IMG/VR virus record: IMGVR_UViG_3300032116_014939
Coordinates: 62,001-126,000 of that record
DNA length: 64,000 nt
Reading direction: 5' to 3' (one strand)
Notes under the pieces: generated by a model
What the model was told of the DNA's origin: nothing
Databases searched by the model: none
What the model saw: only the letters and a program-made list of their open reading frames with translations
Position numbers and translations under genes: made by a program
Shown: positions 1-64,000 of the stretch, one piece after another
Numbering within the stretch: the first letter of the stretch is position 1
Layout: the number at the start of each line of letters is the position of its first letter

Positions 1-347
1 ATATATTCAGGGACAATACCTAACACATCATATACCTCTTTACTAATCAATGTATTATATCGTAATAAAGTACCAATGGTATAAGCATTATTACTATTTA
101 ATAAAGGTTCTTCAATTACACATCTAACAACACCAACACCTTTATATTCCTCAAGCTTCTTTCTGAATGTTGCAGACTTAAGAAGTAGTTCCTCCATCTT
201 ATTATCGGGTTGAGGTTTCGGTTGTGGTGAAACATGTGTCAACTCTAATAAATCTCTTGAAGATAAATCAAATAACGCAACACCAATAGTTTTAGTTGAA
301 ACGTCTAAACCCAAAATCTTAGGAGAATTTTTTATACTTTTTGCCAT
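1..347 (-). CDS. RuvC-like Holliday junction resolvase (5' part; runs off the window edge; absent from the ORF track)
   Basis: Manual translation from ATG at 347: MAKSIKNSPKILGLDVSTKTIGVALFD...RCVIEEPLLNSNN. ILGLDxSTxxxG and the downstream IEEP are RuvC/RNase H-fold catalytic motifs. Confidence 0.75.
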   Translation of the reverse strand, partial: MAKSIKNSPKILGLDVSTKTIGVALFDLSSRDLLELTHVSPQPKPQPDNKMEELLLKSATFRKKLEEYKGVGVVRCVIEEPLLNSNNAYTIGTLLRYNTLISKEVYDVLGIVPEY

Positions 348-403
348 ATCTAATATTAGTTATTAGATTTAATATTAAAGTAATTAACTTAATTGTAAAT
401 AAT

Positions 404-2575
404 TTAGAAATCTAACTTAACAACTGCTTGTTGTATACCTTGTCTAACTTGAGGTGATTGGAATTTAGATAATACAAGTAAGTTTTTGTTAGCGTCATAT
501 AATCCTATTTCAGACATATAAGGTGTAACACCTTGTGTCCAAGTAGGATTTGATGAATTTACAAATTGAGCGTTTGGTAAATTTATAAGATATCTCATTT
601 CGTAAATTGTTGCCTGAATATCAGTATTAACATTTCCGTAGAAGAAATATTCATCACCAAAATATAATGTTGACGAACTACCACTAATAGTTGGTAATTC
701 TAATTGATTACCTAAATTATATGTTGCCCCATTAGCATAAGTTGTAGGTGTAATTGTAAATGTTGTTGCCGTAAGACCTGATGGATTGATATAACCACCT
801 GATAATGCGGTAGAATAGTTCATTCTAACCCAATTGTTTGGATTAGGTCTATTCTGAGATGTTGTTCCTGTTTGTGCTAAAATGTAAAAGTCAGTTGCAG
901 AAAATCCTTGTGTTGTACCTGTTGTCATACATTTAAATTCGTTTCCAAATTTAACTGTTACGTTTTGTTCAGTTAGACCACATCCAGTAACAGGCCCAAT
1001 TATCTTTTGATAATAGTTACAATGCATCCCTGTCCAAGGACTATCAAAACCATATGTTACCCATACACATTGATTATCATTGTCAAGTAATCCATCAGTT
1101 GATGTATCGTTACAAAGTCCAGGTGCACTATATCCAAGTTTTGGTGCAGGTAGTGTATAGTTTCTATTTGCAACATAAGTCATTGCCGCAATAATTTCCT
1201 CATCATCAAAAACAATTACCTTATCATCAGGAAATACTTTACCAACTCTACTTGGTCTTCCATCAGGATTTGGGTGAGTATCATATAAATGAAAATACCT
1301 AATACCCGGATTATTCATATCAAGATTTTCATTTGATTGAATATAATAAGGTGTTAATAAATCATATCCATCAAACCCTGGAGGGTCAATCCAAAATGTT
1401 TCTCCACTACAACAACTTATTGGATTTTTATGCCACATTAACCAAGGTAGGTTAATTGTAAAATTCCTTGCTTGTCCTGTTGCACCAGGATTTGTTGTAT
1501 CATATGCCTCACAAGCAAATTTCTCACCATAAAAATTAATTATTGTATTGTTTGTATAGTGAACAATTGAAATTGCTTTTTGTTCTTCAGGGGTTACTAA
1601 TATTTGTTCACCGTATGAATTATAATATGTAACACCTGATGTATCTGTTTGTCCACTTGAAGACATATACCCGTAATATTCTTTGGTACTAATATAATCT
1701 TTGGAACCAAATTCACCATATTGACTATATAATGTGGAAATTAATCCCGCAGGACTTTCAGACCACGGAATATTCATATTCCAAATTTTAACTAACCCAT
1801 CTTCAGGTGTACAAACTGATTCATAATTAATAACACTATCACTCCAATAATTCATAGGTGTCGGTAAATCATAACCTGTCATACCTGATGGGTAGAAAAA
1901 TAATCTAGCTTGACCAGTATTACCTGATAAATTAGGTAATAATCTATCAACAACAAGTTGTGTTGTTCCTGAATTCCAACTCTGAACTTGGTAGGTTAAT
2001 ACAGGATAACAAGAATCAATACATCCACATGAACTTCCACCACTCATAAAAATAGTTACAAGAGTTCCCGCAGAAATAGTTGTTGCTGATACAGAATCAG
2101 GACAAGGATTAGAAATAAGTGTTAAAACTGAAGTGTTACCAGTTAATCCTGATAAGTTTACAACATATTCTGAATTATAGGTATATGCACTTGTATGATA
2201 AGGACTAAAACAAGTAGATGCCGTACTCGCGGTTACAAAGAAACCGTTAGGTGATGCAGTATTAAATACTGACTCATCCGAAGATGCCATAAATGGAATA
2301 CCATAAGTTAGTCCTGAAGAACCTTGTAAATAAAAAGGATATTTTACATCATTTTTAGTTGAGTTAGGAACCCCTGTAGAATTTTGAGCATTATATGACG
2401 GTTCAAGTATTTGAAAATTAGTTATATCATAATTTGTAATTGCATTATAATTAACCTCACTATCTCCGATTTGAAAATAAGAAACATTAAAATTACCTTC
2501 AGAAATTTTTTTACGTCCAGTATCCGTTAATCTTGTAATTAATAATCCTTGATTTTCTTTTATAATATATCCCAT
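404..2575 (-). CDS. Baseplate/tail-fibre attachment structural protein (tail-collar-like termini)
   Basis: N-terminal LTDTGRKKI and C-terminal PYMSEIGLYDANKNLLVLSK resemble the conserved ends of phage tail-collar/fibre-anchoring domains. Ser/Thr/Gly/Cys-rich and in a structural context. Confidence 0.55.
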   Translation of the reverse strand: MGYIIKENQGLLITRLTDTGRKKISEGNFNVSYFQIGDSEVNYNAITNYDITNFQILEPSYNAQNSTGVPNSTKNDVKYPFYLQGSSGLTYGIPFMASSDESVFNTASPNGFFVTASTASTCFSPYHTSAYTYNSEYVVNLSGLTGNTSVLTLISNPCPDSVSATTISAGTLVTIFMSGGSSCGCIDSCYPVLTYQVQSWNSGTTQLVVDRLLPNLSGNTGQARLFFYPSGMTGYDLPTPMNYWSDSVINYESVCTPEDGLVKIWNMNIPWSESPAGLISTLYSQYGEFGSKDYISTKEYYGYMSSSGQTDTSGVTYYNSYGEQILVTPEEQKAISIVHYTNNTIINFYGEKFACEAYDTTNPGATGQARNFTINLPWLMWHKNPISCCSGETFWIDPPGFDGYDLLTPYYIQSNENLDMNNPGIRYFHLYDTHPNPDGRPSRVGKVFPDDKVIVFDDEEIIAAMTYVANRNYTLPAPKLGYSAPGLCNDTSTDGLLDNDNQCVWVTYGFDSPWTGMHCNYYQKIIGPVTGCGLTEQNVTVKFGNEFKCMTTGTTQGFSATDFYILAQTGTTSQNRPNPNNWVRMNYSTALSGGYINPSGLTATTFTITPTTYANGATYNLGNQLELPTISGSSSTLYFGDEYFFYGNVNTDIQATIYEMRYLINLPNAQFVNSSNPTWTQGVTPYMSEIGLYDANKNLLVLSKFQSPQVRQGIQQAVVKLDF

Positions 2576-2601
2576 TGTTTATAATTATCTTTGTTTCATT
2601 T

Positions 2602-4632
2602 TTATTGTGTGTTTTCTTCCGGTGGTGAAGGAGCACTTGGATTACAAATAAGTGACGTATTAGTTAGTGTAATTGGAATTGGTGGTGATGTTTTATTATA
2701 CCTCATATGAACAGTAGATGTTCCAATAGTATAAGTAGGAGGTATGGTTATACAACACTGAGCCCCACTAGGAGTGATTGAATACATTTGAACTGTTACA
2801 ATACCTCGTACATCTTTATTACTACAAAGACCGGATGGATTATTAAATACCCATGCAAAACCACAATTATTTATTTGAATTGTTGACCCAAAAACATTTA
2901 GTGTATAATTTGTTGACTCGTAAACTTTAGTATAAATTACATATGGTGGACAATTACCAACCGCAGGTTGTGTTGTTGATTGGTCAATAATTAAGTTCCA
3001 AGTACCCGATGGTAATAATGGCGATATCCCAATACTTGCCGTGGCACCAGAGTAAAAATATTGATAAGTAATTCTAACTTTACCAATTAGTTGACACGAT
3101 GAAGGTATATTAGATATTACAGTTTTAAAATTCCATTTTTGATTACCACCTGTATTCAAATTAACAAGAGCCCCAGCAGAAAATGCACAATTTGAATACG
3201 TGATAGTTGAAGGTGTTGTTGATGTAATATTAAATGAAACAATATCACTTAAATTACCATCACCGTCTATTACTTGAGCTGTGTGTCCCCCACTACATAA
3301 TCCAAAAAATACAGGTGAGTTTTGTTCAACATCATCAACAAAATAAATATATGGCCCACCAAATGATGAACTAGGTATTAAAGTTACACCACCTTGACAC
3401 TGTGTTGAATTATCACAATAATTTTCAACTTGTACAGTTAATGTAGGTGTTATTGCCGAGCAAACACCTGAAGTCACAATAATTGATGATATACTTGGCC
3501 CAGGTGTAAATGTACCTGAACCGTACCAACCACTATCTTGTGGTTTAATCGCAAAAGGATTTTGAATAGTAAATGAAGAAGTTTGTTCTTGTTGACACTG
3601 TGTTGGTATTGGTAATGGAGCATTATGGTTTTCAACTGAACTTACCCAACTTGTATCCCAAAATAAACTCATTCCTGTAACAGAAATCTCAGAAGGATTA
3701 TCAAGAGTATATAACGGTCTTAAATTGTAGGTTGATGCACTTGTAAAATTCAAATAAAACTCAACACCACAATAATCAAAATTCATACATAATTTATCAG
3801 GATAAATTATCTCAGCAGGATTCTCAACCAAACAAGATGTTGTTGCAGTTTGTGAATAAATTCCAATACCACTATCAACAACAGTTATGTTGTATGTTCC
3901 AGCACTTAAATTAGTAAGTGGTAATGTTATAGAAGAACCTGAGTAATAGTAATTATATGGTGGTGTTCCACCTGTAACATACAATGTTAAACTACCATCA
4001 TTAAATCCATTAATAGTAGGATTTGTAACCTGACACTCAGCATAAATGTTATCAGGTAACTCAGGAATAACACAATCAATAGTTTGTACATTATCACCAT
4101 AATAGTCCGCAACTATTGTTGAGTATGTACCAGGTATAACATCATTATAAAGTAAATATGTATTATTTGTTGGCTCTATAGCTTGACCAATTTGAGTTTC
4201 AGTTCCCGCACTATAAAAACTATATGGTGGTGTACCACCTGTAACAAATAAACTAACTGAACCAGTTGTTGACCCGTCTAATGTTGGGAACACACTATCA
4301 CATTCAACATAGAATGGAAAAATTGTTTTAACAGTACATTCATTTACTGTTGTAAAAATACCTGTACTCTGACTACCAAAATCAATTGTAATACCTGTTG
4401 GACAAGGATTTAATAAAATACAATTAGCACAAGATGTCTGTGCAGTCATACCAACTAAATCATAAATCAAAGGTTCATAAAATAATTCAGGTAATTCAAC
4501 GTATGTTCCACATAACGTATCACCTTGTGTTGTTTCAATATAATAAATTTCATATTCTGAAACAGAACCAGGTATACCATTTACATAGAAATAGTCCTCA
4601 ATATCACAACAATTTTGAAATCCAAAAGCCAT
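2602..4632 (-). CDS. Cys-rich virion structural protein with SprB-like repeats
   Basis: Repeated GSxxLxVTGGTPPY...L.AGTY.ITV.D units typical of Bacteroidota SprB repeats; many Cys residues. Confidence 0.6.
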   Translation of the reverse strand: MAFGFQNCCDIEDYFYVNGIPGSVSEYEIYYIETTQGDTLCGTYVELPELFYEPLIYDLVGMTAQTSCANCILLNPCPTGITIDFGSQSTGIFTTVNECTVKTIFPFYVECDSVFPTLDGSTTGSVSLFVTGGTPPYSFYSAGTETQIGQAIEPTNNTYLLYNDVIPGTYSTIVADYYGDNVQTIDCVIPELPDNIYAECQVTNPTINGFNDGSLTLYVTGGTPPYNYYYSGSSITLPLTNLSAGTYNITVVDSGIGIYSQTATTSCLVENPAEIIYPDKLCMNFDYCGVEFYLNFTSASTYNLRPLYTLDNPSEISVTGMSLFWDTSWVSSVENHNAPLPIPTQCQQEQTSSFTIQNPFAIKPQDSGWYGSGTFTPGPSISSIIVTSGVCSAITPTLTVQVENYCDNSTQCQGGVTLIPSSSFGGPYIYFVDDVEQNSPVFFGLCSGGHTAQVIDGDGNLSDIVSFNITSTTPSTITYSNCAFSAGALVNLNTGGNQKWNFKTVISNIPSSCQLIGKVRITYQYFYSGATASIGISPLLPSGTWNLIIDQSTTQPAVGNCPPYVIYTKVYESTNYTLNVFGSTIQINNCGFAWVFNNPSGLCSNKDVRGIVTVQMYSITPSGAQCCITIPPTYTIGTSTVHMRYNKTSPPIPITLTNTSLICNPSAPSPPEENTQ

Positions 4633-4637
4633 TACTT

Positions 4638-4644
4638 ATAAATA
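4638..4644 (-). promoter_or_regulatory. TATTTAT motif (putative late promoter), representative copy
   Basis: Exact copies also at 8251, 16224, 23934, 36784, 42870, 52107, 54480, 55445 and 60326, each 4-55 nt upstream of a start codon. Confidence 0.55.
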
Positions 4645-4678
4645 ACAAAAAAACTGTTTTTATCCACACTTAATTTAT

Positions 4679-4900
4679 TTAACATGAAAGTATTTGAGTT
4701 GTTTCACAAGAATTACCATCAATAACTTTACAAAACACTGTTGTTGACCCTGTAAGAGATATAGGTAAATTAACAATAACAGGCCAATAAACAGGGTCAT
4801 ATTCCGTTTGAACCAAAGAACAATTATTACCCGCGAAATCACATAAATAAATTTGAAAGGGAGGTGTTCCATTAATATTGGATATTTCAACGTATGTCAT
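4679..4900 (-). CDS. Small Cys-containing structural protein, paralogous to the N-terminal domain of 35773..36777
   Basis: GTPPFQIYLCD...C...KVIDGNSC aligns by eye with [11 protein letters not shown]...C...KIVDSTGC. Confidence 0.65.
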   Translation of the reverse strand: MTYVEISNINGTPPFQIYLCDFAGNNCSLVQTEYDPVYWPVIVNLPISLTGSTTVFCKVIDGNSCETTQILSC

Positions 4901-4909
4901 ATTATATAA

Positions 4910-5788
4910 TTACCAACAAGTTACAATTACTAATCCATTTCCACCTCTCCCACCTGTTCCACCTGTGGTTCCAGCACCTCCACCACCTCCACCACTACCA
5001 GGTCCTCCATCACCACCATTACCACCAGCAACGTTTGCCGAACCTCCTCCTGTACCACCAAGAGATACAAAAGGTTTCCACATAAACATACCGTCAATAC
5101 CTCTACCACCATCTGCTGCACCACCTGCGACATTTTGAACAAACCCTGCACCTGTAATAGAACCTCCAGCTGAGGTCACGTTACCTGCGGTACGACCCGC
5201 ACCTCCACATCCCGAACCAAGTGGGACTACCCCTGTCCCGTATGTGTTTACAGTAGGAACACCAGTTGCACTACCCGCAATACCATTAATACCCGCCCTT
5301 GCAACAAATTCACCTAAGGATGTCATGGCAGCTATGTTAGCCGCTGTGCCAGTACCCCCATTACCTCCTGTACCACCCGCACCTACAGTTCCAGGGTTTC
5401 CACCTGAACCACCGTTAAGACTAATTAGTAGATACGTTTGTGCGTTTCCAACACCTCCAACATTTGTTGCAATTGAAGTTGAACCTCCGTTAGAACCAAC
5501 AGTATTTGCAGCACCTCCAGCCCCACCAGCGCCAACAGTAACTATTAAATTATCAGTTAAAAATATCCTTGGAATAATAATACGGTTAATCGCACCTGAA
5601 CCTCCACCTCCACCACCACCAGCAGCTCCAGTTGCATCTGTAAAACCTCCACCACCACCACCGCCTGGACTTATTAAAACAACATGTACCATAGAAACAC
5701 CGTTAGGTAATGCACAATTATGAACACCCGCACTACTGAAGATTTGTACTTTATGACCAATATTTGTTAAATTATATGCAAAATCCAT
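4910..5788 (-). CDS. Glycine-rich tail-fibre/adhesin-like protein, paralogue 3
   Basis: Poly-Gly GGxGG tracts, conserved GGGGGSGAI.R..IP..FLTD.L.V.VG.GG block, C-terminal GNGLVIVTCW. Confidence 0.65.
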   Translation of the reverse strand: MDFAYNLTNIGHKVQIFSSAGVHNCALPNGVSMVHVVLISPGGGGGGGFTDATGAAGGGGGGGSGAINRIIIPRIFLTDNLIVTVGAGGAGGAANTVGSNGGSTSIATNVGGVGNAQTYLLISLNGGSGGNPGTVGAGGTGGNGGTGTAANIAAMTSLGEFVARAGINGIAGSATGVPTVNTYGTGVVPLGSGCGGAGRTAGNVTSAGGSITGAGFVQNVAGGAADGGRGIDGMFMWKPFVSLGGTGGGSANVAGGNGGDGGPGSGGGGGGAGTTGGTGGRGGNGLVIVTCW

Positions 5789-5798
5789 AGTTATATTT

Positions 5799-6686
5799 TT
5801 ACCAACACTGTATTATTACCAAACCATCACCACCTCTTCCACCAACACCTCCAACACCTGTGGGTGAAGTACCTGCACCACCTCCTCCACCACCACATCC
5901 AATATTACCATTACCACCAGCACCACCTGAAACAGGAGTTGTTCCTCCACCACCACCTCCACTTCCTCCGACAGAATAAAATGGTGTTAATGAAAATACA
6001 CCAGGTGTCCCATCAGATGTTATAGTATTTCCAATACCGCCAGGATTTGTTGGTACAAAACCACCACCTGTCAAATTACCACCGTTTGTTGCCGTAGTCG
6101 CACCTGCTGCCATACCCCCTCCACCAGCACCTGATGTGAATGGTAACCCAATAGTCGCACCATAAGTAACTGAAGTGCCATTTGTAGTTGTTCCGTTACC
6201 ACCACCTTGACCTCCAAGAGCAAACCATTGTCCTAATGTTGAATATAAAGCTTGAGCAACGTTAGCCGCGGTCGCACCAACTCCCCCTGTCGCACCAACA
6301 CCACCTGTTCCCCCTGAAGCAACAACAACAAAAGTAGATACACCATTATTACGTGGAACTGGCATATCAACAGACGTGTTACCTCCCACACTACCTGAAC
6401 CTGCACCTGAGGCTCCACCTGCCCCTCCTAAACCAATATTTATTATAAGTGAATCTGTTACAAACATTTCAGGAATTATTACTCTTGTAATCGCACCTGA
6501 ACCTCCACCTCCACCACCTGACCTTGCGTTAGCGGATGTGTTTGTCGCACCACCAGCACCACCACCTCCAGCACCAATTGCCGTGATAGATAACATAGTT
6601 ATACCAGGTGGTTTTATCCAACTACCCGACTGATAAAACACACTCGTTTTATACGTTGTATCCGCTAAATTATATAAAAAACTCAT
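5799..6686 (-). CDS. Glycine-rich tail-fibre/adhesin-like protein, paralogue 2
   Basis: WIKPPGITMLSITAIGAGGGG...GSGAITRVIIP; C-terminal GDGLVIIQCW. Confidence 0.65.
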   Translation of the reverse strand: MSFLYNLADTTYKTSVFYQSGSWIKPPGITMLSITAIGAGGGGAGGATNTSANARSGGGGGGSGAITRVIIPEMFVTDSLIINIGLGGAGGASGAGSGSVGGNTSVDMPVPRNNGVSTFVVVASGGTGGVGATGGVGATAANVAQALYSTLGQWFALGGQGGGNGTTTNGTSVTYGATIGLPFTSGAGGGGMAAGATTATNGGNLTGGGFVPTNPGGIGNTITSDGTPGVFSLTPFYSVGGSGGGGGGTTPVSGGAGGNGNIGCGGGGGGAGTSPTGVGGVGGRGGDGLVIIQCW

Positions 6687-6698
6687 ATTATATACTTA

Positions 6699-7607
6699 TT
6701 ACCAACATGTAATTATTACCATACCAGGTCCACCATTTCCACCTGTTCCACCTGTGGTTCCAGCACCTCCACCTCCACCTCCACTTCCAATCTCACCCTT
6801 ACCACCAGAACCTCCAGTACCACCAGCAACAGAACCACCACCAGCTCCACCAACACTATAAAAACCTTTTAATCTAGAAGTTCCGCTACCACCATTTTGA
6901 GCACCTCCAGCACCTCCACCTGTACCACCCACAGATGAAGGCATAAATAAAACACCTGAAACATTACCACCATTAAAATTTCCGTTAGCTGCACTTTTTC
7001 CACCTCCAGCGGCTCCTCCTGATACAGTTGTACTATTACCGTTAATTGTCACACTACCACCTATTGCCGCGTTAGCACCTGCGGCACCCGCCTGACCTGC
7101 GATAGATAAAAAAGTCCCTAATGCTTGATAAACAGCGTTAGTCTGTGCACCAATAGCCCCTGCACCACCTCCAGCCGAAGCACCTCCCGCAACACCTACG
7201 TTACCACCTTGACCACCATTAGCCTGTATTACTCTTGTTGCCGCAACGTCACTACCTCTAGCACAATCAACAAAAGTATTACCCGCAGTTGCTCCTCCAC
7301 TACCTCCAGAGCCACCAATACCACCCGCAGCGACAGTTATTTCTAAACTGTCGGTTAAAAAAATCGCAGGAATAGTAAGTCTTGTTATAGCCCCCGAGCC
7401 ACCACCTGAACCACCAGACGCAGCGGTACTAACAGATGAGTTACCTGAACCACCTCCACCACCAGCACCAATTGCCGTGATGTGTATCATGGTAATACCT
7501 CTTGGTTTAATCCAATAAAAAACGCTTGAAGCGGTATTATTACCAATAGGTCCAATAAAGACTTGGTCTTTATATTGATTATCCGCTAAATGATAATAAT
7601 CTATCAT
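6699..7607 (-). CDS. Glycine-rich tail-fibre/adhesin-like protein, paralogue 1
   Basis: WIKPRGITMIHITAIGAGGGG...GSGAITRLTIP; C-terminal GPGMVIITCW. Confidence 0.65.
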   Translation of the reverse strand: MIDYYHLADNQYKDQVFIGPIGNNTASSVFYWIKPRGITMIHITAIGAGGGGGSGNSSVSTAASGGSGGGSGAITRLTIPAIFLTDSLEITVAAGGIGGSGGSGGATAGNTFVDCARGSDVAATRVIQANGGQGGNVGVAGGASAGGGAGAIGAQTNAVYQALGTFLSIAGQAGAAGANAAIGGSVTINGNSTTVSGGAAGGGKSAANGNFNGGNVSGVLFMPSSVGGTGGGAGGAQNGGSGTSRLKGFYSVGGAGGGSVAGGTGGSGGKGEIGSGGGGGGAGTTGGTGGNGGPGMVIITCW

Positions 7608-7613
7608 AATACA

Positions 7614-7802
7614 TTACGCCCATGATGGTGTTACTTTACGTGGTGGCGAATATTTAAATCTATATCCATACGGACCTTCTATAACTAAAGTGTTACCACT
7701 TAAATCAGTTAATCTAAGTAACTCGGTACCTTCATTATTTAACTCTTGGTATCCTTCACTTACAGGACTACCGTATTCAAAAACAATTTCATAGTATATC
7801 AT
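7614..7802 (-). CDS. Small hypothetical protein (62 aa, MIYYEIVFEY...), possible fibre accessory/chaperone
   Basis: Start moved to the ATG at 7802, which overlaps the upstream stop (TAATG coupling) and fills the gap exactly. Confidence 0.55.
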   Translation of the reverse strand: MIYYEIVFEYGSPVSEGYQELNNEGTELLRLTDLSGNTLVIEGPYGYRFKYSPPRKVTPSWA

Positions 7803-8221
7803 TAGTAATCTCCTCCTATAACTGTAGCTTGTATTCCCGCAACAACTGCTGTACCTATGGTACAATACATAATATATCCGGCAGGTAATGCAAAGTTTAA
7901 TGGTAATTCATAGTTTGTTGACGCACTAGTTTGAGACGCAGTATTTGCAGCAATTGTGATTTCATCCCAAATTGTGCTGTTATTGGGAGTTGCCAAAGCG
8001 CCTCCATTATTTATAAAAACCCTAGCCATTGTAGCGGCATTATTCGTGTTAGTGGACTGATGTCTAAATCTTATCTTTTGAACATAACTTCCGTTAGTAT
8101 TCGCACTAAAAACCATATATGAAGTTCCCGCAGACAAGTTACCTGTATTGGCAACCGTCATATTAGTCGTCCACATAATCTCAGGTGTTAGTGTAAAAAT
8201 TGGAGCTGTATTTGCTGGCAT
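7802..8221 (-). CDS. Hypothetical fibre-associated beta-rich protein (139 aa)
   Basis: Clean ORF directly downstream of the giant fibre gene; preceded by a TATTTAT motif. Confidence 0.6.
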   Translation of the reverse strand: MPANTAPIFTLTPEIMWTTNMTVANTGNLSAGTSYMVFSANTNGSYVQKIRFRHQSTNTNNAATMARVFINNGGALATPNNSTIWDEITIAANTASQTSASTNYELPLNFALPAGYIMYCTIGTAVVAGIQATVIGGDY

Positions 8222-8257
8222 ATTATTATATTAGTTTAATTTCTTTTATTATAAATA

Positions 8258-11200
8258 TTATATATAGTTAAAATTGTTTGCAGTTGTATAAACAAGTCCT
8301 AAAGTGAACGAACCACCCGCCGCTCCATCAACACCACTTGTTCCTGATGAACCTGAACCAGAACTTCCTGATGAACCACTTGAACCAGAACCTGATGTTC
8401 CTGATGAACCAGCAGTACCTGAAGAACCACTTGAACCAGAACCTGATGTCCCAGATGAACCCGCGGTACCTGAAGAACCACTTGAGCCAGAACCTGAAGT
8501 CCCCGATGAACCCGCAGTACCTGAAGAACCACTTGAACCAGAACCTGATGTTCCTGATGAACCAGCAGTACCTGAACTACCTGATGAACCCGAACTACCT
8601 GAAGTACCTGATGTTCCAGATGAACCGCTAGTACCACTACTTCCATTTGACCCTGAAGTTCCCGATGAACCTGAAGTACCTGATGACCCTGAAGTTCCCG
8701 ATGAACCACTAGTTCCTCTTGAACCCGTACTACCCGATGAACCAGAGCTTCCTGATGACCCACTTGAACCCGAACCAGATGTTCCTGAAGAACCTGAACC
8801 TGATGACCCACTTGAACCAGATGTTCCACTAATACCATCTAGACCACTTGTTCCTGAAGAACCTGAACCTGAACTTCCTGATGACCCAGCACTTCCTGAT
8901 GTTCCCGAAGAACCGCTAGTTCCTGATGAACCTGAACCAGAACTTCCCGATGACCCAGCGCTTCCTGATGTTCCTGAAGAACCACTTGTTCCACTACTTC
9001 CTGTGATACCCGACGAACCAGAACTACCTGATGAGCCAGCACTTCCTGATGTTCCTGAAGAACCACTTGTTCCACTTGAACCAGAACTACCCGATGACCC
9101 AGCGCTTCCTGAAGTTCCACTTGTACCGCTAGAACCTGAAGTTCCCGATGAACCACTGGTACCTCTTGACCCTGTACTTCCTGAAGAACCTGAACTTCCA
9201 CTTGAGCCTGATGAACCTGATGTTCCCGAAGAGCCGCTAGACCCACTTGAACCTGATGAACCTGACGAGCCACTCGAACCAGATGTTCCTGATGAACCGC
9301 TAGTCCCCGAAGAACCTGAACCTGAACTTCCTGATGACCCAGCACTTCCACTTGAGCCAGAGGTACCCGAAGAACCTGACGTTCCGCTACTACCTGTAAT
9401 ACCCGATGAACCAGAACTTCCTGATGAACCACTACTACCTGATGTTCCTGAACTACCACTAGTTCCACTACTTCCTGTAATACCTGAAGAACCTGAACTA
9501 CCACTACTTCCTGATGAACCACTAGTTCCACTACTTCCTGTAATACCTGAAGAACCACTACTTCCTGATGAACCACTAGTTCCTGATGAGCCAGACGTTC
9601 CCGAAGAACCAGTATTTCCACTAGAACCTGAAGAACCACTTGTACCCGATGAACCCGATGTTCCACTAGAACCCGATGAACCACTTGAACCAGTGCTACC
9701 TGAAGAACCGCTAGTTCCTGATGTACCTGATGAACCTGAAGTTCCTCTTGAACCTGTACTTCCTGAAGAACCAGAACTTCCGCTTGAACCTGATGACCCA
9801 CTTGAACCTGAAGTTCCTGATGAACCACTAGTTCCTGATGAGCCAGCACTTCCTGATGACCCTGAACTTCCTGAAGAACCTGAAGTCCCTGAACTACCAC
9901 TAGTTCCACTACTTCCTGTTAAGCCTGAAGACCCACTACTTCCTGAAGAACCACTTGTTCCTGATGAACCTGATGTACCAGAACTACCTGTATTACCTGA
10001 ACTCCCACTTGAACCTGAACTTCCTGAAGAGCCTGAAGTTCCAGAACTACCACTTGTACCCGAAGAACCTGTATTACCCGAACTTCCACTTGAACCAGCA
10101 CTACCTGATGAACCGCTAGTTCCAGAAGAACCTGATGTGCCAGAACTTCCAGTAATACCTGATGAACCTGAACTACCACTTGAACCTGAGCTCCCTGAAG
10201 TTCCAGAACTTCCACTAGTACCCGATGAACCTGTATTTCCACTTGAACCTGAACTACCCGCACTTCCACTTGAACCCGATGTTCCTGAACTTCCACTTGT
10301 TCCTGATGAACCTGTATTACCCGAACTTCCGCTACTTCCTGAAGAACCACTTGACCCTGAAGTACCCGAAGAACCAGATGTTCCTGAACTTCCACTTGAA
10401 CCAGAAGAACCGCTAGTCCCTGATGTACCTGAAGAACCACTTGTTCCTCTTGAGCCCGTACTACCTGATGACCCTGAGCTTCCACTTGAACCTGAGCTTC
10501 CTGAAGTTCCAGAAGAACCACTTGTTCCACTACTTCCAGTATTACCTGACGAACCTGACGACCCACTTGAGCCAGAAGAACCTGAAGTTCCAGAAGAACC
10601 ACTTGTTCCACTTGAGCCAGCACTTCCGCTAGACCCCGAACTACCTGAAGAGCCAGAAGAACCTGATGTTCCACTTGACCCAGAAGTTCCTGATGAACCA
10701 CTATTACCCGAAGAACCTGAGCTTCCACTTGAACCAGAAGAACCTGATGTTCCTGAAGAACCTCCAGTACCACTTGAGCCAGTACTTCCACTACTACCTG
10801 ATGAACCCGAACTTCCTGATGTACCTGAACTACCACTAGTCCCTGAAGAACCTGTATTTCCACTTGAACCCGAACTACCCGAAGAACCCGATGAACCTGT
10901 ACTACCTGAACTTCCACTTGAGCCTGAAGACCCTGATGTTCCACTACTACCCGATGTACCTGAGCTTCCACTAGACCCTGACGAACCACTTGAGCCAGAA
11001 GAACCTGATGTTCCAGAACTTCCACTAGTACCGGATGAGCCAGTGTTTCCGCTTGAACCTGAACTACCCGAGCTTCCTGAAGAACCACTTGTACCTACTG
11101 AACCTGAAGTACCAGCACTACCGCTAGAACCACTACTTCCACTTGAACCTGATGAACCTGAGCTTCCACTAGAACCAGAACTACCTGATGTACCAGAACT

Positions 11201-14200
11201 TCCGTTAGAACCTGATGTACCTGAACTTCCTGATGTTCCTGATGAACCACTAGTTCCTCTTGAACCCGTACTACCTGATGAACCTGAACTTCCAGTTGAC
11301 CCTGACGAACCACTTGAACCAGAACTACCAGATGTTCCTGACGAACCACTAGTACCCGATGAACCTGTATTTCCACTTGACCCTGAACTACCACTTGAAC
11401 CAGAAGAACCTGATGTACCAGAACTACCATTAGAACCTGAAGTTCCAGATGAACCTGATGAACCTGAACTACCGCTTGAGCCAGCACTTCCCGATGTTCC
11501 TGAACTACCGTTAGAACCTGATGTTCCACTTGAACCACTACTACCTGATGAACCTGTGCTACCACTTGAACCAGATGAACCACTTGTTCCAACACTTCCG
11601 CTAGACCCTGAACTACCCGAACTTCCTGATGAACCACTTGTACCTGATGACCCAGAAGTTCCTGACGAGCCAGATGAACCTGATGAACCAGCACTTCCCG
11701 AAGAGCCACTTGTCCCTACTGAACCCGATGTTCCGCTTGACCCTGTAATACCTGATGAACCCGAACTACCTGAAGACCCACTTGAACCTGATGTTCCTGA
11801 ACTTCCACTAACACCTGATGAGCCTGAACTTCCACTAGAACCTGATGACCCTGAAGTTCCTGTTGAGCCAGATGTTCCTGAACTACCACTAGAACCAGAT
11901 GACCCTGAGCTTCCTGATGACCCACTTGTTCCCACACTACCACTAGTTCCTGAAGAACCCGTACTACCACTTGAGCCAGAAGAACCTGAACTTCCTGAAG
12001 TACCTGTTGAGCCAGATGTTCCTGAACTACCACTCGTACCTCTTGAACCTGTACTACCTGAACTTCCGCTTGAACCTGATGAACCGCTACTACCTGATGA
12101 ACCACTTGTTCCAGAAGAACCTGATGTACCAGAACTTCCGCTTGAGCCAGATGAACCAGCACTACCACTTGAGCCAGATGTCCCTGATGAACCACTCGTT
12201 CCACTTGAGCCAGTATTACCTGACGAACCAGAACTACCCGAACTTCCGCTAGAACCACTTGTACCCGATGTTCCTGAAGAACCACTAACACCTGATGACC
12301 CCGAACTCCCACTACTTCCACTTGAGCCAGAGCTTCCTGATGTACCACTTGAACCTGATGTTCCTGAAGACCCTGTACTACCACTTGAACCAGAAGAACC
12401 TGAACTACCCGATGTTCCAGCACTACCACTACTACCACTTGAACCTGATGTTCCAGCAGACCCCGATGTACCAAAACCTGATGACCCCGAACTTCCTCCC
12501 GAACCTGAGCTTCCACTAGAACCTGAAGTTCCTGAACTACCGCTAGTACCTGAAGAACCTGATGTTCCACTAGAACCAGATGAACCACTACTACCTGAAG
12601 AGCCAGATGAACCAGCACTTCCAGATGTACCAGAAGACCCTGAACTACCGCTAGAGCCTGAGGTACCACTTGTACCTACTGAACCTGATGTACCAGAACT
12701 TCCAGATGTCCCTGAAGTACCTCTCGACCCTGTTGAGCCTGAACTACCTGAAGACCCTGAACTTCCAGATGAACCTGATGTTCCGCTACTACCTGAAGTA
12801 CCGGCAGAACCTGAACTTCCTGAACTACCATTAGAACCTGATGTTCCACTAGAACCTGCACTTCCCGAACTTCCACTTGAACCTGATGTTCCTGCAGAAC
12901 CCGATGCACCACCTGTTCTATAATAAGTTTTACCTGTATTATCTACAACAACAAATTTTGTTTGATTATCATCTTGAGTAATTTGAGCAATTGTTAATTC
13001 ATTTGTTGTTGTTGCCGATGCAGTTATTTGATTAACATTAAATAAATCATTCCCTCCTAATCCTAAATCACCTGTCATTTGTCTTCCACCATCAACTAAA
13101 AGATATTGTTGGTGGTCATCAGCAGTTAAACCTAACAAATTACCGTGTACCGATGTCGCGTTAACACCACTTGACTTAAAACCAATTACAGGTCTAATAT
13201 CCTCAATTTGAACAATACCTCCAAATCCTTGTTGGATATAAACAGACGCAATTGATACCACACCATCCGTAAAATAATCAGGAGGTAATGGTAATGGAGC
13301 CGCCTCAGCTTCAACAAGAGTCGCATATTCTTGTTGACCTAAAACTAAAAAGTATTCTTCATTAATACCTTCACCGACAACATATAATGTATGTTTAGTA
13401 TAATACGATGTGGTTAATGCTGATAATGAATTTTCATTTTTATTATATTGAAAATTATTTACAAACGTAGTTGCACTTCTTGTCCAATTTGTACCATTGT
13501 TCCAATATTGTGTAAAACTTATTGGTGTTCCACCTGTTGGTGTAAAATTATTTTCTGATAACCAATAACTACCAGATGTCACATCAAGAGTAAATGATGT
13601 TGAACCTGTTGTAACAATAGAACCTGTTGAATAAACTGGACCTAACGCTTGTCTGTTAAAGCTTGATAATAAATTTGCAGTATGTTGAGCGTTGTATGGC
13701 GCAGCATCAATCAATTCAATACCTGTCGCGTTTGTAACTACTCGACCCATAATAATATTATAGAATGGGTCAGGTAATCCTGAATTTGCAACTAACGTTC
13801 CGTTATTTGAAATATAAATGTAGTTATCAGTTTCAGCACTTAATGTTAACTGACCATCAACCCAATCATATCTTTTAATAATACTATTATCTGTTTGGTC
13901 AGCTAAATATCCAAATCCTGCAGATGTATTGATTGTTCTACCACTAACAATAGTAATTGTACCACCACTTAATAATCCCATTGGACTACCTTGAAAAATC
14001 AGTGTAGAAGCATCTGTATGTGTTCCATCTGCGAAAGTAACCGATAACTTTCTTGTTACGTCGTTCTCACCATCCGTATCATCCAAGAAGTTCCAATAAA
14101 AGTCCTCACTTGCTGTAATTATTTTTGAGTGGTCTGAAATACCCTGAAATCTACCTATTGTCGATGCGTTTTCAATTAAAAAGTCATTAGTAATTGAATC

Positions 14201-16168
14201 GTGAATCATGGTACCAACCATTCTAAAAGTAGGCCCACCACCTGTATTTGGTACGTAAACGGCAATATCCCATTCTTGAATATCCATACCTGTTCCTTCC
14301 AATACCGCAGAGTCTGATAACACAAATGCGGTTGAACCTGTTAGTAATGCACCTTCAAAAGTACACCCGTTGAACGATAAAAGTGTTCCAGAGCCAGTAC
14401 CGCTATTACCAATAACATCATCATATGTTGGGAACAAGAAATAGTTTTCCATATTACCCAACGCCTGAAACCCATTAGTTGCTTCAACTTTTAATCCGTA
14501 ACTAAACTCACCATTAACATCGACATATTCACCATAGAACTTGGTATCTTGTGTTGATGATTTTATCCATACACCAATATCTGAATCATATATTGAAATC
14601 TTATGAGCTTGTCCAAAATCACCGATATCATCACAGTGAATTGCCGCATATCCTGCACCAGCACCTGATAATGTTAAAAACGATACTTCGTTATTAATAC
14701 CTATATTAATAATATGTTGAGTAGAACCCGTTGGGACAATTTGTGTAGTTTGAATATTACTACCCTCAATACTCACATACGGTTTTCCAGTTAAATTAAT
14801 TTGTCCCTCAGAAAATAACCCAGGTCCAACTCTAACCAAAAAACGATTATTAATTGACGAACCTGTAATCCAATCAACTGCACTCTTAATAGATGTAAAG
14901 TCACCACCTTTTTTAGCGACCGTAATAACTCTTGGGTCTTGGTTAACTTCATATAACGGAGCGTCAATCGGTATTGTAGTTTTTAAGAATGTATCAGTAC
15001 CTTCAATTTTACCTGTTGCAGTTGGATGTTCAACTAATACGTCTTGAGTATTATTTTCAAAGTTAAGAGCCGAACCAAATATACTTGGAGCTGAGCCCGT
15101 GTTTGGAGCATATATCGCAGTTACCCATCGTTGGAAATTAACTGCCGTTAATCTTAACGAACCTCCGTTTTCAACCCAAAATCCTGTTCCTGCCGCAACC
15201 CCAACAGCCTTTGTTAATAAACATCCGTTAACAATAAACGTACAACCTGGTTGGTCTGCCTTTGCAAATATTAATCCTGATGTCGTACTAACACCTCCAT
15301 TAGTAGATGTAACGTTTCTAAGTTGCATCCTACCAATACCACTACCATCATTTGTAACATAGAAACCTATAGTAAATGGATATCCACCATACTTAACGTT
15401 AGAACACTGTATGATACAGTTTCCACCACCTGTTCCAACAACTTTTGCGTGAGTATAGTTTGTACCAAATCTTACGTTTTCAACATATGCAATTGCATTA
15501 GTTTGAGGAGTTGTCGATGATGAATAAACAATAGACGACGCACTTGTTCCTGATGAACCTTGAATTTGCATGTCCTGAACCATTGATTGGTCGGCCATGA
15601 TGAAAACACTATTATTAGGATTACTTGCTTGTAGGATAGTTGTTGTACTATCACCACCTCTAACCGTAATCCATGATTTCATTGTGATGGTATCTTCAAT
15701 ATATAAACCAGGATAAACTCTAACTTCCCAAGTACTATTTGGAGTTGCACCTGTTATACTATCTACCGCATCTTTAACGGAATTAAAGTCTGTTGAACTA
15801 CCACTTAATCCAACAGTTACATAATTTTCTATAATTGTATTAAAATTATAACTTAACGATGTCCAATTTGTACCATCACTAGTTATTTGAATTGAATCAT
15901 TCTGAATTAATGTAACCGTAGTACTCCCATCTATAGTTTCACTACCATTTGGGTCAACAGTTATTGTACCGGTACCATTATTTTTAATTACATATAATTT
16001 ACCCTGCACACCTACCGCAGTAGGTAAATTAATAGTAAAAGTACCACCAGAGACAGCGACCATATAGTCGTCATCAGTAATCGTATATGTACTACCAATT
16101 GTTACTTGTGGATATGTTATACCACCTAAGGATATTATACCCCTTCTCGCAACAAACTCATTTGCCAT
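8258..16168 (-). CDS. Giant fibre protein (2636 aa): N-terminal anchor, two pectin-lyase-like beta-helix regions, ~1,525-aa Gly-X-Ser/Thr repeat, very short C-terminus
   Basis: MANEFVARRG start and TFTINLPTAVG...IKNNG..TI.V...ETIDG fibre module. DFNSVKDAVD..VRVYPGLY.E and GDFTSIKSAVD..VRVGPGLF.E are typical beta-helix caps. Followed by (GSS/GTS)n. Confidence 0.75.
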   Translation of the reverse strand: MANEFVARRGIISLGGITYPQVTIGSTYTITDDDYMVAVSGGTFTINLPTAVGVQGKLYVIKNNGTGTITVDPNGSETIDGSTTVTLIQNDSIQITSDGTNWTSLSYNFNTIIENYVTVGLSGSSTDFNSVKDAVDSITGATPNSTWEVRVYPGLYIEDTITMKSWITVRGGDSTTTILQASNPNNSVFIMADQSMVQDMQIQGSSGTSASSIVYSSSTTPQTNAIAYVENVRFGTNYTHAKVVGTGGGNCIIQCSNVKYGGYPFTIGFYVTNDGSGIGRMQLRNVTSTNGGVSTTSGLIFAKADQPGCTFIVNGCLLTKAVGVAAGTGFWVENGGSLRLTAVNFQRWVTAIYAPNTGSAPSIFGSALNFENNTQDVLVEHPTATGKIEGTDTFLKTTIPIDAPLYEVNQDPRVITVAKKGGDFTSIKSAVDWITGSSINNRFLVRVGPGLFSEGQINLTGKPYVSIEGSNIQTTQIVPTGSTQHIINIGINNEVSFLTLSGAGAGYAAIHCDDIGDFGQAHKISIYDSDIGVWIKSSTQDTKFYGEYVDVNGEFSYGLKVEATNGFQALGNMENYFLFPTYDDVIGNSGTGSGTLLSFNGCTFEGALLTGSTAFVLSDSAVLEGTGMDIQEWDIAVYVPNTGGGPTFRMVGTMIHDSITNDFLIENASTIGRFQGISDHSKIITASEDFYWNFLDDTDGENDVTRKLSVTFADGTHTDASTLIFQGSPMGLLSGGTITIVSGRTINTSAGFGYLADQTDNSIIKRYDWVDGQLTLSAETDNYIYISNNGTLVANSGLPDPFYNIIMGRVVTNATGIELIDAAPYNAQHTANLLSSFNRQALGPVYSTGSIVTTGSTSFTLDVTSGSYWLSENNFTPTGGTPISFTQYWNNGTNWTRSATTFVNNFQYNKNENSLSALTTSYYTKHTLYVVGEGINEEYFLVLGQQEYATLVEAEAAPLPLPPDYFTDGVVSIASVYIQQGFGGIVQIEDIRPVIGFKSSGVNATSVHGNLLGLTADDHQQYLLVDGGRQMTGDLGLGGNDLFNVNQITASATTTNELTIAQITQDDNQTKFVVVDNTGKTYYRTGGASGSAGTSGSSGSSGSAGSSGTSGSNGSSGSSGSAGTSGSSGTSGSSGSSGSSGSSGSTGSRGTSGTSGSSGTSGSVGTSGTSGSSGSSGSSGTSGSAGSSGSSGSSGSSGSSGTSGSSGTSGSSGTSGSSGSSGSGGSSGSSGFGTSGSAGTSGSSGSSGSAGTSGSSGSSGSSGSTGSSGTSGSSGTSGSSGSSGSSGSSGSSGVSGSSGTSGTSGSSGSSGSSGSSGNTGSSGTSGSSGTSGSSGSAGSSGSSGSSGTSGSSGTSGSSGSSGSSGSSGSSGSTGSRGTSGSSGTSGSTGTSGSSGSSGSSGSTGSSGTSGSVGTSGSSGSSGSSGSSGSSGTSGSTGTSGSSGSSGSSGSSGVSGSSGTSGSSGSSGSSGSSGITGSSGTSGSVGTSGSSGSAGSSGSSGSSGTSGSSGTSGSSGSSGSSGSSGSVGTSGSSGSSGSTGSSGSSGSSGTSGSNGSSGTSGSAGSSGSSGSSGSSGTSGSNGSSGTSGSSGSSGSSGSSGNTGSSGTSGSSGTSGSSGSSGSSGSTGSSGSSGSTGSRGTSGSSGTSGSSGTSGSNGSSGTSGSSGSSGSSGSSGSSGSSGSSGSAGTSGSVGTSGSSGSSGSSGSSGNTGSSGTSGSSGTSGSSGSSGSSGSSGSSGTSGSSGTSGSSGSSGSSGSTGSSGSSGSSGSSGNTGSSGTSGSSGTSGSSGSSGSSGSTGSSGTGGSSGTSGSSGSSGSSGSSGNSGSSGTSGSSGTSGSSGSSGSSGSSGSAGSSGTSGSSGTSGSSGSSGSSGSSGNTGSSGTSGSSGTSGSSGSSGSSGSSGSTGSRGTSGSSGTSGTSGSSGSSGSSGTSGSSGTSGSSGSSGSSGSSGNTGSSGTSGSSGTSGSSGSAGSSGSSGNTGSSGTSGSSGTSGSSGSSGSSGSSGITGSSGTSGSSGTSGSSGSAGSSGSSGNTGSSGTSGSSGTSGSSGSSGSSGSSGNTGSSGTSGSSGTSGSSGSSGSSGLTGSSGTSGSSGTSGSSGSSGSSGSAGSSGTSGSSGTSGSSGSSGSSGSSGSSGSTGSRGTSGSSGTSGTSGSSGSTGSSGSSGSSGTSGSSGTSGSSGSSGNTGSSGTSGSSGTSGSSGSSGSSGITGSSGTSGSSGSSGSSGSSGITGSSGTSGSSGTSGSSGSSGSSGSSGITGSSGTSGSSGTSGSSGSAGSSGSSGSGSSGTSGSSGTSGSSGSSGSSGSSGSSGSSGTSGSSGSSGSSGSSGSTGSRGTSGSSGTSGSSGTSGTSGSAGSSGSSGSSGTSGSSGTSGSAGSSGSSGSSGITGSSGTSGSSGTSGSAGSSGSSGSGSSGTSGSSGTSGSAGSSGSSGSGSSGTSGLDGISGTSGSSGSSGSGSSGTSGSGSSGSSGSSGSSGSTGSRGTSGSSGTSGSSGTSGSSGTSGSNGSSGTSGSSGTSGTSGSSGSSGSSGTAGSSGTSGSGSSGSSGTAGSSGTSGSGSSGSSGTAGSSGTSGSGSSGSSGTAGSSGTSGSGSSGSSGSSGSGSSGTSGVDGAAGGSFTLGLVYTTANNFNYI
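8333..12910 (-). repeat. Coding 9-nt/3-aa periodic repeat (Gly-Ser-Ser, Gly-Thr-Ser...), about 500 triplets
   Basis: Directly visible; Gly at every third residue with degenerate synonymous codons. Confidence 0.95.
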
Positions 16169-16223
16169 TTATTCTTTCCTTTTTTCCCTATCCAAAAGAA
16201 AATTCTTCTATGTTTATTTGTTA

Positions 16224-16252
16224 ATAAATATACTTGAAAAGTATTCTGTCAA
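16224..16252 (-). promoter_or_regulatory. Putative promoter of the 2636-aa fibre gene: TTGACA-N16-TATTTAT
   Basis: Minus strand reads TTGACA (16252-16247), 16 nt, then TATTTAT (16230-16224), just downstream of a terminator. Confidence 0.45.
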
Positions 16253-16262
16253 TCCTAAAATG

Positions 16263-16296
16263 AAAAAACCATCACATTTATTATTATGTGATGGTT
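16263..16296 (-). terminator. Rho-independent terminator after 16319..22315
   Basis: Perfect 11-bp stem AACCATCACAT/ATGTGATGGTT (16267-16277/16286-16296), 8-nt loop, T-tract on the minus strand. Confidence 0.8.
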
Positions 16297-16318
16297 CATG
16301 TTTTTATATATTTTAATA

Positions 16319-19300
16319 TTAAATTGTAATTCTTGTTGATATACTAATGTTCCAACTACCTTTATTCACATCAGCCCAAAACTCAACATTACCACCTGAC
16401 ACCGTAACCCTTAACTCAATACCCAAAGTAGAGTCATTTAAGTCAGGAGTTGATATATCAACATAAGTAGCGTTAGATGTGTCCCAAATACTCATTACTT
16501 GGCCACCTCTTGTTGCAGTTGTGGTTGGATTATTAACCCAATAATCAAAAATTGCACTACGTCCTAATGATGTACTAAATGAACAAATACGTGTTGATGC
16601 GGTAATACTTGTACCACTACAAGAAGTTAAAGATTGTTTTCCATATTCAACAGTATCACCTGTAATACCTAAAGTTGTACCATCAAAAGTTAATTTACTT
16701 TGAGCAATCGCACTATTTGTAGAGGTACCTGAAGCAGTTAATATTCTGTAATCAGCAGGATTAGCAATTGTATTGAAACCTGTACCTGATGTACCAGCAC
16801 TACCGCTAGAACCCGAAGTTCCACTTGAGCCGGATGAACCTGAACTGCCAGAAGACCCTGATGTTCCTGAAGAACCACTTGTACCCGAACTTCCTGAGGT
16901 ACCACTTGAACCTGACGAACCACTTGACCCAGATGAGCCAGAACTTCCGCTAGAACCAGATGTACCCGAACTTCCTGAACTACCACTACTACCTGAAGAC
17001 CCTGATGTACCACTTGAACCAGAAGTTCCTGTAGAACCGCTAGACCCTGATGAACCTGATGTTCCTGAAGACCCACTACTTCCCGAAGTACCTGATGAAC
17101 CACTTGACCCACTTGACCCACTAGTACCAACCGACCCAGAAGAACCGCTTGTACCAACACTTCCTGAACTTCCACTACTACCTGATGAACCAGACGAACC
17201 TGAAGTTCCAGATGAACCACTAGTACCAACACTACCTGACGACCCAGAAGAACCCGAGCTCCCTGATGTCCCACTTGAGCCCGATATTCCTGAAGAACCG
17301 CTAGTACCTACACTACCGCTACTTCCACTTGAACCAGATGTTCCTGTAGAACCGCTAGACCCTGATGAACCACTACTACCCGATGAACCTGAAGAACCAC
17401 TTGTTCCTGATGTACCCGCACTTCCTGAAGAACCGCTACTACCTGAAGAACCAGAAGAACCACTAGTACCAGATGTACCTACGCTACCACTACTACCAGA
17501 AGAACCACTACTACCGCTAGACCCTGAACTACCTGATGTTCCACTTGAGCCAGATGTTCCAACACTTCCACTAGACCCTGAACTACCCGATGAGCCAGAA
17601 GACCCTGATGTTCCGGAACTTCCTGAAGAACCGCTACTACCACTAGTACCAGAACTTCCCGTAGAACCAGATGTTCCGCTACTACCTGATGAACCAGAAG
17701 TTCCAACACTACCACTAGAACCAGAACTTCCTGAACTCCCACTACTACCTGATGTTCCGCTTGACCCAGATGTTCCAACTGAACCTGATGAGCCAGAGCT
17801 TCCTGAACTGCCACTTGAACCAGAAGAACCTGATGTTCCACTACTTCCCGATGAACCACTACTACCGCTAGTTCCTACACTACCTGAAGAACCTGAACTT
17901 CCGCTTGTTCCCGAAGAACCAGTTAGACCTGAAGAGCCTGAACTTCCACTACTACCACTAGAACCACTTGTTCCTGAAGAGCCACTTGTACCTACACTAC
18001 CGCTACTTCCACTTGAACCAGAAGAACCTGATGTACCAGTTGACCCAGATGTTCCTGTACTACCCGAAGAACCGCTACTTCCACTTGAACCTGATGACCC
18101 TGAAGTTCCTGATGAACCAGTTAATCCCGAAGAGCCTGAACTTCCACTAGACCCACTTGAGCCAGAAGTTCCAACACTACCGCTACTTCCACTTGAGCCA
18201 GAAGTACCTACACTACCACTTGAACCAGAACTTCCTGAAGTACCTGTTGACCCAGATGACCCTGAAGTTCCTGATGAACCACTTGTACCAGCACTTCCCG
18301 AAGTTCCAACCGAACCCGATGAACCACTAGAGCCCGAAGAACCACTACTACCTGATGTGCCACTTGAACCTGAAGAACCTGTTGACCCTGAACTTCCACT
18401 ACTACCACTTGTTCCAGAAGAGCCAGTTAAACCTGAAGACCCAGAACTTCCACTACTACCCGAAGAACCTGAAGTTCCTACCGAACCACTACTACCTGAT
18501 GTTCCAGTACTCCCCGAACTTCCACTTGAGCCTGCACTACCTGATGAACCTGATGTTCCACTAGAACCCGATGAACCACTTGACCCAGTGCTACCTGAAG
18601 TACCACTAGACCCACTTGAGCCAGAAGTCCCAACACTACCGCTACTTCCAGATGAACCTGAACTTCCACTTGAACCAGAACTTCCTGAAGTACCTGTTGA
18701 CCCAGATGTTCCAGAACTTCCTGTAGAACCCGATGAACCTGAACTACCCGATGAGCCACTTGTACCAGCACTTCCTGAAGTCCCAACCGAACCCGATGAA
18801 CCACTTGAACCTGAAGAACCTGATGTTCCAACACTACCAGATGAACCAGAACTTCCTGAAGTACCAACAGAACCACTACTACCTGAGCTTCCACTTGTTC
18901 CCGAAGAACCAGTTAGACCTGAAGAGCCTGAACTTCCGCTACTTCCTGATGTTCCAGAACTTCCTGTAGAACCCGATGAACCTGAACTACCTGATGAACC
19001 ACTTGTACCAGAAGTTCCAACACTTCCACTTGAACCAGATGAACCGCTAGAACCTGATGTTCCTGAAGACCCTGTTAAACCCGAAGAACCACTTGACCCT
19101 GAAGTACCAACACTACCTGATGTACCTGAAGAACCAGAACTACCACTAGAACCTGAACTTCCTGATGAACCAGAAGAACCACTACTACCACTAGTTCCTA
19201 CACTACCAGATGAACCACTTGTACCACTAGAACCTGTACTTCCACTTGAGCCAGAACTTCCACTAGTACCTGTTGAGCCAGAACTTCCACTTGAACCAGA

Positions 19301-22300
19301 AGAACCCGATGTACCAACACTACCTGAACTACCACTAGAACCTGAACTTCCTGATGAACCACTAGAACCTGAAGTTCCAGATGTACCAGAAGAACCTGTT
19401 ATTCCAGAACTTCCACTTGAACCTGACGAGCCTGAAGACCCTGATGTACCGACACTACCACTAGAACCAGACGTTCCACTTGAACCTGTACTTCCGGATG
19501 AACCTGAACTACCTGAGGTACCCACAGAACCTGATGTTCCTGAACTACCTGAACTACCTGATGTACCCGCAGAACCTGAAGAACCACTTGTCCCCGATGT
19601 ACCTGAGCTACCACTATTACCTGAAGTTCCGCTAGTACCATTAGTACCGTCAACACCACTCAAACCTGAAGAACCCGATGTTCCAACACTACCTGAACTA
19701 CCACTACTACCACTTGACCCCGCACTTCCTGAAGAGCCACTTGTACCAGCAGTTCCTGAAGTACCAACAGAACCAGAACTACCACTTGAACCCGAAGAAC
19801 CTGATGTTCCAACACTACCAGAACTTCCTGAAGAGCCTGTACTTCCACTTGAACCTGATGTTCCTGCAGAACCAGAACTTCCTGAAGAGCCTGTGCTTCC
19901 ACTTGAACCTGATGTTCCTGAACTACCTGTTATACCACTTGAACCTGAACTTCCTGAGGAACCAGAAGAACCTGATGTTCCCGAAGAGCCAGTTAGTCCT
20001 GAACTTCCACTACTACCACTAGACCCTGTACTTCCTGAAGAACCTGAACTACCAGAAGTTCCAGATGTACCAGTACTACCTGATGTCCCTGAAGAACCAT
20101 TAACACCAGAACTTCCTGATGAACCTGTACTTCCACTACTTCCTGATGTCCCACTTGAACCTGAAGTTCCACTTGAACCTGAAGTTCCAGCAGAGCCAGA
20201 GCTACCACTTGAACCTGAGCTACCAGCACTTCCGCTTGAACCTGATGTTCCTGAGCTACCGCTTATTCCACTTGAGCCTGATGAACCAGCACTGCCACTT
20301 GAGCCTGATGAACCTGATGTTCCTGTACTACCTGATGACCCCGTACTTCCACTTGAACCAGAACTTCCAGATGTTCCAGATGAACCTGTTAAACCTGAAC
20401 TACCCGATGAACCCGAAGAACCTGTGCTACCTGACGTTCCTGAACTACCACTAGTGCCTGAAGAACCTGTGCTACCTGACGTTCCGCTAGTACCTGAACT
20501 TCCAGTTAATCCACTACTTCCAGAACTTCCACTTGAACCTGATATTCCTGAACTTCCTGATGAACCCGTACTTCCACTTGAACCTGACGAACCAGCACTA
20601 CCTGATGTACCAGAAGAACCTGTTAACCCACTTGAACCTGATGACCCTGATGAGCCTGAAGAACCCGAAGAACCCGAAGAACCCGAAGAACCCGATGTAC
20701 CACTTGAACCTGTACTTCCTGAAGAACCACTTGAGCCCGAACTTCCTGATGTACCTGAACTACCAGTAATACCACTTGACCCACTAGAACCTGAAGAGCC
20801 TGATGTACCACTAGAGCCTGAAGACCCTGATGTTCCTGAAGTTCCAACACTTCCCGAAGAACCACTTGAACCTGAAGAACCAGATGTTCCTGAAGTTCCA
20901 ACACTTCCCGAAGAACCACTTGAGCCCGATGAGCCACTTGAGCCTGAACTACCTGATGAGCCAGACGTACCTGAAGTTCCAGATGAACCTGAGCTACCTG
21001 AAGAACCACTTGTTCCTGATGAACCTGAGGTACCACTTGAACCTGAGGTTCCAGCACTACCACTACTTCCTGATGTTCCTGAACTACCACTTGTACCAGA
21101 ACTTCCTGATTCACCTGATGAACCAGAACTTCCTGAAGAACCATCCGCTCCATTATGAATCCAAGAAAATGTATATGTGCTACCACTTGTTAAATTACCA
21201 TTACAAGTAAAAGGTATGTCTAAAGTAATATCCCAATAAGGTCCATTATTAACTATAGTTAAAATTTTGTAAATACCTAATATAGGAAAATTACCAACTT
21301 CTTCAATCTGTAAATAAACTTCTTGACTTAAATTGATAGAATCTTGAATTGCGGTTAACCAATTATCATAATTAATATTATAAACATCATTATCTGCAAT
21401 AGATATATAATTTACTGAACATAACTCATTAATGTTTGTTGCAAAAAACCCTTGGTTAGGGTCATTTGGGGTAACTATAGATGATGTCCATAACCATCTA
21501 CCGCTATTAGCACCGTCATTACCACTATATCCACTTGAGCCAGATGTACCAGATGTCCCACTAGCACCATCAACACCGTTTATACCACTTGTTCCAGCAC
21601 TACCACTTGAGCCAGAGCTACCCGATGTACCCGAACTTCCTGAAGAACCGGCGGAACCTGAACTCCCTGACGTACCGCTAGTACCATCACCACCTGAAAC
21701 GGTAATACCTGTAACACTTACAACGGTACCATCACTATTATATAATTCTAAAGTGCTTGTACCTGAAAAGAACGTACCACCAGTTAATTCTGTTCCTTGA
21801 GCAAAAACTCTCCATCTCGCATCATTTCTTGATGTTCCACTAACACCTTCAATTGTTGAACCTGTCCAAGCGTTAATAAATGCCTGTCCTTCAGGTGTAT
21901 TATTTTTTACAATTGTCTCATAAGATAATTGAGTAACAGAATTAGCACTTACCGCAGCGTCCCATAAATCGTTATAGTTGTCTATTTGAAATTGGTATGC
22001 CGTTTCAGTTTCATTAACCCAAACAATCATACCTAACCTTCTTCTACCTGATGAAAAATTATCAGAGTTAAGGGTTAAATAAGTCGGCATAAATGTACCA
22101 TTACCAATTGTGATATTAATTGGGATAGTATTTGCACTAAGTTGTTGTTGTCCCTTCCCACTAAATGACAACCCTAAATTAGTAAGGTAAGCGGCTTCTT
22201 GCCAACCCCCAACATTTAAGACGTTAAAGTTGGTTCCGTATGGACTTGTTCTTGCTACACTGAAAGGTCCTGTTATTTGGGACGCACTTATTGGATTTTG

Positions 22301-22315
22301 ATACGGTATTGCCAT
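16319..22315 (-). CDS. Giant fibre protein (1998 aa): SSGRRRLGM N-terminal domain, ~1,450-aa Gly-X-Ser/Thr repeat, C-terminal globular domain
   Basis: N-terminus is paralogous to 31651..35763. After the repeat, GTGFNTIANPADYRILTASG...AQSKLTFDG is shared with 31651..35763. Confidence 0.75.
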   Translation of the reverse strand: MAIPYQNPISASQITGPFSVARTSPYGTNFNVLNVGGWQEAAYLTNLGLSFSGKGQQQLSANTIPINITIGNGTFMPTYLTLNSDNFSSGRRRLGMIVWVNETETAYQFQIDNYNDLWDAAVSANSVTQLSYETIVKNNTPEGQAFINAWTGSTIEGVSGTSRNDARWRVFAQGTELTGGTFFSGTSTLELYNSDGTVVSVTGITVSGGDGTSGTSGSSGSAGSSGSSGTSGSSGSSGSAGTSGINGVDGASGTSGTSGSSGYSGNDGANSGRWLWTSSIVTPNDPNQGFFATNINELCSVNYISIADNDVYNINYDNWLTAIQDSINLSQEVYLQIEEVGNFPILGIYKILTIVNNGPYWDITLDIPFTCNGNLTSGSTYTFSWIHNGADGSSGSSGSSGESGSSGTSGSSGTSGSSGSAGTSGSSGTSGSSGTSGSSGSSGSSGTSGTSGSSGSSGSSGSSGSSGSSGSVGTSGTSGSSGSSGSSGSVGTSGTSGSSGSSGTSGSSGSSGSSGITGSSGTSGSSGSSGSSGSTGSSGTSGSSGSSGSSGSSGSSGSSGSSGLTGSSGTSGSAGSSGSSGSTGSSGSSGISGSSGSSGSSGLTGSSGTSGTSGSTGSSGTSGSSGTSGSTGSSGSSGSSGLTGSSGTSGSSGSSGSTGSSGSTGTSGSSGSSGSAGSSGSSGISGSSGTSGSSGSAGSSGSSGSSGSAGTSGSSGTSGSSGTSGSSGSTGSSGSSGVNGSSGTSGSTGTSGTSGSSGSSGSTGSSGSSGSSGLTGSSGTSGSSGSSGSSGSSGITGSSGTSGSSGSTGSSGSSGSAGTSGSSGSTGSSGSSGSVGTSGSSGSSGSSGSVGTSGTAGTSGSSGSAGSSGSSGSSGSVGTSGSSGLSGVDGTNGTSGTSGNSGSSGTSGTSGSSGSAGTSGSSGSSGTSGSVGTSGSSGSSGSTGSSGTSGSSGSVGTSGSSGSSGSSGSSGITGSSGTSGTSGSSGSSGSSGSSGSSGSVGTSGSSGSSGSSGSTGTSGSSGSSGSTGSSGTSGSSGSVGTSGSSGSSGSSGSSGSSGSSGSSGTSGSVGTSGSSGSSGLTGSSGTSGSSGSSGSSGSVGTSGTSGSSGSSGSSGSTGSSGTSGSSGSSGSSGLTGSSGTSGSSGSSGSVGTSGSSGSSGSVGTSGSSGSSGSSGSVGTSGSAGTSGSSGSSGSSGSTGSSGTSGSTGTSGSSGSSGSSGSSGSSGSVGTSGSSGSSGTSGSTGSSGSSGSSGTSGSSGSAGSSGSSGSTGTSGSSGSVGTSGSSGSSGSSGSSGLTGSSGTSGSSGSSGSTGSSGSSGTSGSSGSSGSSGSSGSVGTSGSAGTSGSSGTSGSSGSTGTSGSSGSSGSVGTSGSSGSSGSVGTSGSSGSSGSSGSSGLTGSSGTSGSSGSSGSSGSSGSTGTSGSTGTSGSSGSSGSSGSVGTSGSSGTSGSSGSSGSSGSSGLTGSSGTSGSSGSSGSVGTSGSSGSSGSSGTSGSSGSSGSSGSSGSSGSVGTSGSSGTSGSSGSSGSSGSSGSVGTSGSSGSSGTSGSTGSSGTSGSSGSSGSSGTSGSSGSSGSSGSSGSVGTSGSSGTSGSSGSSGSSGSSGSSGSVGTSGTSGSSGSSGSSGSSGSAGTSGTSGSSGSSGSSGSSGSSGSTGTSGSSGSSGSVGTSGSSGISGSSGTSGSSGSSGSSGSVGTSGSSGTSGSSGSSGSSGSSGSVGTSGSSGSVGTSGSSGSSGSSGTSGSSGSSGTSGSSGSSGSTGTSGSSGTSGSSGSSGSSGSSGTSGSSGSSGSSGSSGSSGSSGTSGSSGTSGSSGTSGSSGSSGSSGSSGTSGSSGSAGTSGTGFNTIANPADYRILTASGTSTNSAIAQSKLTFDGTTLGITGDTVEYGKQSLTSCSGTSITASTRICSFSTSLGRSAIFDYWVNNPTTTATRGGQVMSIWDTSNATYVDISTPDLNDSTLGIELRVTVSGGNVEFWADVNKGSWNISISTRITI
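16784..21142 (-). repeat. Coding Gly-X-Ser/Thr triplet repeat (about 480 triplets; GSS, GTS, GSV, GST, GLT)
   Basis: Directly visible. A shorter tract lies at about 21530-21690. Confidence 0.95.
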
Positions 22316-22343
22316 TTTGTTACTTACTAATAATTATCTTTTT

Positions 22344-23549
22344 TTAGGTTTTATATACCCCTTTGAAGTAGTAATTATTTTTATCAGGAAGTTTTGGTGG
22401 TAACAATCCGTCATTAGATAAGTATAAAATTCTATATGTTCCCGCAGGTATTGAACCACCTGAGGTTATAACATCCCCAACCGAAATTTTAGGGTCAGGA
22501 GTTGCTAAAATGTCAAAGTCACAAGGTTGTGACTGATAGCCCACATTTACACTCATATTATTCAAAGTTCCTCCGACACCATCAAGTGGTATCCAAATCG
22601 TATACATGTACTGTAAACTAGTATTAATATCACTATTATTAACTTCAATAGTTTCAAATGTGTATTGGTTAATCAAACATCCAAAACTATCTTTAATCGT
22701 ACTTGGGAACTGATTTAAAGCACCTTTTAAGTTTGTAGGTTGTACAAAGTTTCCTGTTCCACCTGTAAATCCTGAGTATGATGCGTATTTGTTCATCATA
22801 TAACTGTAATTTGGACTTGTTGGTAATGGAAGCGCTCCTGAATTACCCCATCCGTACCAACTAACATTAGTGTCAGGTGTTACACCATCCGCTAAGTAAT
22901 ACATATAACTTCCTAATCCAAACAACGAACCACCTGCAGAAGAATCTTGAGGTTCTGCAAATACGTAAGCATAATACAAAGGTTTTGTAATAGATGGTGT
23001 TGGAGTAAATGTTGGTGTTGTAGTAACTGTTGGTGTAACAGTTTGTGTAACACTTGGTGTAAGAGATATTGTTGGTGTAACACTTGGGGTAATTGATGGT
23101 GTCGGTGTTGGTGTCGCTGGTAGAGCCGGCGCATTACAACATGGTCTATCAATAATGTAAGGATTATTAGTCGGATAAGAGTAAGAATTTAAACTAAAAC
23201 TACTTAAAACACTTATATATAATTTTTCAGGTAACGGTATGATAACAATCCCCTGAGATGACTGTTTTAAAAACTGAACTAAAAACTTACCTTCATTTTT
23301 TGTTTCTCTACTTGTGAATTGATAATTCACATAATAAGTAATATCTAAAGGATTTACTGTAGACGCACTTGTTGTAATATAACATTCTTTGGATGCAACA
23401 ATATATTTTTTATTAACTTCGTCATATACCGAAATTAAAATTGTATTACCCGAAATATTTTCATCTAAACCAAAATCACTTCTTCCGTTTTTTGATACCT
23501 CAACTTGGAAAACTGGTAACGTTGAATTTTTCTTAATAAACCATTCCAT
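22344..23549 (-). CDS. Fibre adaptor protein: BppU-like N-domain, Pro/Thr linker, C-domain paralogous to 35773..36777
   Basis: Start moved to MEWFIKK (23549, 1 nt after the upstream stop). N-domain resembles 23551..23919; [15 protein letters not shown] linker; YAYVFAEP...MNKY...TYRI...YFKG tail. Confidence 0.6.
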   Translation of the reverse strand: MEWFIKKNSTLPVFQVEVSKNGRSDFGLDENISGNTILISVYDEVNKKYIVASKECYITTSASTVNPLDITYYVNYQFTSRETKNEGKFLVQFLKQSSQGIVIIPLPEKLYISVLSSFSLNSYSYPTNNPYIIDRPCCNAPALPATPTPTPSITPSVTPTISLTPSVTQTVTPTVTTTPTFTPTPSITKPLYYAYVFAEPQDSSAGGSLFGLGSYMYYLADGVTPDTNVSWYGWGNSGALPLPTSPNYSYMMNKYASYSGFTGGTGNFVQPTNLKGALNQFPSTIKDSFGCLINQYTFETIEVNNSDINTSLQYMYTIWIPLDGVGGTLNNMSVNVGYQSQPCDFDILATPDPKISVGDVITSGGSIPAGTYRILYLSNDGLLPPKLPDKNNYYFKGVYKT

Positions 23550-23550
23550 A

Positions 23551-23919
23551 TTAGATAGATACGTAACTATTACCAATTTTTATCGTTAGTTTTTCTCTGA
23601 TTGGTAAAATGTAAGTTCCTGTATCAGTAATAAAAACAAACTCCCCTTCATAAAGACCTTCTCTACTTGTATCACTTGAAGTGAATTTATAATAAACATA
23701 ATATTCTGTCTCAGCGTTTGGGTCAACAAATGTCTTCTCAACAAACCCTCCTTTCTTATTCAGAATCTTATATGCTCCCGTTTTAACATCTATCATGGAA
23801 AAGTAAATCAACGAGTTTTCGATTATTGACATGAACTCTGTTATGTCAGCAATACCATCTTTAACCACTTGCATTTTAAGAACAGGTAGTGTTGCACCTT
23901 TGTTAATAAAAAATTCCAT
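23551..23919 (-). CDS. BppU-like (baseplate upper/adaptor) small protein
   Basis: FFINKGATLPVLKMQV...YKFTSSDT..EG.YEGEF....G..ILP pattern of BppU N-terminal-type domains. Confidence 0.5.
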   Translation of the reverse strand: MEFFINKGATLPVLKMQVVKDGIADITEFMSIIENSLIYFSMIDVKTGAYKILNKKGGFVEKTFVDPNAETEYYVYYKFTSSDTSREGLYEGEFVFITDTGTYILPIREKLTIKIGNSYVSI

Positions 23920-23948
23920 TAATAGTTTTTTAAATAAATATCAAAAAA

Positions 23949-25619
23949 TCAACATTCTTTCCTTAAATTACTATCATAATGTTCAAATCTATCATGTTCG
24001 GTAGGTGTGAGTAGTAAAATACCAGGTTTTAACTTACCTTTAATTGTGTTTTGGAAGTTGTGAGACATCAAAGTTTGTTCATATGGGTGTTGATATTTTG
24101 TCTCCAAATAACATTTATAACTCCCACTTTTAGAAAGAATAATTGGCCAGTTACATAAATAAATTTCCCCTGACGCATATGGAATACCCTTATGTGTTTT
24201 TATCTCGTTGAACTTTGTTTTTGGTGCGTTTGGGTCTAAACCATGTTGTGGTAATCTTGGGTTTTTTGGCCAATGTTGTTCTCTGAAATTTTGTGGGACA
24301 TTATACCAACTCCATTGTGTACTATTATCACCATAAAATTCTGTGAAATTTAATTTTAGGAAATCAAAGTTTTCTTTATTAACTATCTCTAAACTTTTCT
24401 GATATAGATTACTTACATATCTATTAAACCCATTTCTACACACTTCATTTTTTTGTGAGTAAAAAAACATGTCGTCCTCAAAAAATAACATATAGTCCAA
24501 CCCTGTTTCATCAAAATGTTCAGCAATCCATTGTCTTCCACCTGTAATACCTATATTATCTTTTTTAATATGTTCAAAATCATATTCTTTACAAAGTCTT
24601 AAATATTCTTCGGTTGTTGATAGGTCGGTTGAGTTATCCAATAAAAACTTTTTTGGTTTATCTAAAAAATCTCTATCGTATTCAATCATGGATTGAATTA
24701 ATGTTTCAAATTGTTTTGGTGAATTAAATGTTATTACATATAACGCAACTTTATCAATATCTAAATCGTTTTGGATTTTAACAAACTCTGTCTTTTTAAC
24801 TAAAACATCATCTTTTAAATTTTCGAAGAATTTTCCAAATAAACCGTTATAATCGATTTCAAAATAATTTATATATTCTTTTAACTTATAAACCATTATT
24901 GAAAATATTGATTCCTCAGTTCCCATGTACCCACTCGATAGTGTATCATTCAATAGATTATAATATTCACCATTCATCTGTGATATGGTTTCTTTCGGTC
25001 CACCAAAAAATCCTCCACGAGCAACTTTCTTTACATCATCTTCAGCCCATTCGTTAATCTTTGGGTATGAAAATCCGTGTATCTCATTATTAGCGTCATA
25101 TGGGAAACAAACGAATGTAAACTTATCAATATACTTACTTAAATTATTTAAAACCTTATCGTGTGTGAAATATCCTGGATGAACTGTATTTGTAAGTCCA
25201 GCATCAATCCAAAATAAAAACTCTGAATTAAATCTGTCAAAAATCCTTGCGTCGTTTAACAAAAACATTTTAGACATAACAAGAGGATTATACATTTCTA
25301 ATCTACCTTGTGTCGATTCTTTTAACCAACCTGATTGATTATACCATTCAGGGTTATTTCTAATTTCTTGTATCTTATTATAAAAGTCATTTTCAACAAA
25401 CCAACTCTTATCTCTTAAAATAAATTGAGTATTACTTTGGTCTCTTCTTTCCCAAACAAAATCCTCTAATTCTTTTTCACCAAAAATTATTAAGTTTTCC
25501 TCAACCTTTAATAGTTGTTCAAATTTTTCTAAATAATGTGAAAAAGAACGAGACCAACCTTCTTCAAGGTTTTCTCTACCAATATTCCACAATCCTGTAA
25601 CTAATGTAATATTACTCAT
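23949..25619 (-). CDS. Two-domain glycosyltransferase: HtrL/YibB(WlaTC)-like N-domain plus GT-A (GT2-like) C-domain
   Basis: TLVTGLWNIGR..RSF..Y, SKMFLL, WIDAG, GGFFGG and TEESI are HtrL-family hallmarks. The C-domain has LLDNS, N.GI..GR and FFEDD. Confidence 0.75.
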   Translation of the reverse strand: MSNITLVTGLWNIGRENLEEGWSRSFSHYLEKFEQLLKVEENLIIFGEKELEDFVWERRDQSNTQFILRDKSWFVENDFYNKIQEIRNNPEWYNQSGWLKESTQGRLEMYNPLVMSKMFLLNDARIFDRFNSEFLFWIDAGLTNTVHPGYFTHDKVLNNLSKYIDKFTFVCFPYDANNEIHGFSYPKINEWAEDDVKKVARGGFFGGPKETISQMNGEYYNLLNDTLSSGYMGTEESIFSIMVYKLKEYINYFEIDYNGLFGKFFENLKDDVLVKKTEFVKIQNDLDIDKVALYVITFNSPKQFETLIQSMIEYDRDFLDKPKKFLLDNSTDLSTTEEYLRLCKEYDFEHIKKDNIGITGGRQWIAEHFDETGLDYMLFFEDDMFFYSQKNEVCRNGFNRYVSNLYQKSLEIVNKENFDFLKLNFTEFYGDNSTQWSWYNVPQNFREQHWPKNPRLPQHGLDPNAPKTKFNEIKTHKGIPYASGEIYLCNWPIILSKSGSYKCYLETKYQHPYEQTLMSHNFQNTIKGKLKPGILLLTPTEHDRFEHYDSNLRKEC

Positions 25620-26179
25620 TCTGTATCTCTAACTTTATAGATTATATAATCAACAAATTCACTTTCAAACATTTGTCCTATCTCTTCATAAAAAATAACA
25701 TCTCCAAAAACATCTTCTTGAAACATCGGTAAATTATGTGTGTTTGGAATCACACCCATACATTTACCTACATTACCTCTTGTGAAATCTTTTAATTTCC
25801 AATTAACATCACCTAACCAATTGTGTTTGAATATGTATAACTTGTTTTTATCTTTAACACTTTCTTTAATTACTTTGAATGCTTCTTCAGTGTATCTATC
25901 ATCATCATCGGCAAACATTATAAAATCACCTTCTAATGAATTAATGTTCTCATTAATTAATGGATGTCCGTATTTCCACTTTTGTTCCCCTTGATTTAAT
26001 ATATGATTAACTTTGAATTTAAACTCATATCTTGATAATACTTCTGAAACAAAGTCGTGATTAATATCAGAGATTATTGTAAAAATATCTGTTGGGTCTA
26101 ATTGGTCTTTGAATGACTCAATTAATCTTGGCAGTGTTTCTCTCCCGATTGAAGTACAAACAATATTAAGACTAAACAT
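25616..26179 (-). CDS. GT2-like glycosyltransferase
   Basis: IVCTSIGRETLPRLIES start, IISD, GDFIMFADDDDRY (DxD-type motif). Confidence 0.75.
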   Translation of the reverse strand: MFSLNIVCTSIGRETLPRLIESFKDQLDPTDIFTIISDINHDFVSEVLSRYEFKFKVNHILNQGEQKWKYGHPLINENINSLEGDFIMFADDDDRYTEEAFKVIKESVKDKNKLYIFKHNWLGDVNWKLKDFTRGNVGKCMGVIPNTHNLPMFQEDVFGDVIFYEEIGQMFESEFVDYIIYKVRDTE

Positions 26180-27035
26180 AACATTTCTCCCTTACATATT
26201 TTGTTTCATCATAAATGTCTAAAATTTCTAAAAACGCTTTTTGTAAGTCTAACCAATCACCAAATTCAAAAGCGTGACATTCATCCGAATGTTTACCTGT
26301 AATAGCCGTGAGAACTTCTTGTTCACTAATAAGTTGGTTATGTGTTGTTAAGTATTGATTAAAAATGTCTAAATATCCATTTAAAATATGTCTAACTTTT
26401 TCTGATGTTCCACCGAATAGACATCCAGGAACAACCTTTAATTCAACACCAAATAGTTGATTGAATTTAGAAACTGTTTCATAGTTCATCACAATTGAAT
26501 TACCTTTCAAATGAATAAACCCGTGTTGGTTTATTTTATCAACCACCTTATCCAAAAAGTTTTTTGAATTAATTAGTGGAGCCATATAATCTCTCCACCC
26601 ATCATGACAAGACGTTCCAATCAAACCAGCATCAATCCAAAAGATATTATCACAATCATGTGATTCATCAATTAAGAATTTAAGTTTATTTAAAACAACT
26701 TCTAAATAATTGTTAACACAATAAATTCTATCATAGTTAATTCCACCCGATAATTCTTGAGTTCTAATTCTATCAATTAATTCACAAGTTTCAGAAGTAT
26801 TTAATTCTTTAAATTTAAATTCAACATTTGGAAAATTAAATTCATACTTTAAATTGAACTTATCATATGAATTTTGGTCAGTATAAATTACGTAACGATA
26901 TTCAGGATAAATTATGTTTTTAATTGTTGCAACCAATAATGAAAAATTTTTATATCTCTCACTATTAATTCCTTCAACATATTTTAATTCATAAATCGCC
27001 GAAATTATTTTAGTACCATTTGTCATGTTCTGCAT
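26172..27035 (-). CDS. HtrL/YibB-like glycosyltransferase (second copy; start may be 27026)
   Basis: KIISAIY, VIYTD, NKLKFL, IFWIDAGL, GCLFGG and SEQEVL mirror the N-domain of 23949..25619. Confidence 0.7.
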   Translation of the reverse strand: MQNMTNGTKIISAIYELKYVEGINSERYKNFSLLVATIKNIIYPEYRYVIYTDQNSYDKFNLKYEFNFPNVEFKFKELNTSETCELIDRIRTQELSGGINYDRIYCVNNYLEVVLNKLKFLIDESHDCDNIFWIDAGLIGTSCHDGWRDYMAPLINSKNFLDKVVDKINQHGFIHLKGNSIVMNYETVSKFNQLFGVELKVVPGCLFGGTSEKVRHILNGYLDIFNQYLTTHNQLISEQEVLTAITGKHSDECHAFEFGDWLDLQKAFLEILDIYDETKYVREKCYV

Positions 27036-27720
27036 ATATTATATTTGATGCTTTATAAGCATTATTTTTTATTTCAATTCCATTCAATAATGCCGAGAAA
27101 CACATCTCATCTATGTTACCAGCGGGTATGTTTCTTAAACCTTTTTCTTTTTTATATTCAATACACTTGTCCCAAGTATCTAAAAAACTATTAAACTTAT
27201 CTTCATCAATACTCAAGTATTGAATACAATCTTCAGGCATAACCTCCAACTTATCTTTATCAACCTCATGATTGAAATACTTTTCATACTCAAGTAATCG
27301 TCTACCTAATTCACTATTGGTATGAACTTGTTCGTTAAAATTATATGTTACAGGCCCTGATAAACAATTTTCATCAAACGCCCCCAAAATCTTTTCTTGA
27401 TTAAAAAAAGATGGGTTAACTCTCATATCACAATCAACTAATATGATTTTAGTAAAACCAATACTTAAAGCAGCTCTTAACGAATATCTTTTAACTGAAA
27501 AATCAAAGTCATAGTAGTTTTTAGCATACTCCAAATAATTTGGATTAAAATCATTAATGTTAAAAGTGTGGACAAATTCTTGATTATTAATCTTACTTGG
27601 GTCATCAGTAATGACAACCAAATTTGTTTTATAATCTGATTCTATGATATCACCAATAAATCTATTAACTTGGTTATAATATCTTTCACCAAAACAAAAA
27701 GTAGCAAATGTAAATTTCAT
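27010..27720 (-). CDS. Putative GT-A fold nucleotide-sugar transferase
   Basis: FATFCFGERY, VVITDDP, FDFSVKR, ILVDCD (DxD) and a late DE motif; lies inside the GT operon. Confidence 0.6.
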   Translation of the reverse strand: MKFTFATFCFGERYYNQVNRFIGDIIESDYKTNLVVITDDPSKINNQEFVHTFNINDFNPNYLEYAKNYYDFDFSVKRYSLRAALSIGFTKIILVDCDMRVNPSFFNQEKILGAFDENCLSGPVTYNFNEQVHTNSELGRRLLEYEKYFNHEVDKDKLEVMPEDCIQYLSIDEDKFNSFLDTWDKCIEYKKEKGLRNIPAGNIDEMCFSALLNGIEIKNNAYKASNIIYAEHDKWY

Positions 27721-27723
27721 ATC

Positions 27724-28968
27724 TTATAAATTTCCTGTTATTCTATCACACCATCCTTTAGATTCCGAGTGTGGCCAAACCACCCAATATTTAGGTTTTG
27801 AATCAGTTAAGAACTCTCTCCAAACTTTACAATAACCATCAGGGTCTCTTAGCATTCTATCAACTTCACCTTTATCAGCATCTTGTCTGTAAATGGTTTC
27901 ATCTAATTCATTATGGAACGCAACAACCCAAAAGTCATAATCCTTTTCAGGTACTTGAGTAAACCCAATATCAATACAATGTTTGAATACTGATGTAAAT
28001 GATTTTAACCATTCTTCTTCTGAATTGAAGTTATTTGGATTAGGTGGATAACCTTTATCTAATGTATATTGTTGAACGGCTCTCTTTGAAAAGAGTAGTC
28101 CTGAATATTTTTCATAATCTCTTAAACTTCTAACTTTACCAAAACCATATTTTCCGTGATTCATATTTTCCTCACCATCCATACCAAATAGAGAACGATT
28201 TTTCTTGTGAGCAAAATTATTCTTATCCACCCATTGTTTATCGTCGTCCCATTGTTTGGTTCTACCTTTGCGAGTATATTCATGCCAAATCAAAACTTTG
28301 TGTGGGTGGAATAAATCATATCCGTGAGTGTAAGCTCTTGCGGCAATTGAAATCTCTTCTCCGTGAAAATAAAACTCAGGGTCGTGTTGAACTTCTTTAG
28401 CGAACTTACCAAGAGTAAAACAGAAGTGAGCGGAATAAAATCTTGCGGTAACAGGTTCAGTTAGATTTTGCCAACCAGGAATTGTTTCAGGTAAAAAGAA
28501 AACCGCACCTTCAGGAATAAATCTATCAAACGCCATTCTCCACGGCTCGTTAACACGTAAACTTGGGTCATTGTCAGGGTCAAATGATGAAACATATCCT
28601 GTCAATAAAGGTTTCTTATATCCTTTCTTTTGAAGTTGTTTAATCATCTTAATCATCTCATCATCCCAATCTTCAGCAAACCTCATGTGTGAGTCAATTT
28701 GAAGAGTGTAATTTTCCTTATCATACACTTGTTGTATTTGATTTCTCGCCCAACATGCTCCTCTAGATTCATAATAAGGAATATCAATTATTCTAAATCT
28801 TTCATCATCTCTATATTCATCTAAATTATCAAAATTATCATCGCGATGATACTGACGAGCAATACCGAAAACTAAGTTTTCAGGTCGTTTAGCATTTTCT
28901 AATGCAGATTTTATAGTTGGGATTAACTGTGGGTCTCTATAAGACGCAACTTGTATAAAAATTTTCAT
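27724..28968 (-). CDS. GT60-like polypeptide alpha-N-acetylglucosaminyltransferase (Skp1-HyPro GlcNAcT / TcOGNT family)
   Basis: IFIQVASYRDP.L..TI, RPENLVFGI, SRGACWAR, LQIDSHMRF..DWD, LTGY, FYSAHFCF, FHGEEI..AAR.YT.GYD.FHP...IWHEY: the full motif series of the 'GlcNAc' GT60 family. Confidence 0.85.
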   Translation of the reverse strand: MKIFIQVASYRDPQLIPTIKSALENAKRPENLVFGIARQYHRDDNFDNLDEYRDDERFRIIDIPYYESRGACWARNQIQQVYDKENYTLQIDSHMRFAEDWDDEMIKMIKQLQKKGYKKPLLTGYVSSFDPDNDPSLRVNEPWRMAFDRFIPEGAVFFLPETIPGWQNLTEPVTARFYSAHFCFTLGKFAKEVQHDPEFYFHGEEISIAARAYTHGYDLFHPHKVLIWHEYTRKGRTKQWDDDKQWVDKNNFAHKKNRSLFGMDGEENMNHGKYGFGKVRSLRDYEKYSGLLFSKRAVQQYTLDKGYPPNPNNFNSEEEWLKSFTSVFKHCIDIGFTQVPEKDYDFWVVAFHNELDETIYRQDADKGEVDRMLRDPDGYCKVWREFLTDSKPKYWVVWPHSESKGWCDRITGNL

Positions 28969-29021
28969 GTAAACGTTTTACCCAAAATGTATTAATTTTA
29001 AATAAAAATTAAAGAAATAAA

Positions 29022-29828
29022 TTAATAAGTTTGAGCAGTTTGATATGTTTGTCTTGCAACAGTTGCAGTAAAGTTATTTACAGTATGTAGCGTAGTCCAT
29101 GTTGTTCCATTATTACTACCCGCAATAGTCCATGATTTAGGGTCTCTACTTTCAGCATCATTTGCGGTAGCCCATCTATATCCATTAAATGTTTTAGCAG
29201 TTGAGAACTGAAATATAAAATTAGTAACATTTCCGTTTGAGACAAAGTTTAAATCTAATCCTTTTGTTGCCAAATTACCATCAATTAATTTTGAGGGTTC
29301 TTCACCTACAGGATTACTACCACCAGGATTTGTAACGGTAACACCCGTCATACTTTGGTCAACACCATTTAACCTAAAAACAAATTCAGCAGCCTGTACA
29401 GCATTAGCATCAGGTGGCGATGTCTTTGTTTGAGTTATTTGCCATCTATAATAAGTAAATGAACTAACATAAGATGTCCAATATCCTGATGAGTTCAACC
29501 ATGTTTTAGCCGCGGATGCACTTGCAAATGTTTGTGGTGTTCCCGTAAAACTTGATACGTACTGAGACAAACTAATAAAGTTATTATCTGTCTTACCTGA
29601 TGTTCTCCAAAAACCAATATAAGCAGGAACTCCAACAGGATTTGGTTGTGTTCCTGATGGAACAGTATGAGCAATCACATAACCCAAATCTTCATCAGGC
29701 CCATTCCACCATCTTAAACCTGTGGATGTAAACCCACTTGTTGGTGTACCAATAGCAATACTTCCGACTTGTTCTGTCCCTGATATTGTTGAACCTGTGT
29801 TATATGCGAAGGGTCTTGATGTTGCCAT
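29022..29828 (-). CDS. Virion protein with C-terminal discoidin/F5-8 type C (CBM32-like) domain
   Basis: YYRWQIT...LIDGNLATK...GYRWATANDAESRDPKSWTIAGSNNGTTWTTL. Confidence 0.7.
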   Translation of the reverse strand: MATSRPFAYNTGSTISGTEQVGSIAIGTPTSGFTSTGLRWWNGPDEDLGYVIAHTVPSGTQPNPVGVPAYIGFWRTSGKTDNNFISLSQYVSSFTGTPQTFASASAAKTWLNSSGYWTSYVSSFTYYRWQITQTKTSPPDANAVQAAEFVFRLNGVDQSMTGVTVTNPGGSNPVGEEPSKLIDGNLATKGLDLNFVSNGNVTNFIFQFSTAKTFNGYRWATANDAESRDPKSWTIAGSNNGTTWTTLHTVNNFTATVARQTYQTAQTY

Positions 29829-29833
29829 TTTAT

Positions 29834-31651
29834 TTATAATCCATATTTTGATTTAGTATTATTATAGTTTGTTGTTACATCACTGGCGGTTAATCCTGTG
29901 GTATAAAAATAACAGGCACCTATTTTACCATTTAAATAAAGTGATGATATACCAGTACCAATGTAACCCAAATAAAGAGGGTTAGTTTCACTATATGTAT
30001 CAGTACCATGAGCGGTTGTTATATATTCGGTATTATTAATATACACTTTGGTGGTATTAGCAGTTGAGGTAATTCGTGAAACAAATGTAAATAAATACCA
30101 AGTATTAATTGAAACGGTTAACGTAGAGTCGGATATTTTTTGAACCCCCGTTCCATTTGTAACTACCCTCACAACGCCAGCATTCGAGAATAACCCACCC
30201 CAATACCCATCAAATCCAAATGAACTGGATAGTTTTCCAAAGACCGGAACTTGTTGACCTGAACTAGGTAAAACGTCAAATTTAACCCAAACTTGTATTG
30301 TTCTTTGGGTTGTAGTATTTAAACTAAGATTAGCAGTATGAGGTATACTTATTGTATTACTAGTCCCATTTAAATCAAAAATACCTCCGTCAGTAGACAA
30401 CCAAGTGGCACCATTTATAGTTGCGTTATTCCCATTCCCCGTTTCATCAGTCCAAGTACCACTAACATAATTAGTTGCATCTAACTTCATAAATAAATTA
30501 CTACTAATTACCCCACCCTCACTTGTTGATGACGGAGTAATTGTTGGTGTTGGTGTAATTGTATTTGTTGGGGTTTGTGTTGGTGTTGGAGTATTAGTTT
30601 GAGTGTTAGTAGGTGTAATTGTTGGTGTTATTGAAGGTGTTGGAGTTTGAGTATTAGTTGGAGTTGGAGTAGGTGATGGTGAAATAAATCTTGATGAAAA
30701 TGAATTAAAGTTTGTTAACACTTCTGTTGAACTTAAAACTCTATTGTAAGTCATTGCAATTGAAACTCTACCATTTAATAAATTACCTCCTGCGCCATAA
30801 GAACCAATCCTTGTAGAACCATTACCACTTACAGGTGTTTTTTGAGCAGTATATGTACTATCCTGAACACCATTAACATATAGAATGAAACCATTTGTTG
30901 TGTCAAAAGTAAGACATGCATTATACCAAACACCATTACTAAAACTTGTTGTTGAGGGATAAACACCATAATTACCCCAATTTGAGTGTCCACAGTATAA
31001 TTTATTTGAACCTGCAAAATACATAAAGTGTCCACCCGTATCGCTACTTAATAAGTTGTTATCAGCAGTTGAGTTTAGGTAAAACCAAACGTTTTTAGTA
31101 TATGCTGTTATTCCAACAGGAGTACCTGCAACGTTAACATATTGATTACTTCCGTTAAATGTAAGGTATCCATTATTACTTGAACTGAATGTCGGAGTAT
31201 TAATTAATGTTCCGTTGTTACCACTAAAACTTAAATCATCCCATCGTGAACCACTTCTTGGATATGATGAAACATAACCAGCATCAAGTAATAATGTTAA
31301 TCCATTAGTTACAATATCAGGATAATCAAGGTTAACACAAATAAGTCCTGTTTGACCTGTATACCATCCTAACGCTTCGTTAGCGGTACTAAATGTTTGA
31401 CCTGCAAATCCTTGAGTAAACCCAATAAGTTCTGAGTCGTTTTGAGCAACCACTATGGATGGTCCGGCAACAGCCTTGTTTCCATACATGGTATAACCAC
31501 CTGATGGTGGTATAATAGAATTCCAAAATCCTGTAACACTTGTTGGCCCGTATTCCGCACCTTCATTAATACCTAAAACCCAATCCTTAACTTTAATCGT
31601 ATTAGGATGAAAGGACGTTGAGTATTTTATTTTATTTGGTGGTATTGGCAT
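29834..31651 (-). CDS. Virion lectin-like protein with two LamG/ConA-like domains joined by a Pro/Thr linker
   Basis: Start moved to MPIPPNK (31651, TAATG overlap). LLLDAG..SSYP.SG..W.DLS..GNNGTL.N.PT...YNRVLS..EV..N occurs twice in variant form; TPTPTNTQTPTP linker. Confidence 0.75.
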   Translation of the reverse strand: MPIPPNKIKYSTSFHPNTIKVKDWVLGINEGAEYGPTSVTGFWNSIIPPSGGYTMYGNKAVAGPSIVVAQNDSELIGFTQGFAGQTFSTANEALGWYTGQTGLICVNLDYPDIVTNGLTLLLDAGYVSSYPRSGSRWDDLSFSGNNGTLINTPTFSSSNNGYLTFNGSNQYVNVAGTPVGITAYTKNVWFYLNSTADNNLLSSDTGGHFMYFAGSNKLYCGHSNWGNYGVYPSTTSFSNGVWYNACLTFDTTNGFILYVNGVQDSTYTAQKTPVSGNGSTRIGSYGAGGNLLNGRVSIAMTYNRVLSSTEVLTNFNSFSSRFISPSPTPTPTNTQTPTPSITPTITPTNTQTNTPTPTQTPTNTITPTPTITPSSTSEGGVISSNLFMKLDATNYVSGTWTDETGNGNNATINGATWLSTDGGIFDLNGTSNTISIPHTANLSLNTTTQRTIQVWVKFDVLPSSGQQVPVFGKLSSSFGFDGYWGGLFSNAGVVRVVTNGTGVQKISDSTLTVSINTWYLFTFVSRITSTANTTKVYINNTEYITTAHGTDTYSETNPLYLGYIGTGISSLYLNGKIGACYFYTTGLTASDVTTNYNNTKSKYGL

Positions 31652-34600
31652 TATCTTGCAACTTCTGTTATTCTTAACCACATTGATGTAGCCCCATTTA
31701 CTATTGTAATACTATCATCCGCAGAATCTCTACGACACGCAACAACTACTGATTTTGCAGTAGTGTTAGAGTTAGTATATCTTCCCGTTAATGGAAACAA
31801 TACACCACTACGATTACCATTTACAGTACTTTGTTTTGAATATGTTATTTCACTACCATCAATTTTTATTCTAGAAAAATATGAGTCATTACCTGTACCA
31901 CTAGCAAAACTATAATCCGCTAAATGATAATGTATCACTAAATAACTTGTAGAACTTAATGGTGTATAACTATAAGTAACAAAATCAGTATCCGAAGTAC
32001 TGGTAGCAATAGTTGTAGTACTAACAGTTACCTCAGTATTACTCAAAATAATATCGTTAATTACCTGACCGGCTCTCCATGCATTAGCCTTTATAAATCC
32101 TGTAAATACCACATTACCTGAAGTGTCTACGGCCATCTTTACAGCCCCACCAGTTTCATTTAATTTATTTGTGATACGAACTAACTGTCCACTTAAAACA
32201 TCAAATGAACCGTTCCAACTATCAATACCATAGTTTGAATTATTAGCATAATAAAACAAAACACCCGGAGTATCTGTACTATTATTATCAAGAATAACAT
32301 CACCAGTAGCTGACCCCGCCCTTGTAAATGTTCCGTTACCAAGAGAGGTTACACCTGTAGTACTTATATTACCAGTAATAGTCGTGGAACCAATAATTGT
32401 TGTATCACCTGTTACCGCCAGTTTAATTCCATCAAAAGTCATTTTAGCTTGAGCAACCGCAGCGTTAGCTGTTCCATCAGATGTTAATATTCTATTACTA
32501 CCCGGACTTGTAATTGTAGTAAATCCAGTACCTGATGTTCCAGCAGAACCTGAACTACCCGATGAACCTGATGTACCAGAACTACCTGACGTACCAGAGC
32601 TACCACTCGTTCCTGATGTACCCGAAGAACCTCTTGAACCTGATGTACCACTACTTCCACTTGACCCTGAAGAACCTGATGTTCCACTTATCCCATCTAA
32701 ACCACTTGTTCCCGATGAACCACCATTACCTGAGGTACCACTACTTCCTGACGTTCCTGAAGAACCCGATGAACCACTACTACCACTAGTACCTGAACTA
32801 CCCGAAGACCCTGATGTCCCACTACTTCCACTTGAGCCCGAACTTCCCGAAGAACCACTAGTTCCAGATGTACCTGAAGTTCCGTTAACACCACCTGTCT
32901 GATAATATGTATTACCACTAGTATCAACAACAACATAACGAGTATTTCCTGTTGAACTTGTAATTCCTGTAACAGTTAAACTACTTGTTGTTGTTCTACC
33001 TGAACCATTAAAATGAATTCTATCAATACCTGAACCATCTTGAATAACTAACACATTGTCGGCATCCGACGCACTACCTCTTCTAAAAGTAATTCCATCA
33101 AGAGTTGAGTTAGTTGTTATTTCTGGTTCAGATGAGTTGTTATATGCTTGTTGTAATGTAGTTGTCGCAACACCTCCCGCAGAACCTACAGTTTCACCAA
33201 ATTTTGATGCAAAAAAGAATTGAGCTTTAGATGAATCACTTAAATCAGTTGCAGTACTTACAACTGATAAAACACCAATTAAAATACCATTACTTGTAAA
33301 ATTACTAAACGTATTAAATTGTTCAGTTGCAAGACCAGCGATTGCTGCAGATAACTGATTATATTCTGTTTGACCATATTGAACTCTAAATTGACCATTT
33401 TGAACCAAATAAATTCTTTGGTTGGTTGCCTTTGTTCCTGTAAGAGGAGTAACAACTCCACCAACATCATAATTTAACGGGTCAATAAATGTTGTATTTG
33501 ATGCGGTACCACCTGTTTGTGTTCGATATTGAAAAGTACAAGGACTTGTACCTGTAACATATAACGCGTTTGGAGTTAGTGTACTTGACGCAAAATTAAT
33601 ACCTAAACCATAAAGATATCCTGCACTTGTATTAAAACTTAAATTAACACCATTAGCTGACGGATATATTCCACCATTTATAAGATTAATAGGAACAAAC
33701 ATGTCCCTGAGTTGAGCTAATGGAGATAGTACAAAATCAGGTTGACTGAACGCGTTAATAATATTTGTTTTGTTTGCATGACCTAATTTACCTAAAAATA
33801 TATTTTGTCTTCTTTGTTGTTCCGTTAGTTCAATATTTGATTGAGCAATAGTCGACCCACTTGTAAGATATACCCAAGTCTCAGTATCAGTATTAACATA
33901 TATTGCAGTATGAGTACCACCACTATAATCAACATAATAGATTTGAGGACTTAATGGATTTGTTGTATCATCAACTATCCACCCTTTAACAGGTGCAACT
34001 CTAAACGTTGTTGTGGATACAATTGATAATCCTGTAAATACAAATACACCTGTTGAGTTATTAACAGTACTTCTATCTTGTCCTAAAATTACCCATTGAG
34101 AACCATTACTCACAAGTTGTGCGGCGTTTGTTTCACTTAGAATTAATAAAGTTTTATCGTCAATCTTTTCACTCCCATAGGGTAGAATAGTTACCGCACC
34201 TCCACCATTATTTTTGATAGCTAATAGTCGACCTTGAATACCAACTGCGGTTGGTAATTGTACATTAAAGGTACCACCAGTAATGTCCACCATATAATCT
34301 GAAGGTGTAATATTATATGTACTAGTAACGGTTTTTTGAGGAAATGTGATACCACCTGTAGATGTTATCCCACTAGTCTGAGTTAAACCTGTAACAGTTA
34401 AAGTACTAGCGGTTAATCCGCTTGTAAAATAAGTATTACCATAAACAGTTCCACCAGTTAATGGTAAGTAATCACCACTAACACCTCCACCACCTGGTAT
34501 GGTAACTGTAACCGCAGGACCTCCTGTTGCATTAACACCTGAGCCAACAAAATCAATAGATGTTACCCCTGATGTTAATAAACTACCTTCGTTATAAATC

Positions 34601-35763
34601 GATATAGCGTTTCCTGATATACCACTACTTCCTGAACTACCAGAAGAACCCGGAGAACCTGTTGGACCTGAAGTACCCGATGTACCAGAACTTCCTGATG
34701 ACCCACTACTACCTGATGAACCTGAACTACCATTTGTACCAGTACCTCCACCTCCACCATTAACAGGAATAACTGTAACAATCAAAGAAGGGATTGCCGG
34801 ATGTAACGCAGTTGCCGCCTGAGCATATAAAGATATATTAGTATTATCTGTCGCCCACATTAATTCAACATATGTTCCAGCGGTAACTGTAACCAAGAAG
34901 TCCCAAGCCGCAACAACATATCTATTATTAGTTTGAACTGTAACTTGAGTATCAGTATAAGGAACGTCAACACCATTTTGCCTTAACCATATATCAACAT
35001 CTTCACCCGAACCACCACCTCCATTATTACTTAATTGAACTGAAAATTGGATGTCATATGTTCCCGCACTTGCGAAAGTAATCTGACTACCCGAAACAAT
35101 TGTGATACCACTAGCCTCAGCGACACTATTTAACCTCATTGGATAAGCGGTATTAATCAAAGAAGCGGTTTGTCCTGAAGTATCATAGAATGAACCATAA
35201 GCATTCGCTCCCGTAACACCACCTGACGAACCCGTTACAAACTTTCTCCATACCGCAGTAGTATATGTTGCCCCACTAACATCTTCAATAGTGTTAGCCG
35301 TCCAAGAATTAATAAACGACTGACCCGCAGCCGTTTTATTATTTATTGTTGTTCCAAAATTAGAAACCTGAGCACATCCCGTACTAGCAGTCGCAGCATT
35401 AAATAACGTCTCGTAATCATTAATATGGTATTGATAAACTTGGTCAACCTCATAAACATAAGCCAACATACCAAGTCGTCTTCTACCTGATGAGATGTTA
35501 TCTGAAGCCAAAGTAATTACATCAGGTGACCAAGCATCTCCCGTTCCTTTTGTAAACTCAATAGGAATAGTATTACCCGAATATTCAATACTTCCCGTGG
35601 TACCTGATGGTATTGTATAATAGAGGTCAGATAAACTGAACACCTCCATGTAACCACCCGTATTATTAACACTGAAAGTAGTACCATACGTATTGTTTCT
35701 TGGTACAGTTTGTGTTCCATTTGCTTGGATAGATGATATTGGGTTTTTATATGGGAAACTCAT
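31651..35763 (-). CDS. Fibre protein (1370 aa) with short Gly-X-Ser repeats; mosaic of the modules in both giant fibres
   Basis: SSGRRRLGM N-domain, LPTAVG..G....IKNNG module, GSS/GTS tracts at about 32530-32885 and 34620-34740, RILTSDG..AQAKMTFDG. Confidence 0.7.
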   Translation of the reverse strand: MSFPYKNPISSIQANGTQTVPRNNTYGTTFSVNNTGGYMEVFSLSDLYYTIPSGTTGSIEYSGNTIPIEFTKGTGDAWSPDVITLASDNISSGRRRLGMLAYVYEVDQVYQYHINDYETLFNAATASTGCAQVSNFGTTINNKTAAGQSFINSWTANTIEDVSGATYTTAVWRKFVTGSSGGVTGANAYGSFYDTSGQTASLINTAYPMRLNSVAEASGITIVSGSQITFASAGTYDIQFSVQLSNNGGGGSGEDVDIWLRQNGVDVPYTDTQVTVQTNNRYVVAAWDFLVTVTAGTYVELMWATDNTNISLYAQAATALHPAIPSLIVTVIPVNGGGGGTGTNGSSGSSGSSGSSGSSGTSGTSGPTGSPGSSGSSGSSGISGNAISIYNEGSLLTSGVTSIDFVGSGVNATGGPAVTVTIPGGGGVSGDYLPLTGGTVYGNTYFTSGLTASTLTVTGLTQTSGITSTGGITFPQKTVTSTYNITPSDYMVDITGGTFNVQLPTAVGIQGRLLAIKNNGGGAVTILPYGSEKIDDKTLLILSETNAAQLVSNGSQWVILGQDRSTVNNSTGVFVFTGLSIVSTTTFRVAPVKGWIVDDTTNPLSPQIYYVDYSGGTHTAIYVNTDTETWVYLTSGSTIAQSNIELTEQQRRQNIFLGKLGHANKTNIINAFSQPDFVLSPLAQLRDMFVPINLINGGIYPSANGVNLSFNTSAGYLYGLGINFASSTLTPNALYVTGTSPCTFQYRTQTGGTASNTTFIDPLNYDVGGVVTPLTGTKATNQRIYLVQNGQFRVQYGQTEYNQLSAAIAGLATEQFNTFSNFTSNGILIGVLSVVSTATDLSDSSKAQFFFASKFGETVGSAGGVATTTLQQAYNNSSEPEITTNSTLDGITFRRGSASDADNVLVIQDGSGIDRIHFNGSGRTTTSSLTVTGITSSTGNTRYVVVDTSGNTYYQTGGVNGTSGTSGTSGSSGSSGSSGSSGTSGSSGSSGTSGSSGSSGSSGTSGSSGTSGNGGSSGTSGLDGISGTSGSSGSSGSSGTSGSRGSSGTSGTSGSSGTSGSSGTSGSSGSSGSAGTSGTGFTTITSPGSNRILTSDGTANAAVAQAKMTFDGIKLAVTGDTTIIGSTTITGNISTTGVTSLGNGTFTRAGSATGDVILDNNSTDTPGVLFYYANNSNYGIDSWNGSFDVLSGQLVRITNKLNETGGAVKMAVDTSGNVVFTGFIKANAWRAGQVINDIILSNTEVTVSTTTIATSTSDTDFVTYSYTPLSSTSYLVIHYHLADYSFASGTGNDSYFSRIKIDGSEITYSKQSTVNGNRSGVLFPLTGRYTNSNTTAKSVVVACRRDSADDSITIVNGATSMWLRITEVAR

Positions 35764-35772
35764 TTACTATAA

Positions 35773-36777
35773 TTATATATCAACCTTACTTCCTCTAAAA
35801 TAAAGGTCGTAAGTATTATCCAATTCAAATGTATTTGATGGGTATGTAGTATAAACTCTATAAGTTGTTTTTGCAATAGTATTACCCGTATAAGTAAATG
35901 TATTAGTATAAATTGTCGGTTCCATCTTTACACTTGTAAAGACATTTGGATTTACAATTCCTAAATCAATCTCAATCTGATATTGGTTATTTGTTAAATT
36001 AGTCGGTATTATCCAAGTGTACCATGCTTTACATCCAATAGTATTTTCAGGTACTTTAACTGTTGGGAAATTATATCGAATATACGGATTACCATATGTA
36101 TCAAATCCCCCACTTGTTCCTGGCACAATTTGTTTTATAATACTTGGAAACAATCCTGTTGTCCATCCCGAAAAATTAACATATTTATTCATGTCCAAAT
36201 CAAATGTACTCGCTGAACTACTCGGTTGTGTAGTATTTGTAAACCCATAAAAACTTGAGCCAAGTGAGTTCATGTATGAACCAATACTTGATGAACCTGA
36301 ATACGGTTCAATGAATAAATAAGCGTAAATAGGAGTTTCAGGTGTCACAGTTGGAGTAGGGGTTCTTGTAACAGTTGGAGTAATTGTCTGAGTTGGGGTA
36401 TGAGATGGTGTAACTGTTTGTGTAGGTGTAATACTTGGTGTTATACTCGGTGTCGGTGTAAATGATGGAGTGATACTTGGTGTTGGAGTATTTGACGGAG
36501 TTAAAGAAATTGTTGGAGTAACACTTGGAGTAATACTTGGTGTTGGTGTTGGTGTTACACATATATATTCTTGTGTAAAAACACATCCTGTTGAATCAAC
36601 TATTTTAATTAAAACTTTTGGTGCCGATGAATATGGACTCGGAATATTAAAACTAACAGATGGTGGAATATAATCATATATAGTTGTCACAGTTTGACAA
36701 GAATATTGAAATATATCACAAACTGAAATAACATAAGGAGGTGTTCCTCCCAAACTATCTATTGTTACTAAACTCAT
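35773..36777 (-). CDS. Fibre adaptor protein with Cys N-domain and Pro/Thr linker
   Basis: [21 protein letters not shown] linker near-identical to the one in 22344..23549; paralogous C-domain. Confidence 0.6.
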
Positions 36778-36804
36778 TTAATGATAAATAGTTTTTCAAC
36801 TATT

Positions 36805-38985
36805 TTAAGTACGACAAGATATACTATAATCTATTCTTACAGATATAGTTAATACTTCATCTTTATAAACTTCAACACCACCAACAACATCTGATTCAAT
36901 ACTAATTGTATTTGTCAGTAAATTAACCTCGTAAGATTTAATATCAGGTATAGTATTGATTAAAGCGTCAATTGCCGTTTTAAATACTGTTACTGTCGGT
37001 GAATTAGATAAAGATGTTGTTGTAAAGAAAGTACCGGAATAAACCGTTCCGGCAAGTTCTATATCACAATTAAATTTAGCGTATTTAAGTTTACAATCTT
37101 CATGTCCTGTCGTTAATGACAAATACCCCTCATTTAACATTTTTGTAAAATTAAATATTGATGAAGGTAAATATGTTTTATCACCAATTGTATATTTGTA
37201 AGTTGAACTAGCGGTTCTTAATGGGTTACAACTAATATCAATTGATTTAGTTGTTTCACAATTACTTGTACCGCTAACAGTTAATACATAAGTACCCGCA
37301 GTTAAACCTGTAATATATGTACCACTTTGACCATTAACATTATCACTCCAAATAAAATTAAAAGGCCCAATACTTTCATTCAATAACACACTTATTGTCC
37401 CACCACTACCATTTATACAATCAGTGCCGTATAATGCAAATTGGTAAGGAGCTAAATAATCAATTGTAGTTGATGTAGTTTGAGTACATCCTGAAAGATT
37501 TTGAATGGTTACGTCGTAATCACCCGAAGGTAAATTAGTAAAGGTGTATGTTGTTGACGTTGTTGGGTATGAACTAGCCCCATTTGATAATGAATACGTA
37601 TAAAATGTTGAAGATGTATAACTTGGAGTTACTGATATATTAATAGACCCATCATTAAGACCACAATAAGTACTGTTTCCTGTAATAGAAAAATTAAATG
37701 ATGTATCATTTAATACTGTAATATTATTAGTATAAGTACAAGCACTACTACTATCATTAATTGTTAAAGTATATGTACCTGATTCTAAACTGTTAAATGT
37801 ATTGGTTTGAAGTATCGAGGTATTAGTTGTTGTTACACCACTATTATTACTTAAAGAATAAATAAATGGAGGAGTACCACCTAATAATGTAACAGTTATT
37901 GACCCACTATTATATGAACATTGTGAGTTTGAAACTGTTTCAGAAACTAATGAAAAACTTCTTGGGACTAAAAAATCAACCTCCGTTGAAAAACTACATA
38001 ACGAAACATCAGTTACTGTTAGAGTATAACTTCCTGACCCAATATTATTAAATGTTACAGATGTACCATATGTTGTAACTGAATCACCATTACTTAATAA
38101 GTAAAAATACGGAGCCGTTCCACCTGTAATATTAAATGTTATACTCCCGTCAGCATTAAAACAAGTCGGTGGTGTAGTAGTATAAGATATGAATGATATC
38201 GGTTCAGCATTTGTAATAGTTGTTGTTTTAGTTAAACTACATCCATTTGCGTCTATTACAGTTAAATTGTACGAGCCTTGAGTTAATCCAGTCACAAATG
38301 TATCACCAGTACCACCGACAGTAGGTGACCACTCATATATAAATGGTGAAACTCCAGTAATTCCTGTGACATAAATTTTACCACTTTGTTGTGAACAAGA
38401 TGGATTGTTAATAACATAAAATTCAAAATCTAATGTATTTGGATTAGTATGTATTATGACCGACTCTGTTTCACAAGGACAATTACCGTCACCTGTAACT
38501 TCAGCATAATACATACCTTCAGATAAATTTAAAAAAGAATATGAAGTGTTAACTGAAGTTGCTGAAGCATAATAAACATAATCTTTATATAAATTAATTG
38601 TTGCACCAACAAAAGTACCCAATGGATTTTGAATCACACCATTTGTGGTACCTGTAGTAATAACTGTTAAATAAGCACTATCCGGTTGACAAGTTACAAA
38701 TTCTGAAGTTTCAATGTAAGCAGTACTTGCAGAAACAATATTAAAATATATTGGCCCAATAACTTCATTTGTCGGGAATGTTGAAGCGGTAATACTAAAC
38801 CCATAAGTACCCGCGCTTAATCCTGTAACAGAATAAGAACTCGTAGAAAAAGTTGAGGATGGTAATACGTTATTTTCCCAACCAATCGTATAAGGACTTG
38901 AACCAACTAAATTAATAAGTGCGGAACCTGATGATGTGTTTGAACAATCTCCCGTTAAATTTATTGTATAAATAGTATTTGCCAT
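36805..38985 (-). CDS. SprB-repeat structural protein
   Basis: About six C...G.I.....GG..PY.Y.LS.......F..L..G.Y.LTV.D..GC repeats. Confidence 0.7.
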   Translation of the reverse strand: MANTIYTINLTGDCSNTSSGSALINLVGSSPYTIGWENNVLPSSTFSTSSYSVTGLSAGTYGFSITASTFPTNEVIGPIYFNIVSASTAYIETSEFVTCQPDSAYLTVITTGTTNGVIQNPLGTFVGATINLYKDYVYYASATSVNTSYSFLNLSEGMYYAEVTGDGNCPCETESVIIHTNPNTLDFEFYVINNPSCSQQSGKIYVTGITGVSPFIYEWSPTVGGTGDTFVTGLTQGSYNLTVIDANGCSLTKTTTITNAEPISFISYTTTPPTCFNADGSITFNITGGTAPYFYLLSNGDSVTTYGTSVTFNNIGSGSYTLTVTDVSLCSFSTEVDFLVPRSFSLVSETVSNSQCSYNSGSITVTLLGGTPPFIYSLSNNSGVTTTNTSILQTNTFNSLESGTYTLTINDSSSACTYTNNITVLNDTSFNFSITGNSTYCGLNDGSINISVTPSYTSSTFYTYSLSNGASSYPTTSTTYTFTNLPSGDYDVTIQNLSGCTQTTSTTIDYLAPYQFALYGTDCINGSGGTISVLLNESIGPFNFIWSDNVNGQSGTYITGLTAGTYVLTVSGTSNCETTKSIDISCNPLRTASSTYKYTIGDKTYLPSSIFNFTKMLNEGYLSLTTGHEDCKLKYAKFNCDIELAGTVYSGTFFTTTSLSNSPTVTVFKTAIDALINTIPDIKSYEVNLLTNTISIESDVVGGVEVYKDEVLTISVRIDYSISCRT

Positions 38986-41948
38986 TATCCTTGTATCTGT
39001 ATATTATATAATATGTTTATATCACTTATAACAACATCATCAAATCCGCATATTGTTGATATTAATTGTAATTGACTTGTATTACTATCATAAACTATTT
39101 GTACACCAGCATCATTATTAATTCCACTGTTTGCAAAATATACTAATCCTTGATTAATTGTGTTAACCCATTGTGTTTCTGTTGGTAGGATAGAAGTGTA
39201 ATAGTAGGTTGGCCCATTATTATACTCAAATGTATATTCTTCACCTGTGTCAACGTGAGTTAATGTAAAACCAAATCCATAAGTTGCACTAACAATAGTA
39301 TACCCTGCGGTAAACCCTTGTTCAGTAGCCAACTGTTGTGCAACAATATTTAAACCATCCCCAATATTTTGAATTGATGGTATATCAATATTAAACGTAT
39401 ATGAGTCACAACCATTAGTTTGTAAAGTTCCCGTTGTAACTGGCCCTACAACTTCTTGTAATACCAATTGACAACCTCTTTGCATTCGATAAATAAACTT
39501 CTGTCTATGGAATATTGAATTTTCAAACTTTGTTCCTGTATTCCAAATAGTTGTTGCTGGGACAAATTGTTCAATTAATTTAATCCAAAAATCACCTAAT
39601 CCATTAATATACTCAATCATATTTTGATAACCAAAATTATCATTAGTTAATCCTGTATCTTGATACATTGTAAGGTATTTCCAAAATAGTGATTGTAATG
39701 TTGGATAACCACTTGTTTTTCCGTCGGATGAAAATTGTCGATTTCTAACATTTATCATGTTTAACCAAAATGTTTTATAAAACTCATAAAAAGTTTTATT
39801 TTGTGGTTGTGGGTTAATAAAAGTCCAATCAATACCACCTATCTGTGGATATGGTGTAGATAATCCTGTGTAAGGTATTGGGTAATTTTTGGTTGACGAA
39901 ACATACCAAACATCATAAGCAAGAGCTTGAGCTGGATTTAAGAATATTTCAATATTCTTAACATTAAGTAATAACCTATCAGTTGATATTGGGTAATAAG
40001 CATTAAACAAATTATCAATATTTTTTCTTAATCCAACATCTTCATTAGTCCAACTCTTTTTATTATCCTGAACTTTTTTAAGATTAAATCCCATATCCAT
40101 GAATGGGAAATTTCTAAATCTATCTAAGAATTTTTGACCATATGTGAATGGTTCTAAGCTAGTCTGAATGTTAACATTTTGTCCTGTATATACACTTGTA
40201 TTATAATTAATTTCTTCAGGTGCTCTATGTTGTACTGTAGATTCAATCCAACCAGCACCTTTTTGGAAATAAAAACTTGGTCTACTTGTTGTTCCTTGAG
40301 TAAACGCAGGATTTACAGGATAACCCTCACTGTCAATAGGATAATCAGATAATGTTGTATTTGTCGGAATTGTAACACCTGATTGTGTAAATGCGGTATA
40401 TGTTACCCCTTGGAAATTATACGTATTACCACTATTTAAAACCGTAAACTGTGGGGTATATGTTCCACCTGAAATTTGGGAATACAATAAATTAAATCTT
40501 TCAATATTAATGTTTGTATCCGCCAAATAAACGTTTTCATTAAATTCAACAAGAGCGTTAGGTGCTCCAATAAAACCCAATAAAAATTCAATCGCCTTTC
40601 TTGTACCTTTAGACCTATATAAATAAGATGAATTAAGAATTAAATTTCTAAAATATTGATTGTTTAAATCTTGTTTTGTTTGACTTGTAGAGTAAGCAGG
40701 AAACGCATTATCAGTTGTACCATAAACCGACTCTAAAAAGTCAGCATTTGCAATCGGTGACATTCTGATTGACCAACCAAGTGTTTGGGCTAAATTAGTT
40801 ACTAAACCTGAAGGTATGTCATTTCCAATATTATAATTTACGGAATTAACATATTGTATACCATCAATATATTTTTTAGTCTCATCGAAACTTCTACCAT
40901 AAATTTTTAAAGTCTTATCAACCTTCTCATCTACAGTATCAAATTCCTTTAACGCATTTGTTGTGTAAAATCTAGATACTAAATTTGTTTTATTTTCATC
41001 ATAACTTGCACCTAATATCTGTAATTCAGATATATAATTTTCATATCCAAAAGAACTAATATCAATATTCCATACACCACCTAATGGCCAAGTAATTGAG
41101 CGTACAACATTTGAAATGTAACCATCATCCGATTCAGATGGTGTTTGATATTGGTACGTATATATTGGGTTAGAGTATCTATTTAATAACGCTTCTTCAA
41201 TTTCTCCTAACTCAAGATTAAAAACTTCATTTACTATAGTATCATTTGGTCTAACAACAAAATTTTGAGAAAATGTTGTTAATCCACTAAATGGGTTACC
41301 TTTAACATATATTGTTAGGTCGGTTGAAAAATCAGAGGTTGTATCAATATAATTTAACTCATAACTTTGCCCGCTAAGAAATAATGAATAACTTCTAAAT
41401 TGATTTGTTAAATTTCTATATTTTGAAACAGGAAATCCTAAACTACTAATAAAAACAGTGGCATTAATTCTATAATCAATATTAAAAGGATTACTTATTG
41501 TTTGCCAAGGAATAGTTAATACAGTTTCATCTAAATTACCATTATAACTAATATTAACCGCAGTATTTGCAGTTGTTGAACCTGATGTATAATTTCTTAT
41601 TTCTAACGCCGCTGGAAAATAATTTAAGACATTATTAATCGCAACTTCTAATCGTTTACTTAATGAACCATAGGATACAAAATTTGTAACATCAGTTTCA
41701 TCAAAATTTGGGTATAATCTGAAATTATTGTTATAAACAGATGCCGCTAATTCAGGTGTTAAATTTAAATCATCATTATTAAATAATGATGAAAATGTAC
41801 CAGTTTCAAAATTTCTATTAACTTTTTCCGTAATACTTGTTGAAAATTCAAAAGTACCAAGCGTAAGTCCCCCACCATCAGTCAGTTGTAAACCAACAAG
41901 ATTATCCGAAAAGTTTCTATTTTGTGGTGGACATTTATAAGTCGCCAT
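38985..41948 (-). CDS. Baseplate wedge protein (gp7 / P2 gpI-like core)
   Basis: LVTNLAQTLGW...YLYRSKGTRKAIEFLL...EF.E and IEQFVPATTI motifs; lies within the baseplate cluster. Confidence 0.55.
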   Translation of the reverse strand: MATYKCPPQNRNFSDNLVGLQLTDGGGLTLGTFEFSTSITEKVNRNFETGTFSSLFNNDDLNLTPELAASVYNNNFRLYPNFDETDVTNFVSYGSLSKRLEVAINNVLNYFPAALEIRNYTSGSTTANTAVNISYNGNLDETVLTIPWQTISNPFNIDYRINATVFISSLGFPVSKYRNLTNQFRSYSLFLSGQSYELNYIDTTSDFSTDLTIYVKGNPFSGLTTFSQNFVVRPNDTIVNEVFNLELGEIEEALLNRYSNPIYTYQYQTPSESDDGYISNVVRSITWPLGGVWNIDISSFGYENYISELQILGASYDENKTNLVSRFYTTNALKEFDTVDEKVDKTLKIYGRSFDETKKYIDGIQYVNSVNYNIGNDIPSGLVTNLAQTLGWSIRMSPIANADFLESVYGTTDNAFPAYSTSQTKQDLNNQYFRNLILNSSYLYRSKGTRKAIEFLLGFIGAPNALVEFNENVYLADTNINIERFNLLYSQISGGTYTPQFTVLNSGNTYNFQGVTYTAFTQSGVTIPTNTTLSDYPIDSEGYPVNPAFTQGTTSRPSFYFQKGAGWIESTVQHRAPEEINYNTSVYTGQNVNIQTSLEPFTYGQKFLDRFRNFPFMDMGFNLKKVQDNKKSWTNEDVGLRKNIDNLFNAYYPISTDRLLLNVKNIEIFLNPAQALAYDVWYVSSTKNYPIPYTGLSTPYPQIGGIDWTFINPQPQNKTFYEFYKTFWLNMINVRNRQFSSDGKTSGYPTLQSLFWKYLTMYQDTGLTNDNFGYQNMIEYINGLGDFWIKLIEQFVPATTIWNTGTKFENSIFHRQKFIYRMQRGCQLVLQEVVGPVTTGTLQTNGCDSYTFNIDIPSIQNIGDGLNIVAQQLATEQGFTAGYTIVSATYGFGFTLTHVDTGEEYTFEYNNGPTYYYTSILPTETQWVNTINQGLVYFANSGINNDAGVQIVYDSNTSQLQLISTICGFDDVVISDINILYNIQIQG

Positions 41949-42853
41949 TAAGCTGTGATATTATCAAAATTTTTAGTTGTATCAATATTACTTCCTCTAT
42001 TTTGTCTAACCTCATATAACAACTCATTAAATTGACTTCTAATTTCATACAAATTGTATTGTTTGTAAATGTTGTTATTTGTGTCATAAATGGTGTATAT
42101 ACCATCTTCAATAGATTTAGTTTGATTACCATAAAGAGCAATTGCCAATGTTGAGATATCATTTTCAACAATTTCAACTTCAATCATTATTGGGTCAAAA
42201 AAAGTATTTGTTAAAATAATATTTTGTCCCGCAGCTCCAATATAAGGTGTTGCATTTGGTTTGTTTGAGGGTGATGAACTTGGTGAAACTGTACAAAATA
42301 AAAGATTAGTTTCACCATCACTATAAACCCATCTTTGTGCTTTATCTGATGTATTATTAGTATTTGCAACTACCGCCTCACAATAAAATGAAGAAGTAAT
42401 TATTCTAAAAAAATTAGTATTTTTTGTACCATCACTATTCAAATATTCTATTCGATAACCCACCAATCCTTGTGGAACAAACCTGTTTAAAAATTCTTGG
42501 GGTACATTTGTTAAATCGATAATAATACCCTTAACATTTGGTAATGCTTGTAATACCCCACAATCAAGAATTTCAGTTCTAATTTGAACTGGTCTAATTA
42601 ATAGGTTATAAATTCCAAGATTATTAAATTCTGAAGATGGTAATTTTAAATTATACATCCCACCTAAAATTTCATTTGTTTGCCCACCAATCGCAGGATT
42701 ACTAAAATAAGGTTGTAACAACTCAAGAGCATCTAATTTTTTCAAGATGAAATTATTAGTGAAATCTCTTGATGGTGTATAATTCATTATTATTTCCACA
42801 TCAGCTGGACTTACATCCGCCAATCTTACTGTTCCATAATTACCTGTTGCCAT
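41948..42853 (-). CDS. Hypothetical structural protein (baseplate cluster)
   Basis: Clean ORF, translationally coupled to the next gene, preceded by TATTTAT. Confidence 0.5.
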   Translation of the reverse strand: MATGNYGTVRLADVSPADVEIIMNYTPSRDFTNNFILKKLDALELLQPYFSNPAIGGQTNEILGGMYNLKLPSSEFNNLGIYNLLIRPVQIRTEILDCGVLQALPNVKGIIIDLTNVPQEFLNRFVPQGLVGYRIEYLNSDGTKNTNFFRIITSSFYCEAVVANTNNTSDKAQRWVYSDGETNLLFCTVSPSSSPSNKPNATPYIGAAGQNIILTNTFFDPIMIEVEIVENDISTLAIALYGNQTKSIEDGIYTIYDTNNNIYKQYNLYEIRSQFNELLYEVRQNRGSNIDTTKNFDNITA

Positions 42854-42889
42854 TTTTTACCTTATTAGTATAAATATTAATTTTTAATT

Positions 42890-43975
42890 TTATTGACTGT
42901 TTTGTATGTTGAAAAAATTATATCCGTAATTTACCAAATCCGACATTGTTGAAACTTCACCAATTCTTCTGAAGTTTTCCAACGCAGAGTTTTTACCTCG
43001 TTCAACAAAAACACTTGAAAATAATTGAGGTTGGTCTATTACATTCATAAGAACTTCATTCTTTGTAATAGCACTTTGAACTAACATATCTGAAGTTAAT
43101 CCTGAAGAAGCCACAACAAAAATTGATGTCCCACCCGAAAAGTCAATATAGTCAGTATTGTTTATAGTATATCCTGTTTGTTGTGACGTTAAATAATTAA
43201 CAACACCATACCCACCTCCAGGTAAATTAACCGTCTGCCCCACTTGGTATTGTGTCGGCCCATACAATGATAAATCCTCTAATCTTGACGTTGTTACCCC
43301 TGTAATAAAATAAGGTACTTGTCCATAGTATGAACCTATTTGATACGCAATTTCATTATATGAATCCGCAGTGTAAATAAAATTATATGTTTGAGGACTG
43401 GCACTCCAACTTCCACTTGTATTTGCAAAAGTCACAGTTCCATATGGATTTGAGTTGTCCACAGGTGAATAAGGAACATTAACTGTTTTTGTTGTCGTAA
43501 CAGTCCCCCACATGTTTTCTTGTCTTAATGTAATGGTGTAACTTGTTGGGTTAGGTAAAGGATTTGCATAAGTGTGATTTATAAATTCAGGATAAAAAGA
43601 ATTTATAACTTGTGAACTCCCATCACCCCAATCTATTGTATATGTTGAGTCAATTAAATAAACTGCACCCTCACTTGAGTTATTAAATAAACTAACAGTG
43701 TATGGACTTTCAGTTGACGCAGTAAATGAAAAGTTTGCAGAAATAACTTGTTGTGTAATATTCCCATCAAATCCATCATAGTAACCAATGTCTTGATACT
43801 TTTGTTTTAATAAAATAGGAAATGTAAGTCCTGTAAGTAATGATGTTCCACCAGTATTACCTTGTAATATACTTGTCAATCCAGTATATACTCCAAAAGT
43901 ATACCCACTAGATGTTACTTGTACAATATCTGATTCTAAAAATTCAGGAGATATTTTAATTTTAATTATTTCCAT
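42890..43975 (-). CDS. Structural protein with PKD-like motif
   Basis: YTIDWGDGS....NHTY...YTITL. Confidence 0.5.
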   Translation of the reverse strand: MEIIKIKISPEFLESDIVQVTSSGYTFGVYTGLTSILQGNTGGTSLLTGLTFPILLKQKYQDIGYYDGFDGNITQQVISANFSFTASTESPYTVSLFNNSSEGAVYLIDSTYTIDWGDGSSQVINSFYPEFINHTYANPLPNPTSYTITLRQENMWGTVTTTKTVNVPYSPVDNSNPYGTVTFANTSGSWSASPQTYNFIYTADSYNEIAYQIGSYYGQVPYFITGVTTSRLEDLSLYGPTQYQVGQTVNLPGGGYGVVNYLTSQQTGYTINNTDYIDFSGGTSIFVVASSGLTSDMLVQSAITKNEVLMNVIDQPQLFSSVFVERGKNSALENFRRIGEVSTMSDLVNYGYNFFNIQNSQ

Positions 43976-43977
43976 TT

Positions 43978-44733
43978 TTATACTGTAGGTGGATTTTTAT
44001 ACTCATACCAATTATTCGTTGAAAGTGGATTTTGTGTATCAATATTATTTATTGTATATGTTTGTTGAGTAAAATTAAAATTAACTTCTCTCATAAAATA
44101 ATCAGTCGTCAATCGATATGGTGTCGATGAATCGGTCTGTTTTTTTGTTGTAAATGTTGTAAAAGTTCCATCCGAACCATCAAAAAATTTAACAGTCATA
44201 TACAATTTTGTTAAATTTAATATTTCAGGATTTTCAAACCAATAAAGGTAAAAACCTTCAGGATTAGTTAATGGGTTCAAACTATAACTAGGTATTGATA
44301 GTTTACCCGTTCCTTGATTATTTCCTAAATCAACATCTGTAGTATCATTTTTTTTGTTTAAAATAACAGTTAGAAAATTTCTTCTTCTTAAAGTATTTTG
44401 ACTATCGTAGAAATCAATCTTGAAAAATGATTTCATAAATGCAGTTGTCTTATTTAAAACTTGAGGTTGTGTAAATCTTCCTGATTCAACATAACTATTT
44501 ACCCAATCAGTATCACCACTGTTTTTAAAATTAAAAACATACTTAAAAGGATATGGATATGAAAATCTTGCGGTTTCATAATTTTCAGGTTCACCAATTA
44601 TTTCAGTAATAATTTGTTCCTCATACAAATTAAGAGCATCTTCTCTATCCAAAAAGTCCCAATTCATATTGATTGGGATATTAATACCCTTATCAATATT
44701 TGTTTTTAATATTTTAAAATTATTCACAACCAT
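43978..44733 (-). CDS. Hypothetical structural protein
   Basis: Clean ORF overlapping its neighbour in the structural operon. Confidence 0.45.
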   Translation of the reverse strand: MVVNNFKILKTNIDKGINIPINMNWDFLDREDALNLYEEQIITEIIGEPENYETARFSYPYPFKYVFNFKNSGDTDWVNSYVESGRFTQPQVLNKTTAFMKSFFKIDFYDSQNTLRRRNFLTVILNKKNDTTDVDLGNNQGTGKLSIPSYSLNPLTNPEGFYLYWFENPEILNLTKLYMTVKFFDGSDGTFTTFTTKKQTDSSTPYRLTTDYFMREVNFNFTQQTYTINNIDTQNPLSTNNWYEYKNPPTV

Positions 44734-46522
44734 CTGTAATTGGGTCGTTAACTTGTGTAGTGTTTATATTATTAACATTACTTCCTTCAGGTATTAATCT
44801 AAAAATGAAGTTTTCATGCACATAATGTTTGTTATTTAAAAAAGGTCTATCAACACCTCGTCCAATATCATCAATGAAACCATAAGGATATATATCTCTC
44901 CATCTGAAATCATTATTATAACTTGAGAAGAAAGCGTAAGTAGGTAAATTAACTAAAGGAAAATTTTGAGGATTACTTTCGTCACTTTGTTCTACATAAT
45001 CAGAAAAAACTCTTATTTGAAACTTATAATGTGGTTTATAGTAATAACCTTCAGTATTTGGATTCGATTCACCAATAGGTGATGTTTTAAATATTTTTTG
45101 ATTAAAATTTATTTTTTGGTAATATTCAGACAAAACAGTTTCAGTTTGTGTCATATCATTCCATTCACAAATATCCCCATCAAGAGTATCTCCAACATTA
45201 TATGGTAAATTGTAATAAAATCTTAAAGTGGTACCACCAGGTGATGTTTTATCATAAAAACTAGTTTGAACGTTTGTTAACGCTAACGTGTTTGTATCGT
45301 TCCACCATGTATTTAAATTTGGCCCGAGATTAAACTCCCATCCCTGTTTTAACCCCACCCCATTAACAATTGGTTTATTAAAAAATCCAAAATATCCTCT
45401 GTTTACTACTGTAGTATAAAATTCAGTGACAGGTCTATTTAAATTATCTAAAAGGTTATTTATATCAACATCGTTTTTAAATGATAAGTTATAACTTTGT
45501 GAACCCTCTTTTATTGAAATTCTTGGACTCAAGTTTGGAGTTAATGCCTTTGACTCATATTTTGTATTTGTACCAAATGGATTATTTTCAAAACCTGTTT
45601 TTGTTAATTCTGATTCATTGTAACTTGTAATAACTTTGTGTCTTCTTACGTAATATTTTGATTTTGATTCAGGATTACCTTTAGTTGTAATTCGTTTCAT
45701 TAATCCAATTGCACCATCATAAAAATTACCACAATCAGCATAACCTAAATTATATATTGTGAATATTCTATCTTGATTATTCGCATATGAATCACCTAAA
45801 GTATAAACATCAAAGGTATTATTAGTGTTACAAGAAATTGTTAATTCAACACTATCACCTTCACTTAAATTATGATTAAATGGACACGTAAATTGAATTA
45901 CAGGTTTACCATTTATAAATTCATTACTTACTACAAATGGAATTCCATTCCCAATAATCCAATCAAAAGTATTACCATCATCTAATAAAATTTGTAATTG
46001 TTTTGTATAATCACTTTCAAAAGGATATGTTAGATAAAAAAACCAATTGTAAAACGTTGCCTCTAAAGTATTAAATGGTACATGTGGAGTTTGGTTATTT
46101 TGAATGGTTGTATATCCAGGAACATTATAATCCGTTCTTATAAACTCAAACTCATGATATTGTGGTAAACCAGCCCAAGCAATTTCAAAACTAGGGTCAG
46201 GATTACTATTTTGTAAAATTCTATACGTTTCAGGACTTATATAATATAAGTTCCTATTAATTGGTGAATACGGATTTGTAATTGGTTGTGTTAAACCAGA
46301 ATAAGCATTTTCAAAAAGAAGGGTAAACTTACAAGTAAAATTAAAAATTGTTGATTGTTGCCTTTCGGTGTCAAACCTTAAAGCCAAATCAATTCCTAAA
46401 TTTCTTTCATACTCGGTGAGTTCCTTTAGAGTACTATCCAAAGTAACATTAATTTTAGTATCAATGTCAGGAGCACTTGCATATCTTGCAGTACCTTTTA
46501 ATATTTGAAAATTATCATTCAA
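44720..46522 (-). CDS. Hypothetical structural protein
   Basis: Clean 600-aa ORF overlapping both neighbours. Confidence 0.45.
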   Translation of the reverse strand: MNDNFQILKGTARYASAPDIDTKINVTLDSTLKELTEYERNLGIDLALRFDTERQQSTIFNFTCKFTLLFENAYSGLTQPITNPYSPINRNLYYISPETYRILQNSNPDPSFEIAWAGLPQYHEFEFIRTDYNVPGYTTIQNNQTPHVPFNTLEATFYNWFFYLTYPFESDYTKQLQILLDDGNTFDWIIGNGIPFVVSNEFINGKPVIQFTCPFNHNLSEGDSVELTISCNTNNTFDVYTLGDSYANNQDRIFTIYNLGYADCGNFYDGAIGLMKRITTKGNPESKSKYYVRRHKVITSYNESELTKTGFENNPFGTNTKYESKALTPNLSPRISIKEGSQSYNLSFKNDVDINNLLDNLNRPVTEFYTTVVNRGYFGFFNKPIVNGVGLKQGWEFNLGPNLNTWWNDTNTLALTNVQTSFYDKTSPGGTTLRFYYNLPYNVGDTLDGDICEWNDMTQTETVLSEYYQKINFNQKIFKTSPIGESNPNTEGYYYKPHYKFQIRVFSDYVEQSDESNPQNFPLVNLPTYAFFSSYNNDFRWRDIYPYGFIDDIGRGVDRPFLNNKHYVHENFIFRLIPEGSNVNNINTTQVNDPITDGCE

Positions 46523-49500
46523 TTACTTCTTCTGTATTTACGTATTTTATTAAAAATCTATCTAACGCACTTCCACCTCTCTTTAAACCAAAATAGAAGT
46601 GGTTTGGCGCACCTACTAAAAATTGAGGATTAAAGTTTTGTGTCGGTATCGTATCTGTCGGTATATTATTTGAATCAAAGTTTATTAAAGTCCCTCTATA
46701 ATTAGCCGCCAAGTTACCATCCACTTGGAAATATCGACTAGCGTTATTAAATCTATCTAATTTTTGGTACTTATATTGGAAAAATGAGTTATTAAACTCA
46801 CCTGTTGAGTCAGGATAATTTGTAACCCAATTGTTATTTTGTGAACCAAAAATTGTCCCATAGTCCATTGGTTGTCCGTTTTCATTATTCATCTTAATTA
46901 ATTTCCATAAATAAAATGGTACCTCTTGTGTCTTAACAGGAATTTCCGTAAAGTTGTATTGTGGAGGTGTATCAATTGTTGCCTGTGGATTCCATATAGT
47001 TCTTCTTGGTGAGATGTAATCCCTGTCTTGAGTATTTCCAGTCAATAACAAACCAAAGAATGGGAAATTATTTTCATCCCCCAAAATTACAGGTTGATAA
47101 ATAGACGTTAAAGGTTGAGCGTAGTTTGAAACACTAAATGGTGAAATTCCAAACTCAGAATTTACTGATATCATTTGAGCGTAATCGGCATCAACTAAAG
47201 CAGGTACTGTACTACTATTATTATTTTCCCATCGTCTGTTTTTAAAAAATCCTCTTACAGTTGGGTCATCAGTACCTTCATTAACACCCGGAGTTGTCGG
47301 TATTAAAAATTGTAAAAAGTTAGGATTTACTAAACGACTTAAAATAAACAAATTAAGAATTTCAGAAACATTGTTATAACTCGTAGATTTAATTTTAGAA
47401 ACAATGTAACCATCATAATCATCGTTATTAACTAATTCCTGAATAAAGTAAGCCTTTGGCCCTAAATCTAAAATTGTTGTAGGTGATTGTAAAAATTTAT
47501 AATTACCAAAATCAATAGTATTACCAAAAGTTGTATTATTTTTACCGATAAATCCTTCAGTCACCGACCAAGGAGAACTTCTATAATAAAAGTTATTACT
47601 TGTTTCATGGAAATATATTGTATCTCTACAAAAAATACTGTACGGTCTATTATCAGTTCCTGTAAAAACTCTTTTATTATTAAACGGATACGCATATAAT
47701 GTACCATTTATCCACTGATTAGAAAATGAATGTGAAAACACATTAAAACATACCGCATTATTAACTTTAACTCTTTGTGACCATTCAACAATTGACCTTA
47801 TATCGTCAGGAATAGTCGCAATTAATTTTGATACCAAATTATAACATCCTGTACCGTAATTAAAGAATTTTTTATTACTTGAAGTTGGATTCATTAATTC
47901 TTCACAATCAGGTTTTATTGTAGGTACACCATTAATTAACTCATAACATTTTAACATTACCGCCTTTTCACAATCAGCAAGTGAATCCGCAACTTCAGCG
48001 TAAGGTAAAAATTGATTAGTACTGTCATTAATTGAAAATGCCTGTTGTGTTACATTAGTTAATTCTGATTGTTCACCAGTATCATCATATTGGAAAATTG
48101 CAAATGTCGGGTTTTGATGCATAAAATAACTATTACCACCATTGATAGATTCAGATGTTGACGTTGGTAACCTGTCAGTTCTAACTACAATTTTATTTTT
48201 ATTAACAATATTAATGTTTGTAAATATTGAGTATCCATCAGTATTTGAATTGGCAAATGAGTTTGTACTATTGTATGATGGTGAAATAAAACCTTTATTA
48301 GATAAGTAAAACGCTCGACTACAAGGTTCGTTAGAACATGATTCACATGAATCATCATAAAGTCCACTAATTCCAAAATTTAAAAAGTAAAATGATTGAC
48401 CTTCAAAGGTTGAGTAAGGTGAATAATATGCAAATGTTGTATCGGGGAAATTCCATCTATTAAAAGTAATAACCGTTGTAGTAGGTTTTGGTAGTACACA
48501 GTTTCCTTGCCCACTACCAGGACAATCATGACTAACATCAAAATAACCACCCATAAAATTAATGTTCAAGTTATTCCTAACATAACCCGCCGAAAAATCT
48601 AGGTATAACGGATTATAATCATTTGTTGAGAATTGTGGAGGTATTTGACCCGCCGCAGCACTTTGACCAAATGTTGTTCTATCAAATGATGAATAATAAT
48701 TCATCATGTTAGTAGTATAAGGTGAAAATAAATTTTGAGTATATGAAAAAGCGTAACTATCATAAAACACAGTACCACCATATTGGTCAGCATCATTATT
48801 AGTACCCAATTGATTATGCCTCACACAATGATAAGTTGAATATAAATTTGGTTGTAATGGTACATTTAATTTATAATAACCCTCAATATAAAAATTAGGG
48901 TTATTGAAAGTTTGATTTATCGTAGGTAAAGAACCATTACCATTAACATATCCAGCCCCTCCATAAGGTTGGATTTGGAAAAATGGTTCCATATATATTC
49001 TTTGTTTAACTCTTGGTGAATGGACATCAACACCTCTCATTAAAATAACAATTTGATAATCATCAATATTTGTTATCAAATCACTTATACCCTCAATATT
49101 TTGAGGATTATCAAATCTCCTTACTCTTTGTCTATAACAACTAAATGTTTCATCCATAGTTGCCCATTCATAATGAGACATATTATAATTCCAAAAATCA
49201 GCAAATTTTGGAGCGTTATTATTTCCAAGTACGTCTGATGCAATTTGTTTATATTCTCCAATTGTCCAACCTGTTATTACTTGATAGTATTCAATATCTG
49301 ATGGAAATCCTGTCGTTTTAGGTAAACTATCAAATCCTGATATATTATATGTTGTCATCATCTGACCAGCCGTTTGAGGATTTGTCCATCTTATATTAAC
49401 ATGTGATAAATTACTAGTAGTACCAGTCGCATATATCTCTCTTTGTTCTGAAAAATAATTTGGGTCATTAGACATGTCCCTATCTTGGAATGAGACTATT

Positions 49501-52094
49501 TTACCAGTTTCTAATGGAGAAGCTGTCGGGTCAATCAACAATACCGTAAAATTATCCATATGGTATTTTGTTTGAGGATTGTTCAAATCAGGCTCAATTG
49601 ACACTATCATTCTTGTTGAGCCGTAAAACAGATTAAAATTACCAAAATCAGTTTCAATATCAATACCCGTAAAATATCTTCCCTTATTGTTCCAAGAATT
49701 TAAAACTTCAGAGAAAGGTATATTAGTTGAAAAATGGTTGTTTGAAATTTGTTTAATGTCAGTTTCATTATTATTAACCTCAACTTCAACCTCAATGTCT
49801 GAGGTCACAATTGGAAATCTATCATATAAAAAGTATTGATTTGGATTTACATTTCCTGCATAAATCCCTGAAACATAGTCAGATTCAATATTATCACTTT
49901 GATATATACTAAAATCTGTTGAGTCAATTAAAATACTTGTATTTAATAATGTAAATAAATTAGGTTGTCCAATCGCATCAAAATTGGCTCTTTGGTCATC
50001 TAATCGACAATTACATCTTTCACATCCATCTTCAGTATAAAGTAATAATGGTAATCCAAGATTTTTAAAAGGATTACCCGCAAATAAACTAGACACATCT
50101 ATAGGTGTTAAACATGGTCTTTCAGGTCTACCTAATCTTCGTCTTATCCAATTTAATCCAATACATATACCACGTACAACACTCTGTATTAATACGATAA
50201 TACCCGCCAAAATTGGGCCAACAACTAACCATAAAAATCCTAAAATGTGAGCAATAATCATTAAAATCATTGCAATATATCTAAAAATTTCAAAGAATAT
50301 GTTATATACTATATATGTAAAATTAACTCTAAAAAACGCATCATTAGTTGGGAATTTATTATATTCCCCAGTACATTTATCATCTAAAATATTTTTAATA
50401 CCTGTTGTATTCCAAGGTCTCCTTTCCGAAACATATCTATCCATCAACTGACTGACAGTATAAACTTTATTATACTGAAGTTCCATAAATGTGTCTTCAC
50501 AATTTATTGCCGCTGATATATTCGCATAGTCAGTCCAATCTAAACTAAATGCATATGATTGTTCAAGTAAAAATCTATCCTCATCAATTTTCAAAAAGTT
50601 AATAATAGCGTCCGAGCCATTGTCTATCCTATCATAAACAAAATATAAAGATGCAAAATCTTCTGGATATATATTTTGTGAAAGATATTGAGTACCGTTT
50701 GAATAGAATATTTGGAAGTTTTCGACGTTTAATGTATTAGTTAGTCTATACACCTTATTAGTTTCAAATTCATTTAAATATTCTGATAAGTAAACATATT
50801 CCCCATTTTCGTTAGGGGAATTTGATGGGATATTTACAGATACAGGTATTCCTATTTGTTGATTAAAATTACTATCTAAATAAGGGTCGTCTGAATTAGT
50901 CCATCCATATTCTTTAATATTTGGAACTAAGAAATAAGCTCTTTTAGTACTTTCAGAAAGTTCAGGCCCTTGTTCCCATTTTACCTTAAATCTATACTTA
51001 CCTTTTGTCGGTATACCAACTTCAGGATTTTGAGTTATTTGTTGATTACCCTCTTCATCGGTATACACATAGTCAAGATTCATTGGAACCTCTAATAGCC
51101 AAGTTCCATTCTCATCAATTACTTTACCTCCATTTTCTAACTCAACTGTTTCTAATATAGGTAACCCATCACTATCAGTTCTATAACTTTGTCTAATCGC
51201 CAATATTTGTCCTGGCCCTGAAGTTAAGTCACACAAGTCACCCATAGTTTTTGGGATTTTACATTTGTCGTAAACGTTGTTATAACCTAATTTAGTTTCA
51301 TCAACTGTAGAAACCAATGAACCCATAAAAACTGCAGTAGGTGAAATAGTAACTTGAGCTTCAGCAGTTAAGTCAAAGTCAGTTCTTGCAATATAATAAT
51401 CACAAGTTTCTTGTTCACCATAAAATGGTGCAACTTGTACTGTTTTTGATATTGTTACAATTTGTGGTAATTCACTATAATTTTCAGAAAACTTAAACTG
51501 TGCTCCGTTGACTTGTGATTCGGTTGCTCTACCAATTCTAATTAAATCCGCCGGTGTAAATGAAAACTCACCAATATCAGACAAGTCAACTTGCATGAAT
51601 AAAGTGTGTTGTCCGGGTGGTACACCTAAAATCATAAAGTCACCTGAACCATTTGTGGTAACAACAAACTTAAAATACTTGTCGTAAACCTGAATTACTG
51701 ACTTATTAGTTAAAGCATCATTTCTATCAGGAAAAGTCCCAACAGGAATGTGTCCTGTGTAAGAGGGTGTGTAAGGTAATAAATTGTATTTGTAACCATC
51801 TTCATTAACGTCATTAATTGTTCTGTATGGGTATAATGTACTAATTACAGTATCATTGATGTCTGCCTCATCTAAAGCAATAAAAATAGATATTTTAGCG
51901 TTAGGTAGACCAAATCCGTTATTACAGAAAACTCTACCAACAACTACTCCGTAGTCCGCACAAGCTCTAATGTAAGTGTCGTTTGGATTAATTGATAATG
52001 ATAATAATTCAAGTGTATCAAAATTTTGTTCAAGTTTTACCTGAATTACTTTATCAATCCCTAACTCTGTTCTAATTCTATAAGATGAAGACAT
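46515..52094 (-). CDS. Large baseplate-associated protein (1859 aa) with N-terminal carboxypeptidase-regulatory-like domain and an internal hydrophobic segment
   Basis: GVVVGRV...GLPNAKISIF...TTNGSGDFMILGVPPGQHTL; ~55-aa hydrophobic stretch at about aa 590-650; follows the gp6-like gene. Confidence 0.5.
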   Translation of the reverse strand: MSSSYRIRTELGIDKVIQVKLEQNFDTLELLSLSINPNDTYIRACADYGVVVGRVFCNNGFGLPNAKISIFIALDEADINDTVISTLYPYRTINDVNEDGYKYNLLPYTPSYTGHIPVGTFPDRNDALTNKSVIQVYDKYFKFVVTTNGSGDFMILGVPPGQHTLFMQVDLSDIGEFSFTPADLIRIGRATESQVNGAQFKFSENYSELPQIVTISKTVQVAPFYGEQETCDYYIARTDFDLTAEAQVTISPTAVFMGSLVSTVDETKLGYNNVYDKCKIPKTMGDLCDLTSGPGQILAIRQSYRTDSDGLPILETVELENGGKVIDENGTWLLEVPMNLDYVYTDEEGNQQITQNPEVGIPTKGKYRFKVKWEQGPELSESTKRAYFLVPNIKEYGWTNSDDPYLDSNFNQQIGIPVSVNIPSNSPNENGEYVYLSEYLNEFETNKVYRLTNTLNVENFQIFYSNGTQYLSQNIYPEDFASLYFVYDRIDNGSDAIINFLKIDEDRFLLEQSYAFSLDWTDYANISAAINCEDTFMELQYNKVYTVSQLMDRYVSERRPWNTTGIKNILDDKCTGEYNKFPTNDAFFRVNFTYIVYNIFFEIFRYIAMILMIIAHILGFLWLVVGPILAGIIVLIQSVVRGICIGLNWIRRRLGRPERPCLTPIDVSSLFAGNPFKNLGLPLLLYTEDGCERCNCRLDDQRANFDAIGQPNLFTLLNTSILIDSTDFSIYQSDNIESDYVSGIYAGNVNPNQYFLYDRFPIVTSDIEVEVEVNNNETDIKQISNNHFSTNIPFSEVLNSWNNKGRYFTGIDIETDFGNFNLFYGSTRMIVSIEPDLNNPQTKYHMDNFTVLLIDPTASPLETGKIVSFQDRDMSNDPNYFSEQREIYATGTTSNLSHVNIRWTNPQTAGQMMTTYNISGFDSLPKTTGFPSDIEYYQVITGWTIGEYKQIASDVLGNNNAPKFADFWNYNMSHYEWATMDETFSCYRQRVRRFDNPQNIEGISDLITNIDDYQIVILMRGVDVHSPRVKQRIYMEPFFQIQPYGGAGYVNGNGSLPTINQTFNNPNFYIEGYYKLNVPLQPNLYSTYHCVRHNQLGTNNDADQYGGTVFYDSYAFSYTQNLFSPYTTNMMNYYSSFDRTTFGQSAAAGQIPPQFSTNDYNPLYLDFSAGYVRNNLNINFMGGYFDVSHDCPGSGQGNCVLPKPTTTVITFNRWNFPDTTFAYYSPYSTFEGQSFYFLNFGISGLYDDSCESCSNEPCSRAFYLSNKGFISPSYNSTNSFANSNTDGYSIFTNINIVNKNKIVVRTDRLPTSTSESINGGNSYFMHQNPTFAIFQYDDTGEQSELTNVTQQAFSINDSTNQFLPYAEVADSLADCEKAVMLKCYELINGVPTIKPDCEELMNPTSSNKKFFNYGTGCYNLVSKLIATIPDDIRSIVEWSQRVKVNNAVCFNVFSHSFSNQWINGTLYAYPFNNKRVFTGTDNRPYSIFCRDTIYFHETSNNFYYRSSPWSVTEGFIGKNNTTFGNTIDFGNYKFLQSPTTILDLGPKAYFIQELVNNDDYDGYIVSKIKSTSYNNVSEILNLFILSRLVNPNFLQFLIPTTPGVNEGTDDPTVRGFFKNRRWENNNSSTVPALVDADYAQMISVNSEFGISPFSVSNYAQPLTSIYQPVILGDENNFPFFGLLLTGNTQDRDYISPRRTIWNPQATIDTPPQYNFTEIPVKTQEVPFYLWKLIKMNNENGQPMDYGTIFGSQNNNWVTNYPDSTGEFNNSFFQYKYQKLDRFNNASRYFQVDGNLAANYRGTLINFDSNNIPTDTIPTQNFNPQFLVGAPNHFYFGLKRGGSALDRFLIKYVNTEEVIE

Positions 52095-52145
52095 GTGTGT
52101 TTTTTAATAAATAGTTTACACACGATTTTCAAAAAATAAATGATG

Positions 52146-54017
52146 TTAACTGAAATTAACTGTTGTTAGATTTTTAATCGACACTTTAATGTCTTTATCA
52201 GGGAATCTAACATTAAAAATCTGATTTGGTTCAGCGTAAATAGTATCCTCTATAACCTTAATTTCTTTTGTTGTTGTATTAGAATATGATTGAGAAACTT
52301 GTGATGATGAATATAATCCACCAACTCGGTTATAAACATTTATAGATGCAACAGTAATAACACCTTCCTCACTTTGTATTAATGCTCTCAATTGTGATAT
52401 ATAAAGATTTTCACCCATACCTCGATTACTTGGACTCATATAGGTATTAATCTTTGATATAATATTTGAAATTACAACGCCCTGATTTTGTGAACTATTA
52501 AGAACAATAAAAATATCAAATGCTAAATCAATAACTTGAGCCGGAAGAACCTGAATATAATCATTCATCATTCTGTAATTTGACAAATAGGTAGCAATGT
52601 TAGTTTTTAATGTATTAGAAATTGTTTCAGTCAATGCTCCATTTGAATCATAGGATAAAATCTGAACATTTATTTTATTATCGACTTCAGTAATCGCAAC
52701 TTTTGCAGGTGCTCCAAATCTTGAAGGCATTTTTCTAATTATAGCCTCGTAGTCATTAATCGTTACTGCTCTGTTTTGTGCCGCAAAGTTAAATGTGATT
52801 AAATTTCTAATTTCTTCAATACTTGGATAATTTGCCCCTCCAATCGCAGGTAATACATTATTACAAGATAAAGAATTAATTACCGCAGTAACTTTATTTT
52901 GGTCACTACCATATACATTAAAGTTTACAGTTCCAAGTTGAGTAATTGAGCCTGGCCCAAGATTACTCACCAATCCACCTCCAACACGATACTGAACAAA
53001 TAATGTGGAATTACCTTTAAGAGTTGAACCTAAAGAATAGTTATTTTGATATTTTGAAATATCTAAAGGAGTTCCATTAGTGGTAAATTGTCTTAGTAAT
53101 TCATCTGAAGATGTGTTTCCTCCACCAAAAGTTAATTTTAAAAATCCTTGTGGAGTATATTCAGTAATAAACTTTTGATTTGTTTTATAATAACGACCAA
53201 CTTTAACACCTGTTTCATCCTGTGGTTTTGTTGGGTCTTCAATAAAAATACTATCTTGAGCTAAAGCTTCAACTTCAAACCATTTGTTAGTTAAGTTTGT
53301 AGTATCCATAAACTCTTGAGCTGAAGGAATATTGTTGTAATTCGTACCATCTTTTAGAATAACACCTGTTACACCTAATACATTTTTTTCAGGTAAGAAA
53401 AATTCAAAAAATGGTCTTGTTTCAGGAGTATTAATAACTCTTTTGAATACTTTTGTAATACCATTAATAACAACTTCTCTTTTTGTAATTGTATAGTTAA
53501 TTAATATATTGTTAGCATCAAAGTTAGGAATTACAGTTCTATTAACAATCCCTTCACTATTAAAGTCATTACCAAAATCAACATCGTATAAAGTTTCAAA
53601 AGTTTGTCCAGCACCAATCACCTGACTACCTTTAGCTAAAATTCCAAAATAAGCAGAGTCTGGTGGTTGTAATGTACCTGTGCTAGATTGTACTGCCGGA
53701 GCGTCACCAAATGGTGGAACTTGTACTGAGAAATCAACCAATGAAATTGAAGGTCTCATTCCAGGAATTTTTAAACCATAGGTTCGAGCAATATTATAAA
53801 GTGAACTTGGTTGTTGTGCAAATTGTAAAACAGTTTCTTGTAAACTTCTATCAATGTGATAATTTAAGTTATCGGTAACCGCAGCATTTAAATCAAGTAA
53901 AACAGAAAAAACAGATGCATCATTTACGTTTTGAATTAAATCAGGATAATAAGTTCTAACATAGTTTATTAACTCTAATCTAATTGCCTGAAAATCTCTT
54001 GTAGTATATGATATCAT
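52146..54017 (-). CDS. Baseplate wedge subunit (T4 gp6 / baseplate J-like)
   Basis: ISYTTRDFQAIR.ELINY...LNYHID...E..L..A, and GG...SIEEIR...AQNRAVTINDYE. Confidence 0.85.
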   Translation of the reverse strand: MISYTTRDFQAIRLELINYVRTYYPDLIQNVNDASVFSVLLDLNAAVTDNLNYHIDRSLQETVLQFAQQPSSLYNIARTYGLKIPGMRPSISLVDFSVQVPPFGDAPAVQSSTGTLQPPDSAYFGILAKGSQVIGAGQTFETLYDVDFGNDFNSEGIVNRTVIPNFDANNILINYTITKREVVINGITKVFKRVINTPETRPFFEFFLPEKNVLGVTGVILKDGTNYNNIPSAQEFMDTTNLTNKWFEVEALAQDSIFIEDPTKPQDETGVKVGRYYKTNQKFITEYTPQGFLKLTFGGGNTSSDELLRQFTTNGTPLDISKYQNNYSLGSTLKGNSTLFVQYRVGGGLVSNLGPGSITQLGTVNFNVYGSDQNKVTAVINSLSCNNVLPAIGGANYPSIEEIRNLITFNFAAQNRAVTINDYEAIIRKMPSRFGAPAKVAITEVDNKINVQILSYDSNGALTETISNTLKTNIATYLSNYRMMNDYIQVLPAQVIDLAFDIFIVLNSSQNQGVVISNIISKINTYMSPSNRGMGENLYISQLRALIQSEEGVITVASINVYNRVGGLYSSSQVSQSYSNTTTKEIKVIEDTIYAEPNQIFNVRFPDKDIKVSIKNLTTVNFS

Positions 54018-54021
54018 AGTT

Positions 54022-54474
54022 TTATATATTAATAATTACAAACCCCGGTGTATTAAATACATTATTTGTAATATTATAATTTATTCTTACTTTAGCAGTG
54101 TACTCAACTTCAGGAGTGTTAGTAAAATTAAATTCAGTCGCCGACTCATTATTAATTTGTAAAGTATCTTGAGTAGCGACCGCAGGTTCAATTTTAACTG
54201 AAGTAATAGTTAATCCTGGTATGTAAGTCTCAACCGCTTCTTTTATTTCTGTTTCTATTTGGTCAAAAGTAGGACTATCAAGTGGTTCAAAAATAAACTC
54301 ATATAATCTTGTCCCAAAGTTTGGCATAAAGTATCTACTACCCTTTCTTGTAAGTAATAAATGTATTAAACTACTTCTAATTTCTTCTTCACTTGTGTCC
54401 GATAAATCCAAAAATTTACCATTTAATGAATCTTTAAAAGGAAAAGTAATACCGTATGTTACACCATTTGCCAT
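54022..54474 (-). CDS. Baseplate protein gp25-like (sheath initiator)
   Basis: IRSSLIHLLLTRKGSRYFMPNFGTRLYEFIFEP...I..AVETYIP. Confidence 0.9.
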   Translation of the reverse strand: MANGVTYGITFPFKDSLNGKFLDLSDTSEEEIRSSLIHLLLTRKGSRYFMPNFGTRLYEFIFEPLDSPTFDQIETEIKEAVETYIPGLTITSVKIEPAVATQDTLQINNESATEFNFTNTPEVEYTAKVRINYNITNNVFNTPGFVIINI

Positions 54475-54500
54475 ATCAAATAAATACTGAAAAATTAAAT

Positions 54501-54692
54501 TTATATCAAAACAATAATTTTACCCTCAATAGTTTTTGGAGTTTCATTATCATATTCAAATTCTACAAATTCTTGTTTAAGTAGATATTCGTTTATAAAA
54601 TCATTAATAGGGTAATAACTTATACAATCAATTATTGGTTTCCCTTTGGGGGAGTACCTATAATAACCAATTTCATAATCCCATATCGTCAA
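54501..54692 (-). CDS. Small hypothetical protein (about 63 aa, probable TTG start)
   Basis: Fills the gap between the flavoprotein and gp25. The upstream part of the tracked ORF overlaps the flavoprotein gene. Confidence 0.35.
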   Translation of the reverse strand: MTIWDYEIGYYRYSPKGKPIIDCISYYPINDFINEYLLKQEFVEFEYDNETPKTIEGKIIVLI

Positions 54693-55440
54693 TAAATTTT
54701 TTGTGGGATTTTTTGTAAGAAGATTTGCTTTCGTCATAAACATCAGTAGTGTACTGCCAATTCCAATATAGTTTCTTATTAGGTTCAAATCCATAGAACT
54801 CATGTACTTTCATTTGAGTTTTAGTTACATCCTCACCATTCCAGTTCTGACCAACACAGATAAACCCTGTCTCAATACCTTCAACAATATTTTTCTCACC
54901 TAAAGTAGCATGTCTATTCTCAATCCAAGTTAATCTTTCAATTAAATTTTGGTAGAACATATTTGCCTGTCCCCATCTTACAGAACTAAAAAATACTACA
55001 GCGTCTGCTTCAAAAAGTTCTTTAGAAATTTTCCAAAGTTCATCTGTCTTATTATTTAAACTAGCCCAACATCTATGATATCCTGAAGGATTTTTTTTAT
55101 CATCTTTAAGTAAAGATTTTAAAATACCACAACTATTACCTTCTTCCCTTGACACATTCCCTTCACAAGGAAATATTTTTAATTCAGAAACATCAATAAA
55201 AACTGACTTATCACCAAGTTCTTCATTTAAGTACATTGCTAAGATTTTAGATTTAGGAACATCTATATTTTTCTCATCCCAATTATATCTATTTGAACAA
55301 CTTAATAATAAAACTTTCTTTTTCTTTTTTAGAATGTCTAAAGTTTGTTTTAACTTTTTTTCACCCCCCTCTTGAACCATGTTCTCTGAGAGCATCATTT
55401 TTCTTATTTTTTGAATTTCTTCTTGTATGATATTAGACAT
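54673..55440 (-). CDS. Flavodoxin-fold NAD(P)H-dependent FMN reductase / iron-sulfur-flavoprotein-like protein
   Basis: VLLLSCSNR, S.ILA, LKIFPCEG, ELFEADAVVFFSSVRWG, LIERL, GFICVG. Start moved to 55440 because 55494 lies upstream of a terminator. Confidence 0.7.
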   Translation of the reverse strand: MSNIIQEEIQKIRKMMLSENMVQEGGEKKLKQTLDILKKKKKVLLLSCSNRYNWDEKNIDVPKSKILAMYLNEELGDKSVFIDVSELKIFPCEGNVSREEGNSCGILKSLLKDDKKNPSGYHRCWASLNNKTDELWKISKELFEADAVVFFSSVRWGQANMFYQNLIERLTWIENRHATLGEKNIVEGIETGFICVGQNWNGEDVTKTQMKVHEFYGFEPNKKLYWNWQYTTDVYDESKSSYKKSHKKFIDDMGL

Positions 55441-55462
55441 AATAATAAATACCTCTTTAAAT

Positions 55463-55487
55463 AAAAAATCCCGACCTAGCTCGGGAT
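55463..55487 (-). terminator. Rho-independent terminator after nrdA
   Basis: Stem ATCCCGA/TCGGGAT (55468-55474/55481-55487), 6-nt loop, T-run on the minus strand. Confidence 0.7.
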
Positions 55488-55510
55488 AACACATCGGATA
55501 TTGTTAATTA

Positions 55511-57943
55511 TTATGATGAACAACCAAAACAATCAAATTCACTATTTTCAGGTTTTGGTGGTAAATTCATATAACTATAATCTACTTTTGGAGGTTCAGG
55601 GGTTGGTTTTGGTTTGTTAATTTTTGATACGTCCATAGCCAAGTGTTTAGCTCCCGTTGAGATTGCTCTTGTTCTAACGTAGTAACAAAGTGTTTTCAAT
55701 CCTTTTTCCCATCCGTAAAAATGTGATGATGAAATCTTAGACAATGTTGGGTTTGACATGTATATATTCATTGATTGTGATTGGTCAATAAATGGAGCTC
55801 TATCTGCCGCCATCTCAATCAATTCTCTTTGTGAAATCTCCCAAATTGTTTTGTATTTCTTAATTAAATGTTCAGTTCTTTTAACTTTGAAGTTATATCT
55901 CTTATCTTCTTGGTCAAGGTAGTTATTGAAATTAATGTTTTGAATTGAACCTTCGTTCATAATGATTTCATTCTTTAAGTCCTCAGACCAAATTCCAATC
56001 TTTTCAAAATCACTAATCAAATACTTGTTAACAATCATAATCTCACCACCAACTACACGTCTGTTAAAGATTGCTGAGTGAGCTGGTTCTGTCATTTCAT
56101 ATGAACCTGTAATCTTTGCCGACGATGCCACAGGCATTTGAGCGGTAAATAATGAGTTACAAACTCCATACTTACTAACATTCTCTTTCAGAGTTGACCA
56201 TGGCCATCTTCCTGATAATTCATTTTCGTTTAATCCCCACATATCAAATTGGAATACTCCTTGTGACATTGGTGACCCTTTAAAGTAAGCATACGGTTCA
56301 TACTTACCATCCATACACAATCTGTTACTTTCAGTGATTGCCGCAAAATAGATTGTTTCAAAAATTTCTTTGTTCAATTTACGAGCTTCTTCAGATGTGA
56401 AGATGTAATCCATTAAATAAAATACGTCAGCAAGACCTTGTGTACCAATAGCGATTGCTCTTTGTAGTAATCCACCAGTATGACCTTTTTCAGTTGAGTA
56501 ATTATTGATATTAACAACTTTGTTCAATGCTCTTACAACCTTACGGGTTTCGTCATATAATCCTTGGAAATCAAACTCACCATCTTTTACATAGTTCTTT
56601 AATACCATAGATGATAAAGTACAAATAGCAGTAGTTTTCTCATCTGTGTATTGATAGATTTCGTTACAAAGATTTGATTGTTTGATAACACCAATGTTCT
56701 GATGGTTTGTCTTTCTGTTAGCACTATCTTTAGAACATAAATATGGAACACCTGTTTCAACTTGTGATTCAATAATCTTATTCCAAATTTCCTGAGCCTT
56801 AACTTTCTTACCAAGACCTAACTCAACTGCTTTGTTGTAGTTAGATTCGTACTCATCACCATAACTTTCTTGTAATGGTTTGATACCCGCCTTAATAATA
56901 TCGTTAGGACAAAACAAATACCAATCGTCATTGTTCTTAACTGCGTTCATAAAGTTGTCAGGAATCCAAAGTGCGGTAAACAAATCACGAGCTCTTAATT
57001 CTTCAGCACCTGTGTTCTTTTTAATCTCCAATAGGTCAAAGATATCTTTATGCCAAGGTTCTAAGTAAATCGCCGCAGAACCAGGTCTACGTCCTTGTTG
57101 ATTAAAGAAACGAAGTGACTCATTTACAATTTTTAAATACTTTAAAAGCCCACCCGCATATCCACCTGAAGATGAAATACGACTCTCCTTACTACGAATA
57201 TTAGACATTGATAGTCCAATACCCGCAGCGTCAGATGAATAGGTTGAGATATCTCTCATGGTGTTTAACAAACCTTCTCTTGAATCCGAATCATTGTAAT
57301 GAAGAACACAAGAAGCAAGTTGTGGTGTTTTAGTACCAGCGTTAATCATGATTGGTGTTGCCGGAGATATTCTTTGTGTTGATAAAGCTTGGTAGTACTC
57401 AACCGCTTCCTCAAATGTATTAGTTACCCAAAGAGCAACTCTCATATACATGTGTTGTGGTCTTTCAACTACTTTACCTTCCGACAATTTCAAAAGATAC
57501 ATTTCAGAAAGTGACCTCCAAGCAAAATAGTCGAAGTTATAATCATTATCGTGATTGATAACTCCATCAATTTTATCAGGTCCGTAAGACTCAATAATTT
57601 CAATTAATTTATCATTGATGATACCTTCACCATGTAACAAATTCATTGTGTTTGAAAAACTTGGGTCAGTTTCTTTATGATAAGATGAAATAGCAACTGA
57701 AGAAGCTAATCTTGAGTAATCGTGATGACTACCTGTAAATGCCGCAGCAATTTCATAGATTAACTTATCTAATTCTTTTGTTGTAATAATACCTTCAGTT
57801 GGTACTGAAGTGATAACTTTAATAAAGATTTCATCGGAGTTGACACTCAACCCCTTTGAAGCTCTTTTAATACGGTTATAAATTTTTTGTGGATTAAATG
57901 ACGCATCATCTCCACCTCTCTTTTTAATTTTAAGTGACATCAT
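55511..57943 (-). CDS. nrdA: Ribonucleoside-diphosphate reductase class Ia, alpha subunit with N-terminal ATP cone
   Basis: IKKRG..FNPQKI ATP cone; ERPQHM; SPATP; QLASC; SNLCNE; CTL; MPVASS; LKTLCYY; C-terminal CFGC. Confidence 0.97.
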   Translation of the reverse strand: MMSLKIKKRGGDDASFNPQKIYNRIKRASKGLSVNSDEIFIKVITSVPTEGIITTKELDKLIYEIAAAFTGSHHDYSRLASSVAISSYHKETDPSFSNTMNLLHGEGIINDKLIEIIESYGPDKIDGVINHDNDYNFDYFAWRSLSEMYLLKLSEGKVVERPQHMYMRVALWVTNTFEEAVEYYQALSTQRISPATPIMINAGTKTPQLASCVLHYNDSDSREGLLNTMRDISTYSSDAAGIGLSMSNIRSKESRISSSGGYAGGLLKYLKIVNESLRFFNQQGRRPGSAAIYLEPWHKDIFDLLEIKKNTGAEELRARDLFTALWIPDNFMNAVKNNDDWYLFCPNDIIKAGIKPLQESYGDEYESNYNKAVELGLGKKVKAQEIWNKIIESQVETGVPYLCSKDSANRKTNHQNIGVIKQSNLCNEIYQYTDEKTTAICTLSSMVLKNYVKDGEFDFQGLYDETRKVVRALNKVVNINNYSTEKGHTGGLLQRAIAIGTQGLADVFYLMDYIFTSEEARKLNKEIFETIYFAAITESNRLCMDGKYEPYAYFKGSPMSQGVFQFDMWGLNENELSGRWPWSTLKENVSKYGVCNSLFTAQMPVASSAKITGSYEMTEPAHSAIFNRRVVGGEIMIVNKYLISDFEKIGIWSEDLKNEIIMNEGSIQNINFNNYLDQEDKRYNFKVKRTEHLIKKYKTIWEISQRELIEMAADRAPFIDQSQSMNIYMSNPTLSKISSSHFYGWEKGLKTLCYYVRTRAISTGAKHLAMDVSKINKPKPTPEPPKVDYSYMNLPPKPENSEFDCFGCSS

Positions 57944-57963
57944 AGTTCTATAAAAATAATAAA

Positions 57964-58923
57964 TTAGAAATCGTCAGTAAAGGACAATGTTTCATTCAAT
58001 TTAGCTTTTTGGTATTCAACAGTTCTTGACTCGAAGAAATTACCTTTTGTTTCAACCGCAATTTGTTCCATGAACTTAAATGGTTGTTCAACATTAAATT
58101 GTTTTTTACATCCAAACTTTACCAATAGACCATCAACAACAAACTCAAGATATTGTTTCATTAAGTTTTGGTTCATACCAATTAAAGAAACAGGTAGTGA
58201 TTCAGTGATGAATTCTTTTTCAATCTCAAGAGCTGAAAGTAGAATTTCTTTAATTCTTTTTTCACTTGGTTTGTTTTCAACGTGATTGTTTAACAAGTGA
58301 ATTGCGAAGTCACAGTGTAGGTTTTCATCTTTGAAAATCAAAGCGTTAGCATTACACAATCCTTGCATAATACCTCTTGATTTTAACCAAAAGATAGAAC
58401 AGAATGAACCTGAAAAAAAGATACCTTCAACTGCCGCAAACGCAACCAATCTTTCTTGAAACGATGCATTTTCAATCCAATCCAAAGCCCATTTAGCCTT
58501 TTTCTGAACCGCAGGTAAATTATCTAACGCAGTGAAACATTTATTCTTTTCTTCTTCATTTGATACGTAAGTATCAATAAGAAGAGAATACATTAAACTA
58601 TGAATGTTCTCCATAGCAAGTTGCATACCATAGAAAAATTTAGCTTCAGGATATTGTACTTCTCTATAGAAATTTTCAGCTAAGTTTTCATTTACGATAC
58701 CATCTGATGCTGCGAAAAACGATAAAATATTTTTTACAAAATATTGTTCATTTTCTGATAAGTTTTCCCAGTCACGTAGGTCACCGCTTAAATCAATTTC
58801 TTCTGCCGTCCAAAACGCGGCTTGATGCATTTTATAATATTCCCAAATATCGTTGTATTGTATTGGAAAGATTACAAAACGATTTGGATTTTCTACTAAA
58901 ATTTTTTCCATTTTTTGTTCCAT
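57964..58923 (-). CDS. nrdB: Ribonucleoside-diphosphate reductase class Ia, beta subunit
   Basis: [48 protein letters not shown]. Confidence 0.97.
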
Positions 58924-58936
58924 ATTGTTTTAATAA

Positions 58937-60307
58937 TTATACTGTTTGTTGTTTTCTTTTCTCCATAATTTCTTTAATCCTGTTTCTATTTCTTTCTTCC
59001 TTTTGTTCCTCAAGTCCTAAGAATGTTGTAGTACTTTCTGTGTCAATTTCTAACATTTCATTATTGAACTTACAGTTTTCAAATACCACCCCGTCTTTAC
59101 CAATTCTTGACTTTGTAATCGCAATAGTCGCAAGATTCAATTCTTTTTGTTGTAGTGATTTTGCCACCGTGATGATGACGTGTCCTACTTGAGCTTTCTT
59201 AATAGAACCACCCATTTGGTCAGTTGTTACTACATCAGATGAAATAGAACTTCTATTACCCTGTGTCGCTGTCCAACCTGCAATGTCCAATTCATGACAC
59301 ATTGATTCAAATGCTCTCATAACTGAACCTTCAGATTTCCATTCGTCTTCCATCATTTTCTCAGGTGTAACACAATCAATATAGTCTAAAATAACCATAT
59401 CAATCTTTGTCCCATCAGCAATCATTTTTCTAATCTGATTTTTAATCTGATTCATAGTTAATGTGTCAGAAGGTAACTTCTTCATTACTAATTTGTTTGG
59501 CATTGTTTCTTTAATTTCAGCAACCTTTGCCAACACTGTTTCTTTATGATTACTTAATTCATCAGGTGCAATACCTGTCCAACATGTAAAATGTTTTCTT
59601 TGAATAATCTTATAATTATCCTCAAAGAAGATTTGTAAAACATTAAATCCTAAATTAAAAGCGTGATTAGCAATCTTTGTTGTTAATGTTGATTTACCAA
59701 CACCTGTGGGTGCTAATATAACACCAATTTCTCCTTTTGCCAAACCACCTTTCAAAAGATTGTCAATACCCGGTATTCCCATTGGGATTGGATGTCTGTA
59801 ATCATCCGCTAATACCTCATCTAAGTCTTGAAACACATCCCCTGTTCCTCTATCCACGTTTCCAACCTGTAAAGCTTCTCTAACCATTTCTTCCAAAGTG
59901 TCGTAGTTTTCAAACTCACCGTGGTCAATAATTTTTTTAGCTTTATCCATAACCTTTTGAAGTTCTTGTTGTTTACAAAACTTCAAAGCCTTTTCCTGAA
60001 CAAACTGAGTACCCTCTTCGGTAACATTTTGTATATCAGAAATAGTGTCAAGAGTTATCTTTAATAATAACTCCTGACTAATTTCACTTTTAGCTTTTTG
60101 TTGAATTGTCTCAAAACTAGGACTGTGTTCAAACTTTGAATAGTATTCTTTAACCATTTGAACAAATAATCGGAAGTATTTGTTTTCAAAATAGTTAGGT
60201 TCAATCACCTCAATAATTGAGTGTGAAAAGTCCTTATCAACTATCATTTGATTAAGAAGTTGTAATTGGAAGGTCTCTCCCAAATAATCAAAATTTTTGT
60301 CAGCCAT
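58937..60307 (-). CDS. Replicative DNA helicase (DnaB / T4 gp41-like)
   Basis: Walker A APTGVGKS, Walker B ILDYID, TATQGNR, KSRIG. Confidence 0.92.
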   Translation of the reverse strand: MADKNFDYLGETFQLQLLNQMIVDKDFSHSIIEVIEPNYFENKYFRLFVQMVKEYYSKFEHSPSFETIQQKAKSEISQELLLKITLDTISDIQNVTEEGTQFVQEKALKFCKQQELQKVMDKAKKIIDHGEFENYDTLEEMVREALQVGNVDRGTGDVFQDLDEVLADDYRHPIPMGIPGIDNLLKGGLAKGEIGVILAPTGVGKSTLTTKIANHAFNLGFNVLQIFFEDNYKIIQRKHFTCWTGIAPDELSNHKETVLAKVAEIKETMPNKLVMKKLPSDTLTMNQIKNQIRKMIADGTKIDMVILDYIDCVTPEKMMEDEWKSEGSVMRAFESMCHELDIAGWTATQGNRSSISSDVVTTDQMGGSIKKAQVGHVIITVAKSLQQKELNLATIAITKSRIGKDGVVFENCKFNNEMLEIDTESTTTFLGLEEQKEERNRNRIKEIMEKRKQQTV

Positions 60308-60332
60308 ATTATGTTTGTTTTTTCAATAAATA

Positions 60333-60785
60333 TCAACGAGCTAGCTGATAACCCATGTATTCGTGTGTTAAATTTCTAGATGACAACACGTCAGTAAGAC
60401 CAAAAAGGATACCTTTTAGGAACGGGCGTATGTCTACGGTGTATCTCACCTTCGGTGGATAAAGTTTAGCATCAAATGAATAATGACACATTGTCGTATC
60501 ACCATTTTTGATATAGATGTTAAACGACTCAGGCCCATCAGTAAATGATGTGTTCAACACCTCAGGGTCTTCACTAATCTGATATTGATTATCCAACATG
60601 TAGTTTACAGTTTTCATCTTGAAATTTTCTTTCAAATCTGAAATGAAACCATCCATCAAATCAATCAACTCAGCTGAGTTTTGAGCCTTTGGGTTATACC
60701 CTTTAACGTTAAAAAAACGTTGTACGATAAAATTGTTATTTACCGTCATCAAGAATTCCAGTTTGGTAATGTCTTGTTCTTTCAT
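60333..60785 (-). CDS. Hypothetical protein in the replication cluster
   Basis: Clean 150-aa ORF between the exonuclease and helicase genes. Confidence 0.6.
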   Translation of the reverse strand: MKEQDITKLEFLMTVNNNFIVQRFFNVKGYNPKAQNSAELIDLMDGFISDLKENFKMKTVNYMLDNQYQISEDPEVLNTSFTDGPESFNIYIKNGDTTMCHYSFDAKLYPPKVRYTVDIRPFLKGILFGLTDVLSSRNLTHEYMGYQLAR

Positions 60786-60793
60786 AATTTATT

Positions 60794-61798
60794 TTATTTT
60801 TTGTTTGTTTTTGTTTTTTCTTTTCTTGTTAACTTCATAAATGGTTGGATGAAGTATGTCCAAGCATCATCACCTTTTGGTAGGTATTTGAACAACCCGT
60901 CTTCAACCATATACTTAATTAAGTTCTTGTAACTTCTACCTTCGATATCCAATTTTTCAGTAACGATTGACTGTATTTCTTCTTTGTCTTCATCCCTCAA
61001 TAAAGGATTAGATAAGTCCACAATCTGTTCATTAACTTGGAAAAATTCTTGTTCAAAGATGCCTGATTTTGTTTTACCTGTTAAAAGATTCTTTAGAGTT
61101 TGATTGTCTTTTTGTTCTTTTAACAAATCTTCAGCTCTTGTTAAAATATCGTTATAAGAAACTTCTTTTTCAAGTATCTCAGGGAAAAATTTAACTAAAG
61201 TTTTTTCACCCAAAAGATAGATACCTTCAATATTATCTGACTTATCACCAGTTAATATCTTTAAAGTTTTTACGTTATAGTGTGGGAACTCAAAATTATC
61301 AAATTTAATCTTATCCCCGTGTTTAAACGTAGCTTTAACTGATGGTGAGTATATGGATACATTTTCAGAAATAAGTTGTGTTAAATCTCTGTCTGACGAA
61401 AAAATTAATTTGTCTTCATTTTCAGATACTTGACAATAATAAGCAATTAAATCATCGGCCTCTCTACCACTAATTTCTAATTGTCTTATATAGACTTCTT
61501 CCAAATATTGTTTGATACGATTTTTTTGTTTTAGGTAAGACATAAAGATTGCGTCCTCCATAACCAATCGTCGGTTTTGTTTGTATTTGGGGTAAAGAAT
61601 TCCACGTAAACTCGTAGAATCTTCACCATCCCAAAATACTACTACCTTGTCAAAGTTATGCTCACTGATAAACTTACGAAGTGTATTCATAAAATGATAC
61701 AAAGCTCCGATATGTTCTCCATTGTGGAAGTAATCCTTCACACCATGAAATCCAATCTTCATCAGATTATTTCCGTCAACAAGTAGTGTTTTTTTCAC
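60794..61798 (-). CDS. 5'-3' exonuclease / flap endonuclease (T4 RNase H, Pol I N-domain-like)
   Basis: LLVDGNNL, VVFWDG, YKQNR, EADDLIA, SSDRDLTQL, LTGDKSDNIEGI..LGEKT. Confidence 0.93.
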   Translation of the reverse strand: MKKTLLVDGNNLMKIGFHGVKDYFHNGEHIGALYHFMNTLRKFISEHNFDKVVVFWDGEDSTSLRGILYPKYKQNRRLVMEDAIFMSYLKQKNRIKQYLEEVYIRQLEISGREADDLIAYYCQVSENEDKLIFSSDRDLTQLISENVSIYSPSVKATFKHGDKIKFDNFEFPHYNVKTLKILTGDKSDNIEGIYLLGEKTLVKFFPEILEKEVSYNDILTRAEDLLKEQKDNQTLKNLLTGKTKSGIFEQEFFQVNEQIVDLSNPLLRDEDKEEIQSIVTEKLDIEGRSYKNLIKYMVEDGLFKYLPKGDDAWTYFIQPFMKLTRKEKTKTNKK

Positions 61799-61807
61799 GA
61801 ACTAAAA

Positions 61808-62806
61808 TTAAAATTGTTCGTTTTCGTTTGCAAAAGTTTCTTCAGTCTCATCAAGGATTAACTCCCCTGTCCCTGAAAGAATTGCGTTCCAATATTGTGA
61901 ATACTCTTTTTTATATTTTTCAAGAGCATCTTTATCGTCAGCAATATATCCTTGTGGTGTTGCAATAATCTTACCATCTTTATATCCTAATCCATTGATA
62001 TGATTCTTTAAAACAGAAATTTTTGTTCTGATAGCATAAGATACTGTTCTACCATTTTTAGTTGCCGTAATGTGATTAATACCAGCATTTTTCTGATTAC
62101 CAAACAAGAATACAAGAGCCGATGCCAACCAAAGAGCCTCACCACCTTTTGCCTTAATTGTTGGTTGTCCAAATGGATTGTCAGGTAATTCAACCCACGG
62201 TTGATTAACTACCACTAGTGTATTTGTATATGGATAGTCTTCTTTACGAGATTTGGTAATACGAGCTTGGATACCCATACCAATCTTATCTGCTAATACA
62301 GATGCGTTATGTTGTTTACCACCTTTACCATCAAAGGTCATCTTACAAGGAACTGAACCAACAGAATCCCAAAGGAAACAAAGAGAATAAGGAATATTAC
62401 CTTTTTCTTGTTCGTCTAATAATTCGTTGATGTAGTCTGTAACCTGTTCGATGTAATCAAAATTATCATTAAAAATAAATTGTCCGTCCCACTCACCGTC
62501 AACCATCTCAGCCTTAAGACCAAGTTCTACTGCGTGGTTCCAACTCCATTTTTTCTCGGTGATAATGAAAACAGGCAAATGCCCCTTCTGCTGAGTAGAC
62601 ACAGCGGCTTTGACAAGCGCGGTCGTTTTTGAAGAGTTCGAGTGACCCAAGAACATGTTGATGTTACCCAAAGCAGGGCCAGGTAAACCGCAACTATTAT
62701 GGAAAGCTTCACCGACTTCATAAAAGTCTGTTTCTTTATATTTTGTCTTGGTTGAATATTTGTCTTTGATTGCATCTAACGAAAATTCTTTTTTCTTTAT
62801 TGCCAT
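61808..62806 (-). CDS. RecA/UvsX-like recombinase
   Basis: P-loop GHSNSSKTT, FIITE, Walker B FLWDSVG, VVVNQ, KGGEA, KNH; adjacent to SSB. Confidence 0.85.
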   Translation of the reverse strand: MAIKKKEFSLDAIKDKYSTKTKYKETDFYEVGEAFHNSCGLPGPALGNINMFLGHSNSSKTTALVKAAVSTQQKGHLPVFIITEKKWSWNHAVELGLKAEMVDGEWDGQFIFNDNFDYIEQVTDYINELLDEQEKGNIPYSLCFLWDSVGSVPCKMTFDGKGGKQHNASVLADKIGMGIQARITKSRKEDYPYTNTLVVVNQPWVELPDNPFGQPTIKAKGGEALWLASALVFLFGNQKNAGINHITATKNGRTVSYAIRTKISVLKNHINGLGYKDGKIIATPQGYIADDKDALEKYKKEYSQYWNAILSGTGELILDETEETFANENEQF

Positions 62807-62847
62807 AAATGTCTATGCGTTTAAATTGTTTGTTGTTTAAAAATAGC

Positions 62848-62886
62848 AAAGGTTGGACACTTTGTGTATATTAGTGTCCAACCTTT
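62848..62886. terminator. Perfect 14-bp hairpin between ssb and recA (terminator or RNA processing element)
   Basis: AAAGGTTGGACACT (62848-62861) / AGTGTCCAACCTTT (62873-62886), 11-nt loop. Confidence 0.6.
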
Positions 62887-62892
62887 TATAAA

Positions 62893-63732
62893 TTAGAATG
62901 GTAAATCACCATCCGGCTCAGCCTCAGCCTGTGGGTCAACATATGAACCACCGATAGTACCTTCATCAGATGAACTATCACCGTAAACATATTTACCTAA
63001 ATCAGATGACCATCTTGGAGTTTCTCCACGAGCAATTGCCTCCAAGTACTCAACAGGTTTTTTAGAGTAAACATCTGCCCAAGTAAGTGGGTCTTCAATC
63101 CATGACTTAGCCGTTTCAGCATCTGTGTGAACAGGTGATGGGTCGTCATGCATAACTGTTTGAATAACTGTATAAGTTGCCCCTTTTGGAGTCTTAGCCT
63201 TTGTTAACTCAATGATAAGGTCACGTCCATTAACAGGGTCAGTGATATCACCTTTAGCTTTCCAAATCGGAATAATTTTGTCAAGGATACCTTCGTTCTT
63301 GTAATTGTGTTTAAAACGCCAGAACTTAACTCCGTCCGCTTCATTATCACGGTCAATTACTTTAACGATGTAAAATTTACGAGGTTTGTAAGACTTTGCG
63401 AGTTCTTTATCAGACTCTTTACCTGTTGACATTAATTCATCATGAATTTCAGTCAAAGGTGAACGCTCGTTGTCGTTCTTTCCTGGGTCATAGATTTTAT
63501 TCCATTTACCCTCAACTTGTACTTCGTGATACCATACTTCTTTGAAAGGTGATGACCCATCAGGTGTAGGTAGAATACGAAGACGTTTCTGTCCTGAGTT
63601 CTCATTTTGCGTTAAAATTGCTGCAAAATATTTTTTCATTCTGTCTTCTTGAGACATTTTGTTTGCAGAGTTACCTCCACTTTTCGCTTTTTCGTACTGA
63701 GCGAGTACAGCATCTAAGGAATTTGTCGCCAT
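62893..63732 (-). CDS. Single-stranded DNA-binding protein (T4 gp32-like)
   Basis: RLRILP....PF.E.W.H, KFYIVKVIDR...GVKFW.F, DITDP..GRDL.I, acidic tail ending DGDLPF; next to the recombinase. Confidence 0.8.
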   Translation of the reverse strand: MATNSLDAVLAQYEKAKSGGNSANKMSQEDRMKKYFAAILTQNENSGQKRLRILPTPDGSSPFKEVWYHEVQVEGKWNKIYDPGKNDNERSPLTEIHDELMSTGKESDKELAKSYKPRKFYIVKVIDRDNEADGVKFWRFKHNYKNEGILDKIIPIWKAKGDITDPVNGRDLIIELTKAKTPKGATYTVIQTVMHDDPSPVHTDAETAKSWIEDPLTWADVYSKKPVEYLEAIARGETPRWSSDLGKYVYGDSSSDEGTIGGSYVDPQAEAEPDGDLPF

Positions 63733-63761
63733 TTTGTGTATATAATTTATTAGTTAATATT

Positions 63762-63793
63762 CAAGTATAAGTGTGTCAGCCGTGATAATCAAA
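63762..63793 (-). promoter_or_regulatory. Bacteroidota sigmaA-type promoter upstream of ssb (TTTG-N20-TATACTTG)
   Basis: Matches the TTTG(-33) N19-21 TAnnTTTG(-7) consensus with one mismatch and correct spacing. Confidence 0.5.
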
Positions 63794-63801
63794 TTTGAAA
63801 T

Positions 63802-64000
63802 TTAGAATTTCAAAGGTTTGTATTGTGTTTCTTCTCCGTAATCGTTAAAAGTTGTTTTAATTTCTGAAGGAGTGAAATCTTCAACTTCATCAGTTGTTAA
63901 AATATATTCATTTTTTCCTGATTTTTCAATATCTTCTTGTTTGTCAACAAAAAAATCAGTTAATTTTTGATTAAATGGCCCTGAGTCTAAACTTCTTAAT
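63802..64000 (-). CDS. 3' end of a hypothetical protein (runs off the window edge)
   Basis: Manual translation ...LRSLDSGPFNQKLTDFFVDKQEDIEKSGKNEYILTTDEVEDF...YKPLKF* with stop at 63802. Confidence 0.6.
   Translation of the reverse strand, partial: LRSLDSGPFNQKLTDFFVDKQEDIEKSGKNEYILTTDEVEDFTPSEIKTTFNDYGEETQYKPLKF

Follow-up and report, generated by a model that had tools for sequence, protein, structure and literature searches.

A GT60-family glycosyltransferase heads a sugar-enzyme island among phage fibre genes and is a candidate initiator of O-glycans on threonine-proline linkers

What might a jumbo bacteriophage glycosylate with an enzyme of GT60, a family whose characterised members are, to our knowledge, all eukaryotic? 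The gene that raises this question lies in a stretch of 64,000 nucleotides (the window), which is a part (bases 62001-126000) of an IMG/VR virus record 242,064 bp long and an estimated 82% complete. The window also holds phage genes for a baseplate wedge protein (52146-54017), RNR and a DnaB helicase, and a megablast search of GenBank phages with the 12 kb around the GT60 gene gave zero matches. The initial annotation had proposed a GT60 member with intact catalytic motifs in a phage, and this is borne out in a viral record with phage genes. In a Pfam profile search, the sole match of the ORF, which has an ATG start codon and encodes 414 aa, is PF11397 (‘GlcNAc’, CAZy GT60; E 2.7e-68, 231 bits). 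With a curated cut-off of 21 bits for this profile, the match is, as judged from sequence, far above chance level. The gene and its parts are:

27724..28968, minus strand: GT60-family (PF11397) glycosyltransferase, 414 aa, soluble, first gene of the sugar-enzyme island
28093..28968, minus strand: GT-A catalytic domain, residues 1-292, the Pfam match ending at residue 292
nt 28687-28695, minus strand: DSH metal motif, residues 92-94
27727..27993, minus strand: predicted C-terminal FN3-like beta-sandwich domain, residues ~326-414, pLDDT 96

Every motif that had been read from the sequence is present in the ORF: SYRD at residues 9-12, GACWAR at 70-75, DSH at 92-94 and GEE at 203-205, followed in the C-terminal part by CIDIG at 331-335, WVVWPHS at 395-401 and KGWC at 404-407. 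Alignments of 44-46 homologues (34-81% identity) show D92, H94, E204, E205 and H229 to be invariant. The protein has no type II membrane anchor (maximum 19-residue Kyte-Doolittle hydropathy 0.76) and, in the predicted model, opens straight at the beta1 strand. That AlphaFold model (pLDDT 96.2) has a Rossmann-like beta/alpha core. Its closest structural relatives are not the lipid- or polysaccharide-directed GT2 enzymes that would have counted against the initial annotation: the top Swiss-Prot match is Gnt1 of Dictyostelium discoideum (Q8T1C6; E 7e-26, 25% identity, residues 2-321), the matches after it are GT27 ppGalNAc-Ts only, and the top PDB matches are GalNAc-T2, T4, T1 and TgGalNAc-T3. 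A sequence search of the PDB with the same protein returned nothing.

A short helical linker (residues 293-325) separates the catalytic domain from the C-terminal domain, which is widespread and conserved across many homologues. The C-terminal extension described earlier is real. It is longer than the ~80 aa originally given: residue 292 is the last in the Pfam match and residue 321 the last in the match to Gnt1. Its predicted structure is an FN3-like beta-sandwich; because Foldseek found nothing significant in the PDB for the isolated domain, this assignment is taken from VIA-align, whose matches to FN3 domains (Z up to 7.6) the tool itself rates as borderline. A ricin-type lectin was considered for this position and rejected, the domain being an FN3-like sandwich with no lectin match. 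The domain is possibly the substrate recogniser of the enzyme, a putative role that the initial annotation had also suggested.

The GT60 gene is the first of five same-strand genes that form a sugar-enzyme island, and the remaining four are given here with the gene that follows them:

27010..27720, minus strand: 236-aa protein, variable part of the island, no family match, weakly similar to ORF331 of phage XacN1
26172..27035, minus strand: 287-aa protein, no family match, weakly similar to XacN1 ORF332
25616..26179, minus strand: 187-aa GT2-like glycosyltransferase, variable part of the island, PF00535 E 8.8e-5, just below cut-off
23949..25619, minus strand: 556-aa enzyme with an HtrL_YibB N-terminal part (PF09612 E 2.7e-13) and a GT-A/GT2-like C-terminal part (HtrL+GT2), last gene of the island
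23551..23919, minus strand: 122-aa protein directly downstream of the island, resembling the N-terminal domain of the next gene

The two ends of the island are its stable elements. Of 80 related phage loci, 76 have a GT60 gene followed on the same strand by an HtrL+GT2 gene; the phage loci all come from one clade, and their counts are not independent. The two genes lie 4 bp to 7.2 kb apart, with zero to seven variable tailoring genes between them, drawn from 59 different gene clusters that in relatives include methyl-, fucosyl-, galactosyl-, carbamoyl-, sulfo- and acetyl-transferases. Among the same loci, the 287-aa gene recurs in 30/80 and the 122-aa downstream protein in 68/80. The 187-aa protein has a weak PglI-like NCBIfam match, and the Atlas cluster of the 556-aa enzyme contains 3,145 members, 99% of them viral. 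TM helices are absent from all five island proteins, and the island contains no Kdo, heptose, lipid A-core or lipid-linked-sugar genes. A promoter scan found no excess of sites (54 against 54.6 expected); the region from 22 to 32 kb in the window contains no terminator-like site, which is weakly compatible with a single long transcription unit.

The island is located in the structural module and is flanked by fibre genes:

22344..23576, minus strand: fibre-type protein with a PT linker at residues ~150-195, candidate acceptor
29022..29828, minus strand: 268-aa protein, matched to a tail protein in PHROG; F5/8 type C (discoidin-like) domain scoring under the Pfam cut-off
29834..31681, minus strand: 615-aa protein with two LamG-like domains (PF13385 E 4.7e-26), candidate acceptor
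nt 30530-30682, minus strand: 51-residue (T-P-T-x)n linker of the 615-aa protein, residues 334-384
31651..35763, minus strand: 1370-aa fibre protein with collagen-like G-S/T-S/T triplet runs (PF01391 E 1.3e-19)
35773..36777, minus strand: 334-aa protein with a ~75-residue PT linker, candidate acceptor

In the window, the discoidin-like gene is immediately upstream of GT60; in 48 of 67 phage loci, a protein with a TPT-type linker is encoded directly upstream. Proline makes up about one third of the linkers. Across the phage loci, the density of PT-linker genes is 75 per 100 kb at distances of up to 1 kb from the island; more than 7 kb away, it has dropped to 0. These counts are based on position and replace a count by homology, because the best BLAST hits to the gene that we call PT410 were often only to its ~125-aa N-terminal paralogue. 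The island layout that emerges is new: a GT60 gene, zero to seven variable genes and a conserved HtrL+GT2 gene, with PT-linker fibre genes on either side. Collagen-like proteins were rejected as a conserved partner, occurring in 4/80 related loci against 73/80 for PT-linker proteins.

As a separate observation, the island sits inside a fibre module, where PT linkers are frequent regardless, a caveat for linkers as acceptors. A complex prediction that combined GT60, Mn and the PT linker (61 residues) from the 615-aa neighbour had a score of 0.00 and was counted neither way.

We find the family to be far from confined to this phage. There are at least 576 copies in IMG/VR, ~4,500 clusters at 50% identity and at least 554 matches in bacterial genomes; PF11397 is present in all GT60 homologues listed, and the majority of the family sequences found are from phages and bacteria. 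The phage copies already carry the UniProt label ‘Glycosyltransferase, GlcNAc’. An active phage copy had at first been regarded as an unusual initiator of protein O-glycosylation; the gene itself is not unusual, as the same architecture is very common in phage metagenomes and bacteria and has already been annotated automatically. In literature searches, GT60 or Gnt1 came up together with phage in passing only.

The bacterial loci also point to proteins as acceptors. In the bacterial-genome collection, the density of PT/ST-rich ORFs is 11.5 per 100 kb up to 1 kb from a homologue versus 2.7 at 1-8 kb, an enrichment of about fourfold over the flanks of the same loci that spans many bacterial phyla. 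Many of these PT/ST-repeat neighbours carry Tat-like signals. Homologues from Saprospiraceae, Lewinellaceae and Bacteroidia, at 61-68% identity the closest from cells, sit in loci where GT60 followed by HtrL is paired with a divergent mucin-like protein, which has a T9SS sorting domain as well as a Tat-like signal. The protein acceptors initially suggested for the enzyme gain a putative identity, as the gene neighbourhoods of both phages and bacteria point to PT/ST-rich proteins. Some bacterial homologues occur in other contexts (LPS-core, T6SS, and in Sphingobacterium beside a C39 ABC exporter), which is a caveat for protein acceptors in general.

The best reading, which we hold with somewhat better than even confidence, is that GT60 is soluble and starts mucin-type O-glycans on the linkers of phage fibres. 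We infer its donor and acceptor from analogy and gene neighbourhood, and likewise the order of action and biological role of the island enzymes. During infection, GT60 would act as a soluble, cytoplasmic, metal-dependent GT-A glycosyltransferase and would most likely put the first sugar on Thr/Ser in the (T-P-T-x)n linkers of fibre proteins that the phage itself encodes. Going by the rest of the family, this sugar would be alpha-GlcNAc, taken from host UDP-GlcNAc. The HtrL+GT2 enzyme would extend the glycan begun by GT60 and the products of the variable middle genes would decorate it, the outcome being a strain-specific glycan coat on the fibres. A broader proposal, to which we give rather less than even credence, is that GT60-FN3 and HtrL+GT2 enzymes make up a widespread and hitherto unrecognised prokaryotic system of cytoplasmic mucin-type O-glycosylation. 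In bacteria, it would modify TP/SP-repeat proteins that leave the cytoplasm folded via Tat and, in Bacteroidota, travel on via T9SS; a large clade of jumbo phages, of probable Saprospiraceae-like hosts, would combine the two enzymes with hypervariable tailoring enzymes to put strain-specific glycans on their tail-fibre linkers.

If O-glycans are indeed placed on fibre linkers, this would be one of the rare documented cases of phage-encoded protein glycosylation and the first via a GT60 enzyme. It would also give a reason for the frequency of threonine-proline linkers in environmental phage fibre proteins, and it would imply that virions carry a hypervariable glycan layer with possible effects on host range, stability and recognition. 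A link between cytoplasmic glycosylation and Tat export is further suggested by the bacterial loci. Because the cassette is small and soluble, it could be useful as a glyco-engineering tool.

Gnt1 is of the same Pfam family as the phage enzyme; both have the metal motif DxH and are soluble and cytoplasmic. The enzyme that acts after Gnt1 in Dictyostelium is a diglycosyltransferase with two domains, and the HtrL+GT2 enzyme holds the corresponding place in the island. Unlike Gnt1, the phage enzyme is virus-encoded, has an extra FN3-like C-terminal domain and comes from a record with neither a prolyl hydroxylase nor Skp1; its likely acceptors are long TP-repeat linkers, whereas that of Gnt1 is a single Hyp. 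Dictyostelium PsA has PTVT-type repeats similar to the phage linkers. With Dictyostelium GntB and the Trypanosoma cruzi OGNTs, the phage enzyme has in common its family and proposed chemistry, although they are type II Golgi membrane proteins and it has no TM segment and carries the FN3-like domain. Such protist GT60 pp-alpha-GlcNAc-transferases start mucin-type O-glycans on Thr/Ser-rich repeats (PMC8724618). The animal GT27 ppGalNAc-Ts, the next-best structural matches (E ~1e-10, 11-16% identical), share the GT-A core with DxH and a distal His and the order of catalytic then C-terminal accessory domain, but they have a beta-trefoil lectin of the ricin type as accessory domain. The profiles matched by animal ppGalNAc-T clusters are PF00535, PF02709 and PF00652, and the window protein matches PF11397 alone.

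The main rival is that the island works at the inner membrane, on its cytoplasmic side, and remodels the LPS/LOS core of the host or some other glycan of the envelope. The acceptor of GT60 would then be a glycolipid, and the remodelling could block superinfection or keep progeny from adsorbing to debris. HtrL_YibB, found in the conserved partner, is a family known from LPS-core loci, a distant Tunturiibacter homologue adjoins a GT9 heptosyltransferase and an HldE-like gene (an LPS-core heptose context), and a GT9-like ORF328 lies in the XacN1 region. JGI labels relatives ‘glycosyltransferase involved in cell wall biosynthesis’, Iyer et al. 2021 interpret jumbo-phage GT clusters as surface-polysaccharide modifiers (PMC7824862), and soluble GTs are used in core assembly too, so the absence of TM helices is compatible with this role. 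We nevertheless consider envelope remodelling unlikely: polypeptide GTs make up all of the nearest structural matches, genes for PT-rich proteins are concentrated right beside the gene in bacteria of many phyla as well as in phages, the closest cellular loci pair GT60 with a mucin-like secreted protein, and the Kdo, heptose and lipid-linked-sugar genes of such pathways are missing from the window's island. It is highly improbable that the enzyme instead modifies host proteins, as a takeover factor or effector, or glycosylates phage DNA bases. Burkholderiales homologues do lie inside T6SS core clusters, but these are a single lineage in which most copies lack the C-terminal domain. The 556-aa neighbour has weak TAGT and beta-glucosyl-HMC glucosyltransferase-like matches, and for the large myovirus YerA41 bulky, probably oligosaccharide, DNA modifications are proposed (PMC9023294), yet the TAGT and PHROG matches are sub-threshold and cover generic GT-A parts only, no ThyA-type pyrimidine hydroxymethylase was found in the 242-kb record (82% complete), and the island is in the late structural module amid fibre genes rather than among early genes.

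A protein acceptor might also be modified on hydroxyproline, as by Gnt1, the prolines of the PT linkers being first hydroxylated by a host prolyl 4-hydroxylase; this we regard as distinctly unlikely. The absence of a prolyl hydroxylase noted for the window holds for the entire 242-kb record (82% complete), where PF13640, PF13759 and PF03171 (P4H-type) have no match, although a host enzyme could supply the activity. The preference for Ser/Thr over hydroxyproline that had been drawn from this absence was nevertheless overstated, as Gnt1, the best named structural relative, is a Skp1-hydroxyproline GlcNAc-transferase and a close bacterial locus has a P4H-type gene. In that Lewinellaceae locus, a 2OG-Fe(II) oxygenase of family PF13640 (E 1e-6; 30 bits, cut-off 27 bits) adjoins the mucin-like gene and the GT60/HtrL pair; phmmer found no copies of it in the other fetched loci or the phage record. 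Fusions of P4H with PF11397 in chlorophytes and the high proline content of the linkers also fit hydroxyproline, whereas the acceptors of the characterised protist mucin-type GT60 enzymes are Thr/Ser.

Glycosylation of fibre linkers by GT60 would have parallels in other systems. GtfA/GtfB, acting on serine-rich repeat proteins, and HMW1C are soluble GTs that glycosylate bacterial adhesins, surface proteins rich in repeats, inside the cytoplasm, and chlorovirus PBCV-1 and mycobacteriophages encode the glycosylation of their own virions. These systems follow the same logic, with GT genes beside their substrates, variable glycans and action before export or assembly, but they use unrelated GT families (GT4/GT8/GT41-like and others), and we know of no GT60 enzyme in any of them.

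The nearest named phage relatives are ORF334 of the Xanthomonas jumbo phage XacN1 (47% identity), Xoo-sp13 and the Stenotrophomonas phages CM1 and RAS14, which are 44-47% identical over the full length, C-terminal domain included. Glycosylation of virion proteins was already proposed for the XacN1 homologue in 2018, when PAS-stained glycoprotein bands were reported from XacN1 virions and ORF328 and ORF334 were suggested to be responsible (PMC5852040); the GT60 family, acceptor and island architecture were not assigned in that paper. The PAS bands are not tied to specific proteins or to ORF334. The XacN1 cassette likewise ends in an HtrL-type enzyme (ORF330, 42% identical to the 556-aa enzyme), while its middle genes, among them a carbamoyltransferase, differ, as do host and phage lineage. 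The XacN1 cassette adjoins baseplate genes and the gene of a giant protein with a PT linker.

The gene at 27724-28968 (-) is an ATG-initiated ORF of 414 amino acids that the initial annotation had read as a GT60 glycosyltransferase. Every motif quoted for that reading is present: SYRD (residues 9-12), GACWAR (70-75), DSH (92-94), GEE (203-205), CIDIG (331-335), WVVWPHS (395-401) and KGWC (404-407). Family membership is likewise borne out by a match to PF11397, 'Glycosyltransferase (GlcNAc)' (E 2.7e-68, 231 bits versus a 21-bit cut-off). PF11397, whose reference member is Dictyostelium Gnt1, corresponds to CAZy GT60. Across alignments of 44-46 homologues with 34-81% identity, residues Q39, R75, D92, H94, F97, W101, D102, F184, E204, E205, G216 and H229 are invariant. 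Selection therefore acts on the DxH metal motif, on the acidic motif GEE and on a distal His, and the enzyme looks active. The jumbo-phage origin of the window is sound; the source IMG/VR virus record, of which the window covers bases 62001-126000, spans 242,064 bp at an estimated completeness of 82%, and genes for baseplate wedge protein, ribonucleotide reductase and DnaB-type helicase also lie in the window.

An AlphaFold2 model built from an alignment of 44 sequences reached a mean pLDDT of 96.2 and a pTM of 0.91. Among Swiss-Prot models, its top structural match is the Dictyostelium Skp1-hydroxyproline GlcNAc-transferase Gnt1 (E 7.3e-26, 25% identity, residues 2-321), and the next 29 are all GT27 polypeptide GalNAc-transferases. 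The top match was therefore not an unrelated GT2 enzyme acting on lipids or polysaccharide, the outcome that the initial annotation had set against its own reading. A sequence search of the PDB returned no solved structure with detectable similarity; structural matches there at ranks 1-45 are ppGalNAc-Ts of human, mouse, fly and Toxoplasma (E ~1e-10), with TarS and GlfT2 appearing only below rank 45. Its profile match, motifs and fold make the protein a GT60/PF11397 member. It does not belong to GT27, because it lacks a ricin domain and PF11397 is the sole Pfam profile matched. Unlike characterised GT60 members, it is prokaryotic-viral, is soluble yet without a P4H/Skp1 partner, bears a C-terminal domain that appears FN3-like, and is paired with an enzyme combining HtrL and GT2 domains.

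The C-terminal extension, put at ~80 residues in the initial annotation, is present and proved longer, covering residues ~326-414. Pfam's profile covers the protein up to residue 292 and the structural alignment with Gnt1 runs to 321; beyond them, residues ~326-414 are modelled as a separate seven-strand beta-sandwich, with a pLDDT of 96 when modelled in isolation. Foldseek gave no significant PDB match for the isolated domain, and VIA-align returned uniformly fibronectin type III domains at Z <= 7.6, which the tool itself rates as borderline, so that the domain is a putative FN3-like one. It is not a ricin-type lectin like that in GT27 enzymes. The domain is widespread beyond the present phage: among representatives of the best 150 clusters at 50% identity, many are ~400-430 aa long and align over residues 2-413, and others consist of the catalytic domain alone or carry it within multi-domain giants.

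Such a gene is not unusual in a phage. Of 8,000 candidates from a word-indexed search, 7,332 proteins scored E<=1e-5, and the top 120 were all 78-99% identical and 414-417 aa long, on contigs of up to 294 kb; an exhaustive search gave 4,551 clusters at E<=1e-3, of which 897 reached E<=1e-30. There are at least 576 GT60-homologue loci in IMG/VR and at least 554 in the GTDB species-genome collection. The protein matches PHROG 24687 'glycosyltransferase' end to end (E 7.6e-171), ESM Atlas clusters of PF11397 proteins with similar length are 80-97% Uroviricota, and BFVD/UniProt has an entry named 'Glycosyltransferase, GlcNAc [uncultured Caudovirales phage]', with relatives also from Megaviridae and Pandoravirus. 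Given this wide occurrence and the existing annotations, a phage GT60-family gene is neither rare nor unannotated; it is commonplace in phage metagenomes. Among isolated phages, XacN1 and Xoo-sp13 of Xanthomonas and CM1 and RAS14 of Stenotrophomonas encode homologues of full length with 44-47% identity. The homologue in the jumbo phage XacN1, ORF334, was named a glycosyltransferase, and a role in virion glycosylation is already proposed for it: XacN1 virions show two Schiff-stained glycoprotein bands, with phage glycosyltransferases suggested as their makers (PMC5852040).

From 22344 to 36777, every gene of the window lies on the minus strand, including a sugar-enzyme island that begins with the GT60 gene.

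Genes of the sugar-enzyme island
27724-28968 (-), GT60 protein, 414 aa
Downstream of GT60 (-), 236-aa protein, no family match
Downstream of GT60 (-), 287-aa protein, no family match
Downstream of GT60 (-), 187-aa GT2-like protein
23949-25619 (-), downstream of GT60, 556-aa protein, HtrL_YibB N-terminal domain and GT-A C-terminal half (the HtrL gene)

None of the five proteins has a membrane-spanning hydrophobic segment. GT60 is followed by a homologue of the 556-aa protein on the same strand in 76 of 80 related IMG/VR loci (70-98% identity), across a gap of 4 bp to 7.2 kb. The gaps hold 231 ORFs, grouped into 59 clusters, with Pfam matches that include FkbM and other methyltransferases, GT10 fucosyltransferases, GT25, GT7C and PLOD-type glycosyltransferase domains, DegT aminotransferase, carbamoyltransferase and GNAT acetyltransferase. 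Two loci have gaps of merely 4-113 bp, which makes GT60 and HtrL alone the minimal unit. The frame recurs in XacN1 and Xoo-sp13, where GT60 is accompanied by a carbamoyltransferase, two small genes that weakly resemble those for the 287- and 236-aa proteins of the window, and ORF330, with 42% identity to the 556-aa enzyme; on a Tara Oceans contig, GT60 is present twice, together with a methyltransferase, a sulfotransferase-like gene and the HtrL enzyme. The Atlas cluster of the 556-aa enzyme has 3,145 members, 99% of them viral. Thus, a conserved putative initiator and a conserved two-domain putative extender bracket a hypervariable tailoring set, as one would expect if the product were a surface glycan that diversifies. 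Between 22000 and 32000 there are no intrinsic-terminator-like sites on either strand (expected 3.7 +/- 2.0), and genes within the island abut closely or overlap; fibre genes and island may therefore form a single long late transcript.

The island is surrounded by fibre-type genes. Five proteins of the 242-kb record contain threonine-proline (PT) linkers, three of them encoded no farther than 8 kb from the island and a fourth just beyond the window. GT60 is directly preceded, on its own strand, by a gene for a (T-P-T-x)n-linker protein (156 to 1,653 aa) at 48 of 67 related loci; 73 of 80 loci have a PT-linker gene within 10 kb, and 4 of 80 have collagen-like proteins. Counted over 63 distinct loci, the density of PT-linker genes upstream of GT60 is 75 per 100 kb in the first kilobase and drops to zero beyond 7 kb; on the downstream side of the HtrL gene it is 27 per 100 kb in the first kilobase and at most about 2 per 100 kb farther out. 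The giant ORF325 of XacN1 (3,313 aa), five genes from that phage's own island, also contains a PT linker. Since these phages represent a single clade and the island is part of a fibre module, adjacency in phages alone is only suggestive of a fibre-linker acceptor.

Bacterial context provides more independent evidence. Over the best 80 of at least 554 loci from the species-genome collection, representing many phyla, 17 PT/ST-rich ORFs lie no more than 1 kb from the GT60 homologue (11.5 per 100 kb) and 21 at 1-8 kb in the same loci (2.7 per 100 kb). The closest cellular homologues among the matches listed, at 61-68% identity, are from Saprospiraceae, Lewinellaceae and Bacteroidia, and two of their contigs (L089, L093) have chromosomal-type neighbours (UvrB, NIF3, OmpA and NAD kinase on one; a response regulator, CorA and an aminotransferase on another). 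GT60 is followed at all three loci by a ~540-610-aa ORF, with HtrL_YibB in both of those scanned (L089, L093), and the pair faces a divergent mucin-like gene.

Mucin-like proteins at bacterial GT60 loci
L089, 6504-7649 (-), Saprospiraceae
L091, 2148-3412 (-), Bacteroidia
L093, 5997-7751 (-), Lewinellaceae

All three proteins have a twin-arginine-type signal, long mucin-like repeats of the kind (SPTPTTSVSPSNSI)n and a common C-terminal region, which matches the T9SS sorting domain PF18962 in L089 (E 1.2e-7) and falls below threshold in L093 (E 0.0021, 18.8 bits versus a 27-bit cut-off). L089 additionally encodes a sulfotransferase, and L093 a PF13640 P4H-type 2OG-Fe(II) oxygenase (5374-6000). 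At loci from Alphaproteobacteria, Acidimicrobiia, Vicinamibacterales and Ectothiorhodospiraceae (L131, L135, L136, L138, L159), the neighbouring gene encodes a small protein whose Tat-type signal (RRxF...) precedes (PTPT)n repeats. Four Gemmatimonadota loci (L097, L100, L102, L104) have a neighbour with a PqqD-type N-terminal sequence and a PT-rich tail, the PqqD profile PF05402 scoring above cut-off in L097 and just below it in L104, the two loci scanned. An RRxF/L-type signal begins 8 of 16 inspected directly adjacent PT-rich proteins. Because Tat exports folded proteins, a cytoplasmic glycosyltransferase and Tat-type substrates are coherent, which suggests that cytoplasmic glycosylation precedes Tat export.

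Some bacterial contexts do not point to a PT-rich acceptor. At seven Burkholderiales loci (L109, L130, L143, L151, L153, L158, L165), the homologue, mostly the catalytic domain only, lies within T6SS core clusters; to our knowledge, GT60 enzymes have not been assigned a role in T6SS. These clusters contain TssE, TssF, TssG, TssA and VgrG, with a fimbrial/MrkD-like gene directly upstream. The Tunturiibacter homologue adjoins a GT9 heptosyltransferase and an HldE-like gene, and that of Sphingobacterium a C39-peptidase ABC exporter.

On balance we think it probable, if only just, that the soluble GT60 enzyme initiates glycans on Thr/Ser of TP-rich linkers in fibre proteins. Late in infection, it would take a host UDP-sugar, expected from family analogy to be UDP-GlcNAc, with a divalent metal held by D92, H94 and H229, and would place the first sugar on Thr/Ser of the extended linkers; the HtrL+GT2 enzyme would then extend this with more sugars, which the variable island enzymes would tailor. 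Direct results of the analysis are the family, fold, motifs, solubility, structure of the island and neighbourhood statistics; what serves as donor and acceptor, in which order the enzymes act and what their function is are inferences. New here are the island's conserved frame and hypervariable core, the TP-linker fibre genes that closely flank it, and an association, seen across bacterial phyla, with PT-repeat proteins that often bear Tat signals. Together they yield a specific acceptor hypothesis that can be tested directly.

The island could instead remodel host LPS or LOS core, which we consider unlikely even though the origin of the HtrL family, the heptosyltransferase context in Tunturiibacter and the published view of jumbo-phage glycosyltransferase clusters (PMC7824862) speak for it. 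Less probable again is hydroxyproline in place of Ser/Thr as acceptor: Gnt1 is the nearest relative, the Lewinellaceae locus carries a P4H-type gene and chlorophyte P4H-GT60 fusions exist, but three 2OG-oxygenase families are absent from the 82%-complete phage record. Modification of host protein or DNA seems very improbable, as no ThyA-type hydroxymethylase was found in the phage record and the TAGT-like matches of the 556-aa neighbour are sub-threshold.

The closest cellular GT60 homologues, together with SprB repeats (PF13573, E 2.9e-16) in a 726-aa protein at 36805-38985 (-), hint at a Bacteroidota host, perhaps Saprospiraceae-like. SprB repeats are typical of Bacteroidota gliding adhesins.

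Directly after the HtrL gene, a 122-aa protein (23551-23919, -) is paralogous to the N-terminal ~120 residues of a 410-aa PT-linker protein (22344-23576, -), whose listed TTG start is probably too early because an ATG lies 9 codons downstream. This small domain is kept in the same place at 68 of 80 related loci and may serve as a module to which variable fibre heads attach. Fibre genes of the window also include three collagen-like giants.

Collagen-like giant proteins
8258-16168 (-), 2636 aa
16319-22315 (-), 1998 aa
31651-35763 (-), 1370 aa

They consist mostly of proline-free collagen-like G-S/T-S/T triplets (up to 41% Ser and 27% Gly), with uninterrupted G-X-Y runs of 15-45 triplets, and could be additional O-glycosylation targets. 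Local GC in the repeats is 0.44-0.49, against ~0.29 in the island, and the repeats give rise to long spurious opposite-strand ORFs (8304-12923 and 16773-21158). Three tandem paralogues of ~295 aa and ~30% glycine (4910-5788, 5799-6686 and 6699-7607, all -) share the terminal tail G(L/M)V(I/V)(V/I)(T/Q)CW, and the one scanned, at 4910-5788, matches Pfam Gly_rich_2 (PF21722, E 4.7e-10).
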